A DNA stretch of 32,000 nucleotides from Candidatus Nanoarchaeia archaeon (GTDB taxonomy: Archaea > Nanobdellota > Nanobdellia > Woesearchaeales > JANQNC01), in assembly GCA_028279745.1 (NCBI GenBank), contig JANQNC010000001.1:630001-662000 (forward strand), written 5' to 3'. Under the pieces are notes generated by a model. It was given only the letters and a program-made list of their open reading frames with translations. It did not search any database and was not told the DNA's origin. The translations under genes and the position numbers were made by a program. Shown here in pieces: positions 1 to 32,000 of this stretch (positions are counted from its first letter, which is position 1; the number at the start of each line of letters is the position of its first letter).

Positions 1-3000
1 AATGGAATGTCATTCCCAGAAGGAAACATAAGCATAACATATGACAACGGAAAAGATCTGAAGATATACATACCTGAAGTTACCTATACTGATAGGAATA
101 ACTTCTCACTATTCGTATCAAAAGACGGATCAACATACTATGATGAAGGACTAACACAGATTGCAAAAGTCTCACCTAACCCTATAGTTGTTCCTAGCTT
201 AGTAATAGAACCAGATAGTGATTGGCACGGCAAGAGAACAATAGTCTTCATAGCAAACGACACAATACACAAGAAAACAAGCAACAACGTAGACATAATT
301 GTTCATAACCTAAACGATGCACCAAGGAAACACAAAGACATTGATGATATAGTAATGCTAGAGGGAACTGTTGAGTTTGTTGTAAATGTAACACCCGACT
401 ACTTATTCGATATAGACATACCTACAGACACCGAGTTTGAAGCAGATGATGAACTAACATTAACATATTCAAAACAGGGCGGCGGTGATGCTGAGTTTAT
501 CAACTTAACATTCAGCAATAACGGAGTTTATAGCGTTACAGAAGATAAACCAGTTAATATAACAGTTAAAGCACTGGATTTCCCATACTGGAACGGGTAT
601 GAAGCACTAACAGTAAAAGCAACAGACTCATACGGTAAGAGTGTTGAGACAAACTTCACAGTATACATAATAGAAGTACCAACAGATCTTAACAGAACAA
701 TACTTCCAGCATACATCCCAATGGTTGAAGATGAAACTTATCCATTTGAACTGAACAACAACTGGTTTGTGGATGTGGAAGGAGATGCAACCTACAGATA
801 CTTCGGATTAAATTCAACAAACATAACAATAGAACTGAATATCGATAGTGGAAATGGAACAATCAGAGCAGATCCAGACTGGTTTGGTGTAGCTGTAGTT
901 AATTTCTCAGCATCAGACGCGACAAGCAACGTATCAGATATGTTTGTGATAAATGTAACACCAGTAAATGACGCGCCAAGATTATATGGAGACATAGAAG
1001 TAAAACCATGGCCAAAAGATGAAAGTTATCTGGTTAATTTATCAGACCACTTCTACGAAGCATACGGAGAAGACACAAACAGTCTAGTGTTCTCAGACAT
1101 AGACATAATACCAACACTAAGCACAACCTATCATGAACTAATCGCAAACAGCTATACTAGTGAGACTGCAAACATGACCCCTGACACAGGATGGTACGGA
1201 TCAGGATGGATAACCTTCTGCGCAGACGATGGTCAGTATCAGACGTGCAGCAACATAGTAAGACTAAACATAACATCTGACAAACCGCCACAGTTAATAT
1301 CACCATTCAATAGTCCGGAAATATGGCCAGAAGATAATGTTAACTACATCAACCTAGAAGAACACTTCTGGGATGAAGAATTAGGAAGTGAGTTAGATTT
1401 CACACCATCACTAATAGGACCATTTGATGGATTCAACATAACACCATACGGGGAGTTGATTAACAGTAATGTATTACTTAACTTAAGCAACGTAAGAAAA
1501 GCAGCATACAACTTAACACTGGGAGGAGGATTCACATTCATAGCAGCAGACAACAGTGGAAGATACTTAACAACCGCATATGGAACAAACGGAACACAGA
1601 CACCAATCTTCCTATTAAGCCCACTACAACACAATGCAAAACCAATCAAGATATACAAGACAAGCATGAAAGATCCAAGCTTTGAACTACCTGAAGAGAC
1701 TTATAATTTAACAGGAAACGCAAACATTAGTGTAAGTTACACAGCTTATGAAGGAGATAAGTCAAGGAGAGTAGAAAGAAACATCGGAACAGGAATAACA
1801 GGAATAACAACAATAGATCCTATACCTGTAGTCAGTAACCAACAGTACACAGTATCAGCAGTAATAACAACAGAGAACATAAGAGATCCTGGTGAGTCTG
1901 TAACAGTGGCAATAGAATGTGATGGCATAGCAACTGAAGTAGCAATACCAGGAATGACAACACAAAAACAAGGACTGACAGATTGGGAGGATTGGGACAC
2001 AATACAAAGAGTATACAACGTAGGATCAAGCACAGAATGTAGACCAAAATTAATAATGGGATCTGGAACACTAGGTACTTTCTGGGCAGATCTATTCAAC
2101 TTCGATAAGTACTACCCTACCAACACACCTGAAAGAGAGATGTCAATAACAGAATCAAGCTTAGAATCAGCAACAGGAGGAGTAGAAGTATTCTTACCTG
2201 AACTAAACAACACACTACAAGCAATATACTTAGGAATAGACGGAACAACATACTATGATGAAAACATGACAGTAGTTGCAAGAAGATCACCAAACATGGC
2301 ATTAGTGCCAGACGAACACTGGTACGGCAACAGAACAATGGCAATAATTGCAACAGACGGAATGTTTAACAGAACATCAAACAATATAAAATTAAGAATA
2401 GAACCAGTAAATGACATTCCAATATTCAAAGGACCAATCCAAAACATACCAATGAATGAATCTGAAAGCAGAGCTGTAATACTAAGTAACTACTTCGAGG
2501 ATGTTGAAGACAAAGTAGATCTAGATTACACACTTATCACAAACACAGAACCAGGAAACATATTTGTTACCATAAATAAAACTGAAAACGAAACAAACGC
2601 AACAATAACGACTGCACCAGGATGGGTTGGGTTTGGAGAACTACAATTTAAAGCAACAGACTCAAAAGGAGCGTCCAACGAGAGCAATGTGTTCATAGTA
2701 TATGTTGGCGAGTATTCAGACAAAGTATTCGCAATACCTGGAGCAAATACAACATACTTCCTGGTAGAAGACCAAGGACCAAAACAGTTCCCAGTCAAAA
2801 ACAAATACTTCAATGACACAGATGATGATGCAGTTTATTGGTACACAATAGATGAAACCAAGTTTAATATGACTGCATGGGACGAAGACGCAGGATTCGG
2901 ATTCATCAAACCATTACCAGACTATTGTAACTTTGTAAGCTGCACAAACACAAACGGATATGACAATATAACATTACATGCACAAGACCCAATATCTGGA

Positions 3001-6000
3001 ATAGTAAACACAACAGTGCAAATGGTTGTGGAATGTGTACCGGACATACCAAGAATAGAAGACGACATATACATAACCTTCCCAGAAGATACAAACTATT
3101 ACACACTAATCGAATATGGATATGACCCGGATAAGATATGGGGTTGTGATAATGTAACTGTAGAGTATCCAAGCTACGCAAATGTAAGAGTGAATCTATC
3201 AACATTCGATGGATTCAACATGAGCTTCCAGCCAGAACCTAACTTCAACGGAATAGAGATAATCAATGTTACATTAACAGATGCTTATGGACTACAGAAT
3301 TCAACAATCGTAACAATAAACGTTACACCAATAGATGATCCAACACAACTTAACTGGACACCTTATGGATATACAATACCTGAAGATACTAACTTAACAG
3401 AAAACGTAAGCGACAAGATATGGGATGTTGATAACGTATTAACATTAAATGCTACATACGATCCGTCAGTAATTGCATCAATAATATTTGAGCCGACCAT
3501 GACCGTAGTCCCACTGATACAGAATTTCCTACAACAGATGATAGTGACACCAGTAATGGATTGGTTTGGCTTAACATTCTTCGATGTATATGCTACAAAC
3601 GAATCAGGAGATGTTGTTGCAAATGTTTCATTGTATCTAAATGTAACACCAGTCAACGATGCACCAGTATGTGACGAGCAGATTGCAGATCAGGTAATGT
3701 GCGAAGATACCTTGCTTGACATACTGATAAATGGAAACATAATAGATGTAGATAATGAAACATTAAATTACTTTGCACAAAATTTGACTGCAGGAATTGA
3801 TAATGTGACATTCTTCAACGGGTGGAGAGATGAAGAAACATTATCAGAAAACATACACTCCGTTACAGAATTTAATGATGTGCTTTATGCAGTAGGAGAT
3901 GATGGATACATTGCAAGATACTATGATAAAGGTAATTGCACTGCAGAGTATGGATGGGAGCAGGTAGAAAATACCTCAACTGCCAATGATTTACGAGCGG
4001 TCCATGGATACAACGGAATGTTGTTCACAGCAGGAGACAATGGAGAAGTTGATGTGTATAATGGAACATGGAACAATGTAAGTAAATTTACAAGTTTAGA
4101 TCTTCACGCACTGGAAACATACGATAATAAGCTATGGGTTGGAGGAGATGAAGGAGAGATATGGACATATAATGGAAACAACTGGACCAATATGACTAAC
4201 TTATTCATCAACAGCCACGTAAGACATCTGAAAGCATTTGACGAAATACTGTATGTGGGACAGTCATCAGGAACACACGGAGAAAAAATAGATTATTACA
4301 ACACGAGCGAATGGAGAAACATAGTTAATGAACCATTAAACGGAAGCATAAAGGCAATGGAAGAATATGACGGAAAACTATTCGTTTCAGATGATAATGG
4401 AAGTATCGCGCACTTAGTTGAAGAAACATGGACATACCTAACAGGAACAAATGTCAATGACATAGAAAGTATGACTGTCTTTGATGGAATGTTATATACC
4501 GGTGGCGCTAGTGGAGAGATCGATAGATTTGATGGCACAGTATGGGAAAACGTGACAGGAACAACAACAGGGTTCACAACAGAGATGATACCATATAAAC
4601 ACTCCAAATATAACAATAATAGAGATTACCTATTCACATTCTCAAACGGAGATGTAGATTCATATACAGGAGGATTCACAGCAGTAATCAATAGTTCAGA
4701 CAACTGGTTTGGAAATGCAAATGCAACAATAGGCGCGACAGATGGTGAAATGAACGGAACATGCGACCCAATCAATATAGAAGTGACACCAGTTGAAGAT
4801 AATCCAACATTTGTCTCAATGTGGCCATGGATCAACACAGTAAGCATACTGACAGAATCATATGATGTTGATAACTTGTACTCATACCTACAGAACTTAA
4901 CATTAGATGTGTATAATGCAACCATCGAGAACAATGGAAGCTTATTATGTAGTGGTGTAAATGTTGAAAATGTAAGTTGTGAGTTCCCACAACCTGAAGA
5001 TAACATGACACACACCGTGTTCGGATACTTATACGACAGCAACGGAAATGAGGCAGATAACAATCCACTAAATGCAAGCTATGAGTTTAATCCACCTACT
5101 GTTAACACAAATGCAGATGAAAGATTCTGGTTCATAGGGGATAATGGAACAATCACAATAGGAACAACAGATGATACCGGATTATTGAATATTCAGTACT
5201 GCGTAGCAGATTATTATGAAGATGACTGCACAATAAATGAAACTGTTGCAGCGAGTGGAACTGTGAACTCACTAATACTAAGTGTAGAATGTGCACCTAC
5301 AGATATAATGTGCAGAACAAAAGTCAAGTTCACAGCACAAGACATCTTCGGAAACTATGCAGAAGAAGGAAGTGGAAGAGTCAACATGATATATGGCTCA
5401 GAAATCTATAATACCACCGTCAATGAAACAAGAAACGGAGAAAAAGTAGTTGTGTTAAATGGATCAGTAGTAAACAACTCAAACATAATCAGAAGTCTAG
5501 TAAGAAACGTAACATACAACGAAGTGACAATAATAGACAGTGAAGACAAGAATAGTGTAACAAGTAATGCTATGATCTTTGTTGATCCATCAATACTAGA
5601 AAATAACACATACATAGGACCTAACACTTTGATCAATGCAATAATCAAACACAGCACAATAGAAGATAGCGATGTAAGAGACTCAGAAGGATGCCACATG
5701 ATAATAAATGAAAGCACCATAATAAATGGAGCGATAATAAATGGAACTGTGACCTGGAACGGAACAGTCTATAGTGCAGGTGAGCTAACAATAAAAGATG
5801 AAAATACAAATTGTGTATTCGATCAGTTCGAGCAAATACAAACACCACCTTCCGGAGGCGGAGGCGGCGGCGGAAGCTGCACACCTAACTGGGAATGCAC
5901 AGAGTGGACAGAATGCGGATATTATAGCGGCATAAGGACAAGGACTTGCATAGACACAAGAAATTGCAACAGAGACAGACCTGTAGAAAGAGAAACTTGC

Positions 6001-6813
6001 AGAGGAATACCTGCATGCTCAGACGGATTATGGAACAATGGAGAAGAAGGAGTAGATTGCGGAGGCAAATGCACGCCTTGTTCAGGTGAAGAAGAAATAA
6101 CCGGCAGACCAATCATAGAAAGACCTGTAACTCCAATTGAAGAACAACCAGACACAATAGAGCCTCCAGTAGAGGAAGAAACAAAAGTTCCTTGGTGGTT
6201 CTTACTACTATTACTATTGTTCATAGTTGCAGTAATAGGATTCATTGCAGCAGACATGAGAAAGAGACAAACAGTAATCCCAACAGTTAAAGAATCAGTT
6301 ACACCAGTAGCAGTAGCTGAAAAACCAAAACAAGGAGTGTTGATGGTTGAGGTAGAAGAGTTAGAAAAATCAATACAGTCAGTGTTAGGCAGCGGATTTA
6401 CTGTAGAAGATGTCAAACAAGCACTAATGAGAAAAGGATGGGACGAACAAACAGTTAACTTTGCATTGAAAGAAGCAGTTATCAAGAAGTATAAACTGCA
6501 TGAACCTCACGGTGAATTAGAGAAATTAGAAAAATCAATATCATCCGTAGTTGGACACGGATATACTTGCCAAGACATCAGGAAGTCATTAGTCAAGAAA
6601 GGCTGGCCAAGAGATGTGGTAGATGAGGCATTACATGAAACAGTAGTAAGAAATGAGAAACTACATGAAGTACATAATGATGTTGAACAACTGGTTAACT
6701 CTATCAAAGCAGTAAGGTGTCATGGATATGCTAAGGACGCAATCAAGAAAAAGCTATTAGATAAAGGATGGCCTCTTGCTAAAGTGAATGAAGCTATGAA
6801 AAAAGTTCCTTAA
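1..6813 (+). CDS. Giant type I membrane surface protein (adhesin-like); N-terminus probably lies outside the window
   Basis: Frame 1 is open from nt 1 (first ATG at nt 7, no upstream stop). Cadherin-like linker motifs recur: NLNDAP, VTPVNDAP, EPVNDIP, VTPIDDP, VTPVNDAP, VTPVEDNP at nt ~310, 965, 2405, 3325, 3650, 4790. N-x-S/T sequons are very dense (at least 14 in the first ~320 aa by eye). A single TM helix WWFLLLLLLFIVAVIGFIAA (nt ~6193-6252) is followed by MRKRQ. Confidence 0.85.
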   Translation, partial: NGMSFPEGNISITYDNGKDLKIYIPEVTYTDRNNFSLFVSKDGSTYYDEGLTQIAKVSPNPIVVPSLVIEPDSDWHGKRTIVFIANDTIHKKTSNNVDIIVHNLNDAPRKHKDIDDIVMLEGTVEFVVNVTPDYLFDIDIPTDTEFEADDELTLTYSKQGGGDAEFINLTFSNNGVYSVTEDKPVNITVKALDFPYWNGYEALTVKATDSYGKSVETNFTVYIIEVPTDLNRTILPAYIPMVEDETYPFELNNNWFVDVEGDATYRYFGLNSTNITIELNIDSGNGTIRADPDWFGVAVVNFSASDATSNVSDMFVINVTPVNDAPRLYGDIEVKPWPKDESYLVNLSDHFYEAYGEDTNSLVFSDIDIIPTLSTTYHELIANSYTSETANMTPDTGWYGSGWITFCADDGQYQTCSNIVRLNITSDKPPQLISPFNSPEIWPEDNVNYINLEEHFWDEELGSELDFTPSLIGPFDGFNITPYGELINSNVLLNLSNVRKAAYNLTLGGGFTFIAADNSGRYLTTAYGTNGTQTPIFLLSPLQHNAKPIKIYKTSMKDPSFELPEETYNLTGNANISVSYTAYEGDKSRRVERNIGTGITGITTIDPIPVVSNQQYTVSAVITTENIRDPGESVTVAIECDGIATEVAIPGMTTQKQGLTDWEDWDTIQRVYNVGSSTECRPKLIMGSGTLGTFWADLFNFDKYYPTNTPEREMSITESSLESATGGVEVFLPELNNTLQAIYLGIDGTTYYDENMTVVARRSPNMALVPDEHWYGNRTMAIIATDGMFNRTSNNIKLRIEPVNDIPIFKGPIQNIPMNESESRAVILSNYFEDVEDKVDLDYTLITNTEPGNIFVTINKTENETNATITTAPGWVGFGELQFKATDSKGASNESNVFIVYVGEYSDKVFAIPGANTTYFLVEDQGPKQFPVKNKYFNDTDDDAVYWYTIDETKFNMTAWDEDAGFGFIKPLPDYCNFVSCTNTNGYDNITLHAQDPISGIVNTTVQMVVECVPDIPRIEDDIYITFPEDTNYYTLIEYGYDPDKIWGCDNVTVEYPSYANVRVNLSTFDGFNMSFQPEPNFNGIEIINVTLTDAYGLQNSTIVTINVTPIDDPTQLNWTPYGYTIPEDTNLTENVSDKIWDVDNVLTLNATYDPSVIASIIFEPTMTVVPLIQNFLQQMIVTPVMDWFGLTFFDVYATNESGDVVANVSLYLNVTPVNDAPVCDEQIADQVMCEDTLLDILINGNIIDVDNETLNYFAQNLTAGIDNVTFFNGWRDEETLSENIHSVTEFNDVLYAVGDDGYIARYYDKGNCTAEYGWEQVENTSTANDLRAVHGYNGMLFTAGDNGEVDVYNGTWNNVSKFTSLDLHALETYDNKLWVGGDEGEIWTYNGNNWTNMTNLFINSHVRHLKAFDEILYVGQSSGTHGEKIDYYNTSEWRNIVNEPLNGSIKAMEEYDGKLFVSDDNGSIAHLVEETWTYLTGTNVNDIESMTVFDGMLYTGGASGEIDRFDGTVWENVTGTTTGFTTEMIPYKHSKYNNNRDYLFTFSNGDVDSYTGGFTAVINSSDNWFGNANATIGATDGEMNGTCDPINIEVTPVEDNPTFVSMWPWINTVSILTESYDVDNLYSYLQNLTLDVYNATIENNGSLLCSGVNVENVSCEFPQPEDNMTHTVFGYLYDSNGNEADNNPLNASYEFNPPTVNTNADERFWFIGDNGTITIGTTDDTGLLNIQYCVADYYEDDCTINETVAASGTVNSLILSVECAPTDIMCRTKVKFTAQDIFGNYAEEGSGRVNMIYGSEIYNTTVNETRNGEKVVVLNGSVVNNSNIIRSLVRNVTYNEVTIIDSEDKNSVTSNAMIFVDPSILENNTYIGPNTLINAIIKHSTIEDSDVRDSEGCHMIINESTIINGAIINGTVTWNGTVYSAGELTIKDENTNCVFDQFEQIQTPPSGGGGGGGSCTPNWECTEWTECGYYSGIRTRTCIDTRNCNRDRPVERETCRGIPACSDGLWNNGEEGVDCGGKCTPCSGEEEITGRPIIERPVTPIEEQPDTIEPPVEEETKVPWWFLLLLLLFIVAVIGFIAADMRKRQTVIPTVKESVTPVAVAEKPKQGVLMVEVEELEKSIQSVLGSGFTVEDVKQALMRKGWDEQTVNFALKEAVIKKYKLHEPHGELEKLEKSISSVVGHGYTCQDIRKSLVKKGWPRDVVDEALHETVVRNEKLHEVHNDVEQLVNSIKAVRCHGYAKDAIKKKLLDKGWPLAKVNEAMKKVP
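3841..4673 (+). other. Beta-propeller-like block (about 7 blades of ~40-45 aa) inside the giant CDS
   Basis: Recurring pattern h-x-x-[FY]-[DN]-x-x-L-[YFW]-x-G-x-x-G-x-I-x-x-[YF]-[DN]-G-x-x-W-x-N. Examples: LYAVGDDGYIARYY, LFTAGDNGEVDVYNGTWNNV, LWVGGDEGEIWTYNGNNWTN, LYVGQSSG..IDYYNTSEWRN, LFVSDDNGSIAHLVEETWTYL, LYTGGASGEIDRFDGTVWENV, LFTFSNGDVDSY. Confidence 0.5.
5878..6081 (+). other. Two Cys-rich extracellular modules (TSP1-like, then a GVDCGGxCxxC module) preceded by a Gly7 linker
   Basis: PPSGGGGGGGS linker (GC-rich run at nt ~5849-5877). Then CTPNWECTEWTECGYYSGIRTRTCIDTRNC, followed by CSDGLWNNGEEGVDCGGKCTPC. Confidence 0.5.
6346..6810 (+). repeat. Three tandem ~55-codon repeats encoding the cytoplasmic tail of the giant protein
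   Basis: The three units are ELEKSIQSVLGSGFTVEDVKQALMRKGWDEQTVNFALKEAV, LEKLEKSISSVVGHGYTCQDIRKSLVKKGWPRDVVDEALHETV and VEQLVNSIKAVRCHGYAKDAIKKKLLDKGWPLAKVNEAMKKV. The period is ~165 nt (units start near 6349, 6514, 6681). Confidence 0.8.
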
Positions 6814-6821
6814 GTCAAAAA

Positions 6822-7331
6822 ATGGAAGACATACACAATAAATGGCCCCACAGATGGGTAAATTCAAAAGCAGCATCTGAAAACTCTAAACTGCATGGTC
6901 TTGGGGTATTCGCTAAAGAAGAAATAAAAAAAGGAGAACTAATCTGCATTCTTGGAGGAGTTATAGTTCCCAGTTCTGAAATTAAAGAATACTGGGGCAA
7001 GATGAGTCATGTGGGGATACAGATCCACGAGGACTTTTTTATGGTTCCCACAACAAGAGAAGAGTTAGAACAAAACGGTGTATTTAACCATTCTTGTGAA
7101 CCAAATATCGGCTTCTTGGAGGATATCCAGTTTGTAGCAATAAAAGATATACAACCTGGAGAAGAGTTGGTTTTTGATTACGCATTTAGCGAAACTTTAA
7201 TGGACCCTTTTGAATGTAAATGCGAGTCTGACAAATGTAGGAAAACAATAACTTCTAACGACTGGAAAATCAAAGAAATACAAACAAAATATAAAAAATA
7301 CTTCTCTCCTTATTTAAGAAGAAAAATTTAA
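6822..7331 (+). CDS. SET-domain protein lysine methyltransferase (169 aa) with a post-SET Cys cluster
   Basis: GLGVFAKEEIKKGELI, the canonical NHSCEPN (nt ~7086-7106), GEELVFDYAF, and post-SET CKCESDKC (nt ~7215-7238). The ATG is 8 nt after the stop of the giant gene. Confidence 0.85.
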   Translation: MEDIHNKWPHRWVNSKAASENSKLHGLGVFAKEEIKKGELICILGGVIVPSSEIKEYWGKMSHVGIQIHEDFFMVPTTREELEQNGVFNHSCEPNIGFLEDIQFVAIKDIQPGEELVFDYAFSETLMDPFECKCESDKCRKTITSNDWKIKEIQTKYKKYFSPYLRRKI

Positions 7332-7337
7332 AAAAAA

Positions 7338-7940
7338 TTATTCTTCTGTGAAATCTTCAACAGTTGGTTCGAATTCTTTATCTGAAGAGATCATACCTTT
7401 AGCTTTTAGGAACTCTCTAGTTAAAATCCAGAATATCAAACCTAAAGATTTCTTACCTTTGTTGTTACACGGAACAACCAAGTCTAAATTGTTTGTCTGG
7501 TTATTGGTGTCACATAAAGCGATGACTGGCACACCAATATTCATAGCGTCATCAACGATGTTCTTGTCAGGCCAAGGGTCTGCAACAAGAATAACTTTTG
7601 GTTCTATGAAGTTTTCAAGTTGAGCGTTAGTCATAACACCTGGCGGATAACGTCCTGCAAATATCTTAATCCCTGTGTGCTTACCTGTTAGTTTAGCGGG
7701 CTTCCAAGCATTCTCCCTTCTAGCTGCAATAACAATCTCTTCAGGTTCATACTGAGCCAAAAGCTTAGCTGCTACATTGATTCTTTCATCAATCTTTTTC
7801 AAATTAAGAACTGATAGACCATCTGGTCTTGTCTTATAGATGAAATTCTCCATGTACTTAGTCTTAAACTTAGTACCTATGTGGATACCTGATTTCAGAT
7901 AAACATCTGAGGGTATCAACAAATTATCTTCTTCTGCCAT
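7338..7940 (-). CDS. rps2: 30S ribosomal protein uS2 (archaeal/eukaryotic type)
   Basis: 200 aa. LIPSDVYLKSGIHIGTKFKTKYMENFIYKTRPDGLSVLNLKKIDERI, then ILVADPWPDKNIVDDAMNIGVPVIALCDTNN, are typical of archaeal uS2. Confidence 0.9.
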   Translation of the reverse strand: MAEEDNLLIPSDVYLKSGIHIGTKFKTKYMENFIYKTRPDGLSVLNLKKIDERINVAAKLLAQYEPEEIVIAARRENAWKPAKLTGKHTGIKIFAGRYPPGVMTNAQLENFIEPKVILVADPWPDKNIVDDAMNIGVPVIALCDTNNQTNNLDLVVPCNNKGKKSLGLIFWILTREFLKAKGMISSDKEFEPTVEDFTEE

Positions 7941-8043
7941 ATTTTATACCTTCTGCAAAGAAATCTTATGTTTCATTGCACTTTTTTTTGCCTCATGCAA
8001 ATTCGGCTTTACAGCTAATAGTTATAGGTTTATTTATAAATCT

Positions 8044-8472
8044 TTACCTTATCAGATCTGCTGTGACAGCGCTTAAACTAGCAGGTAATGCAAGTATTAT
8101 AGACCTCTTAAACGCAACAATGGGGTGTAATTGCCAAGGTGCTTTCTCAATCATCACCAGAAGAAATGTTACAGTAGCAAAAATGACCACATAAGAAGAA
8201 AGTACTTTTTTCCAATAACCCCAATCTTCCAAAGTTACAACAACATGTTTATACCCCGTGTGGAAAGTTGCAACCGCAATTATGAATAAAGAAAAGATAA
8301 ATATTATTCCAACATTAAATTCTTGTATTGTCTCACCAATACGCCAAACCTCTTCAGTAAAAGCCACAGGAACAGCCAATAAACAAGAACCAAAAATTAA
8401 CTGCGCAATATCCTCAGGATGAATCTCGTGTGCAGTCTTCTTCCTTTTGTGATGGTTATTGAACAAATTCAA
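8044..8472 (-). CDS. Uncharacterised multi-pass integral membrane protein (~4 TM)
   Basis: Hydrophobic segments LIFGSCLLAVPVAF, IIFIFSLFIIAVATF, YVVIFATVTFLLVMI and IILALPASLSAV follow a basic N-terminus. Only TTG starts are available (8472 or 8466). A TATA-like ATTTATAAATC lies ~35 nt upstream. Confidence 0.6.
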   Translation of the reverse strand: MNLFNNHHKRKKTAHEIHPEDIAQLIFGSCLLAVPVAFTEEVWRIGETIQEFNVGIIFIFSLFIIAVATFHTGYKHVVVTLEDWGYWKKVLSSYVVIFATVTFLLVMIEKAPWQLHPIVAFKRSIILALPASLSAVTADLIR

Positions 8473-8525
8473 ACCTCTTTTTAGGATTTATTGGTTTTTT
8501 GATTTATAAATGTTACTGAAAAGAA

Positions 8526-9059
8526 TTATTTACGCTTGATGAAAACAAATCCTGCTAAAGCAGCCACTAAAATAACCAGAATTGCTGTTAAATTGAATTC
8601 AGGGATCACCTCTTGTTCAGACCCTTCAGGAACACACTGACCTAGATCACAAAAGAATCCTTCACTACACTCAATAGGAACATTGCTGCATCCATCTTCT
8701 TCTGGAGAACATGAGTCTATTGTACAAGGGTCTTGATCGTTACAGCTCCAATCTTCTTCAGAACCAACACTACAATAACCATCTCCTCCCACTAACAGCT
8801 CACAAGAGCCAATCCTATGAACTAAAGTAAGGCCATTACAGTAATAACCATTACAAATCTCTTCAACACCTATAGGTTCTGCAGGCTGACAAGAATCAAA
8901 CCCATCACACCTAAATTGAAAACTTACAAGAGTGTCAGGGTCACCACATAACGGAAGTTGACCACAGGGTGTGCCTGCAGACTCGTTTGAACAATCATCA
9001 AGTGCATAAGCTAAACTAATCGAGAAAAGAACTGCAAATAGTACTGATGCTTTCTTCAT
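8526..9059 (-). CDS. Secreted Cys-rich protein with Sec signal peptide and PEF-CTERM-like C-terminal anchor
   Basis: Signal peptide MKKASVLFAVLFSISLAYA. About 20 Cys, including DPCTIDSCSPEEDGCSNVPIEC. The C-terminus is VIPEF-NLTAILVILVAALAGFVFI-KRK. Confidence 0.7.
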   Translation of the reverse strand: MKKASVLFAVLFSISLAYALDDCSNESAGTPCGQLPLCGDPDTLVSFQFRCDGFDSCQPAEPIGVEEICNGYYCNGLTLVHRIGSCELLVGGDGYCSVGSEEDWSCNDQDPCTIDSCSPEEDGCSNVPIECSEGFFCDLGQCVPEGSEQEVIPEFNLTAILVILVAALAGFVFIKRK

Positions 9060-9138
9060 AGTATGCTTTTAGGTTTTGTAGTATATAAATCTTTTCAAAA
9101 AAGAAAATAATAAAAAGAACAAAAACTAAGATGAGTTT

Positions 9139-9660
9139 ATGAGACTATTTATAGCAGTAGAAGCAAGTGAAGAAGTTAAAGACTATCTAAAAGAAATTCA
9201 AAACAAAATAAAGAAAGCAGGGATAAGGCTGACAAAAGGATTTCATTTGACTTTAAGATTTGTTGGAGAAGTTCCGGATGAAAAAGTTGATCATCTGAAA
9301 AAGTCTCTTTCTGATATGAGATATGAGCCGTTCAAAGCTAAGCTAAATGGGATGGGTTATTTTCCAGAAGAAGGAAAGTTAAGAGTTGCGTGGGTTGGAT
9401 TGCATCCAGAGGATAAGATAAAAGAGTTGCATGAAAAAGTAGATGATGCAGTTGCAAAAATAGGATTCCAAAGAGACACAAGATTTAAGTCGCACATAAC
9501 AGTTGCGAAAGTTAAGTTTATGAAAAACAAAAGAGAGTTCAAAGATAAGATATTAAGCATAAATGTTAAACCAATGGATTTTATGATTGATAAGATAAAG
9601 TTGATAAAAAGTACTGCAACTGATACAGGTCATGTTTATGATACGATTGCGGAATTCTAG
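9139..9660 (+). CDS. ligT: RNA 2',3'-cyclic phosphodiesterase / 2'-5' RNA ligase (2H phosphoesterase, LigT/ThpR)
   Basis: 173 aa with the two H-x-T-x motifs at the expected spacing: GFHLTLRFVG and KSHITVAKV. Begins MRLFIAVE, as is typical. Confidence 0.85.
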   Translation: MRLFIAVEASEEVKDYLKEIQNKIKKAGIRLTKGFHLTLRFVGEVPDEKVDHLKKSLSDMRYEPFKAKLNGMGYFPEEGKLRVAWVGLHPEDKIKELHEKVDDAVAKIGFQRDTRFKSHITVAKVKFMKNKREFKDKILSINVKPMDFMIDKIKLIKSTATDTGHVYDTIAEF

Positions 9661-9705
9661 AATAAGAAAAAAAGTAAAAATAAGAAAAATAAAAGAAAGG
9701 AAAAA

Positions 9706-10179
9706 TTATTCCTCTTTCTTCTCTTCTTCAGCCGGTTCTGGAAGGTCGTCAGGAGTTTCAGGCTCTTCTTCTACTGGAGCTTCTTCCTTAGTCTCTTCTT
9801 CAGCTGGCTCTTCACCAAAGTCATCAGATGCAGGTTCAGGTTCTGCAGGCTCTTCAGCCACAGGCTCTTCCTCTGCTGCAGGCTCTTCACCAAAATCATC
9901 TGAAGGTGCTTCCTCTTGAGGAGCTTCTTCAGCTGCAGGTGCATCTGCTGCGCCAACAACTTCACCAAAGCCTACTTTTCGCAGAACTCTGCTGATCTTA
10001 ATCTTAACGTTGTCTCCTTCATTTACGTTAGGGACAAAAACTACAAATCCCTTAACTTTTGCGATACCATCACCTTTCTCGCCTACTGCTTCTATATTTA
10101 CGTCATACTCTTCCCCGACCTTAACAGGGACAAATCGCGGTCTTCTGTCAAAACCGCCTCGGTCATTTCCATATTCCAT
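9706..10179 (-). CDS. Stand-alone TRAM-domain protein with a long acidic repeat tail
   Basis: PVKVGEEYDVNIEAVGEKGDGIAKVKGFVVFVPNVNEGDNVKIKISRVLRKVGFGEVV is a TRAM beta-barrel. About 85 aa of E/P/A-rich tail follow, with SDDFGEEPA(A/E)EEE occurring twice. Confidence 0.8.
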   Translation of the reverse strand: MEYGNDRGGFDRRPRFVPVKVGEEYDVNIEAVGEKGDGIAKVKGFVVFVPNVNEGDNVKIKISRVLRKVGFGEVVGAADAPAAEEAPQEEAPSDDFGEEPAAEEEPVAEEPAEPEPASDDFGEEPAEEETKEEAPVEEEPETPDDLPEPAEEEKKEE

Positions 10180-10290
10180 ATTGTTTACCTCTGTATTTAA
10201 TAGCTGCTTAGCTTATAAGCAACGAGCCATAGTTAGTATATTGAGTATTTAAATCTTTTCTTAGAAGTATATAATAAAAAAATAAAGACC

Positions 10291-11226
10291 TTAAAGGTCC
10301 TTAATTCCAAGCTCTTCAATCATGAAGTTGCACTCAGCATCTGGCAAGTTTGGTGCGTCAACAAGTTTTGCAACTCTTGAGCCTTTCTTACCTTTTCTCA
10401 GATAAATCCTGAATGTTGAGTTATGACCAACAATATGTCCTCCGATAGCTTCAGTAGGGTCACCAAAGAATTGATCTGGCTTTGACATAACTTGGTTTGT
10501 AACGATAACACAAACGTTATACATCTGAGCAACTTTAGCTAAGTCATGCATGTGCTTGTTTAGTTTTTGTTGCCTATCCGCTAGTGTTCCTCTACCCACA
10601 AACTCAGCTCTGAAGTGAGATGTTAATGAGTCTACTACTAACACTTTTACGTTAGTTCCACTCTTGATTAACTCTTCAGCTTTGCTAACTAATAACATCT
10701 GATGATCTGAATTGTAAGCTCTAGCAACCTTAACGTTTTTTAGAACTTCATCAGGATCTAAGTTTGCACCTTCTGCAAATTGTTTGATTCTTTCAGGTCT
10801 AAAGCTGCCTTCAGTATCAATATAGATCGTTTCTGATTCAGGATCTTGAAGCTGAGCAGTTACTGCAATTAAGTGTGCTATTTGAGTTTTGCCCCCACCA
10901 TAAGGAGCGTAAAGTTCTGTGATAGACCCAGTTTCAAAACCACCACCCATGATATCGTCAAAACTTTGACTTGATGTGGATAGTTTAACTATTAACTCTC
11001 TCTTCTTAAGAAGTTCATCTCCTGATTCGAAACCCATCTCCAATGCGTCTCTTGCAGAAGATATCATCTTTCTTGCAGTTGATTCTGTAACGCCCGCAGC
11101 GTCTACCATCTTTCCAGGAGTAGATACAGCAATGCTCATTAAGTTGTCAAAACCTGCTCCGACAAGTTTCTCAGCAGTTGCAGCCCCTACACCAGGCAAT
11201 TCTTGAATTTGTTGTGCTTCAGTCAT
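10291..11226 (-). CDS. radA: DNA repair and recombination protein RadA
   Basis: HhH ELPGVGAATAEKLVGAGF, Walker A YAPYGGGKTQ, Walker B VKVLVVDSLTSHFRAEF, and GGHIVGHNSTFRIYLRKGK. I prefer the ATG at 11226 (MTEAQQ..., preceded by AGGTGATAAT). The ORF-track start at 11253 (MKKEKKGDN...) is possible if the transcript is leaderless. Confidence 0.9.
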   Translation of the reverse strand: MTEAQQIQELPGVGAATAEKLVGAGFDNLMSIAVSTPGKMVDAAGVTESTARKMISSARDALEMGFESGDELLKKRELIVKLSTSSQSFDDIMGGGFETGSITELYAPYGGGKTQIAHLIAVTAQLQDPESETIYIDTEGSFRPERIKQFAEGANLDPDEVLKNVKVARAYNSDHQMLLVSKAEELIKSGTNVKVLVVDSLTSHFRAEFVGRGTLADRQQKLNKHMHDLAKVAQMYNVCVIVTNQVMSKPDQFFGDPTEAIGGHIVGHNSTFRIYLRKGKKGSRVAKLVDAPNLPDAECNFMIEELGIKDL

Positions 11227-11272
11227 ATTATCACCTTTTTTTTCTTTTTTCATTTTATTATACCTTGATTTG

Positions 11273-11281
11273 TTTATATAC
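11273..11281 (-). promoter_or_regulatory. TATA-box candidate for radA
   Basis: The minus strand reads GTATATAAA about 20-28 nt upstream of the 11253 ATG and ~50 nt upstream of the 11226 ATG. Confidence 0.35.
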
Positions 11282-11416
11282 TCTATTTTAGGCCATGTCC
11301 AGTGACCAGTGGTGTACGGAATGCATTCCTACCAGTAGTATAGTCGAGGAGTTTAATAAACTTTTTTATGCAATTATCGGAAAGAGTTATAAAGGCTACA
11401 GTATTCCTAGTATATA

Positions 11417-11575
11417 ATGGTGGTAAATCTCCCGAAATATAAGAAGAAATGCAGAGGATGTGACAAGTTTAAATTCATCAAACCAGGATGGAGCTACTGC
11501 ATGGAATGTTACGAGAAAAACTACGGAAAATACAAGGGAGAAGACAGAAAGTTATTTGTTAATGCAAATAAGTAA
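11417..11575 (+). CDS. Small zinc-ribbon protein (52 aa), absent from the ORF track (<60 aa)
   Basis: Hand translation: MVVNLPKYKKKCRGCDKFKFIKPGWSYCMECYEKNYGKYKGEDRKLFVNANK, with CxxC...CxxC. A TATA-like GTTATAAAGG at 11385-11394 lies ~25-30 nt upstream, so the transcript may be leaderless. Confidence 0.55.
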   Translation: MVVNLPKYKKKCRGCDKFKFIKPGWSYCMECYEKNYGKYKGEDRKLFVNANK

Positions 11576-11577
11576 AA

Positions 11578-11925
11578 TCAATTTGACTTCTTTAGAGCTT
11601 CAGCAAAATCTTGTACTGTTCTGTAAAAGAATATGTGAGGCAATGAACCAACTTTTGTAAGTTTTACAGTTTCTTCAACAAGAGGTGTTGTGATAACTCT
11701 AAGATATCTTTGAGAGCCGTTGATGTTGTTTAGAACTTTAGCCAACAACCCAATTTCAACAGAGTTAATCTTATCTGATTTGCCAAAATCAATAACAATA
11801 TCTCTAAGAGAATCTTGTCTTAAACAGCCATGTACTTCTTTCTTAAGCTTATCCCACTCATTACCATATTGCTTGTCATATTTCAAGTACGTAAAACCAG
11901 GATAATCCTTTCTAATCAAAGGCAT
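11578..11925 (-). CDS. STAS-domain-like protein (SpoIIAA / anti-sigma antagonist fold), tentative
   Basis: 115 aa. IVIDFGKSDKINSVEIGLLAKVLNNINGSQRYLRVITTPLVEETVKLTKVGSLPHIFFYRTVQDFAEAL follows the beta-alpha pattern of STAS domains. Confidence 0.5.
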   Translation of the reverse strand: MPLIRKDYPGFTYLKYDKQYGNEWDKLKKEVHGCLRQDSLRDIVIDFGKSDKINSVEIGLLAKVLNNINGSQRYLRVITTPLVEETVKLTKVGSLPHIFFYRTVQDFAEALKKSN

Positions 11926-11987
11926 TGTTCTATCAGAAAAGAGGTTTTTATTTATAAATGTTTCGTTTTTTAACTACTTTAAAGTAG

Positions 11988-12149
11988 TTACTTCTTTTTC
12001 TTTATACTTAAACCAATCACAAAGAAAGCCAACCCAATAATCCAAATACCTGTGTTAGGTTTTGCTATACCCACAATAAACCAAACAGCACCTAACGTAA
12101 TGAAGATCTCTCTGTCAACTTTCTTAACTTGTTCTAACGCTTTTTTCAT
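11988..12149 (-). CDS. Small membrane protein (53 aa), absent from the ORF track
   Basis: Hand translation: MKKALEQVKKVDREIFITLGAVWFIVGIAKPNTGIWIIGLAFFVIGLSIKKKK. Its ATG overlaps the upstream stop (ATGA at 12146-12149). Confidence 0.5.
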   Translation of the reverse strand: MKKALEQVKKVDREIFITLGAVWFIVGIAKPNTGIWIIGLAFFVIGLSIKKKK

Positions 12150-12409
12150 TTTAAGATAAAAAAGATTATTCCCAAGATTAAAGTCAGTGCCAAAAGTGCT
12201 CCGACCACCAAAGCGGTTACTTTAGATTTTTTAAGGTTTGTTTCAAACTTGTTAATGCTCACCAAACCATAGATGAAACAACCCATACCCACCCCTTTTA
12301 TCAGATCCTGGATGACCTCTTTGCTTGAACCTGCAAAGAACCACATCAAAACACCTGCAATAGTTAAAGCGATCGCTAAAACTTTTCTATTTTTTTCTAC
12401 TTCACTCAT
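12146..12409 (-). CDS. Small 3-TM membrane protein (87 aa)
   Basis: ORF with hydrophobic helices LAIALTIAGVLMWFFAG, GVGMGCFIYGLV and ALVVGALLALTLILGIIFFIL. It has 4-nt overlaps with both neighbours. Confidence 0.6.
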   Translation of the reverse strand: MSEVEKNRKVLAIALTIAGVLMWFFAGSSKEVIQDLIKGVGMGCFIYGLVSINKFETNLKKSKVTALVVGALLALTLILGIIFFILK

Positions 12410-12717
12410 CTTTTATGTGCTACGAACAATCCACCCAATACAAGAGCAAGAACTATTGCAACAATGCCTCCTGTTGATAACTCTGGAATCTCTTCAAATC
12501 CTTCTGGCACACACATCCTGCCTTCTTCACAGAATTCACCATTCCACTGACACTGATAGTACGGGTTATCTCCCACAAAACGATTTGGGCATTCTTCAAA
12601 TGTGTAAATTCCACACGCTTCGCCAGGACCTGCCTGGCTAGGATCAAAACAAGTTTCTATTGCCAGTGCAGTTGTTGTCAATAATAAAGTCATCATCAGA
12701 AAAAATAGTTTTTTCAT
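12406..12717 (-). CDS. Small secreted Cys-rich protein with C-terminal PEL + TM + basic anchor
   Basis: Signal peptide MKKLFFLMMTLLLTTTALA, 6 Cys, and C-terminus EEIPEL-STGGIVAIVLALVLGGLFVA-HKR. Confidence 0.65.
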   Translation of the reverse strand: MKKLFFLMMTLLLTTTALAIETCFDPSQAGPGEACGIYTFEECPNRFVGDNPYYQCQWNGEFCEEGRMCVPEGFEEIPELSTGGIVAIVLALVLGGLFVAHKR

Positions 12718-12962
12718 TTTCGTTTGCCTCTCTTTTTTGATTTTTTACCTTTCATCTTTGAAAACACAAAAATGTAAAGTATAGGTAGAATACCTAACGT
12801 GTTAAAGATAAATATGCAGATGAACCACGCTAACTTGTTATTCTTTGCAGCTTTCCACATCGCAATACCTTTCCAAACTGCTTCCCAGATCATCAAAGGT
12901 ATAATCGCAAGTGATATGCCTGCAAGTAAAGTTTCGTATGACATTTTAGTGCATAATGGCAT
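12714..12962 (-). CDS. Small membrane protein, DUF5652 / PLDc_N-like two-helix family (tentative)
   Basis: IWEAVWKGIAMWKAAKNNKLAWFICIFIFNTLGILPILYIFVFS followed by a K/R-rich tail. I recall this pattern from DUF5652-type proteins common in CPR/DPANN genomes. Confidence 0.55.
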   Translation of the reverse strand: MPLCTKMSYETLLAGISLAIIPLMIWEAVWKGIAMWKAAKNNKLAWFICIFIFNTLGILPILYIFVFSKMKGKKSKKRGKRK

Positions 12963-13001
12963 TGAGAGTATTTAAATATTTAGAAAAAAAAAGAAAAAAT
13001 C

Positions 13002-13202
13002 TTACTTTTTACAGTAAGCATGCTTCATAGGCACTATGGCAGCAACAACTGCAATAACCAAATACCAGTACCATTCAAGGTAAAGTATTCCTGACCAAAG
13101 CTTTGCAACCATCAAGATAAAAGCTGCAGCTGAAAGTTTAGTCAAACTTATATCATACCATTTCAAGTTCTTTATTTTTTTATTTAAATTTTTGAAACAC
13201 AT
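13002..13202 (-). CDS. Small 2-TM membrane protein (66 aa; trimmed start)
   Basis: MCFKNLNKKIKNLKWYDISLTKLSAAAFILMVAKLW...YLVIAVVAAIV. The internal ATG at 13202 is preceded by AGAGGTGATAAT. The longer track ORF (to 13259) overlaps the next gene. Confidence 0.55.
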   Translation of the reverse strand: MCFKNLNKKIKNLKWYDISLTKLSAAAFILMVAKLWSGILYLEWYWYLVIAVVAAIVPMKHAYCKK

Positions 13203-13206
13203 ATTA

Positions 13207-13374
13207 TCACCTCTTTGTTTTTGAAATTGCCATAATAACAAAACCCGCACCAAGACCAATTAACGTACCTGCAGGAATATTACCTGTAATAAAACCAACA
13301 CCAATACCTATCAATAGACCTCCAGGAATAAATAAACCTGAAGGATCGTCTTTATCACTTTTCTTCTTAACCAT
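13207..13374 (-). CDS. Small Gly-rich membrane protein (55 aa), absent from the ORF track
   Basis: Hand translation: MVKKKSDKDDPSGLFIPGGLLIGIGVGFITGNIPAGTLIGLGAGFVIMAISKTKR. Confidence 0.5.
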   Translation of the reverse strand: MVKKKSDKDDPSGLFIPGGLLIGIGVGFITGNIPAGTLIGLGAGFVIMAISKTKR

Positions 13375-13431
13375 AACAACCACCTCTAAGGGTTTTTTGT
13401 TCTATGAGTTTAAAAAACTAGCGGTAGAATA

Positions 13432-13692
13432 TTACTTAGGATAAAATGCTTCTTTTAGTTTGTTACTAAAATCGGATCTGAACTTATGACCGCATTTCTT
13501 GCAAGTCCAGCCACCCCACAAAAACTGATCCCAACTGTCAGGAATTCTTATAAGAGGTGGTTTCTTGCCGCATTTAGGGCAAGGCTTTCTGGTTATGTAG
13601 TTAAAGATCAACAAAATAATAACTATTGGAACACAAAATATTGCAACTACCGCAACCATCATAATGAGTGTGATAACTATTTCTGAAACCAT
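13432..13692 (-). CDS. Membrane-anchored zinc-ribbon protein (86 aa)
   Basis: N-terminal TM IVITLIMMVAVVAIFCVPIVIILLIF, then CPKCGKK...x20...CKKCGHKF. Confidence 0.6.
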   Translation of the reverse strand: MVSEIVITLIMMVAVVAIFCVPIVIILLIFNYITRKPCPKCGKKPPLIRIPDSWDQFLWGGWTCKKCGHKFRSDFSNKLKEAFYPK

Positions 13693-13728
13693 ATAATGAA
13701 GGAAATTGAAGAAATATATAAATTATAG

Positions 13729-14187
13729 CTAAAAAATGTTATTTGTTAATTTCAAAAAACCTAAAGTGATAAAAACTCCCAACATAATGTAATCTGCAAT
13801 GCCTCCAGATTTAAGGAAGCCTTTGAGTTTTAGTTTCTTTAGTGGGAAAAGGAAAGCAATGCCTTGATGGTTCAATGCGTCAAGTATTAAATGAGACGAG
13901 TAACCAACCAAGATCGCTATGATTATTAATTGATTACCCCATGCAAGATAAGCTAAGATAGCGAATAAAGCAACCGCCAATAACGAGTGAAAGAAACCTC
14001 TATGACTGAAAAGCCAACCCAAAGGCTTAAACCATCTGCCAAGTTTAGAATCCGGGTGATCAATATCTGCAAATATCGAAGACACAAGAACAAAAAACAT
14101 GAACAGAAGTTCTTGGCTGATGTTAAAAAAATCTATAGCATATAACCCAACTAAAAAACCAAAAGCAAGGTGAGTGAAGAATTTCAT
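13729..14187 (-). CDS. Membrane-bound metal-dependent hydrolase, YdjM/DUF457 family
   Basis: MKFFTHLAFGFLVG, ADIDHPDSKLGR, GFFHSLL and SSHLILDALNHQGIAFLFPL are characteristic His/Asp motifs in a 4-TM scaffold. Confidence 0.75.
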   Translation of the reverse strand: MKFFTHLAFGFLVGLYAIDFFNISQELLFMFFVLVSSIFADIDHPDSKLGRWFKPLGWLFSHRGFFHSLLAVALFAILAYLAWGNQLIIIAILVGYSSHLILDALNHQGIAFLFPLKKLKLKGFLKSGGIADYIMLGVFITLGFLKLTNNIF

Positions 14188-15176
14188 TTTAGCGCTTTTG
14201 CTTCTTCCTCAGGATTAGGGTTGGTGAAAACCAAATTAGAAGTGAATTCAAGGTCATTACTCATAGGATTCCGTCTTGTCTTGCCAACAACCTTAATTAT
14301 AGAACCAACAACATCATTTCTAAGTTCTTCAAACTCTTCAGGATTATCCTTAATTTTTAAGAAATCATCATTCTTTGAATTGAAAAGTCTAAGAACCTGG
14401 TTTCTGTAAAAAGCAGTTCTTATAACTCCAGAACCATCATCAACTGATGCATTTAGCACGTATGAGAAAATAGGTGTTACTTTACCATGTTGTTGGCAGT
14501 TGTAATCTTCTTCAGATCTAACCCTTCTACCACATTGAGGGCAGACCTCAAAAAAGTTAGGATTAAAAACTTGAACAACATGTCCCAATAAGTCTATGTT
14601 TTCGTCGTTTTCTTGTAATTCACTAATCTTCTTTCTAGTAGATGGTGCAAATGTTGATTCTTTAACTTCAATTGAGACTCCTTTTGGATTCATGACCATA
14701 TCAGACTTATCATTAAGATGTAGTTCTCTAAAACCTTGGTTCTCTTTAACCCTTGCATTCTTTATCTTGATTATATCTCCTTCCTTAATCTCCCTTAATT
14801 TGTCTGCTTGATCGTTCCATAAAGTGATCCTTATCTTGCCAGTCTCATCACCTATGAAAAATGCGCCAACTTGGCCTTCCCGATCATTTTTTGTTTTGAA
14901 CTTTCTAACATCAAAAATTCTAGTAACTTTACCAACAGTATTAACACTTCTTCTGTCAGTAGAAATATTTTTTATCTTAAGCTCTCCCTGCGGAGCTATT
15001 TCCTCAAAAAGCTTAACACCTTTCTCATTAGCAATTATGTGTGCTGCGCCCTCTTTTGAGATCAAACCAGATAATTGCTCAAGCTTATCTGCAACCAATT
15101 CATCAATCTCTTCAGTAGAAATCTTTGTTGTTTCTGAAATCTTTTCAACTATCTCCGAATATGTCAGTCTAAACAC
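14184..15176 (-). CDS. rpa: Replication protein A-like ssDNA-binding protein (OB folds + Zn finger)
   Basis: N-terminal helical domain (SEIVEKISETTKISTEEIDELV...GAAHIIANEKGV). OB-fold segments VNTVGKVTRIFDVRKFKTKNDREGQVGAFFIGDETGKIRITLWNDQA and IDLLGHVVQV. Zn finger CPQCGRRVRSEEDYNCQQH (Cx2Cx11Cx2H). GTG start preceded by GGGAGGGGGAT. Confidence 0.8.
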   Translation of the reverse strand: MFRLTYSEIVEKISETTKISTEEIDELVADKLEQLSGLISKEGAAHIIANEKGVKLFEEIAPQGELKIKNISTDRRSVNTVGKVTRIFDVRKFKTKNDREGQVGAFFIGDETGKIRITLWNDQADKLREIKEGDIIKIKNARVKENQGFRELHLNDKSDMVMNPKGVSIEVKESTFAPSTRKKISELQENDENIDLLGHVVQVFNPNFFEVCPQCGRRVRSEEDYNCQQHGKVTPIFSYVLNASVDDGSGVIRTAFYRNQVLRLFNSKNDDFLKIKDNPEEFEELRNDVVGSIIKVVGKTRRNPMSNDLEFTSNLVFTNPNPEEEAKALK

Positions 15177-15236
15177 TTTTAATCCCCCTCCCTAACTTGT
15201 AGAGCGGAGCAGATCATATAAAAAAGTATCTGTTAG

Positions 15237-16073
15237 CTATTTAAAGAAAAATAAGACCTTCTTAAAGAATATCAAAATTAGGATAATCACAACAATTGCA
15301 ACCAGTAATAAAGTAGTCAGATTAAAACCGAATTTAAAAATACGTTTACTCTTAATATTTTCTGGATTTTGAAACAAATCTGAAACTTCTGATCCAGTCA
15401 GAACTCTGTCCCAAATCGCAGCTTCATCGATTAATCCTTTAAACGCATGAAAATTATCCCAAGGCTGAGCACCAAAGTTTAAGTCTAAGTCTGGAGACTT
15501 TCTCCAACCATTGCCTGTTGATGAGTTGTCTTCAATCTTACCATTAACAAAAAGTTGGGTTCCTTCAGAAGTATCCCAAGTTATAGTTATATGATACCAT
15601 TGGTTTAATAGAACCTCTGTAGTTGATATTAGTTCTGTTGGTGTGTTATCTTTCATCATGTGAAAATGGAATCTATTGTCCTTCTCTTCTCCACCTACAG
15701 AAACATATTCATAATCACCATACCTGCCGATAAACCTTGGCGAATCATTTTTGTTAGAGTTATAGCTCATAGGGTAAACCCACATAGAAATAGAACCCCT
15801 TTCCATATTATCCATATTGTTTAGCTTGTTGTTAAACCAAATCTTTTCTCCATTACCCCCAAATCTTATTGATCCACCCACTTTACCGTTAGGCTCATAC
15901 CTTGCACCTGAAGAAAGAACTGCGTTGATTGAACCCCAATCATCTCTTACTGGATCAAACCTGCCGTCAAAACTCCAATAGCCAACTAAACCTTCTTCAT
16001 GATCAAGAGGGTCTGCACTGACTAAGCTTATTGTGACTAATAATAGTAGTGTAAAAGTAAATAGTTTATTCAT
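15237..16073 (-). CDS. Secreted LamG / concanavalin-A-like lectin domain protein with C-terminal TM anchor
   Basis: Signal peptide MNKLFTFTLLLLVTISLVSA. LVGYWSFDG, GGSIRFGGNGEKIWF, GSISMWVYP, WYHITITWDTSEGTQLFVNGK and GLIDEAAIWDRVLTGSEVSDLF are typical Laminin_G_3 motifs. C-terminal helix LTTLLLVAIVVIILILIFF. Confidence 0.8.
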   Translation of the reverse strand: MNKLFTFTLLLLVTISLVSADPLDHEEGLVGYWSFDGRFDPVRDDWGSINAVLSSGARYEPNGKVGGSIRFGGNGEKIWFNNKLNNMDNMERGSISMWVYPMSYNSNKNDSPRFIGRYGDYEYVSVGGEEKDNRFHFHMMKDNTPTELISTTEVLLNQWYHITITWDTSEGTQLFVNGKIEDNSSTGNGWRKSPDLDLNFGAQPWDNFHAFKGLIDEAAIWDRVLTGSEVSDLFQNPENIKSKRIFKFGFNLTTLLLVAIVVIILILIFFKKVLFFFK

Positions 16074-16108
16074 AAGTGAGCATCTTAGTGCATTTTATAA
16101 AAATGTTT

Positions 16109-17401
16109 CTAAAGAAATGGTGCAATGTCTTTCTGTTTAGGTATATGATTAATGAAATAAATGTGTCTAAAGGAAGGGTGAGAGTAAAGTTTAATTCTAC
16201 CCGAAACTTTGTACTCCAAGACATCTTCACCATGTATCTTGCACGGCTTCTTTTTCATCTGTCTTGCACCATTAAGTATGTTGCCATCGCAAAAACTCTC
16301 AAGATGAGATATGCAATGCTCCCAAGTCTTAGCAGAGTCTGTTGCATTTGTGACTAAAGTAACGATGGGGTAATGATAGTCTGCACTACGGTCTAGTGCA
16401 TTGTCAGTTACAATAACCGAGTAATAATTATCAATATCAAGTTTCTTACATATGTCTGTGTAGATTTTACCCATAATAAGTTTTGGTTTGTTTGTTTTAT
16501 TCACAAAATTTAGATCAAATGTATTTACACCTAATTTTTTACAAACCCCCTCAAACACATCATCAAGAGTGAGATTCTTAAGATTTAGCTCGCCATCAAA
16601 GGTTTCAATATCACACCCCATCATGTTCAGCAAGTCCCTATGCTTCGCCATCACTTTAGGACGTCTTCCTTTATTCAAACTTTTAATATATGAACTGAAC
16701 CCCTTAGTTAATTCAGCCAGGTGTTCATCCATTTTTTCACTTAGTAACGGAATGTATTTTCGATTCATGACCTCCAACGTCATATGTTCACGTGCATTCG
16801 CTATTAGAGGGACCGAGTATGCGGCATCAAATAAATCCCTAAACCTTCTTTTTGCAGTATCATATTTTGTGGTTCTACTGCCCCAATCAAAAGTTGCTGA
16901 AGAGATTATAGTTGAGTACTTTCGTTTTCCCCTTTTCTTTTTATATGTGTTAACAAAATTAAATAATCCTTTTCTAAGATTGTTGCTTATTTCACAAGTG
17001 TCATCCCAGTCTAAGAAAATAGCTGTTTTATTCTCATTGGTCTGTTCGTGAGATTTTGAAATAGAATAAGATCCAACAATACTCCACTCCCTCATCGCTT
17101 TTTTCGCAGACTCTTCTACACTTAACCCACTTTTTTTCTTATTGGTGACACAGTAATAAAAGAAAGCCACATTGAGCTTGGACCTTGCAAGGAAATGTTT
17201 ATAGATACTTTCAAGTTTTTCTACAGGAAGTCTGCAGTTGTACTTAACTTCTTTACTCCCATCAAAAAGTTCTGTAAAAACACCTACTGCTTCCATAGGG
17301 TGCATCTCAATCTTATCCTTAAAGAGGTTGTCACTATCTACATGGTTGACTTTGTTAAAAAAAGCCTCATATTCCTCAATAAACTGCTCTAAGTTTGCCA
17401 T
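16109..17401 (-). CDS. Orphan 430-aa cytoplasmic protein with HAD-superfamily-like motifs (tentative)
   Basis: Motif I-like AIFLDWDDT (DxDxT, Asp131 at nt 17009-17011). Motif III/IV-like NKPKLIMGKIYTDICKKLDIDNYYSVIVTDNALD resembles KPxP...x20...hhhhGDxxxD. A ~170-aa insert lies between them and a ~125-aa N-terminal extension precedes them. Confidence 0.4.
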   Translation of the reverse strand: MANLEQFIEEYEAFFNKVNHVDSDNLFKDKIEMHPMEAVGVFTELFDGSKEVKYNCRLPVEKLESIYKHFLARSKLNVAFFYYCVTNKKKSGLSVEESAKKAMREWSIVGSYSISKSHEQTNENKTAIFLDWDDTCEISNNLRKGLFNFVNTYKKKRGKRKYSTIISSATFDWGSRTTKYDTAKRRFRDLFDAAYSVPLIANAREHMTLEVMNRKYIPLLSEKMDEHLAELTKGFSSYIKSLNKGRRPKVMAKHRDLLNMMGCDIETFDGELNLKNLTLDDVFEGVCKKLGVNTFDLNFVNKTNKPKLIMGKIYTDICKKLDIDNYYSVIVTDNALDRSADYHYPIVTLVTNATDSAKTWEHCISHLESFCDGNILNGARQMKKKPCKIHGEDVLEYKVSGRIKLYSHPSFRHIYFINHIPKQKDIAPFL

Positions 17402-17559
17402 TTTTAGTTGAAATTACCAAGAACCACCTCTTAGGTAGTTTAAAAGGGATAGTGGGTTATATATAAGGGTTTAGAAAAATATTTAAATAGATTTAATTAT
17501 TTTCTATATAGAAAATAAATAGGTGAAGATATAAATTTTATTTTAATTTTTGGCATAGT

Positions 17560-19551
17560 TTAAGGGAAAAGCCTTACTGAGAAAGAATCCAAATCATATA
17601 GTTGGTTGCCAAACTTGTCAACGCCAACAACAGCGAAATGATAAATCTTGCCTTCAGTTTCAGTTAAAGAAACTTGTATAGGTTTGTAATATGTCTTGGT
17701 TTCCTTGTCAAAATAGAAAACATCTGGATGAGTTACCATATCTGATTCAGTTGTTGCATCTTGAACAGTTGAAAGAACAAGTTTTTCCTCCCTAAAAGCA
17801 TCACTAACTTTCTTAAGATCAACAAGAGGCTTGTAATAAACAACATAGTGATCTATATCAGGGGAAGGACTTTGCTTAAATGATAGCAGTGCTGTTCTTG
17901 GAATTGTTTTAGGAAAACTAACTTCTATTGCAGGAGGTGGTGAAGAGTCATTAATGTACAAAGCAAAGTTAATTGACACATTCTGTATTCCTTCTGATGT
18001 TAAAACTTCATTGTAAGTTGGGATACACATCTTAAAGGTTCGATCATCAAGCCTGCATTCGTTATCAACAGAGTTAACACTTGATAAAATATTATTTTCT
18101 TTATGGACTACAAGCTTGTCTTCAACATCAGAGATGAAAAGATTAGAGATGAAACCTCGTTGAACATTTTCAATATCCGTAATCTCTATCTGTTGATTTG
18201 CTAAGACTGCAAAAGTCTTTGAACCATTTTTTATTATTTCAAACTCACTACCTTCAACAAAAATCTCACACTCACAACCATCATCTTTTGAATTTAAGCA
18301 AGAGTCAAGCTGTTCTCTGAAAGATCGTAATGGATCTAGTTTGTCACACTGATAAGACATTTGCCAGCCATTAAAAGCAGCTTCGTTAGCTACACACTCA
18401 CTAAGAGCATAAGAGTCTGTTACTGTCAGATCTTGTTTTGAGTTACATGTATCTGATAGCTGTTTTGCCAATCTTACATAAGCAGAGTAGTTTAATGAGG
18501 ATTTTTCAAAAGGAATATTGAAGTAAGGCATCCTTGAATATAATCCAACAGTCCCGAATGTTGTCTCGACATCTCTCCCCAATGATTCTTGCAATGCGTT
18601 GAAAGGGTTTACAGCTCTTCCGTTGTACTGATCTTGATAAATTCCAAAATGCAAGTGGGGTTGAGTGTTATCAGGAATTCCGCAAGTGTTTCCTGGTTTA
18701 GTGGAGTCGCAATCAGTGTAACATCCTAAATTATCACCTACCGTGCCAAGAATTTCGCCAGCGTTAATTGTATCTCCAACTCTCCAAACTCTGTCTTCAT
18801 CAGTGTTAATACCATACTTCTCTAAATGAGCATAATAGAAATAGTTGCCTTCACTATCTCTTACGCCTATCCTATTACCACCCCATTCATTACACCCTAT
18901 CCGTTCAATCCTTCCTGAGACTGATGCTATTACAGGTGTACCCATAGGTGCAAAAATATCTGTGCCTTCGTGAAGTCTTCCGCCGGGCCTTTCATAACCC
19001 CAATCGTTCTCAAAATAATATTTTTCTTTAACCGGGAAATATTCTAGTTTGCCATCATAGAAAGCACCTTGACCAACCTTAACTGTTATAGGTGCGACAG
19101 GAGTTGCTAGAATTCTGTCTTCTGTAATGTTTATCTTATAGTTATTTTTCTTTAACCTGAAGTTAGCCTCGTAAATATCCAAAGGACTGTTAAGGTTATT
19201 GTTGAATATTGATACAAAATTGTTTGGAATATTATCTAAGTTGTAAACCGTGGATTCGTTTGACCATAATGTGAAACCATAATAACTATTTTCCATTTCT
19301 GCACTGCCGCCCTGATTTCCCAAATCATACAATGATTGCTGAGATGAAATAACTGCAGAATCTGTAATGTAGTTTACTGCTTTCTCAGCATCTGCATATC
19401 TGTTAAAAAGATCTACCTGTCTCTCTCCAACATACCCATCTTGAACATAATCAAACTGTTTTACAGAAAGAACCCTATAACTTGCAATCATAAAAACCAA
19501 GAATCCCAAAACTAGGAAAAGATTGAAAAATTGGGATTTCTTATTTAACAT
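17560..19551 (-). CDS. Prepilin-like N-terminus fused to an M23 (LytM/lysostaphin-type) metallopeptidase and a C-terminal FN3-like domain
   Basis: Trimmed start MLNKKSQFFNLFLVLGFLVFMIA (ATG 19551, 1 nt after the upstream stop). Catalytic HEGTDIFAPMGTPV (HxxxD, nt ~18958-18972) and QPHLHFGIY (HxH, nt 18647-18658). C-terminal DIDHYVVYYKP...YHFAVVGVDKFGNQ is FN3-like. Confidence 0.8.
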   Translation of the reverse strand: MLNKKSQFFNLFLVLGFLVFMIASYRVLSVKQFDYVQDGYVGERQVDLFNRYADAEKAVNYITDSAVISSQQSLYDLGNQGGSAEMENSYYGFTLWSNESTVYNLDNIPNNFVSIFNNNLNSPLDIYEANFRLKKNNYKINITEDRILATPVAPITVKVGQGAFYDGKLEYFPVKEKYYFENDWGYERPGGRLHEGTDIFAPMGTPVIASVSGRIERIGCNEWGGNRIGVRDSEGNYFYYAHLEKYGINTDEDRVWRVGDTINAGEILGTVGDNLGCYTDCDSTKPGNTCGIPDNTQPHLHFGIYQDQYNGRAVNPFNALQESLGRDVETTFGTVGLYSRMPYFNIPFEKSSLNYSAYVRLAKQLSDTCNSKQDLTVTDSYALSECVANEAAFNGWQMSYQCDKLDPLRSFREQLDSCLNSKDDGCECEIFVEGSEFEIIKNGSKTFAVLANQQIEITDIENVQRGFISNLFISDVEDKLVVHKENNILSSVNSVDNECRLDDRTFKMCIPTYNEVLTSEGIQNVSINFALYINDSSPPPAIEVSFPKTIPRTALLSFKQSPSPDIDHYVVYYKPLVDLKKVSDAFREEKLVLSTVQDATTESDMVTHPDVFYFDKETKTYYKPIQVSLTETEGKIYHFAVVGVDKFGNQLYDLDSFSVRLFP

Positions 19552-19552
19552 T

Positions 19553-20050
19553 TTAGTTATACCTCTGCAACTCAACATAAGCAGTCTTATTTATTGAAAC
19601 AGGAACATAAGCGTCAACTGAAGTTGTTGGCGTACCACCAGCACCAGCACCAGAACCTGCAAAACGATCAGGATACCCTTTTTTTTCGTAAATACTTATT
19701 TCGTATCCTACTTCAATCTCATTACTTCCCTTTTTGTAAATATAGATTGCTGAAGACAGCGCTTCGGTTGTCTTATTGTCAAGAATTCCTCTTAATGATC
19801 TATCGTTATAGGTTAAGGCAATCAACTCAGACATCTTAATTGTTTTATTGTTTACATCAACGGGCGTCCTAAGATAGTTAAGCAATACTAAGTTGGATGA
19901 AACCTCATTTGCTTTGCCCTCAATAGCGACTTCTCCCCTGTCACCTTGAACTGTAAACAAGACAAAGAAAACTGCTGCAATAGACACAAATGCAAGTATT
20001 GAAAATGTGTCAAGGTAAACATTTCCCGCCCAAAGTCCTTTCCTATTCAA
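19553..20050 (-). CDS. Prepilin-like protein (165 aa)
   Basis: TTG start. (M)NRKG-LWAGNVYLDTFSILAFVSIAAVFFVLF. 8-nt overlap with the upstream gene. GSGAGAGG linker near the C-terminus. Confidence 0.6.
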   Translation of the reverse strand: MNRKGLWAGNVYLDTFSILAFVSIAAVFFVLFTVQGDRGEVAIEGKANEVSSNLVLLNYLRTPVDVNNKTIKMSELIALTYNDRSLRGILDNKTTEALSSAIYIYKKGSNEIEVGYEISIYEKKGYPDRFAGSGAGAGGTPTTSVDAYVPVSINKTAYVELQRYN

Positions 20051-20552
20051 CTTCTACCACCACATCTAAATCTAATCTTCCCTTCTCAAGACTATTGTCT
20101 TTATGATACAAAATATAATATGACTTCTGAATATTTTCATACTGCTTGAAAGAAGTCAGAGGAATCCACCTATCATACCACAACTTATTGAAGTAAGAAG
20201 TCGAGATTATATTGTTGTTTTCATCTACTAACTCCCCTTTGAAAGCAATCAAAGGTTGTTGTCTTGCGGTATAGTTAAAGGCTTTTGAAAGTCTATCGTT
20301 GAGCACTGTTTCGTTGCTGAAGTATTGATAGTCTATGATGCCCGGGTGACAGATCTCATCACAGTAAGTAAAACCATTATTGCTAAATAAGACTCTTGAA
20401 ACCATAATCTCAGATTCTGCCTTGGCAGTATCAAATGCGATAGTGAAAAAAGAGCTTATGAAAAAAATAACAACAAAGACAACAATAGCAAGGAAAATAA
20501 AATTAAGAATAAGGTTTGGTTTTTTGAATCCAAGCAACGCTTTCTTATCCAT
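20043..20552 (-). CDS. Prepilin-like protein (169 aa; trimmed start)
   Basis: MDKKA-LLGFKKPNLILNFIFLAIVVFVVIFFI. The ATG at 20552 is preceded by GGGGGAG. 8-nt overlap with the upstream gene. Confidence 0.6.
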   Translation of the reverse strand: MDKKALLGFKKPNLILNFIFLAIVVFVVIFFISSFFTIAFDTAKAESEIMVSRVLFSNNGFTYCDEICHPGIIDYQYFSNETVLNDRLSKAFNYTARQQPLIAFKGELVDENNNIISTSYFNKLWYDRWIPLTSFKQYENIQKSYYILYHKDNSLEKGRLDLDVVVEVE

Positions 20553-21516
20553 AATACTCCCCCACTGCATTCTTAACTTTCAGAGCAAATTCTTTTCTTT
20601 TTTCTAAGTTGTTATATGGGAAGTCCTTGCTGACTTCTACCATAACTGAAACATCTGATTTACTGTTCTTTATGAAAGATTTTTCAGTGATAGTTATGTC
20701 CCCTTTGTCCAATTCATCCATTTCAGAAAATTCGTTGATCAAAAGACAGGCAAACTTCTTGTTCTTTAACGAATCATCTTTGATCTGGATATTAACTTTG
20801 TCTTCTTCAGTCAGAACGAAAGAAACTGTAAACGCTTTGTCTTGAGTAATACTTAACCGCGTAGTTTCAGAAACTTCCACATTATCATTCCGAGTCATAA
20901 AAACAGGATCAGGGATAAGTTGTGATTTAACTGCATTAGCTAAAATCCAAGTCACATTAGCTTCACGATTCTGCTCAATAACCATGCCTGGGAAACTACC
21001 TTGGTAAGAAGGATCTAAAACGACACCTTCCTTTTCTTTTCTGAAATTCTTATTTAGTGCTTCTGCGCAACCTAGTCTGTCTGATACGAATTTTATCTCT
21101 CCACCACTTATTGAAAGTGTGTTTGATGATTTTTTGAAGCTGATATCTGAATTGTTTATGAGATTTAGATGAGTGTAAGCTACAGATTGTTCTAGATTAG
21201 AATCAGACACGTAGGGAAAACTTATTCCATTAACGGGTTCTTTAAAGAAAATAGTTGCTTTCCCACCTTCAAAGCTAGCGCTGAAATTATTTATCCTGCC
21301 AGTGTAAATATAATTTACATCACCTGGTGCACCATATATGGATGTGGTCATCAAACCTACTTCCTTAGCAAGATAAATCTTATCAAACAAAATATCATTC
21401 TTAATATCACTAAGTTTAACTGAAAAAGAGATAAAAACAGTAAGAACTAACGCAATTTCCATCAAAACCCACAACATACTATGGGTTTGTGCTCTTTTAC
21501 CTAACCCCTTTTTCAT
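20545..21516 (-). CDS. Prepilin-like protein with a C-terminal domain resembling a degenerate Amidase_3 (MurNAc-L-Ala amidase) fold
   Basis: N-terminus MKKGLGKRA-QTHSMLWVLMEIALVLTVFISF. The C-terminal half reads VVLDPSYQG..PGMVIEQNRE...FMTRNDNVEVSETTRL...AFTVSFVL...NIQIK...KKFACLLINEF...SDVSVMVEVS...EKRKEFALKVKNAVGEYY. This parallels the Amidase_3 consensus (iDpGHGG..E..tR.D..v.l..R...dlfiSiHaN..evyy..lA..i...pavLvE..k.a.ai..gi..y), but the His positions are replaced. Confidence 0.55.
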   Translation of the reverse strand: MKKGLGKRAQTHSMLWVLMEIALVLTVFISFSVKLSDIKNDILFDKIYLAKEVGLMTTSIYGAPGDVNYIYTGRINNFSASFEGGKATIFFKEPVNGISFPYVSDSNLEQSVAYTHLNLINNSDISFKKSSNTLSISGGEIKFVSDRLGCAEALNKNFRKEKEGVVLDPSYQGSFPGMVIEQNREANVTWILANAVKSQLIPDPVFMTRNDNVEVSETTRLSITQDKAFTVSFVLTEEDKVNIQIKDDSLKNKKFACLLINEFSEMDELDKGDITITEKSFIKNSKSDVSVMVEVSKDFPYNNLEKRKEFALKVKNAVGEYYG

Positions 21517-21538
21517 ATATACAATATTATATTACCGT

Positions 21539-21549
21539 GTTTATAAATG
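21539..21549 (-). promoter_or_regulatory. TATA-box candidate inside the pilin-like cluster (upstream of 20545..21516)
   Basis: The minus strand reads CATTTATAAAC in the 40-nt gap, ~25-30 nt upstream of the ATG at 21516. Confidence 0.3.
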
Positions 21550-21556
21550 TTATTCC

Positions 21557-22156
21557 TTAAGAAGAGAAAGTCAGAGTTATAATCTCGTTAGATTCCTTCT
21601 TATTAATCATGAACTCTTGACTGCCGAAATCAGATGTAGGATAAAGAATAAAATTCAAGTTTCCTGATGATTTGTAATCTTTAGCATTACTGAAGAATTT
21701 TGTCAAATCTTTATTTACAACAAATACAACCTTCTTATTGTAACCAACACAATCAATAGGATCTTCAAACCTACGATCATTTTGCTTGAAGTAACACAGA
21801 CAAGATTCCTGCAGACCACAAAGCAAAGGTTTAGGCAAGAAATCATCGACAGTTCTTGAAGAAGGACAGTCATTATCAAACTTATCATTACAATCATAAG
21901 AATAAGCAACAACTTTCACACTATTATCAAAACTGACAATTAGTGAGGAAGTGAGTTCTTCTTCTGACCTAATCAACTCATCAACATTTGTTGAGAGCCT
22001 ATCAAAATTATTCTTAGAAAGCTCTGATACTTTACTTCCAAAAAAGAAATCATAGATCCCTCCAAATAAAGGAGTGAAAATCCCTAAAAGAATAACTGCA
22101 AAAATAGCCAAACCTATAACCGTTTCAGTAGGAATCTTAATACCTTTCTTATTCAT
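21557..22156 (-). CDS. Prepilin-like Cys-rich protein (199 aa; trimmed start), paralog of 23010..23732
   Basis: MNKKG-IKIPTETVIGLAIFAVILLGIF. The ATG at 22156 is 1 nt after the upstream stop. Shares the motif DFLPKPLLCGLQESCLCYFKQND with FKIPKPAECGDKACICNYEDD in 23010..23732. Confidence 0.65.
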   Translation of the reverse strand: MNKKGIKIPTETVIGLAIFAVILLGIFTPLFGGIYDFFFGSKVSELSKNNFDRLSTNVDELIRSEEELTSSLIVSFDNSVKVVAYSYDCNDKFDNDCPSSRTVDDFLPKPLLCGLQESCLCYFKQNDRRFEDPIDCVGYNKKVVFVVNKDLTKFFSNAKDYKSSGNLNFILYPTSDFGSQEFMINKKESNEIITLTFSS

Positions 22157-22157
22157 T

Positions 22158-22367
22158 TTAACCAAAGTTCTGACATTCAGGCAAACCAGGATTATTAATA
22201 CAAGTAGAAAGATTTGTAATAGTCTCATTTTTAGGAGTTAAACCCGCAATGTTTTGTAAAACGTTACCAATCTGTTCTCTAAAAACCCATGCCATCAACG
22301 CAAGAAACAATAAAGCTAGGATAAACATAACCATCCAAAACTGAAGTTCTGCTCTCTTATCCATCAT
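22158..22367 (-). CDS. Small prepilin-like / membrane protein (69 aa), paralog of 23729..23887
   Basis: MMDKRA-ELQFWMVMFILALLFLALMAWVFREQIGNVLQNIAG. The FR(E/D)QIG motif after the helix is shared with the 52-aa ORF at 23729..23887. Confidence 0.6.
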   Translation of the reverse strand: MMDKRAELQFWMVMFILALLFLALMAWVFREQIGNVLQNIAGLTPKNETITNLSTCINNPGLPECQNFG

Positions 22368-22370
22368 ATA

Positions 22371-22658
22371 TCACCCAAATATAGGAATGCAACACTGTCC
22401 ATCTTTGTCTTGATCTGTTGTTGTGCCAACATATTTACAACCAGGAGTCAGAAGAACTGTTTCGTTTGAAGCGCACCTCTTATCATCCTTATCATCCATA
22501 CATGTACCTTTCTTAGCCTCACAACTGTTCAAGCCCTGTGAAAATCTTCCAGACTGAGTTGAAAAAATCCAACCTATAACCACTAAAGCAATCAAAGCTA
22601 AGACTGCGATAACAATAACGTTAATGGGCATTCCCTGCCCATTCTTAGAAAAAAACAT
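22371..22658 (-). CDS. Small Cys-rich pilin candidate B (95 aa)
   Basis: MFFSKNG-QGMPINVIVIAVLALIALVVIGWIF, then a ~60-aa head with 6 Cys ending GQCCIPIFG. AGGAG lies 9 nt upstream of the ATG. Paralogous to 22663..22953. Confidence 0.7.
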   Translation of the reverse strand: MFFSKNGQGMPINVIVIAVLALIALVVIGWIFSTQSGRFSQGLNSCEAKKGTCMDDKDDKRCASNETVLLTPGCKYVGTTTDQDKDGQCCIPIFG

Positions 22659-22662
22659 TTGT

Positions 22663-22953
22663 TTACTCTCCTATCTTAAGACAACAGTACTGCGGTTGAT
22701 CATCCACATTTCTACAGTTAAGTCCTGTTGTGTCTCTTATGTATCCGTCAATCAAATCCCCATCTGCGCTTGTCTGACATCCAGAATCAGTCGTACAGAT
22801 GTAGTTTCCCGGCTGGCTTTCACAATCACTAACTTGTGTGCTAAAGAAACCTAACCTTGACATGAATATAACACCAACTACAACTAAAACAAGCATAACC
22901 AAAATAGCGATGATAATAACATTCATCGGCAAACCTTGAGCTTTTTTATCCAT
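22663..22953 (-). CDS. Small Cys-rich pilin candidate A (96 aa; trimmed start)
   Basis: MDKKA-QGLPMNVIIIAILVMLVLVVVGVIF, then a ~65-aa head with 7 Cys ending PQYCCLKIGE. The ATG at 22953 is preceded by GAGGTGATTATC. The track start at 22962 is a GTG. Confidence 0.7.
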   Translation of the reverse strand: MDKKAQGLPMNVIIIAILVMLVLVVVGVIFMSRLGFFSTQVSDCESQPGNYICTTDSGCQTSADGDLIDGYIRDTTGLNCRNVDDQPQYCCLKIGE

Positions 22954-22996
22954 GATAATCACCTCTCTAATAGTATATGAAAAATGGCAATGTTAG

Positions 22997-23006
22997 TTTA
23001 TAAAGG
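22997..23006 (-). promoter_or_regulatory. TATA-box candidate driving the two small pilin genes
   Basis: The minus strand reads CCTTTATAAA in the 47-nt gap upstream of pilin A, ~45-55 nt before the ATG at 22953, with a GGTGAT Shine-Dalgarno site in between. Confidence 0.4.
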
Positions 23007-23009
23007 TTT

Positions 23010-23732
23010 CTACTTATTCAGACTATCTATATACTTAACTCTAGAATCTACATCAGAAGTTCTTGAAGAGATAAAAACTTCAGTGTAACCAGTTAGTTTA
23101 GTTTTTTGCACAAACAGCTCAAGTCTTGATCCAAATTCTGGTTTATTCGTTCCGCCAGTGCCGCCATTAAAGATCACAAGATAAGTTAAAGGATCTTGAC
23201 CAACTCTCACGCCGTGATTAAAAGGGTCTTCAGGAGATGCTCTGAAATTAATATCACCATCAAAAGTTATACATGAATCAACAATAAAATTGTCATTGTG
23301 GTCATCACCTTCAAAAGTGTCACCCCAACCATCATCCTCATAGTTACAAATACATGCTTTGTCTCCGCATTCAGCAGGTTTAGGAATCTTAAAATTCTTA
23401 TCAGCATCAGTTGTGCCCCCACTAGGACAGAGATTAGGAGATGAGGCTAGACATCTGGTGTCAAAACCAACCATGGCAGTCTCTTTATCAAGCCAGAACT
23501 CATCAATAGACCTGTAAGATTCATCTTTATCATCTGTCAAAAGAGAGTTAATCGTGGTTCTTAGGTTTATGATATCTGTGGTTTTCTTTGTTGCATTCTC
23601 ATCATTAAAGAAGTTAAATTTCCCAGCTAACTCTCTTATCTTTCCAGGACCTATCGCAATTGAAACTATCAAAAGAAAAATCATCAAACCTGCAAAAACC
23701 AGCTGCCAACTTAAAGCTCCTTTTTTCATCAT
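23010..23732 (-). CDS. Prepilin-like Cys-rich protein (240 aa), paralog of 21557..22156
   Basis: MMKKG-ALSWQLVFAGLMIFLLIVSIAI. Contains the PKPAECGDKACICNYEDD motif. Its ATG overlaps the stop of the 52-aa ORF (ATGA at 23729-23732). Confidence 0.65.
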   Translation of the reverse strand: MMKKGALSWQLVFAGLMIFLLIVSIAIGPGKIRELAGKFNFFNDENATKKTTDIINLRTTINSLLTDDKDESYRSIDEFWLDKETAMVGFDTRCLASSPNLCPSGGTTDADKNFKIPKPAECGDKACICNYEDDGWGDTFEGDDHNDNFIVDSCITFDGDINFRASPEDPFNHGVRVGQDPLTYLVIFNGGTGGTNKPEFGSRLELFVQKTKLTGYTEVFISSRTSDVDSRVKYIDSLNK

Positions 23733-23887
23733 CCACCACCAAAAGTAAGAGTTTCGGCAATCTTTTCTATGCCTCTACCGATCTGATCACGGAAAAAGAA
23801 CAAAACAATAAGCAAGACAACTAATAAGATAATTACATAAATCCACTTACCCAATTTGTCCCACATATTCTGTGCTTTTTTATTCAT
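23729..23887 (-). CDS. Small prepilin-like protein (52 aa), absent from the ORF track
   Basis: Hand translation: MNKKAQNMWDKLGKWIYVIILLVVLLIVLFFFRDQIGRGIEKIAETLTFGGG. GAGGGT lies 4-5 nt upstream and a TATA-like run is further upstream. Confidence 0.6.
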   Translation of the reverse strand: MNKKAQNMWDKLGKWIYVIILLVVLLIVLFFFRDQIGRGIEKIAETLTFGGG

Positions 23888-23906
23888 AATAACCCTCTTA
23901 GTCTTC

Positions 23907-23920
23907 TTATTATATAAAAT
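23907..23920 (-). promoter_or_regulatory. TATA-box candidate upstream of the 52-aa ORF
   Basis: The minus strand reads ATTTTATATAATAA about 20-33 nt upstream of the ATG at 23887, inside the 38-nt gap after gene 23926..24708. Confidence 0.35.
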
Positions 23921-23925
23921 TTGTC

Positions 23926-24708
23926 TTAATCAATTCTTCTTTGTTTTACTAACTCTTCACAACCAATCTCAGACATGTGATCATAAGGACTTACAAACAC
24001 CTTATACTCTGCTTCTGCAATCCCTGTAGCTTCAGCAAACTTTTTAGGAGCGTAACCCATCAAAACAACAGCGTAGTCATTATTCTCATGACCAGCATCT
24101 ATCAAACCATCCATAGTGTAAAATACTTGTTCAGTGTAAACATTAGCAATCTTACTGACATCAATTCTCTCAATAAACGGTTCATCTAAAGGAAACGCTT
24201 TGACGAATTTTCCACTATAACGTTTGTCTGTGTAATTCAAAAAAGCCTCTTTCTCCAAAACATAAGTTTCATCACCTGAGAGCTCAGTTATCTCATCAAA
24301 ATTAACAATAAAACGAGAACAGACAAAACAATAAAAATCATTAGTCAAGATATGGTTCTCAAAAGGATCTAGTTTTCCTTCACCGAACTGGACCCAGCAT
24401 TCTCTCATCAAAGGAGTTATTTGGTTTAATAGCTCTTCGGTCTGTTTTTCAGCGTCCTTTTCTTTAACAGTAAGGTTTTCCCTCCAGTTAGTTTCACACA
24501 TCAAAGGAACGTTAGTGCCGGAAACAAAATAAGAAAGCAAACTTCCCTGTTCTTTATCCATCGCTTGAATTGTCGCTAAACAAGAAGCTGCCTTCTGACC
24601 AGAAGGGTAAAGAACTTTTCCAGAAAGCTGAACGAAAAATATTACAAAAATTAGTACTGCAACTCCAAAAACCCACCATAAAACCTTATTTGCTTGTCCT
24701 TTTCTCAT
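23926..24708 (-). CDS. Prepilin-like protein (260 aa), paralog of 24712..25593
   Basis: MRKG-QANKVLWWVFGVAVLIFVIFFV. The shared core ECWVQFGEGKLDPFENHILTNDFYCFVCSRFIVNFDE matches SCTNGVGFGEQNPYIQDRYRGKSNCLVCSELYFEKEE in the neighbour. Confidence 0.65.
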   Translation of the reverse strand: MRKGQANKVLWWVFGVAVLIFVIFFVQLSGKVLYPSGQKAASCLATIQAMDKEQGSLLSYFVSGTNVPLMCETNWRENLTVKEKDAEKQTEELLNQITPLMRECWVQFGEGKLDPFENHILTNDFYCFVCSRFIVNFDEITELSGDETYVLEKEAFLNYTDKRYSGKFVKAFPLDEPFIERIDVSKIANVYTEQVFYTMDGLIDAGHENNDYAVVLMGYAPKKFAEATGIAEAEYKVFVSPYDHMSEIGCEELVKQRRID

Positions 24709-24711
24709 CTT

Positions 24712-25593
24712 CTAGTTATGCATGTAATAACAGACATTCCCCACATTAGTAACCTCATCAGGCAAACCTTTAGTTCCTTGCACAGTTTCAGTTATATCAA
24801 AACTGCTAAGTATTAATCTATCAGTTCCAATCCAGATAGAAGAGACAAACTCTTCATCATTCAAATCTGTATCAACATTAATGACAAAACCAAAAAAGTC
24901 TTTTCCTATAATGAAAGCTTCATTAACAGTATTACCTAAAAGCCTGTATTCATAAACTGTATTGTCTCTTGTGGTTAACACCAGAGGATTGTTGTCTCTT
25001 TTTGCCTGTAATAGTTTATCCCAATAACCTTTCTTATCCACTTTCCAAAGTACTGAGTAGTTTTCAGAGGTGTCAACAACAGCGAGATCATTCAAATCCA
25101 TAAACTGCTGAACTAAAACCCCAGATGCAGTGTGCTGAGTCATACGATCGAAAAAATAATCTGTCTTGGAACCAGGAACAAAATTATAGGTAGACCAATA
25201 AGGGATTTCCCTTATCTTTTCTTCCTTTTCAAAGTAAAGCTCAGAACACACCAAACAGTTAGACTTACCTCTATACCTATCTTGTATGTAAGGGTTTTGT
25301 TCACCAAAACCAACACCATTAGTGCAACTTACTAATCTTGTCAAAATCTTCTTCTTCAACTTATCAATATCATCAAAATCAGTCTCCTTGTAATTTGTGG
25401 GTTTTTCCCTAGGACAGTTTAGTTCTCCCTTCCCCTGTGAAGATAAAGCAATCTGCGCAGTACAAAGACTGGACGTTCTTGTCCTGTCAAAAAAGTTAAC
25501 AATACCTATCGTGATTATAAGAAGAACTATCGCAATACTAACAAGCAAGATAAGATTCTTTATCGTGTTCATGCCCTGTGCTTTTTTGTTCAA
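24712..25593 (-). CDS. Prepilin-like protein (293 aa)
   Basis: TTG start. (M)NKKA-QGMNTIKNLILLVSIAIVLLIITIGIV. The start overlaps the stop of the 40-aa ORF (TTGA at 25590-25593). Confidence 0.65.
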   Translation of the reverse strand: MNKKAQGMNTIKNLILLVSIAIVLLIITIGIVNFFDRTRTSSLCTAQIALSSQGKGELNCPREKPTNYKETDFDDIDKLKKKILTRLVSCTNGVGFGEQNPYIQDRYRGKSNCLVCSELYFEKEEKIREIPYWSTYNFVPGSKTDYFFDRMTQHTASGVLVQQFMDLNDLAVVDTSENYSVLWKVDKKGYWDKLLQAKRDNNPLVLTTRDNTVYEYRLLGNTVNEAFIIGKDFFGFVINVDTDLNDEEFVSSIWIGTDRLILSSFDITETVQGTKGLPDEVTNVGNVCYYMHN

Positions 25594-25712
25594 CTTAACC
25601 CTCCTGCTGTGAGAATCCTTCTCACCACTATAAATGCAATTATCATAAATATCAAAATAGAAACAATAATTATTATGGGATTAATTCCAACTTCTTCTCC
25701 TTTTTTATCCAT
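25590..25712 (-). CDS. Mini prepilin-like / single-TM protein (40 aa), absent from the ORF track
   Basis: Hand translation: MDKKGEEVGINPIIIIVSILIFMIIAFIVVRRILTAGGLS. The ATG is 1 nt after the upstream stop. Confidence 0.5.
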   Translation of the reverse strand: MDKKGEEVGINPIIIIVSILIFMIIAFIVVRRILTAGGLS

Positions 25713-25713
25713 T

Positions 25714-26181
25714 TTATCTACACACCTCCAAATATAAAGTAAGCAATGAACCATATGTGGTTCTTAAAGGTTGGTAAGCGTTTTCTCGTTCACCACGACA
25801 GCCACTATTAATACCAACAGGTAAACTTTCTCCATCCACGTCTGCCTCAAACACAAAACTCCTGTCCTGCACAGTGAGTGTTTTATCTAAAATATAAGCA
25901 ATCGTACGGTTGACATAAGAGCAACTGTGCTCGTTATCACAAACTATTGCACCCCTAGTAGCACAATCAAGCAACAAGTCCTGAATATTAAGGCCTCTGC
26001 AAGTAGTAGTTGTGTACTGCAATGAATTTAAGGTAGATGAAGCAACAACACTTGTCGTAACTCTTTGCTCAAGCTCTGACTGAGGTCTCAAAACAACAAA
26101 AGCAATGAAAAACAGCAGACCTACCGCTATCAAAATCACAACAACAACCATACCCATAACTTCTGTCTGTGCTTTCTTCAT
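25714..26181 (-). CDS. Prepilin-like Cys-rich protein (155 aa)
   Basis: MKKA-QTEVMGMVVVVILIAVGLLFFIAFVV. 7 Cys in the head. 1-nt gap to the upstream gene. Confidence 0.65.
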   Translation of the reverse strand: MKKAQTEVMGMVVVVILIAVGLLFFIAFVVLRPQSELEQRVTTSVVASSTLNSLQYTTTTCRGLNIQDLLLDCATRGAIVCDNEHSCSYVNRTIAYILDKTLTVQDRSFVFEADVDGESLPVGINSGCRGERENAYQPLRTTYGSLLTLYLEVCR

Positions 26182-26182
26182 C

Positions 26183-26641
26183 TTAACCCGTCCTAATCGT
26201 AATCAAACCCATGTGATACTCATCCTCAATAGGATACCATAATGAAACTGGAATAAACGAGGCAGTTCCTATCGTTGTTCTGTTGTATAAAATACGGGAC
26301 CAATTTCCAGGATAAACCTCTTCAACAATCACAAGACTGTTTCCTAACTCATCACTATAATAAATTCTGTTAGTGCCATTAGCCATAACTTCTGATAACG
26401 ATTCCAGTTTCAGTACATCAATGCAAGTAAAAACATCATCTCCCCCACCACACTGAAGCTCAGGTAAAAAGAGAAGCTTTTGCATGTTCTCAATAGCTTT
26501 CAAATCTCTATACTTTTTAATATCTTCTTTGGCACTTCCAACTTGAATGTTAGCATAAAAAACTAACCCGATCACTAGAATGAAAAAGAAGACTATTAAA
26601 ACCATCATCGTCTCCATCATTTTCATCTGTGCTTTTCTCAT
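26183..26641 (-). CDS. Prepilin-like protein (152 aa; trimmed start)
   Basis: MRKA-QMKMMETMMVLIVFFFILVIGLVFYA. The ATG at 26641 is 2 nt after the upstream stop. The track start at 26662 would overlap the upstream gene. Confidence 0.65.
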   Translation of the reverse strand: MRKAQMKMMETMMVLIVFFFILVIGLVFYANIQVGSAKEDIKKYRDLKAIENMQKLLFLPELQCGGGDDVFTCIDVLKLESLSEVMANGTNRIYYSDELGNSLVIVEEVYPGNWSRILYNRTTIGTASFIPVSLWYPIEDEYHMGLITIRTG

Positions 26642-26643
26642 TT

Positions 26644-27690
26644 TCAATAAACCAACGGACAAGACTGCCTTCTAATATAATTATCCTGATACGAGTCAAG
26701 ACTTAAAGCATTAGTTGTTAACGTGTCCCTTACAGAAGGACTGTAACCTAAACTTGCAGTCACAATCATCTCATCAATAATTGAGTCAGGCTGGAAATAA
26801 TAATCACGGCAGTACTCAGGAGCAAGATTTGGGTTTTGTTGAAGCTTTAACATCCTGTTCTTGTACACTTGAGCAACTATGCTGAATGTATTTAACGCTT
26901 TATTCATGTTGCAATCATAAGTATCTTTAGAATCTGCAAATATAGCAGCATACATGGTGGCTTCAGAATCAGAATCAGTGCCGAAGAAAGGGGATGTGCC
27001 TTCAGAAACTAAAGATTCCTGATCCATTACATAAAAATTAACATTGTAAGGTGGAGAAGATGTTATGCTTACTGCCCTGACATCAGGGTCAGCAAAATTA
27101 TAAAAACGAGACAGATCAAGATTTTGGATATTGTTATCACAATCAAAACATACAATCTTAATCTTATAACCACTACTTATGTCAATAGTATCAACACTGT
27201 TCTCATCAACCAAATCAACATTCAAAAACTTGTTAGCCATACGCTCATAAACATCATTAGTCAAAAGCGAGTTGGTGTTAGTGTCAAGAATAACATATTT
27301 TGCATCAGGACTTGTGATAAACAAAAGATTTGTGACCTTAAATGGAATGCTCCAAGGCATGCTCCACAATAACATAGTCCTGCCTTTAACACGGTCAGGA
27401 GTAAAAATGGCCCGGTAGTTAATGCTTTCAGACACTCCCTTGAGCCTATAATCCTCACAGCTGAAAAAGATTTCTAAATCATGAAGGTTAAGCTCGGCAG
27501 CACTTCCCCCGCTAACTCTTGCAGAAGTAATCTTAGTCTCTAAATCTTTAATTAAGGAAGCGCTAAGCTTCTGTTCAGAAGCTTCCCTCTGCTGCAAAAC
27601 AAAAACAACAAAGAAAGAAAGGATTATTGCTCCAGCTACTAAAACAAACATCCAGTTAAACTGTATCTCTATCGCACCCTTCTTCCTCAT
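26644..27690 (-). CDS. Prepilin-like protein (348 aa; start 27690, or 27699 as in the track)
   Basis: MRKKG-AIEIQFNWMFVLVAGAIILSFFVVFV. The ATG at 27690 forms an ATGA overlap with the upstream stop (27687-27690). Confidence 0.65.
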   Translation of the reverse strand: MRKKGAIEIQFNWMFVLVAGAIILSFFVVFVLQQREASEQKLSASLIKDLETKITSARVSGGSAAELNLHDLEIFFSCEDYRLKGVSESINYRAIFTPDRVKGRTMLLWSMPWSIPFKVTNLLFITSPDAKYVILDTNTNSLLTNDVYERMANKFLNVDLVDENSVDTIDISSGYKIKIVCFDCDNNIQNLDLSRFYNFADPDVRAVSITSSPPYNVNFYVMDQESLVSEGTSPFFGTDSDSEATMYAAIFADSKDTYDCNMNKALNTFSIVAQVYKNRMLKLQQNPNLAPEYCRDYYFQPDSIIDEMIVTASLGYSPSVRDTLTTNALSLDSYQDNYIRRQSCPLVY

Positions 27691-28244
27691 TCTTCCCATT
27701 CTGTAACCTTAACTCCTCCTCTAACACCCTCAAACTGGAGCTCCACATAGCCACTAATAACTTCAGAACAGAAATAGTAAGGATGTTCAAGCTTTACCTT
27801 GCCAACTGACTCAGCAGAAACAACACCATCACTGTCTATAAGAAACAGATTAGTGTTTGATTCTCTAAGCTCTGGAGATATATCGGGGCCAGAAGGCCTA
27901 ATACTAATTTCATCAAGAATCAAAGGGTAATCTGAGGTAATTATTCCACCTGAATCAGTATCTGCACTTACAAAAGTGTTATAGTTAACTTCATAATCAA
28001 CTAAACATACCGCTGAGTAGTCTGAAGGAACCTTGTATTCTACCTGGTCAATACTCCTAAATCTAGTTCCATCAACAGCATTCGACACACCATTAACAAA
28101 TCTAGTGTACAAAATCTTATCTTGGTTCTCAAGCTGTTGACCAACAAACCTAACACCAAACAATAGCACCAAACCAGCAATCACAATTGCCATGATATAA
28201 ATAAAAATCTGTCCCGATATCTGAGCTTTCCTCACAAAAATCAC
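27687..28244 (-). CDS. Prepilin-like protein (185 aa), first of the run
   Basis: A GTG start at 28244 (GTGA overlap with the adhesin stop) or at 28235. ..VRKA-QISGQIFIYIMAIVIAGLVLLFGV. Confidence 0.65.
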   Translation of the reverse strand: MIFVRKAQISGQIFIYIMAIVIAGLVLLFGVRFVGQQLENQDKILYTRFVNGVSNAVDGTRFRSIDQVEYKVPSDYSAVCLVDYEVNYNTFVSADTDSGGIITSDYPLILDEISIRPSGPDISPELRESNTNLFLIDSDGVVSAESVGKVKLEHPYYFCSEVISGYVELQFEGVRGGVKVTEWEE

Positions 28245-31030
28245 CTCTTACTTTTCTTTTTAGTATTAATCAACTTATCTAACTTATCGACAAACTCGTT
28301 TCTCTCTGCTTTCTTACTTCCCACCGCAGTCAATGAATCAAATACTTGTTTGTCTGAAATTTTCTTATCCTTAATCAAAGTATCTAACTTATCTAAATGC
28401 CTTTCATCCAAACTCTTGATCTTTTTGAAAACGTCCTTCTCCTCTTTTCTTAAAGAACCTAACTTATTAAACACGCTTTTCCTATTTACAAAATCAGATA
28501 AACCTTTGAATTCAGGAGTCTCTTTTCTAACTGGGGCTTTTCTTGCTTTCCTTAAAACTCTGCTTCCAACAGGTGAAATTTTAGATTTCCCAGCAGGCTT
28601 TGGTTCCTCTTTTGGTTTTGATGTGCTGAACACATCAAACAATGAAGATCTTTCTTTTGATTTTCTGACCCTCTCAAGATCTCTAGTTTTTCTAGCAGCA
28701 ATCTGCCTTCTCTGTTCGGGTGTAAGACCTGGAGTTCTAGGTCTTGCAGTTGGCGCAAATCCTGGTGTTGCCCTTTGTTGCACTCTGCTTGCTGCAGGAT
28801 ATGCAGCTTTACCTTTTGGCTTTTTTGAAATAAAGTTAGAGTAAACATAAGAACCTCCTAAACCTACAAGAAGCAAGATTATAACGATGATGATTATTAA
28901 CATCCAATCAAAGCCTTCAGGCTCTGGCTCTTCTTGCCTTTTAGGAACTTGAGGTTTTTGTACAGATGAAGATGAGCCTGCAGAAGTAGGATCTGAATTA
29001 GCTCTATACTCATCCAAGTTAGAAATTCCATCATTATCTGGATCAGCAGCAGAATCATCAAAACCACTATCTAAACTATTTTCATTCTCCCAACTATCAT
29101 CAATCCCATCACAGTCATTATCATTACTGCAACCAATACCTGTAGTGCAACTTCCTATGGAATCACTGCTGTAGTCATCACAGTCAGGACCATTCAAACA
29201 ACCAGGACCATAACCATCCCCATCAGTATCAATCCTGCATTTATTGGTGCAGCCAAATGAAACTGTTGAGTCTAAATCATTACAATCACGACCATCAAAA
29301 CAACCCACGCCATAACTATCTCCGTCGCTATCCTGGATACAACCATTGCCACAATTAGCTAAATTACCCGCAGGGTTAGTGTCATCACAATCATAGCCAC
29401 TAACACAACCAAGACCATAACCATCACGATCATCATCAACGATGCAACCTGCACGACTTACTTCGGCAGTCTCATTATCAGTAGTTGTGGTTGGAGTGTA
29501 TAATGTATCAACCTTAACACCTTTGCTTACTGACTCTGTGGAATTCATACCTGCACCATTCTCTGCAATGGCTGTGAAGTAGTAGGTTAAACCGTTAGTA
29601 AGGTTTAAGTTGGAAGCTGAAACTATTGAGGAAGTTGCTTTTGTCCAGTCTTTAATGTCAGTGGAAAATGCTGACGAACCAATAGCAAAATAGTATGATT
29701 CAATGCCTGACTCAGGATCTGCTGCGTTGATAGTTGCGCTTAATGAATCAAGAGAAGCAGTTATTCCTTCATCAGTAACATTTGTGATTACAGGTGGAGT
29801 TATGTCAACAACAAAATCAATATCTTCAGTAGCAAAACTGTAACCTGTCTCGTTGACAGTTACTTTAAGATAGCTGCAACCAACCTGATAAGAATAACTT
29901 CCACCAGCAACTACAGAAGTGGTATAGGTGTGTGACGTGCCGTCACTAGATGACAGAGGGATACTAAAATTATTATTCCCTGAAGCCAAAGAACACGACG
30001 CAGACTTGCTGGTGGAAATTATAAATGGGATCGCTAAAGAGGACATAAATGGTTCTGGACTTTGAACATCAATCCCCAATCCAAGACCTGTATTAACTTC
30101 AATCTCAATCCTTTCTTCTTCAGACCAAAGCTCAGCTTTATTCATACATTTAACATCAAAAGTGTGAGTTGAGAAATCAGCCAATCCTGTGAACTTCCTT
30201 GTGTTTGTTGTTGAAAAGTTATCGCTAAATCTTTCAAAGCTTGCTCCGTTTTCGGAGTATTCACATCTTGCATCTTCATCAGTGATAACTTCTAAAGTTG
30301 CAGTCCTTATGGGCTCAACAACCTTATTGTTCCAGGTGTCAGGTGCAGTTAATGAGTTTATGATTGGAGGAGATGTATCATAGCTAATCAAAAACATCCT
30401 AGCTGCAATATCATTGTATTGATTTTTACACTTAACATAGAAAGGATATTCCACATTCTCGTTAAGAAGCTGATAAGATGAAATAGAATGGATGTTGTTA
30501 TTGTCTGAGAAATCATATGAGTTATCAAATGAAGTGTCAACATTATTGTACTTACAAGAAGCATTAACAAAAGTGTCTATCGTTACTGGAAATGTGGACG
30601 AGGATGCAACCCCATTTGAAGGATCCACCATCGATACATTAAACGGAAGCTCAACTATCGTAAACTTAGAATAAAAAGTTCCAGAGTTACCGAAAATATC
30701 TTCTGCAGTTATCTTAAATGTAAAGTTTCCTTCTTCAAGTCTTTCTACAGGCTCAAATACGAATGTGTTGTCAGTCTTGACAGGAGGGTTAAGAGCTACA
30801 AAGTTTAAGTTAGAAGAGTTAGATGTGTTGGTCTGACTAAAAAAGTCAACAAAACCCCTAACTAACGCGTAAGAAGTTACAGAAACATTTGTAGGATCAT
30901 CAAAAACAACATAAACAACCGGCTCAGGAGTGTAAACTTCTCTGATGTTAGGAGGAGCAAGAGAGCTAACAAAAACTGCACTCAATAAAATTATTAAAAC
31001 AAATACTATTTTTCTCATCTTCAAAATCAT
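28241..31030 (-). CDS. Large type I membrane surface protein: Ig/FN3-like domains, MopE-like Cys/Asp repeats, TSP3-like Ca-binding repeats, TM helix, basic disordered cytoplasmic tail
   Basis: Sec signal MRKIVFVLIILLSAVFVSS. FN3-like GIESYYFAIG...GLTYYFTAIAENGAGMNS. Three copies of DxDGDGYGxGC...DCDD. Then DNDCDGIDDSWENENSLDSGFDDSAADPDNDGISNLDEYRANSDP. TM WMLIIIIVIILLLVGLGGSYVY. A ~205-aa K/R/P-rich tail follows. Confidence 0.8.
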   Translation of the reverse strand: MILKMRKIVFVLIILLSAVFVSSLAPPNIREVYTPEPVVYVVFDDPTNVSVTSYALVRGFVDFFSQTNTSNSSNLNFVALNPPVKTDNTFVFEPVERLEEGNFTFKITAEDIFGNSGTFYSKFTIVELPFNVSMVDPSNGVASSSTFPVTIDTFVNASCKYNNVDTSFDNSYDFSDNNNIHSISSYQLLNENVEYPFYVKCKNQYNDIAARMFLISYDTSPPIINSLTAPDTWNNKVVEPIRTATLEVITDEDARCEYSENGASFERFSDNFSTTNTRKFTGLADFSTHTFDVKCMNKAELWSEEERIEIEVNTGLGLGIDVQSPEPFMSSLAIPFIISTSKSASCSLASGNNNFSIPLSSSDGTSHTYTTSVVAGGSYSYQVGCSYLKVTVNETGYSFATEDIDFVVDITPPVITNVTDEGITASLDSLSATINAADPESGIESYYFAIGSSAFSTDIKDWTKATSSIVSASNLNLTNGLTYYFTAIAENGAGMNSTESVSKGVKVDTLYTPTTTTDNETAEVSRAGCIVDDDRDGYGLGCVSGYDCDDTNPAGNLANCGNGCIQDSDGDSYGVGCFDGRDCNDLDSTVSFGCTNKCRIDTDGDGYGPGCLNGPDCDDYSSDSIGSCTTGIGCSNDNDCDGIDDSWENENSLDSGFDDSAADPDNDGISNLDEYRANSDPTSAGSSSSVQKPQVPKRQEEPEPEGFDWMLIIIIVIILLLVGLGGSYVYSNFISKKPKGKAAYPAASRVQQRATPGFAPTARPRTPGLTPEQRRQIAARKTRDLERVRKSKERSSLFDVFSTSKPKEEPKPAGKSKISPVGSRVLRKARKAPVRKETPEFKGLSDFVNRKSVFNKLGSLRKEEKDVFKKIKSLDERHLDKLDTLIKDKKISDKQVFDSLTAVGSKKAERNEFVDKLDKLINTKKKSKR

Positions 31031-32000
31031 TCATACTCAAAATCTGGCTCTTCAGGAGCTTTCCGATCTGAAATCATCAGTAATTCCTGAACAATCTGGT
31101 TGCCAGAGTAATCAACACCAATTAGGTTTATACGGTTCATGACCTCTTCGCCAGGGTCAGTTTCAAGGAAAAGCTCTATAGTGAAAGTATCATCAACTAT
31201 TGAAGCTTGATCATTCAATATTTCTTCAAATATGAAATCAACATCTCCTCTCTTGAAAGTGCCGTGAGCTATTACACTATTCTTATCAGTCCTGTAAACA
31301 TTATCACCCATCCATAAAGCATCTTCAATGTAAGTTACCTTGAAAGGGGGCTCTACAACCAGAGGTGTTAATGTGTATTGTATTTCTGCTTCATTTCCTG
31401 CTTTATCCTTTACTGAAACTTTTACATTAGACGTATTATCAATACTTATCACTCCGTTAAAGAATCCTTCTGTGTAAGTGTTTTCTTCAACTTCTGCCAT
31501 GAACTGGTTAATGAAAACAGACTCCAAACCATTAGTGTCTGACCATGTTCCCCTAACTGTTGGAGTGTAAGTTGTTGTTATATTTCCAGATGTTACCTGG
31601 ATAATAGGAGAGGTTGTATCAACAATAAATTCTCTGTTAGCAACTCCCGTCTTTGCACCAGAGATCGCTTCAATTTTCATACTATGTTTTCCCTCTGTTA
31701 AAACAGGTGAAGAAACAGTGTAAGTTCTTAGATCGACAGCAGTTGTTATTGCAGGAGTGTTGTCAACTGTAACTGTAATTCCCCCATCAACATCTTTATC
31801 GAAAGTTAGCGTAAAAGTTGGGGTTGTTGAATTAGTATATTTTGGAATTGCTGAAGTTAAAGTAGGTGCGTCTTTGTCGTATGTGAAAGACCAAGCAGTT
31901 GAAGCAGTGTTATTGACTAAATCAGATGCTGACAAAGCCATGTCAAACTCTTCAAAGTCTACAGCTGGCGGTAATGATATAATATAACTTAAACTTCCAC
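31027..32000 (-). CDS. C-terminal part of another large Ig-like-domain surface protein; N-terminus beyond the window
   Basis: The frame stays open upstream of the track ATG (31941) to nt 32000 (..GSLSYIISLPPAVDFEEFDMALSA..). Domain-boundary motifs DKDAPTLTS and VDTTSPIIQVTS are present. Its stop overlaps the next start (ATGA at 31027-31030). Confidence 0.75.
   Translation of the reverse strand, partial: GSLSYIISLPPAVDFEEFDMALSASDLVNNTASTAWSFTYDKDAPTLTSAIPKYTNSTTPTFTLTFDKDVDGGITVTVDNTPAITTAVDLRTYTVSSPVLTEGKHSMKIEAISGAKTGVANREFIVDTTSPIIQVTSGNITTTYTPTVRGTWSDTNGLESVFINQFMAEVEENTYTEGFFNGVISIDNTSNVKVSVKDKAGNEAEIQYTLTPLVVEPPFKVTYIEDALWMGDNVYRTDKNSVIAHGTFKRGDVDFIFEEILNDQASIVDDTFTIELFLETDPGEEVMNRINLIGVDYSGNQIVQELLMISDRKAPEEPDFEYE

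Follow-up and report, generated by a model that had tools for sequence, protein, structure and literature searches.

A conserved array of class III signal proteins in Woesearchaeota as a candidate locus for the subunits of a type IV filament-like surface structure

Why does a tiny, uncultured Woesearchaeota-type DPANN archaeon encode seventeen consecutive proteins with prepilin-type N-termini, with no assembly machinery beside them? In this study, we analysed the window that holds these genes, a stretch of 32,000 nucleotides, and compared the locus with its counterparts in related genomes. We propose, with moderate confidence, that these genes supply the subunits of a type IV filament-like (TFF) surface structure whose assembly machinery is encoded elsewhere. 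The best reading of this stand-alone locus is a structure armed with bacterial cell-wall hydrolases.

Seventeen adjacent genes with prepilin-type N-termini

The original prediction described 17 co-oriented minus-strand genes with class III (prepilin-type) signals, and all are present, consecutive from 28235 down to 17560 and each with a pilin-like N-terminus (Table 1). They begin with the pattern M-x(1-3)-[KR]-[GAS], followed at once by a hydrophobic helix. In 16 of the 17, [KR][GAS] lies inside residues 1 to 4-9 and the 15-aa stretch after it has a mean Kyte-Doolittle hydropathy of 2.0-3.9; g11 instead has N at position -2, as does its ortholog in a related locus (L001). The n-regions are uniformly short (3-8 residues) and Gln occupies +1 in 10 of the 17 proteins, while g5, g8, g13, g15 and g16 carry charged residues among mature positions 1 to 5-10, which is atypical for such N-termini. 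When the same motif rule was run on every ORF and start codon in the six frames of the window, the single real gene start to fit it outside the array, among ~20 genes, was that of 8526-9059, which has a normal Sec signal peptide; the remaining matches were internal starts or antisense ORFs. Recurrence of the motif in the array is not a matter of chance.

Other features of the array were only partly as predicted. Tight packing holds at 13 of the 16 gene junctions (spacing -8 to +6 nt) and fails at three wider gaps, of 38 nt before g8, 56 nt before g10 and 40 nt before g14. Mature parts go down to 35 aa (g5) rather than ~20 aa, and the description of the mature parts as mostly unrelated does not extend to the paralogs g10 and g11 (E = 1e-14) and g9 and g13 (E = 1e-6), or to the weaker pairs g6/g7 and g8/g12. 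Cys counts are even in all 17 mature parts (0, 2, 6 or 12), which points to disulphide-bonded extracellular domains.

In agreement with the prediction that assembly machinery is missing from the window, our search of it detected neither a TFF ATPase nor a platform protein nor an A24 prepilin peptidase, and in 41 genomes the surroundings of the locus, out to 10 kb, likewise contained none. The class III and pilin HMMs put forward as a check (PF04021, PF07790 and TIGR02537) did not match the array proteins; curated pilin or class III HMMs matched none of the 17 proteins, nor the small-pilin family, and no solved pilin resembles the array proteins significantly in sequence or fold. The single feature suggestive of EppA-type processing is Q at +1.

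Table 1. Features of the array and its upstream region; a slash marks the predicted cleavage site.
Feature	Position	Strand	Length	Description	Recurrence and remarks
Giant A, C-terminal part	31027..32000	-			Frame open to window end, no stop 31941-32000
Giant B	28241..31030	-	929 aa	Conserved component	Encoded directly upstream of g1
g1	27687..28235	-	182 aa	Core class III protein, MRKA/QISGQIF...	Family in 36 loci
g2	26644..27690	-	348 aa	Core class III protein, MRKKG/AIEIQFNW...	41 loci
g3	26183..26641	-	152 aa	Core class III protein, MRKA/QMKMMET...	38 loci
g4	25714..26181	-	155 aa	Core class III protein, MKKA/QTEVMG...	37 loci
g5	25590..25712	-	40 aa	Tiny class III peptide, MDKKG/EEVGINPIIII...	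Ortholog in L001
g6	24712..25593	-	293 aa	Class III protein, 6 Cys	Paralog family with g7
g7	23926..24708	-	260 aa	Class III protein, 6 Cys	Paralog family with g6
Gap ahead of g8	23888..23925	-	38 nt	TTTATATA box	Box possibly an internal promoter
g8	23729..23887	-	52 aa	Tiny class III peptide, helix only	Flp/EpdE-like in size
g9	23010..23729	-	239 aa	Class III protein, 6 Cys	Paralog of g13; 7 loci
Gap ahead of g10	22954..23009	-	56 nt	Putative TTTATAAA box and strong GAGGTGA ribosome-binding site	
g10	22663..22953	-	96 aa	Small pilin-like protein, 6 Cys	Small-pilin family
g11	22371..22658	-	95 aa	Small pilin-like protein, 6 Cys, K-N-G/Q	Paralog of g10; 10 loci
g12	22158..22364	-	68 aa	Small class III protein, 2 Cys	Ortholog in L001
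g13	21557..22156	-	199 aa	Class III protein, 6 Cys	Paralog of g9
Gap ahead of g14	21517..21556	-	40 nt	Putative TTTATAAA box	
g14	20545..21516	-	323 aa	Class III protein	Degenerate Amidase_3 (N-acetylmuramoyl-L-alanine amidase) head, ~165-323
g15	20043..20552	-	169 aa	Class III protein	9 loci, each time directly after g14
g16	19553..20050	-	165 aa	Class III protein, no Cys	6 loci
g17	17560..19551	-	663 aa	Modular class III protein	Peptidase_M23 domain at 193-316

Conservation of the locus and its core

The locus occurs across Woesearchaeota, and the array in this window is not unique but its full-length form. All 17 genes occur in the same order in L001 (~50% identical), with the motif kept and at 40-70% identity, and g1-g4 with the preceding ~930-aa membrane protein recur in ~40 Woesearchaeota/Nanoarchaeia genomes. 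Synteny is conserved, and the cluster, which is uncharacterised, recurs unannotated across this whole group. The recurring order, seen in L003, L009, L015, L018, L021, L022 and L027, is g1-g4, a gene of ~40 aa, the g6-g7 pair, a gene of ~50 aa, a variable middle and g14-g17. The g5 position holds a 39-47-aa class III gene in L003, L018, L027 and others, the g6/g7 family is mostly paired (14-16 loci), and many loci have a class III gene of ~50 aa downstream of that pair. An S-layer-like gene lies directly downstream of the core in some loci.

That the N-termini behave like class III signals rather than generic signal anchors, as originally proposed, is borne out by the core families, in which the cleavage motif is kept among 25-31 orthologs per family that share only 20-40% identity. 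Position -1 is G/A/S without exception in the g1-g4 families and position -2 is K/R with a single exception, in g4. At +1, Q is found in 24 of 27 orthologs of g1, in 27/27 of g3 and in 24/25 of g4, and A in 28 of 31 orthologs of g2. The mature N-terminus is conserved separately within each family, with the consensus K[ASG]/Q[IV]xGQ[VI]F[IV]Y[IL] in g1, E at +6 in g3 (25/27) and E at +3 in g4 (23/25). Positions -2, -1 and +1 are (near-)invariant in ~45 small pilins as well.

The signature protein of the system is g2 (2225 clusters at 50% identity), which is also the only array protein with a confident structural model. Structure prediction had been suggested as a means of finding an N-terminal helix with a globular head, and the high-confidence AlphaFold2 model of g2 (pLDDT 93.9) has both, with a helix of 54 residues (9-62) and a head for which no relative was found in the PDB. 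Giant B has a signal peptide of the Sec type, repeats rich in Cys and Asp that are Ig-like and TSP3-like (weak Pfam matches, Big_13/TSP3), a single TM helix and a cytoplasmic tail of ~230 aa rich in Lys. In at least 28 loci a homolog directly precedes g1, at 23-27% identity over 400-950 aa, either as a protein of its own or as the final ~900 aa of a larger one. The frame of giant A, a giant surface protein encoded further upstream, shares 4 nt with the giant B gene. At this position related loci encode a protein of ~2100 aa, and the one weak match of giant A is a 2173-aa protein of L012.

Among the small subunits, g10 and its L001 counterpart are 100% identical over mature residues 1-30 and 54% identical in the head. 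Its family, with the motif K[AGS]/QG[LI]S[LI]N[VT]IIIAA...IFTGR.G, has 1-4 copies per locus. On these sequence features g10 is the favoured candidate for the major subunit of the filament, and the g10/g11 family looks like such a subunit. A weak Flp1_like match was obtained for g8 (E = 0.0023, below cutoff) and for the L001 ortholog of g12.

Cell-wall hydrolase heads

Peptidoglycan hydrolases are the sole recurrent recognisable class of heads among the class III proteins of all loci compared; since no other head domains are recognisable, host contact is a reasonable reading. Several enzyme-like heads had been described, and this window holds one intact enzyme, the M23 domain of g17, and otherwise only the degenerate Amidase_3 head of g14. 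g17 matches PF01551 with E = 1.1e-16 (61 bits, cutoff 28.7) and its catalytic motifs HEGTD, YYAHL and HLH are intact. The domain is preceded by a conserved N-terminal module (residues 1-160), to which the similarity between g17 and shorter homologs at other loci is confined, and followed by a C-terminal region of ~340 aa, rich in Cys and with no recognised fold; the AF2 model of g17 is poor, being confident in the M23 core only. Assignment of the g14 family to Amidase_3 is supported by matches of four of its eight members to PF01520 (best E = 1.4e-16; window copy E = 6.5e-4, below cutoff) and by a match of the family profile to PDB 4RN7 across the whole domain (E = 7e-4). Two of the three Zn ligands are gone in the g14 copies of the window, L001 and L002, and the first motif of the L002 M23 domain is degenerate, indicating that hydrolytic activity is not a conserved requirement. 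Class III proteins at other loci bear SLT, M15, lysozyme-like and DUF2272 heads, and Pfam and PDB searches with g6 gave no match.

A proposed assembly, its rivals and known systems

In our model, all 17 proteins would enter the membrane via the N-terminal helix, and an A24 peptidase encoded elsewhere would cut behind [KR]-[GAS], so that Q or A (+1) becomes the first residue. The always-present g1-g4, in fixed order beside giant B, may form a base or tip complex, analogous but not homologous to the minor-pilin complexes of four members that prime bacterial T4P/T2SS. The 6-Cys proteins g10 and g11 would polymerise into the filament body, a role suggested by the extreme conservation of the g10 helix, possibly with the helix-only g5, g8 and g12. 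Assembly into a filament is a step that we infer, as no peptidase, ATPase or platform protein was located. g6, g7, g9 and g13-g17 would be low-abundance modular pilins whose heads are displayed on the filament or its base, including the M23 endopeptidase of g17, which looks active from its sequence, and the amidase-derived module of g14, which probably binds peptidoglycan only. Since Archaea, to our knowledge, have no murein, the most likely target would be the cell wall of bacteria serving as host or prey, and the locus may encode a contact or penetration organelle. Recurrence of the cluster together with its hydrolase-related heads suggests a filament for contacting or attacking bacteria.

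Class III processing could also serve a short, membrane-proximal assembly with giant B, a bindosome- or pseudopilus-like rack with no long pilus that would anchor enzymes and adhesins at the cell surface. Most of the 17 proteins have large heads that a homopolymer would accommodate poorly, the array always adjoins a gene for a membrane-anchored giant protein, an S-layer-like gene follows the core in some loci, and there is precedent in the Sulfolobus sugar-binding proteins with class III signals that use TFF base machinery (10.64898/2026.04.22.720090). We nevertheless consider a rack unlikely, given that the small-pilin family, with its extremely conserved N-terminal helix and several paralogs, resembles a true filament subunit and that no substrate-binding protein occurs among the heads. 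The notion that the N-termini are uncleaved type II membrane anchors of envelope proteins, involving no TFF machinery, appears improbable. It accords with the absence of peptidase, ATPase and platform protein near 41 loci, with the lack of pilin HMM matches and with the basic-then-hydrophobic pattern common to signal anchors. Such anchors, however, need neither G/A/S at one fixed position nor Q next to it, and G/A/S then Q is (near-)invariant across distant orthologs in five families; the uniform n-regions and the pilin-like g2 helix, which extends well past a TM span, also argue against them.

A T2SS-like secretion pseudopilus, acting as a piston to export the adjacent giant proteins or the hydrolases, is very improbable. 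The conserved core of four with one large member recalls GspH-K and giant surface proteins are constantly linked to it, but these giants bear their own Sec signals and TM anchors, the hydrolases themselves have a class III N-terminus rather than a separate secretion signal, and our searches revealed no resemblance to Gsp pseudopilins. We prefer to read the array as the subunit locus of a TFF surface structure.

Archaeal TFF system 1, represented by the EppA-processed Epd pili of Methanococcus maripaludis, resembles the array in its class III N-termini with Q at +1, its several different pilin-like genes per system and its very short helix-only subunits (EpdE, compared with g8 and g12). Pilin genes may also sit apart from ATPase and platform genes in that system, as in the stand-alone pilin loci of M. 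maripaludis, and TFF systems 1 and 4A have been found in DPANN/Nanoarchaeota (10.64898/2026.04.22.720090). The Epd locus differs in comprising 11 genes, among them those for its peptidase, an ATPase and two platform proteins, where the array consists of subunit genes only, 17 in number. Epd or class III HMMs match no array protein, the mature N-termini of the array differ from QxSxE, and Cys-rich and hydrolase heads are a feature of the array and not of Epd.

The core g1-g4 recalls the minor-pilin complexes (GspH-I-J-K; FimU-PilV-W-X), with four adjacent pilin-like genes that are always present in fixed order, one member much larger (g2, ~345 aa, cf. GspK) and a large adhesin-like protein encoded alongside (the position of giant B, cf. 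PilY1). This is an analogy only, as there is no sequence or fold similarity, the conserved Glu at +5 is absent and the organism is an archaeon. Fusion of a pilin N-terminus to a functional globular module is shared with the modular pilins PilB and PilC of Streptococcus sanguinis and with the Sulfolobus bindosome substrates, and g17 can be viewed as such a protein, with a conserved pilin-like base (1-160) and a lineage-specific grafted module. The grafted modules of those systems are adhesin/lectin modules or substrate-binding proteins, whereas those of the array family are peptidoglycan hydrolases (M23, Amidase_3, SLT and M15), and the literature searched yielded no account of archaeal class III proteins with hydrolase heads. 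Earlier work proposes that Woesearchaeota possess peptidoglycan hydrolases and live as predators, in a way termed 'vampiristic', and bacterial-type M23 and GH23/SLT domains in Nanoarchaeia/Woesearchaeota are thought to target bacteria (PMC9723730; PMC12352652). Both reports consider Sec, Tat or no signal and leave pilins unmentioned; the hydrolases of the array differ from those reported in having class III N-termini and fixed positions within a conserved pilin-like array.

Seventeen class III genes and their neighbourhood

Seventeen consecutive minus-strand genes (g1-g17) each begin with M-x(1-3)-[KR]-[GAS] and run on into a strongly hydrophobic stretch, g11 being the one that differs. Gene starts were trimmed to the start codon closest to the motif before the N-termini were compared. 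Under a strict rule (a short, basic n-region with [KR]-[G/A/S] at its end, then a hydrophobic helix of ~20 residues) 16/17 conform, and g11 carries K-N-G, with N at -2. Gln, an expected feature of Epd-type pilins (those of Methanococcus maripaludis), occupies position +1 in 10 of the 17, and every mature part contains an even number of cysteines (0, 2, 6 or 12), as expected for disulphide-bonded extracellular domains. As a control for chance, the same rule was run on all ORFs and start codons in the six frames of the window; outside the array it returned one real gene start, which belongs to an ordinary Sec signal peptide, and otherwise internal starts and antisense ORFs. The motif in the array, set against this single real start, and the even cysteine counts show that the pattern is real and not due to chance, and the trimmed starts and six-frame control bear out the original prediction of seventeen consecutive co-oriented class III genes. 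The tight packing predicted with it (overlaps of 4 or 8 nt, gaps of 1-4 nt) describes most junctions, which lie between -8 and +6 nt, and breaks down at three gaps of 38, 56 and 40 nt. In each of these, the only sizeable gaps in the array, TTTATA[AT]A stands ~25-40 nt upstream of the next ATG. These boxes may be internal archaeal promoters, which would split the array into g1-7, g8-9, g10-13 and g14-17.

The window (~36% GC) contains no tRNA genes, and its archaeal markers are RadA, ribosomal protein uS2, an RPA-like OB-fold protein and a TRAM protein. These housekeeping neighbours and the conserved chromosomal context rule out that the array is viral or part of a mobile element. The window also encodes two small Cys-rich proteins that are unrelated to the array and are further candidate surface proteins, as well as a giant surface protein, in whose place the closest related locus, L001, has a 2646-aa Cadherin_4 protein. 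Coordinates are collected in the table.

Coordinates of features in the window and at related loci
Feature	Locus	Coordinates	Strand	Description
Giant surface protein	window	7-6813	+	2268 aa; cadherin-like repeats, C-terminal TM helix, three ~60-aa cytoplasmic repeats
Small Cys-rich protein (control hit)	window	8526-9059	-	Sec signal peptide, C-terminal TM anchor
RadA	window	10291-11253		archaeal marker
Small Cys-rich protein	window	12406-12717	-	Sec signal peptide, C-terminal TM anchor
Interval between array and RPA gene	window	15237-17401	-	holds the next two genes
LamG gene	window	15237-16073	-	LamG-domain membrane protein
430-aa ORF	window	16109-17401	-	soluble protein without family match
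Array	window	28235-17560	-	g1-g17
g14	window	20545-21516	-	Amidase_3 head compared
Gap with box	window	23888-23925	-	38 nt
Gap with box	window	22954-23009	-	56 nt
Gap with box	window	21517-21556	-	40 nt
Giant B	window	28241-31030	-	929 aa, upstream of g1
ORF beyond giant B	window	31027-31941		reading frame open to window end
Amidase_3 head compared	L009	17629-18639
Amidase_3 head compared	L022	10160-11155
S-layer-like protein	L038	2733-4985		directly after g1-g4
S-layer-like protein	L042	12250-14562		directly after g1-g4
Upstream class III-like protein	L007	1613-2815
Upstream class III-like protein	L015	2566-4236
Upstream class III-like protein	L020	2959-4158
Upstream class III-like protein	L029	72-2216
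Upstream class III-like protein	L034	702-2450
Upstream class III-like protein	L037	3581-4810
Upstream class III-like protein	L041	1328-2530

Conservation of the locus

All 17 genes recur in L001, which lies on a JGI metagenome contig, in unchanged order and at 40-70% identity to their counterparts in the window, and every one of them retains the N-terminal motif, down to the unusual K-N-G of g11. These 17 one-to-one orthologs rule out chance or an ORF artefact as the origin of the array. The RPA and RadA genes follow directly after the array in L001. The 430-aa ORF and the LamG gene that stand at this point in the window are absent from L001 and from a second relative, L002, and have no homologs in the loci; since the L001 array runs straight into RPA and RadA, we regard both as local insertions outside the system.

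A scan of GTDB species representatives for the g2 family yielded 41 loci, all of them from Woesearchaeota, Nanoarchaeia or Nanoarchaeota MAGs where the record title is informative. Many MAGs with the locus (L003, L004, L007, L011 and others) are entitled 'uncultured Methanosarcinales archaeon', and these titles are probably placeholders or mislabels. Compared by crude gene maps and iterated profile searches, the loci have a constant core, in which one or two giants are followed by class III genes of ~165, 345, 165 and 160 aa (g1-g4; in 36-41 loci), and behind it a variable tail of 0 to ~16 more class III genes. In the window, g1-4 are followed by a gene of ~40 aa, the g6/g7 pair, a gene of ~50 aa, a middle section that varies and includes small genes of ~90 aa, and finally g14-g15-g16-g17; this order recurs in L003, L009, L015, L018, L021, L022 and L027 at a mere 20-35% identity. 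The synteny in relatives that had been proposed as a check is therefore present, for the full 17-gene order in L001 and for the core order in 36-41 loci, and by these gene maps the array is conserved lineage-wide.

The giant membrane protein upstream of g1, giant B, combines a Sec signal with Ig-like and TSP3-like repeats, a single TM helix and a cytoplasmic tail of ~230 aa that is rich in Lys, and is homologous to the protein at that position in at least 28 loci. Upstream of the giants, seven loci (table) encode another class III-like family (K[SG]Q[IA]T[LIV]F..., 400-714 aa); in many cases a protein of 450-780 aa that ends in ...DLTSKLR stands before it, and the system may extend farther upstream than the window shows. 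In L038-L042 a 750-770-aa S-layer-like protein directly follows g1-g4, and a class III tail is absent. The 600-770-aa proteins found behind the core in some loci were considered as ATPases, and proved to be S-layer-like, AspRS or SMC-like.

Core families, candidate pilins and the filament interpretation

Across 25-31 orthologs of each core family, position -2 is K or R with one exception, in g4, and position -1 is G, A or S without exception. Position +1 is Q in 24/27 members of g1, 27/27 of g3 and 24/25 of g4, and A in 28/31 of g2. The mature N-terminus is conserved and differs family by family: Q[IV]xGQ[VI]F[IV]Y in g1, AIE[IV]QFNW in g2, Q[IVM][QK]MxE[TS] in g3 and Q[MT]E[IVM]xG in g4. Such fixed-position constraints ahead of a hydrophobic helix are expected of a processing site and of helix packing.

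The g2 family has 91 members in a 90%-clustered collection, all annotated 'hypothetical', with a Pfam domain on one fragment only, and an exhaustive profile search returned 2,225 clusters at 50% identity (1,224 of these at E <= 1e-30). AlphaFold2, given 86 family members, modelled g2 at a pLDDT of 93.9 and a pTM of 0.87, with a 54-residue N-terminal helix (9-62) leading into a beta-rich domain, an alpha/beta domain and a helical bundle; this predicted model has a lollipop architecture as in pilins. Its head found no significant match in the PDB by Foldseek (best E = 0.013, TM 0.22). Unannotated, with more than 2,200 clusters and a predicted fold without a solved relative, g2 serves as a signature protein. 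Two proteins were modelled, and the pilin-like helix plus head anticipated in the original prediction is clear in g2 and of low confidence in g17 (helix 2-34).

The best candidate for the polymerising subunit, that is, the major pilin, is g10 together with g11. Both belong to a family of ~90-aa proteins, of which a locus has one to four, sharing the consensus K[AGS]|QG[LI]S[LI]N[VT]IIIAA...IFTGR.G and a ~55-aa head usually containing six Cys. Q at +1 is the majority state among the small class III proteins (31/48). In g10, the window and L001 agree at all of mature residues 1-30 (100% identity) and at 54% of the head, compared with values of 26-83% for the other array genes, and g10 has a TATA-like box to itself along with a strong ribosome-binding site. 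It is this helix identity, with the small size, the multiple paralogs and the two putative expression signals, that singles out the pair.

Searches against known families were negative. Curated pilin and class III models from Pfam and NCBIfam, among them the proposed PF04021, PF07790 and TIGR02537, matched 0/17 array proteins and 0/30 small-pilin members, a negative outcome for the check put forward with the original prediction. Profiles of g1, g2, g3, g4, g6/7, g9/13, g15 and the small pilins found nothing significant among PDB sequences; the non-significant N-terminal matches were to geopilin (E = 0.53), the M. maripaludis archaellin 5Z1L (E = 0.58) and a flagellin-like protein (E = 1.6).

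The window had been predicted to contain no ATPase, platform protein or prepilin peptidase, and the same absence extends to its relatives. Neither an A24 or GxGD-type peptidase, nor a T2SSE-type Walker A motif (GxxGSGK[ST][ST]), nor a platform-like polytopic protein was found in the window itself or in the sequence up to 10 kb from the locus in 41 genomes (668 kb in total). The filament interpretation is weakest here, with machinery seen at no examined locus. Stand-alone pilin loci exist in M. maripaludis, and type IV filament (TFF) systems 1 and 4A are reported in DPANN/Nanoarchaeota (10.64898/2026.04.22.720090), which makes it plausible that the machinery is encoded remotely from the array. 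The absence would also be compatible with a short surface structure resembling a bindosome instead of a filament. It would suit N-termini that are uncleaved anchors as well; this is less likely, since the fixed positions seen in the core families are unexpected for a plain signal anchor.

Wall hydrolases and comparison with known systems

Enzyme-like heads, as originally predicted, are present in g17 and uncertain in g14. The former matches Peptidase_M23 (PF01551) at E = 1.1e-16 (61.2 bits against a gathering cutoff of 28.7), with the Zn/catalytic motifs intact: HxxxD (H194-D198), the AHL histidine and HxH (H299-x-H301). AlphaFold2 placed the M23 core above a pLDDT of 90; the whole model (pLDDT 56, 10 sequences) was too poor for a fold search. 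Since g17 shares only residues 1-160 with its shorter homologs at other loci, the M23 domain and C-terminal region are additions specific to its lineage, grafted onto a pilin-like base that is conserved. The window copy of g14 scores 20.2 bits against Amidase_3 (PF01520), below the gathering cutoff of 27; 4/8 members of its family match (best E = 1.4e-16), and the family profile covers the whole domain of the solved amidase 4RN7 (E = 7e-4). By these profile matches g14 is assigned to the Amidase_3 family. Where His-Glu-His and a catalytic Glu are expected, g14 of the window, L001 and L002 retains both Glu residues and has both His ligands replaced (DPSYQ and SFVLT), so that two of three zinc ligands are lost in comparison with the heads of L009 and L022. 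Loss of both histidines suggests peptidoglycan binding without hydrolysis. The window/L001/L002 clade is the only one with an M23 domain in g17, and in it one wall hydrolase (the g14 amidase) may have been replaced by another (the g17 M23).

Among 91 other non-core class III proteins of the loci, a Pfam census identified Amidase_3 (4), SLT (2), Peptidase_M15_4 (1), Lysozyme_like (1) and DUF2272 (1), with one-off matches to YidD, DUF4083 and TPR and no further domain class. Peptidoglycan hydrolases are thus the only recurrent heads recognisable by sequence. To our knowledge archaea have no murein, and the substrate is therefore likely the bacterial wall. Such a target fits the 'vampiristic' Woesearchaeota earlier proposed from GH23 genes (PMC9723730) and the M23 domains reported from Nanoarchaeia (PMC12352652); neither study connects wall enzymes with pilin-like N-termini or with this cluster.

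Among uncultured archaea, Woesearchaeota are some of the most abundant, and we know of no established host or means of attachment for them. The array offers a concrete, conserved and testable target, and its class III-tagged murein hydrolases point toward bacterial partners and away from archaeal ones. We tentatively propose, as a possibility that we rate below even, that it encodes an undescribed, Woesearchaeota-wide, TFF-like organelle, with a four-protein core, a giant membrane protein and peptidoglycan hydrolases as subunits, which breaches bacterial host walls. If true, a large part of a DPANN lineage that is itself very abundant would parasitise or prey on bacteria, not archaea, by a mechanism without a characterised counterpart. 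Literature searches returned no description of this cluster. The undescribed composite filament or host-contact battery of the original prediction is partly supported, holding as to conservation and novelty, and is weakened by the local absence of machinery and the unmatched pilin models. The array remains a solid lead on the way in which an abundant, uncultured group of archaea makes contact with other cells, and its mechanism is what we infer.

The closest system in operation is the archaeal Epd-type (system 1) pilus, which has in common with the array Q at +1, the use of several pilins, short subunits that consist of a helix only, and pilin genes away from machinery. The Epd cluster has a dedicated EppA peptidase, an ATPase and two platform genes, whereas none of these occurs in the window or related loci. 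The likeness of the four-gene core to the minor-pilin priming complexes of bacteria is one of analogy alone; neither PDB profile searches nor Foldseek gave significant homology to GspHIJK or PilVWX-FimU. The array does not fit the sequence models of known pilin families. Large stand-alone subunit loci of this type will be missed by archaeal TFF surveys anchored on ATPase and platform genes. In g17 the array resembles the modular pilins of Gram-positive bacteria, and would extend the modular-pilin idea to archaeal subunits armed with enzymes. Four features set it apart from known systems: its 17-20 subunit genes, its giant membrane protein as a constant partner, its Cys-rich heads and its hydrolase-armed subunits.

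Follow-up and report, generated by a model that had tools for sequence, protein, structure and literature searches.

Large proteins with Ig folds or a C-terminal anchor have repeatedly been described in type-IV-pilus loci of archaea (PMC4858521; 10.64898/2026.04.22.720090), i.e. the occurrence of large Ig-fold proteins in such loci is already known. The closest described system is subsystem 4G of Pyrobaculum and Thermoproteus (arCOG05616; Makarova et al. 2016, PMC4858521; 10.64898/2026.04.22.720090), in which a large number of Cys-rich pilins accompany two large proteins, one of them with a C-terminal transmembrane (TM) segment; the likeness is one of layout. The locus described here lies in a 32 000-nt stretch (the window) of the genome of a DPANN (Woesearchaeota-like) archaeon and likewise encodes two large proteins, of which one has a C-terminal TM as its anchor and the other ends without such a segment, as well as Ig-fold ectodomains and many pilin-like proteins with conserved paired cysteines. 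In contrast to subsystem 4G, it belongs to a DPANN host, is devoid of an ATPase, platform protein or MinD-like gene, has an anchored protein (A925) with a long conserved cytoplasmic tail, and includes class-III-like peptidoglycan hydrolases.

A second relevant system is the Epd cluster of Methanococcus maripaludis, which belongs to archaeal TFF system 1, a system that has also been reported for some DPANN archaea. Its 11 genes form a single transcription unit and encode an adhesin-like protein as well as proteins with EppA-type KG/Q class III signals (10.64898/2026.04.22.720090). Both arrays share [KR][GA]-Q type leaders, numerous minor pilins and an adhesin-like gene inside the operon. However, the Epd cluster has its own peptidase and lies with ATPase and platform genes, none of which is found near the array described here, and it differs from this array in the peptidoglycan hydrolases that the latter carries.

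In Pseudomonas aeruginosa, the minor-pilin operon fimU-pilVWXY1E includes the large adhesin PilY1, which contains a beta-propeller domain and lacks a membrane anchor, and the major pilin gene pilA is transcribed separately. The present array resembles this arrangement in that a large Sec-exported non-pilin and about four low-abundance pilin-like subunits would share one operon, with the putative major pilin gene under its own promoter. Unlike PilY1, A925 combines Ig-like domains with a TM anchor and a cytoplasmic tail, and Pfam found no PilY1 or DUF2341 domain in the proteins scanned. The two operons belong to different domains of life and are compared here by layout; the PilY analogy has also been used in PMC4858521.

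Our main reading, to which we assign a probability of roughly 0.6, is that positions 28241-32000 represent the 5' part of a deeply conserved DPANN operon with a role in filament formation. A promoter beyond the window edge would drive one or two large Ig-like surface-protein genes, followed, promoterless and at gaps of at most 8 nt, by four low-copy pilin-like genes, i.e. pil182, p348, p152 and p155 (Table 1), to which p40, p293 and p260 would be added in the window genome.

Table 1. Features of the array, listed in the direction of transcription
Feature	Coordinates	Strand	Description
IgUp	31027..32000	-	3' part of first large Ig-like surface-protein gene; 324 codons, open to window edge; stop TGA 31029-31027
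ATGA	31027..31030	-	IgUp TGA stop (31029-31027) and possible ATG (31030-31028), probably unused
A925 gene	28241..31018	-	925 aa (929 aa from ATG 31030); Sec-type signal peptide, Ig-like ectodomain, one TM helix, tail
A925 C-terminal TM segment	28850..28924	-	WMLIIIIVIILLLVGLGGSYVY; hydropathy and model helix 709-732; conserved in all homologues
A925 cytoplasmic tail	28244..28849	-	~200 aa, basic; aligned with tails from 19 loci
pil182 Shine-Dalgarno	28241..28247	-	GAGGTGA; holds A925 stop TGA 28243-28241 and flagged GTG 28244-28242
pil182	27687..28235	-	First class-III-signal gene; GTG start 28235; N-terminus MRKAQ/ISGQIFIYIMAIVIAGLVLLFG
p348, p152, p155	25714..27699	-	Pilin-like; with pil182 the conserved core behind the large protein gene
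p40, p293, p260	23926..25712	-	Class-III-like; gaps <=3 nt or overlaps
BRE/TATA-like element	23911..23922	-	AAATTTTATATA; 38-nt gap before p52; L001 gap holds only similar TTTTAAATA
BRE/TATA-like element	22997..23008	-	AACCTTTATAAA; before small Cys-rich pilins; conserved in L001 (AAAACTTTATAAAC)
p95a, p95b	22371..22950	-	Small pilins, 95 aa, six Cys each; multi-copy in relatives
BRE/TATA-like element	21540..21551	-	AACATTTATAAA; before amidase-like gene; conserved in L001 (AAACATTTATAAAC)
Amidase_3-like protein	20545-21516	-	Sub-threshold match; class-III-like N-terminus
p169, p165	within 17560..21516	-	Class-III-like N-termini
M23 peptidase	17560-19551	-	Pfam E=1.1e-16, 61 bits vs cut-off 28.7; class-III-like N-terminus

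A925 is a type-I membrane protein, composed of a Sec signal peptide, an ectodomain of ~680 aa, a C-terminal TM helix and a conserved cytoplasmic tail of ~200 aa. The ectodomain comprises about five Ig/FN3-like beta-sandwich domains (aa ~40-510) together with Cys-rich DxDxDGYGxGC repeats and a TSP3-like Ca-binding repeat. The protein has 20 Cys and 13 sequons for N-glycosylation. In the AlphaFold model, aa 39-507 are all-beta and aa 709-732 form a helix, and the Foldseek matches of the model are tandem Ig/FN3 arrays, with E values as low as 6e-14. The alignment of the tails from 19 loci revealed the conserved motifs R..LF..F and repeated [DE][IV]F.KL..[IL]. No class-III-type N-terminus ([KR][KRNS]?[GAS] plus hydrophobic 19-mer) was found in A925, and a TM-anchored protein cannot itself sit at the tip of a pilus. 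Further large surface proteins with an anchor are encoded in the window, e.g. a 2268-aa protein at 7-6813.

The initial annotation had described both large proteins as TM-anchored giant adhesins. The anchor holds for A925 only, as no membrane segment was predicted in the visible 324-codon part of IgUp, including its C-terminus, and 'giant' overstates the size of a protein of 925-929 aa. IgUp ends in ...DRKAPEEPDFEYE, with the soluble tail PEFEYE, and the PEFEY C-terminus is common to its orthologues in L001, L003, L004 and L005, of which the one in L003 is at least 972 aa long and still open at the contig end; Pfam matches of IgUp to Big_13 and Glucodextran_B were both sub-threshold. IgUp probably associates with A925, and in other lineages a single gene for a protein of ~2000 aa takes the position of such a pair. 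The gene pair of L030 (1062 + 1177 aa) is collinear with a single 2022-aa protein in L027, and IgUp shows only weak homology to the N-terminal half of these ~2000-aa proteins, with the L003 orthologue matching only Ig-like middle regions (E ~1e-6 to 1e-10). The adhesin genes lie directly before the pilin-like genes, but a ~400-aa protein of one family is encoded ahead of the large gene in four relatives, and its sole complete member, in L043, has a class-III-like N-terminus. Therefore, the adhesin genes need not head the cluster.

It is conceivable, though unlikely, that A925 (with IgUp) is a cell-envelope or S-layer-like protein and not a host-binding adhesin, being a neighbour of the pilin-like genes because the envelope is built or locally remodelled with the filament. 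Its Sec signal peptide, Ig-like ectodomain, N-glycosylation sequons and C-terminal TM anchor correspond to the classic layout of an archaeal S-layer glycoprotein, the C-terminally anchored large protein of the Pyrobaculum/Thermoproteus type-IV-pilus loci was read as S-layer-like by Makarova et al. (PMC4858521), and the 2026 preprint (10.64898/2026.04.22.720090) suggests that proteins of this kind might prepare the wall for the passage of the pilus. However, a size varying from 859 to 2140 aa and an identity of 22-28 % across lineages are more in keeping with a protein that faces the host than with one that forms a lattice, the conserved 130-350 aa cytoplasmic tail with its linear motifs is atypical for S-layer anchors, and the other large anchored proteins of the window, such as the 2268-aa one, are equally eligible as envelope protein.

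In all 17 downstream proteins, the motif [KR][KRNS]?[GAS] ends at residues 4-7 and a 19-mer of strong hydrophobicity follows it, and no protein of this array matched a Pfam or NCBIfam pilin family. The model of pil182 consists of a 54-residue N-terminal helix and an alpha/beta head (moderate confidence, pLDDT 61.5), without significant match to solved pilins. The small pilins p95a and p95b are candidates for the major filament subunits. In the translations of the block from the amidase-like gene to the M23 gene, HEGTD and HLH zinc motifs are visible; the hydrolase type varies among related proteins between M23, SLT and Muramidase, the relatives of the two enzyme families including a Muramidase domain in L021 and an SLT domain in L047. 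M23, SLT/GH23 and muramidase domains in genomes of Nanoarchaeota and Woesearchaeota have been interpreted as tools of DPANN archaea against bacteria (PMC12352652; PMC9723730). While these hydrolase types are shared, class-III-like N-termini and the location in a pilin-like cluster are features of the present array, and text searches of both papers turned up neither pilins or pili nor a pilin-like cluster or class-III-like N-termini for these hydrolases. The window encodes neither a secretion ATPase nor a platform protein or prepilin peptidase, and in the fetched loci none recurs at a distance of up to ~10 kb from the small pilins, as judged by clustering and, for some neighbours, Pfam scans.

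The class-III-signal proteins might instead form a short pseudopilus or bindosome-like assembly, which exports or displays the peptidoglycan hydrolases with A925 as its membrane scaffold and without any extended pilus. Class-III-like N-termini are found on the hydrolases (amidase-like and M23, with SLT or Muramidase relatives elsewhere) and likewise on the sugar-binding proteins of the Sulfolobus bindosome. The bindosome is noted in PMC4858521, and the large number (17) and very different sizes of the pilin-like proteins would fit such an assembly. We nevertheless consider it rather improbable, given that the small multi-copy six-Cys pilins, with a presumably strong promoter of their own, resemble major filament subunits, that no Bas-type ATPase or membrane proteins lie nearby, and that the weak match of p152 to the NCBIfam bindosome family BasB (E=0.064) is far below the cut-off and at noise level.

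Gene order provides evidence that the large-protein genes share an operon with the first of the pilin-like genes. The whole array is collinear with L001 (protein identity 40-70 %), and the order large protein, pil182, p348, p152, p155 and small pilins recurs in distant loci, including much more distant lineages in which the 929-aa protein retains only the identity given above. Sequence upstream of the pil182 homologue is present in 21 loci (18 lineages at 70 % identity), and all 21 have an ORF on the same strand at -4 to 97 nt ahead of this gene, encoding 1000-2140 aa where complete or nearly so, and a C-terminal TM plus a cytoplasmic tail of 130-350 aa wherever enough is present on the contig. 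The pil182 family comprises 824 representative clusters at E<=1e-3, and the p348, p152 and p155 families each occur, in unchanged order, in 37-47 fetched loci. Exceptions are L030 and L043, which lack pil182, L040/L042, which lack both genes, and the rearranged L002, in which the linkage of large gene and pilins nevertheless persists. Gene order, whose loss in relatives the initial annotation had named as evidence against its proposal, is thus retained.

The proposed chaining of these genes by overlapping stop and start codons fared differently. Both minus-strand tetranucleotides (ATGA at 31030-31027 and GTGA at 28244-28241) are present, and the sizes of the 929-codon (31030-28241) and 185-codon (28244-27687) minus-strand ORFs are correct, but start codons deduced from homology and the database call lie 12 and 9 nt further downstream. 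In the close relatives L001, L003, L004 and L005, the homologue of the 929-aa protein begins at MKK, 1-16 nt after the upstream stop, corresponding to M5 (ATG 31018) in the window, while the pilin homologue begins with M(R/K)KAQ or MNRKGQ in L001, L003 and L004, corresponding to GTG 28235, which also fits the 182 aa of the source database gene call (P0009). Therefore, the overlapping start codons are probably not those used in the window genome, and the genes are most likely separated by 8 nt and 5 nt at these junctions instead of overlapping by 4 nt. The tetranucleotides alone carry little information, since a 4-nt overlap requires merely A, G or T before a TGA stop and the right frame; when the longest ORFs are taken, 11 of the 18 same-strand array junctions overlap, four of them by exactly 4 nt. 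Genuine ATGA overlaps with short leader peptides occur in L015, L045, L046, L053, L056 and L058.

No Shine-Dalgarno-like sequence was found before either A925 ATG (31030 or 31018). The pil182 start lies 5 nt past a TGA stop embedded in (G)AGGTGA in the window, L001 and L004, unlike L003, where GAGGTG is located downstream of the stop; the GAGGTGAT motif seen at pil182 also precedes p95a at 22951-22962. As A925 lacks a Shine-Dalgarno and starts 8 nt past, or overlapping with, the IgUp stop, its translation by termination-reinitiation would be favoured, and the A925 stop inside the pil182 Shine-Dalgarno would deliver terminating ribosomes to the latter.

The array has only three gaps of at least 38 nt, each with one BRE/TATA-like element, and three of the five BRE/TATA matches in the window (0.37 expected) fall in these real gaps. 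On the sense strand, no TATA-like motif was found from 32000 to 23926 except one inside p348, at 27105. In the fetched loci, a TATA-like octamer was present upstream of pil182 in 0/21, p348 in 2/32, p152 in 0/36 and p155 in 0/40 cases. For the first small pilin the count was 51/74, and the background is 3 %. Where the large gene follows an intergenic gap (L046, L060, L079, L043 and L002), such a motif precedes it by 18-74 nt. Motifs missing before pil182, p152 and p155 and frequent before the small pilins suggest that the adhesin-like and first pilin-like genes are probably on one transcript, with p40, p293 and p260 probably in the same unit. Together with the conserved order and the 21 adjacencies, this pattern lends good support at the sequence level to an operon that unites a Sec-type surface protein with class-III-signal proteins. 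The suggested common transcript is thus probable for the first pilin-like genes but not for the small pilins, which have a TATA-like motif of their own, and the 14-kb block, regarded initially as one functional surface apparatus, probably consists of several transcription units according to its three elements. These units are read from sequence motifs, and promoters may also lie inside coding sequence.

That adjacency and overlaps reflect mere gene packing of functionally unrelated genes in a 1.3-Mb genome is very improbable, since, although overlaps arise mechanically at many array junctions and the housekeeping genes RPA and YdjM are also syntenic with the cluster (14 and 8 loci), so that conserved position alone is no proof of shared function, the same-strand adjacency within 97 nt in all 21 loci despite low identity, the linkage kept in L002 and the promoter pattern uniting the large gene with four pilin-like genes all speak against it.

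Considering the operon of large Ig-like and pilin-like proteins by analogy to minor-pilin/PilY1 operons and archaeal type-IV-filament loci, its output would be a cell-anchored adhesin or scaffold and minor-pilin-like subunits in a fixed ratio, the latter nucleating or capping a filament of small Cys-rich pilins, which would be transcribed from their own promoter. Assembly of this filament would need an ATPase and a platform protein encoded elsewhere. The hydrolases with pilin-like N-termini may be displayed by the same structure against bacterial cell walls. The archaeon would thus possess a surface structure that has been poorly described so far and that also bears enzymes cutting bacterial cell walls.

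On the minus strand, a nearly gapless array of 19 genes runs from position 32000 to 17560, i.e. the gene of a partial Ig-like protein (IgUp, 324 codons, open at the window edge), that of a 925-aa protein (A925) and those of 17 proteins with the class III (prepilin-like) signal pattern. Judged by its sequence, the array resembles the gene clusters of archaeal type IV filaments and includes associated genes for large surface proteins. The initial annotation had taken the two adhesin-like proteins and the pilin-like genes for one transcript and the whole block of more than 14 kb for one surface apparatus, an interpretation that is largely supported, with corrections. The window has a GC content of about 36 %, its genes are preceded by BRE/TATA-type promoter motifs, and tRNA and Rfam scans gave no matches in it. 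We treat the host as a DPANN, Woesearchaeota-like archaeon, since the one named relative of the 929-aa protein (P0006) comes from a Candidatus Woesearchaeota MAG.

Positions of the features discussed, in window coordinates
Feature	Position	Strand	Remark
IgUp gene	31027-32000	-	partial Ig-like protein
A925 gene	28241-31018	-	929 aa if read from ATG 31030
ATGA tetranucleotide	31030-31027	-	IgUp/A925 junction
GTGA tetranucleotide	28244-28241	-	A925/pil182 junction
A925 cytoplasmic tail	28244-28849	-	homologous tails in 19 loci
BRE/TATA-like element	23911-23922	-	before p52; corresponding L001 gap has only the similar TTTTAAATA
BRE/TATA-like element	22997-23008	-	before small pilins; conserved in L001
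BRE/TATA-like element	21540-21551	-	before amidase-like gene; conserved in L001
Small pilins	22371-22950	-	p95a, p95b
Hydrolase proteins	17560-21516	-	class-III-like N-termini
430-aa protein and lectin-domain protein	15237-17401	-	directly 3' of M23 gene
RPA-like and YdjM genes	13729-15176		downstream of cluster
RPA-like OB-fold protein	14184-15176		
Small Cys-rich and small membrane proteins	8526-9059, 12406-12717, 12714-13692	-	no family match
Exact motif AACATTTATAAA	11951-11962	-	25 nt before p115
Exact motif AACATTTATAAA	8503-8514	-	about 30 nt before p142
RadA	10291-11253		archaeal marker
Archaeal-type uS2	7338-7940		
2268-aa surface protein	7-6813	+	

The arrangement of these genes is conserved among relatives. 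In the loci L001, L003, L004 and L005, an IgUp homologue directly precedes an A925 homologue (50–60 % identity for A925), and in the first three of them the latter is directly followed by pil182, the first pilin-like gene; the L005 contig breaks off 26 nt after its A925 homologue. The L001 locus is collinear with the window across the entire array to the M23 peptidase gene, with 40–70 % identity per protein. More distant loci came from metagenome contigs, in which a scan with alignment A4, built from the small Cys-rich pilins, gave 80 loci; these were searched with all window proteins. The recurrent order starts with the large protein, pil182, p348, p152, p155, the small pilins, p293/p260-like and other genes, and ends with the amidase-like gene, p169, p165 and the M23 gene. 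In all 21 loci with a pil182 homologue and any sequence upstream of it (18 lineages at 70 % identity), an ORF on the same strand lies immediately 5' of that homologue, at a distance of −4 to 97 nt; it measures 1000–2140 aa where complete or nearly so and, wherever enough of it is on the contig, ends in a C-terminal transmembrane (TM) helix and a tail of 130–350 aa. The proposed synteny of adhesin-like with pilin-like genes is therefore kept in 21/21 loci, with exceptions elsewhere: in L030 and L043 the large gene is directly followed by p348, without pil182, L040 and L042 begin at p348 and have neither the large gene nor pil182, and in L002, a contig of a Woesearchaeota MAG, the p348/p152-like genes are divergent, the adhesin homologue still being flanked by pilin genes.

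The adhesin-like genes stand directly before the pilin-like genes, as had been claimed, but they are not necessarily the very head of the cluster, because a protein of about 400 aa, of one family, is encoded just 5' of the large gene in four loci (L015, L027, L030 and L043). The single complete member of this family (L043) has a class-III-like N-terminus. L005 was rejected as a source for the operon start: its 5' end (L005:1-330) is an inverted-repeat assembly chimera of adjacent coding sequence, of the hairpin type, and this JGI contig yields a false 'divergent gene' together with a false operon start. In L002, an RNase P p30 subunit gene (Pfam; 3999-4475) immediately precedes the cluster, and an ORF with a similar N-terminal sequence occupies the same place in L043 (1452-2090); in these two lineages, the cluster may be delimited there on its 5' side. 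On the other side, the downstream RPA-like and YdjM genes (e.g. L027:16686-18193) are syntenic with the cluster in 14 and 8 of the fetched loci, respectively, and the cluster therefore lies at a conserved chromosomal position.

Promoter motifs offer a way of dividing the array into transcription units. The window contains five copies of the motif AAMNTTTATAWA, where 0.37 would be expected; all five are on the minus strand and in intergenic gaps, and three of them occupy the only three gaps of the array of at least 38 nt. The exact form AACATTTATAAA, present before two unrelated genes, can serve as a promoter consensus (BRE plus TATA) in the host. When a TATA-like octamer was counted 10–75 nt upstream of each gene across the 80 loci, it was found before the first small pilin in 51/74 loci, against 3 % of random 65-nt windows, and before pil182 in 0/21, p348 in 2/32, p152 in 0/36 and p155 in 0/40. 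The octamer also lies 18–74 nt before the large gene where an intergenic gap precedes it (L046, L060, L079, L043 and L002), and the only sense-strand TATA-like match in the window between 32000 and 23926 falls inside p348. Scans for sigma-70 promoters and intrinsic terminators stayed at chance level, these models not being applicable to an archaeon. On the best reading of the motif pattern, the genes of the large proteins would share one transcription unit with the first pilin-like genes, as had been proposed, and in the window this unit probably runs through p260. Since the small pilins and the lytic-enzyme genes are, again on the best reading of the motifs, preceded by putative promoters of their own, the 14-kb block stands as a functionally linked cluster but is probably not a single transcript.

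The gene junctions within the predicted first unit had been described as overlaps of stop and start codons. Both tetranucleotides are present, and the ORF lengths agree with that description, but the overlapping start codons are probably not the ones used, because the homologues shift both starts. The A925 homologues P0002–P0004 start at MKK, which corresponds to M5 in the window (ATG 31018), as does P0005 with a TTG start, and on the relatives' contigs the stop codon of the upstream gene lies 1–16 nt before the MKK start. For pil182, the orthologues begin with M(R/K)KAQISGQ (L001 and L004) or MNRKGQIVGQ (L003). In the window, L001 and L004, the upstream TGA stop is embedded in the Shine–Dalgarno sequence (G)AGGTGA, with ATG, TTG or GTG beginning after a spacer of 5 nt; the GTG flagged as a start in the initial annotation is therefore part of the Shine–Dalgarno sequence. 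The same motif, GAGGTGAT, recurs ahead of the small pilin gene p95a, where it likewise includes a GTG that would be a spurious 'start'. Based on the homologue starts, the placement of the Shine–Dalgarno sequence and the database gene call of 182 aa for pil182, the IgUp/A925 junction is most likely an 8-nt gap and the A925/pil182 junction a 5-nt gap, the alternative distances being −4 or +8 nt and −4 or +5 nt, respectively. The tetranucleotides by themselves say little: a mechanical overlap is found at 11/18 array junctions, and one of exactly 4 nt at 4/18. Genuine ATGA overlaps do occur in six related loci, with short leaders such as MRKSQ, MNKRG and MKAQ.

Translational coupling at both junctions is plausible, because A925 has no Shine–Dalgarno sequence of its own and the A925 stop lies inside that of pil182. 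Neither candidate ATG of A925 has a Shine–Dalgarno-like sequence in front of it, whether in the window or in the relatives; clear GGAGG/GGTGA motifs are present at other array genes. For A925, re-initiation by terminating ribosomes would be the simplest route, with the IgUp stop either 8 nt upstream or overlapping.

A925 carries a Sec-type signal peptide, MRKIVFVLIILLSAVFVSSLA, and an all-beta ectodomain (aa ~40–510, local pLDDT 60–89 in the AlphaFold model), followed by a single TM helix at about aa 703–727 and a basic cytoplasmic tail of ~200 aa. It contains four Cys-rich DxDxDGYGxGC..G.DC.D repeats and a TSP3-like Ca-binding repeat. Against Pfam it gave a sub-threshold Big_13 match only, and a 2022-aa homologue matched TSP3_bac, DUF4215 and Big_13; a match to the Amuc_1099 'pilus-like system' was rejected, as it is confined to the TSP3-like repeat and scores 25 bits where the cut-off is 50. 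The Foldseek matches were all to tandem Ig/FN3 arrays of a generic kind, for example titin, gp130 and contactin (E values down to 6e-14), so that 'adhesin' stays a descriptive label; as a description of the predicted proteins, 'adhesin-like' is fair. The tail is conserved across distant lineages, where it bears R..LF..F as well as [DE][IV]F.KL..[IL], the latter in two or three copies, and gave no match to a known domain.

The C-terminus of IgUp is conserved (...DRK.P..PEFEY(E/K/N)) and has no membrane segment, and its orthologue in L003, open at the contig end, measures at least 972 aa. An exact look-up found neither the 929-aa nor the 925-aa form of A925 in the database. A homologue search with the partial 323-aa IgUp gave no matches, and neither profile scans of genome contigs with the alignments A1 and A2, the latter from the N-terminal part of IgUp, nor a metagenome scan with A1 gave a confirmed relative. 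Of the earlier wording of giant, TM-anchored adhesins, the anchor of A925 stands; 'giant' is an overstatement, and IgUp has no C-terminal TM segment. Across the loci, the large protein comes either as one gene of ~2000 aa or as two tandem genes. The pair in L030 (1062 and 1177 aa; 978-7696) is collinear with the single 2022-aa protein of L027 (1252-7320; E=1e-64 and 4e-34), and this comparison clearly shows that the gene of the large surface protein was either split or fused. A split of one ~2000-aa gene into IgUp and A925 in the window is only weakly suggested. On the plus strand, the 2268-aa surface protein has the same overall layout as A925: it is Cys-rich in one region and anchored by a TM helix near the C-terminus, but its cytoplasmic tail differs, being made of three ~45-aa repeats (...GW...). 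The minus strand also harbours a run of four membrane proteins of 58–86 aa and two small proteins that are rich in Cys, begin with a signal peptide and are TM-anchored at the C-terminus.

Two known types of surface protein invite comparison with A925. A PilY1-type adhesin has a PilY1/PilC beta-propeller or DUF2341 and no membrane anchor; A925 has neither domain by Pfam and, unlike that type, is anchored by a C-terminal TM helix with a cytoplasmic tail behind it, and it does not qualify. An archaeal S-layer-type envelope glycoprotein has a Sec signal peptide, a glycosylated, beta-rich ectodomain and a C-terminal anchor whose cytoplasmic end is very short, and it makes up the lattice that covers the cell. 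A925 has a signal peptide, an Ig-like ectodomain, sequons and a TM anchor, and its cytoplasmic part is ~200 aa long and conserved. The protein may act as an adhesin, as an envelope protein or as a scaffold.

The class III signal pattern was found in all 17 proteins from pil182 to the M23 peptidase: the motif [KR][KRNS]?[GAS] ends at residues 4–7 and is directly followed by a strongly hydrophobic 19-mer (mean hydropathy 2.2–3.7), which at the motif level qualifies the putative subunits as class III signal proteins of archaeal type IV filaments. The small pilins (~95 aa; also L002:7268-9319) share the nearly invariant N-terminus KKAQG(M/L)(P/S)xNVIIIA and six conserved cysteines ending in CC, and occur in 2–4 tandem copies in the relatives. 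Pfam and NCBIfam scans of the pilin-like proteins matched no pilin model, and none exceeded a curated cut-off. The model of pil182, a 54-residue N-terminal helix with an alpha/beta head (pLDDT 61.5), had no Foldseek match in the PDB with E≤0.001. A profile search gave its family 824 representative clusters (taken at 50 % identity) at E≤1e-3 and, with the threshold set at E≤1e-10, 101 clusters, and a homologue search returned only five close relatives, which are useless for synteny because all their contigs are shorter than 2 kb. No secretion ATPase (ArlI/PilB), platform protein (ArlJ/TadC) or prepilin peptidase was found among the window ORFs. In the fetched loci, none of these families is recurrent in the roughly 10 kb around the small pilins, and the Pfam-scanned neighbours gave no ATPase or platform match. 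ATPase and platform are not encoded with the pilins at this locus, and the filament machinery, if existing, must be encoded elsewhere.

The gene at the array end qualifies by its profile match as a peptidase M23 (PF01551; it scores 61.2 bits where the curated cut-off is 28.7). Its zinc ligands HxxxD and HxH are present as HEGTD and HLH, and the array also encodes an Amidase_3-like protein (sub-threshold match). In the relatives, a member of the M23 family carries an SLT transglycosylase domain (L047:7127-10123) and one of the amidase-like family an N-acetylmuramidase domain (L021:12692-16177; Muramidase PF11860, E=2e-35); the L021 hydrolase shares the class-III-like N-terminus. Such varying hydrolase domains would fit a conserved role against peptidoglycan. 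Directly after the M23 gene, the window encodes two further proteins: one of 430 aa has neither a family match nor a signal sequence, and the other combines a LamG/concanavalin-like lectin domain with a signal peptide and a TM helix at the C-terminus.

Archaeal type-IV-pilus loci are already known to encode large proteins, either 'adhesin-like' ones of Ig fold or 'S-layer-like' ones anchored at the C-terminus, including a published case of two large proteins with many Cys-rich pilins (PMC4858521; preprint 10.64898/2026.04.22.720090). The claim of large adhesin-like genes in a pilus locus is in itself more modest, being an established theme in archaea. Peptidoglycan hydrolases are likewise known in Nanoarchaeota and Woesearchaeota (PMC12352652, PMC9723730); text searches of these two papers turned up neither pilins nor pili, and so nothing that links those hydrolases to the module. 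A limited literature search found no description of the DPANN module, of the large protein with TM helix and tail or of pilin-like N-termini on hydrolases. Our data define a widespread and essentially unannotated gene module, in which only the M23 peptidase exceeds a curated Pfam/NCBIfam cut-off, and which joins a large anchored surface protein and a minor-pilin-like set to peptidoglycan hydrolases that others took as signs of predation on bacteria; the outcome is a concrete set of gene targets and a predicted operon map.

It is tempting to speculate that the A925-type protein, the four minor-pilin-like proteins, the small Cys-rich pilins and the pilin-like peptidoglycan hydrolases constitute a DPANN-specific host-attack organelle, a reading we consider unlikely as it stands, with a probability of roughly one in five. 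In such an organelle, the hydrolases would carry interchangeable M23, SLT or muramidase domains and would themselves be filament subunits or cargo, and A925 would couple target binding on the outside to the cytoplasm via its conserved, motif-bearing tail. If the host-attack reading were true, bacteria, and not archaea, would be the cells to which many Woesearchaeota-type archaea attach and which they breach.
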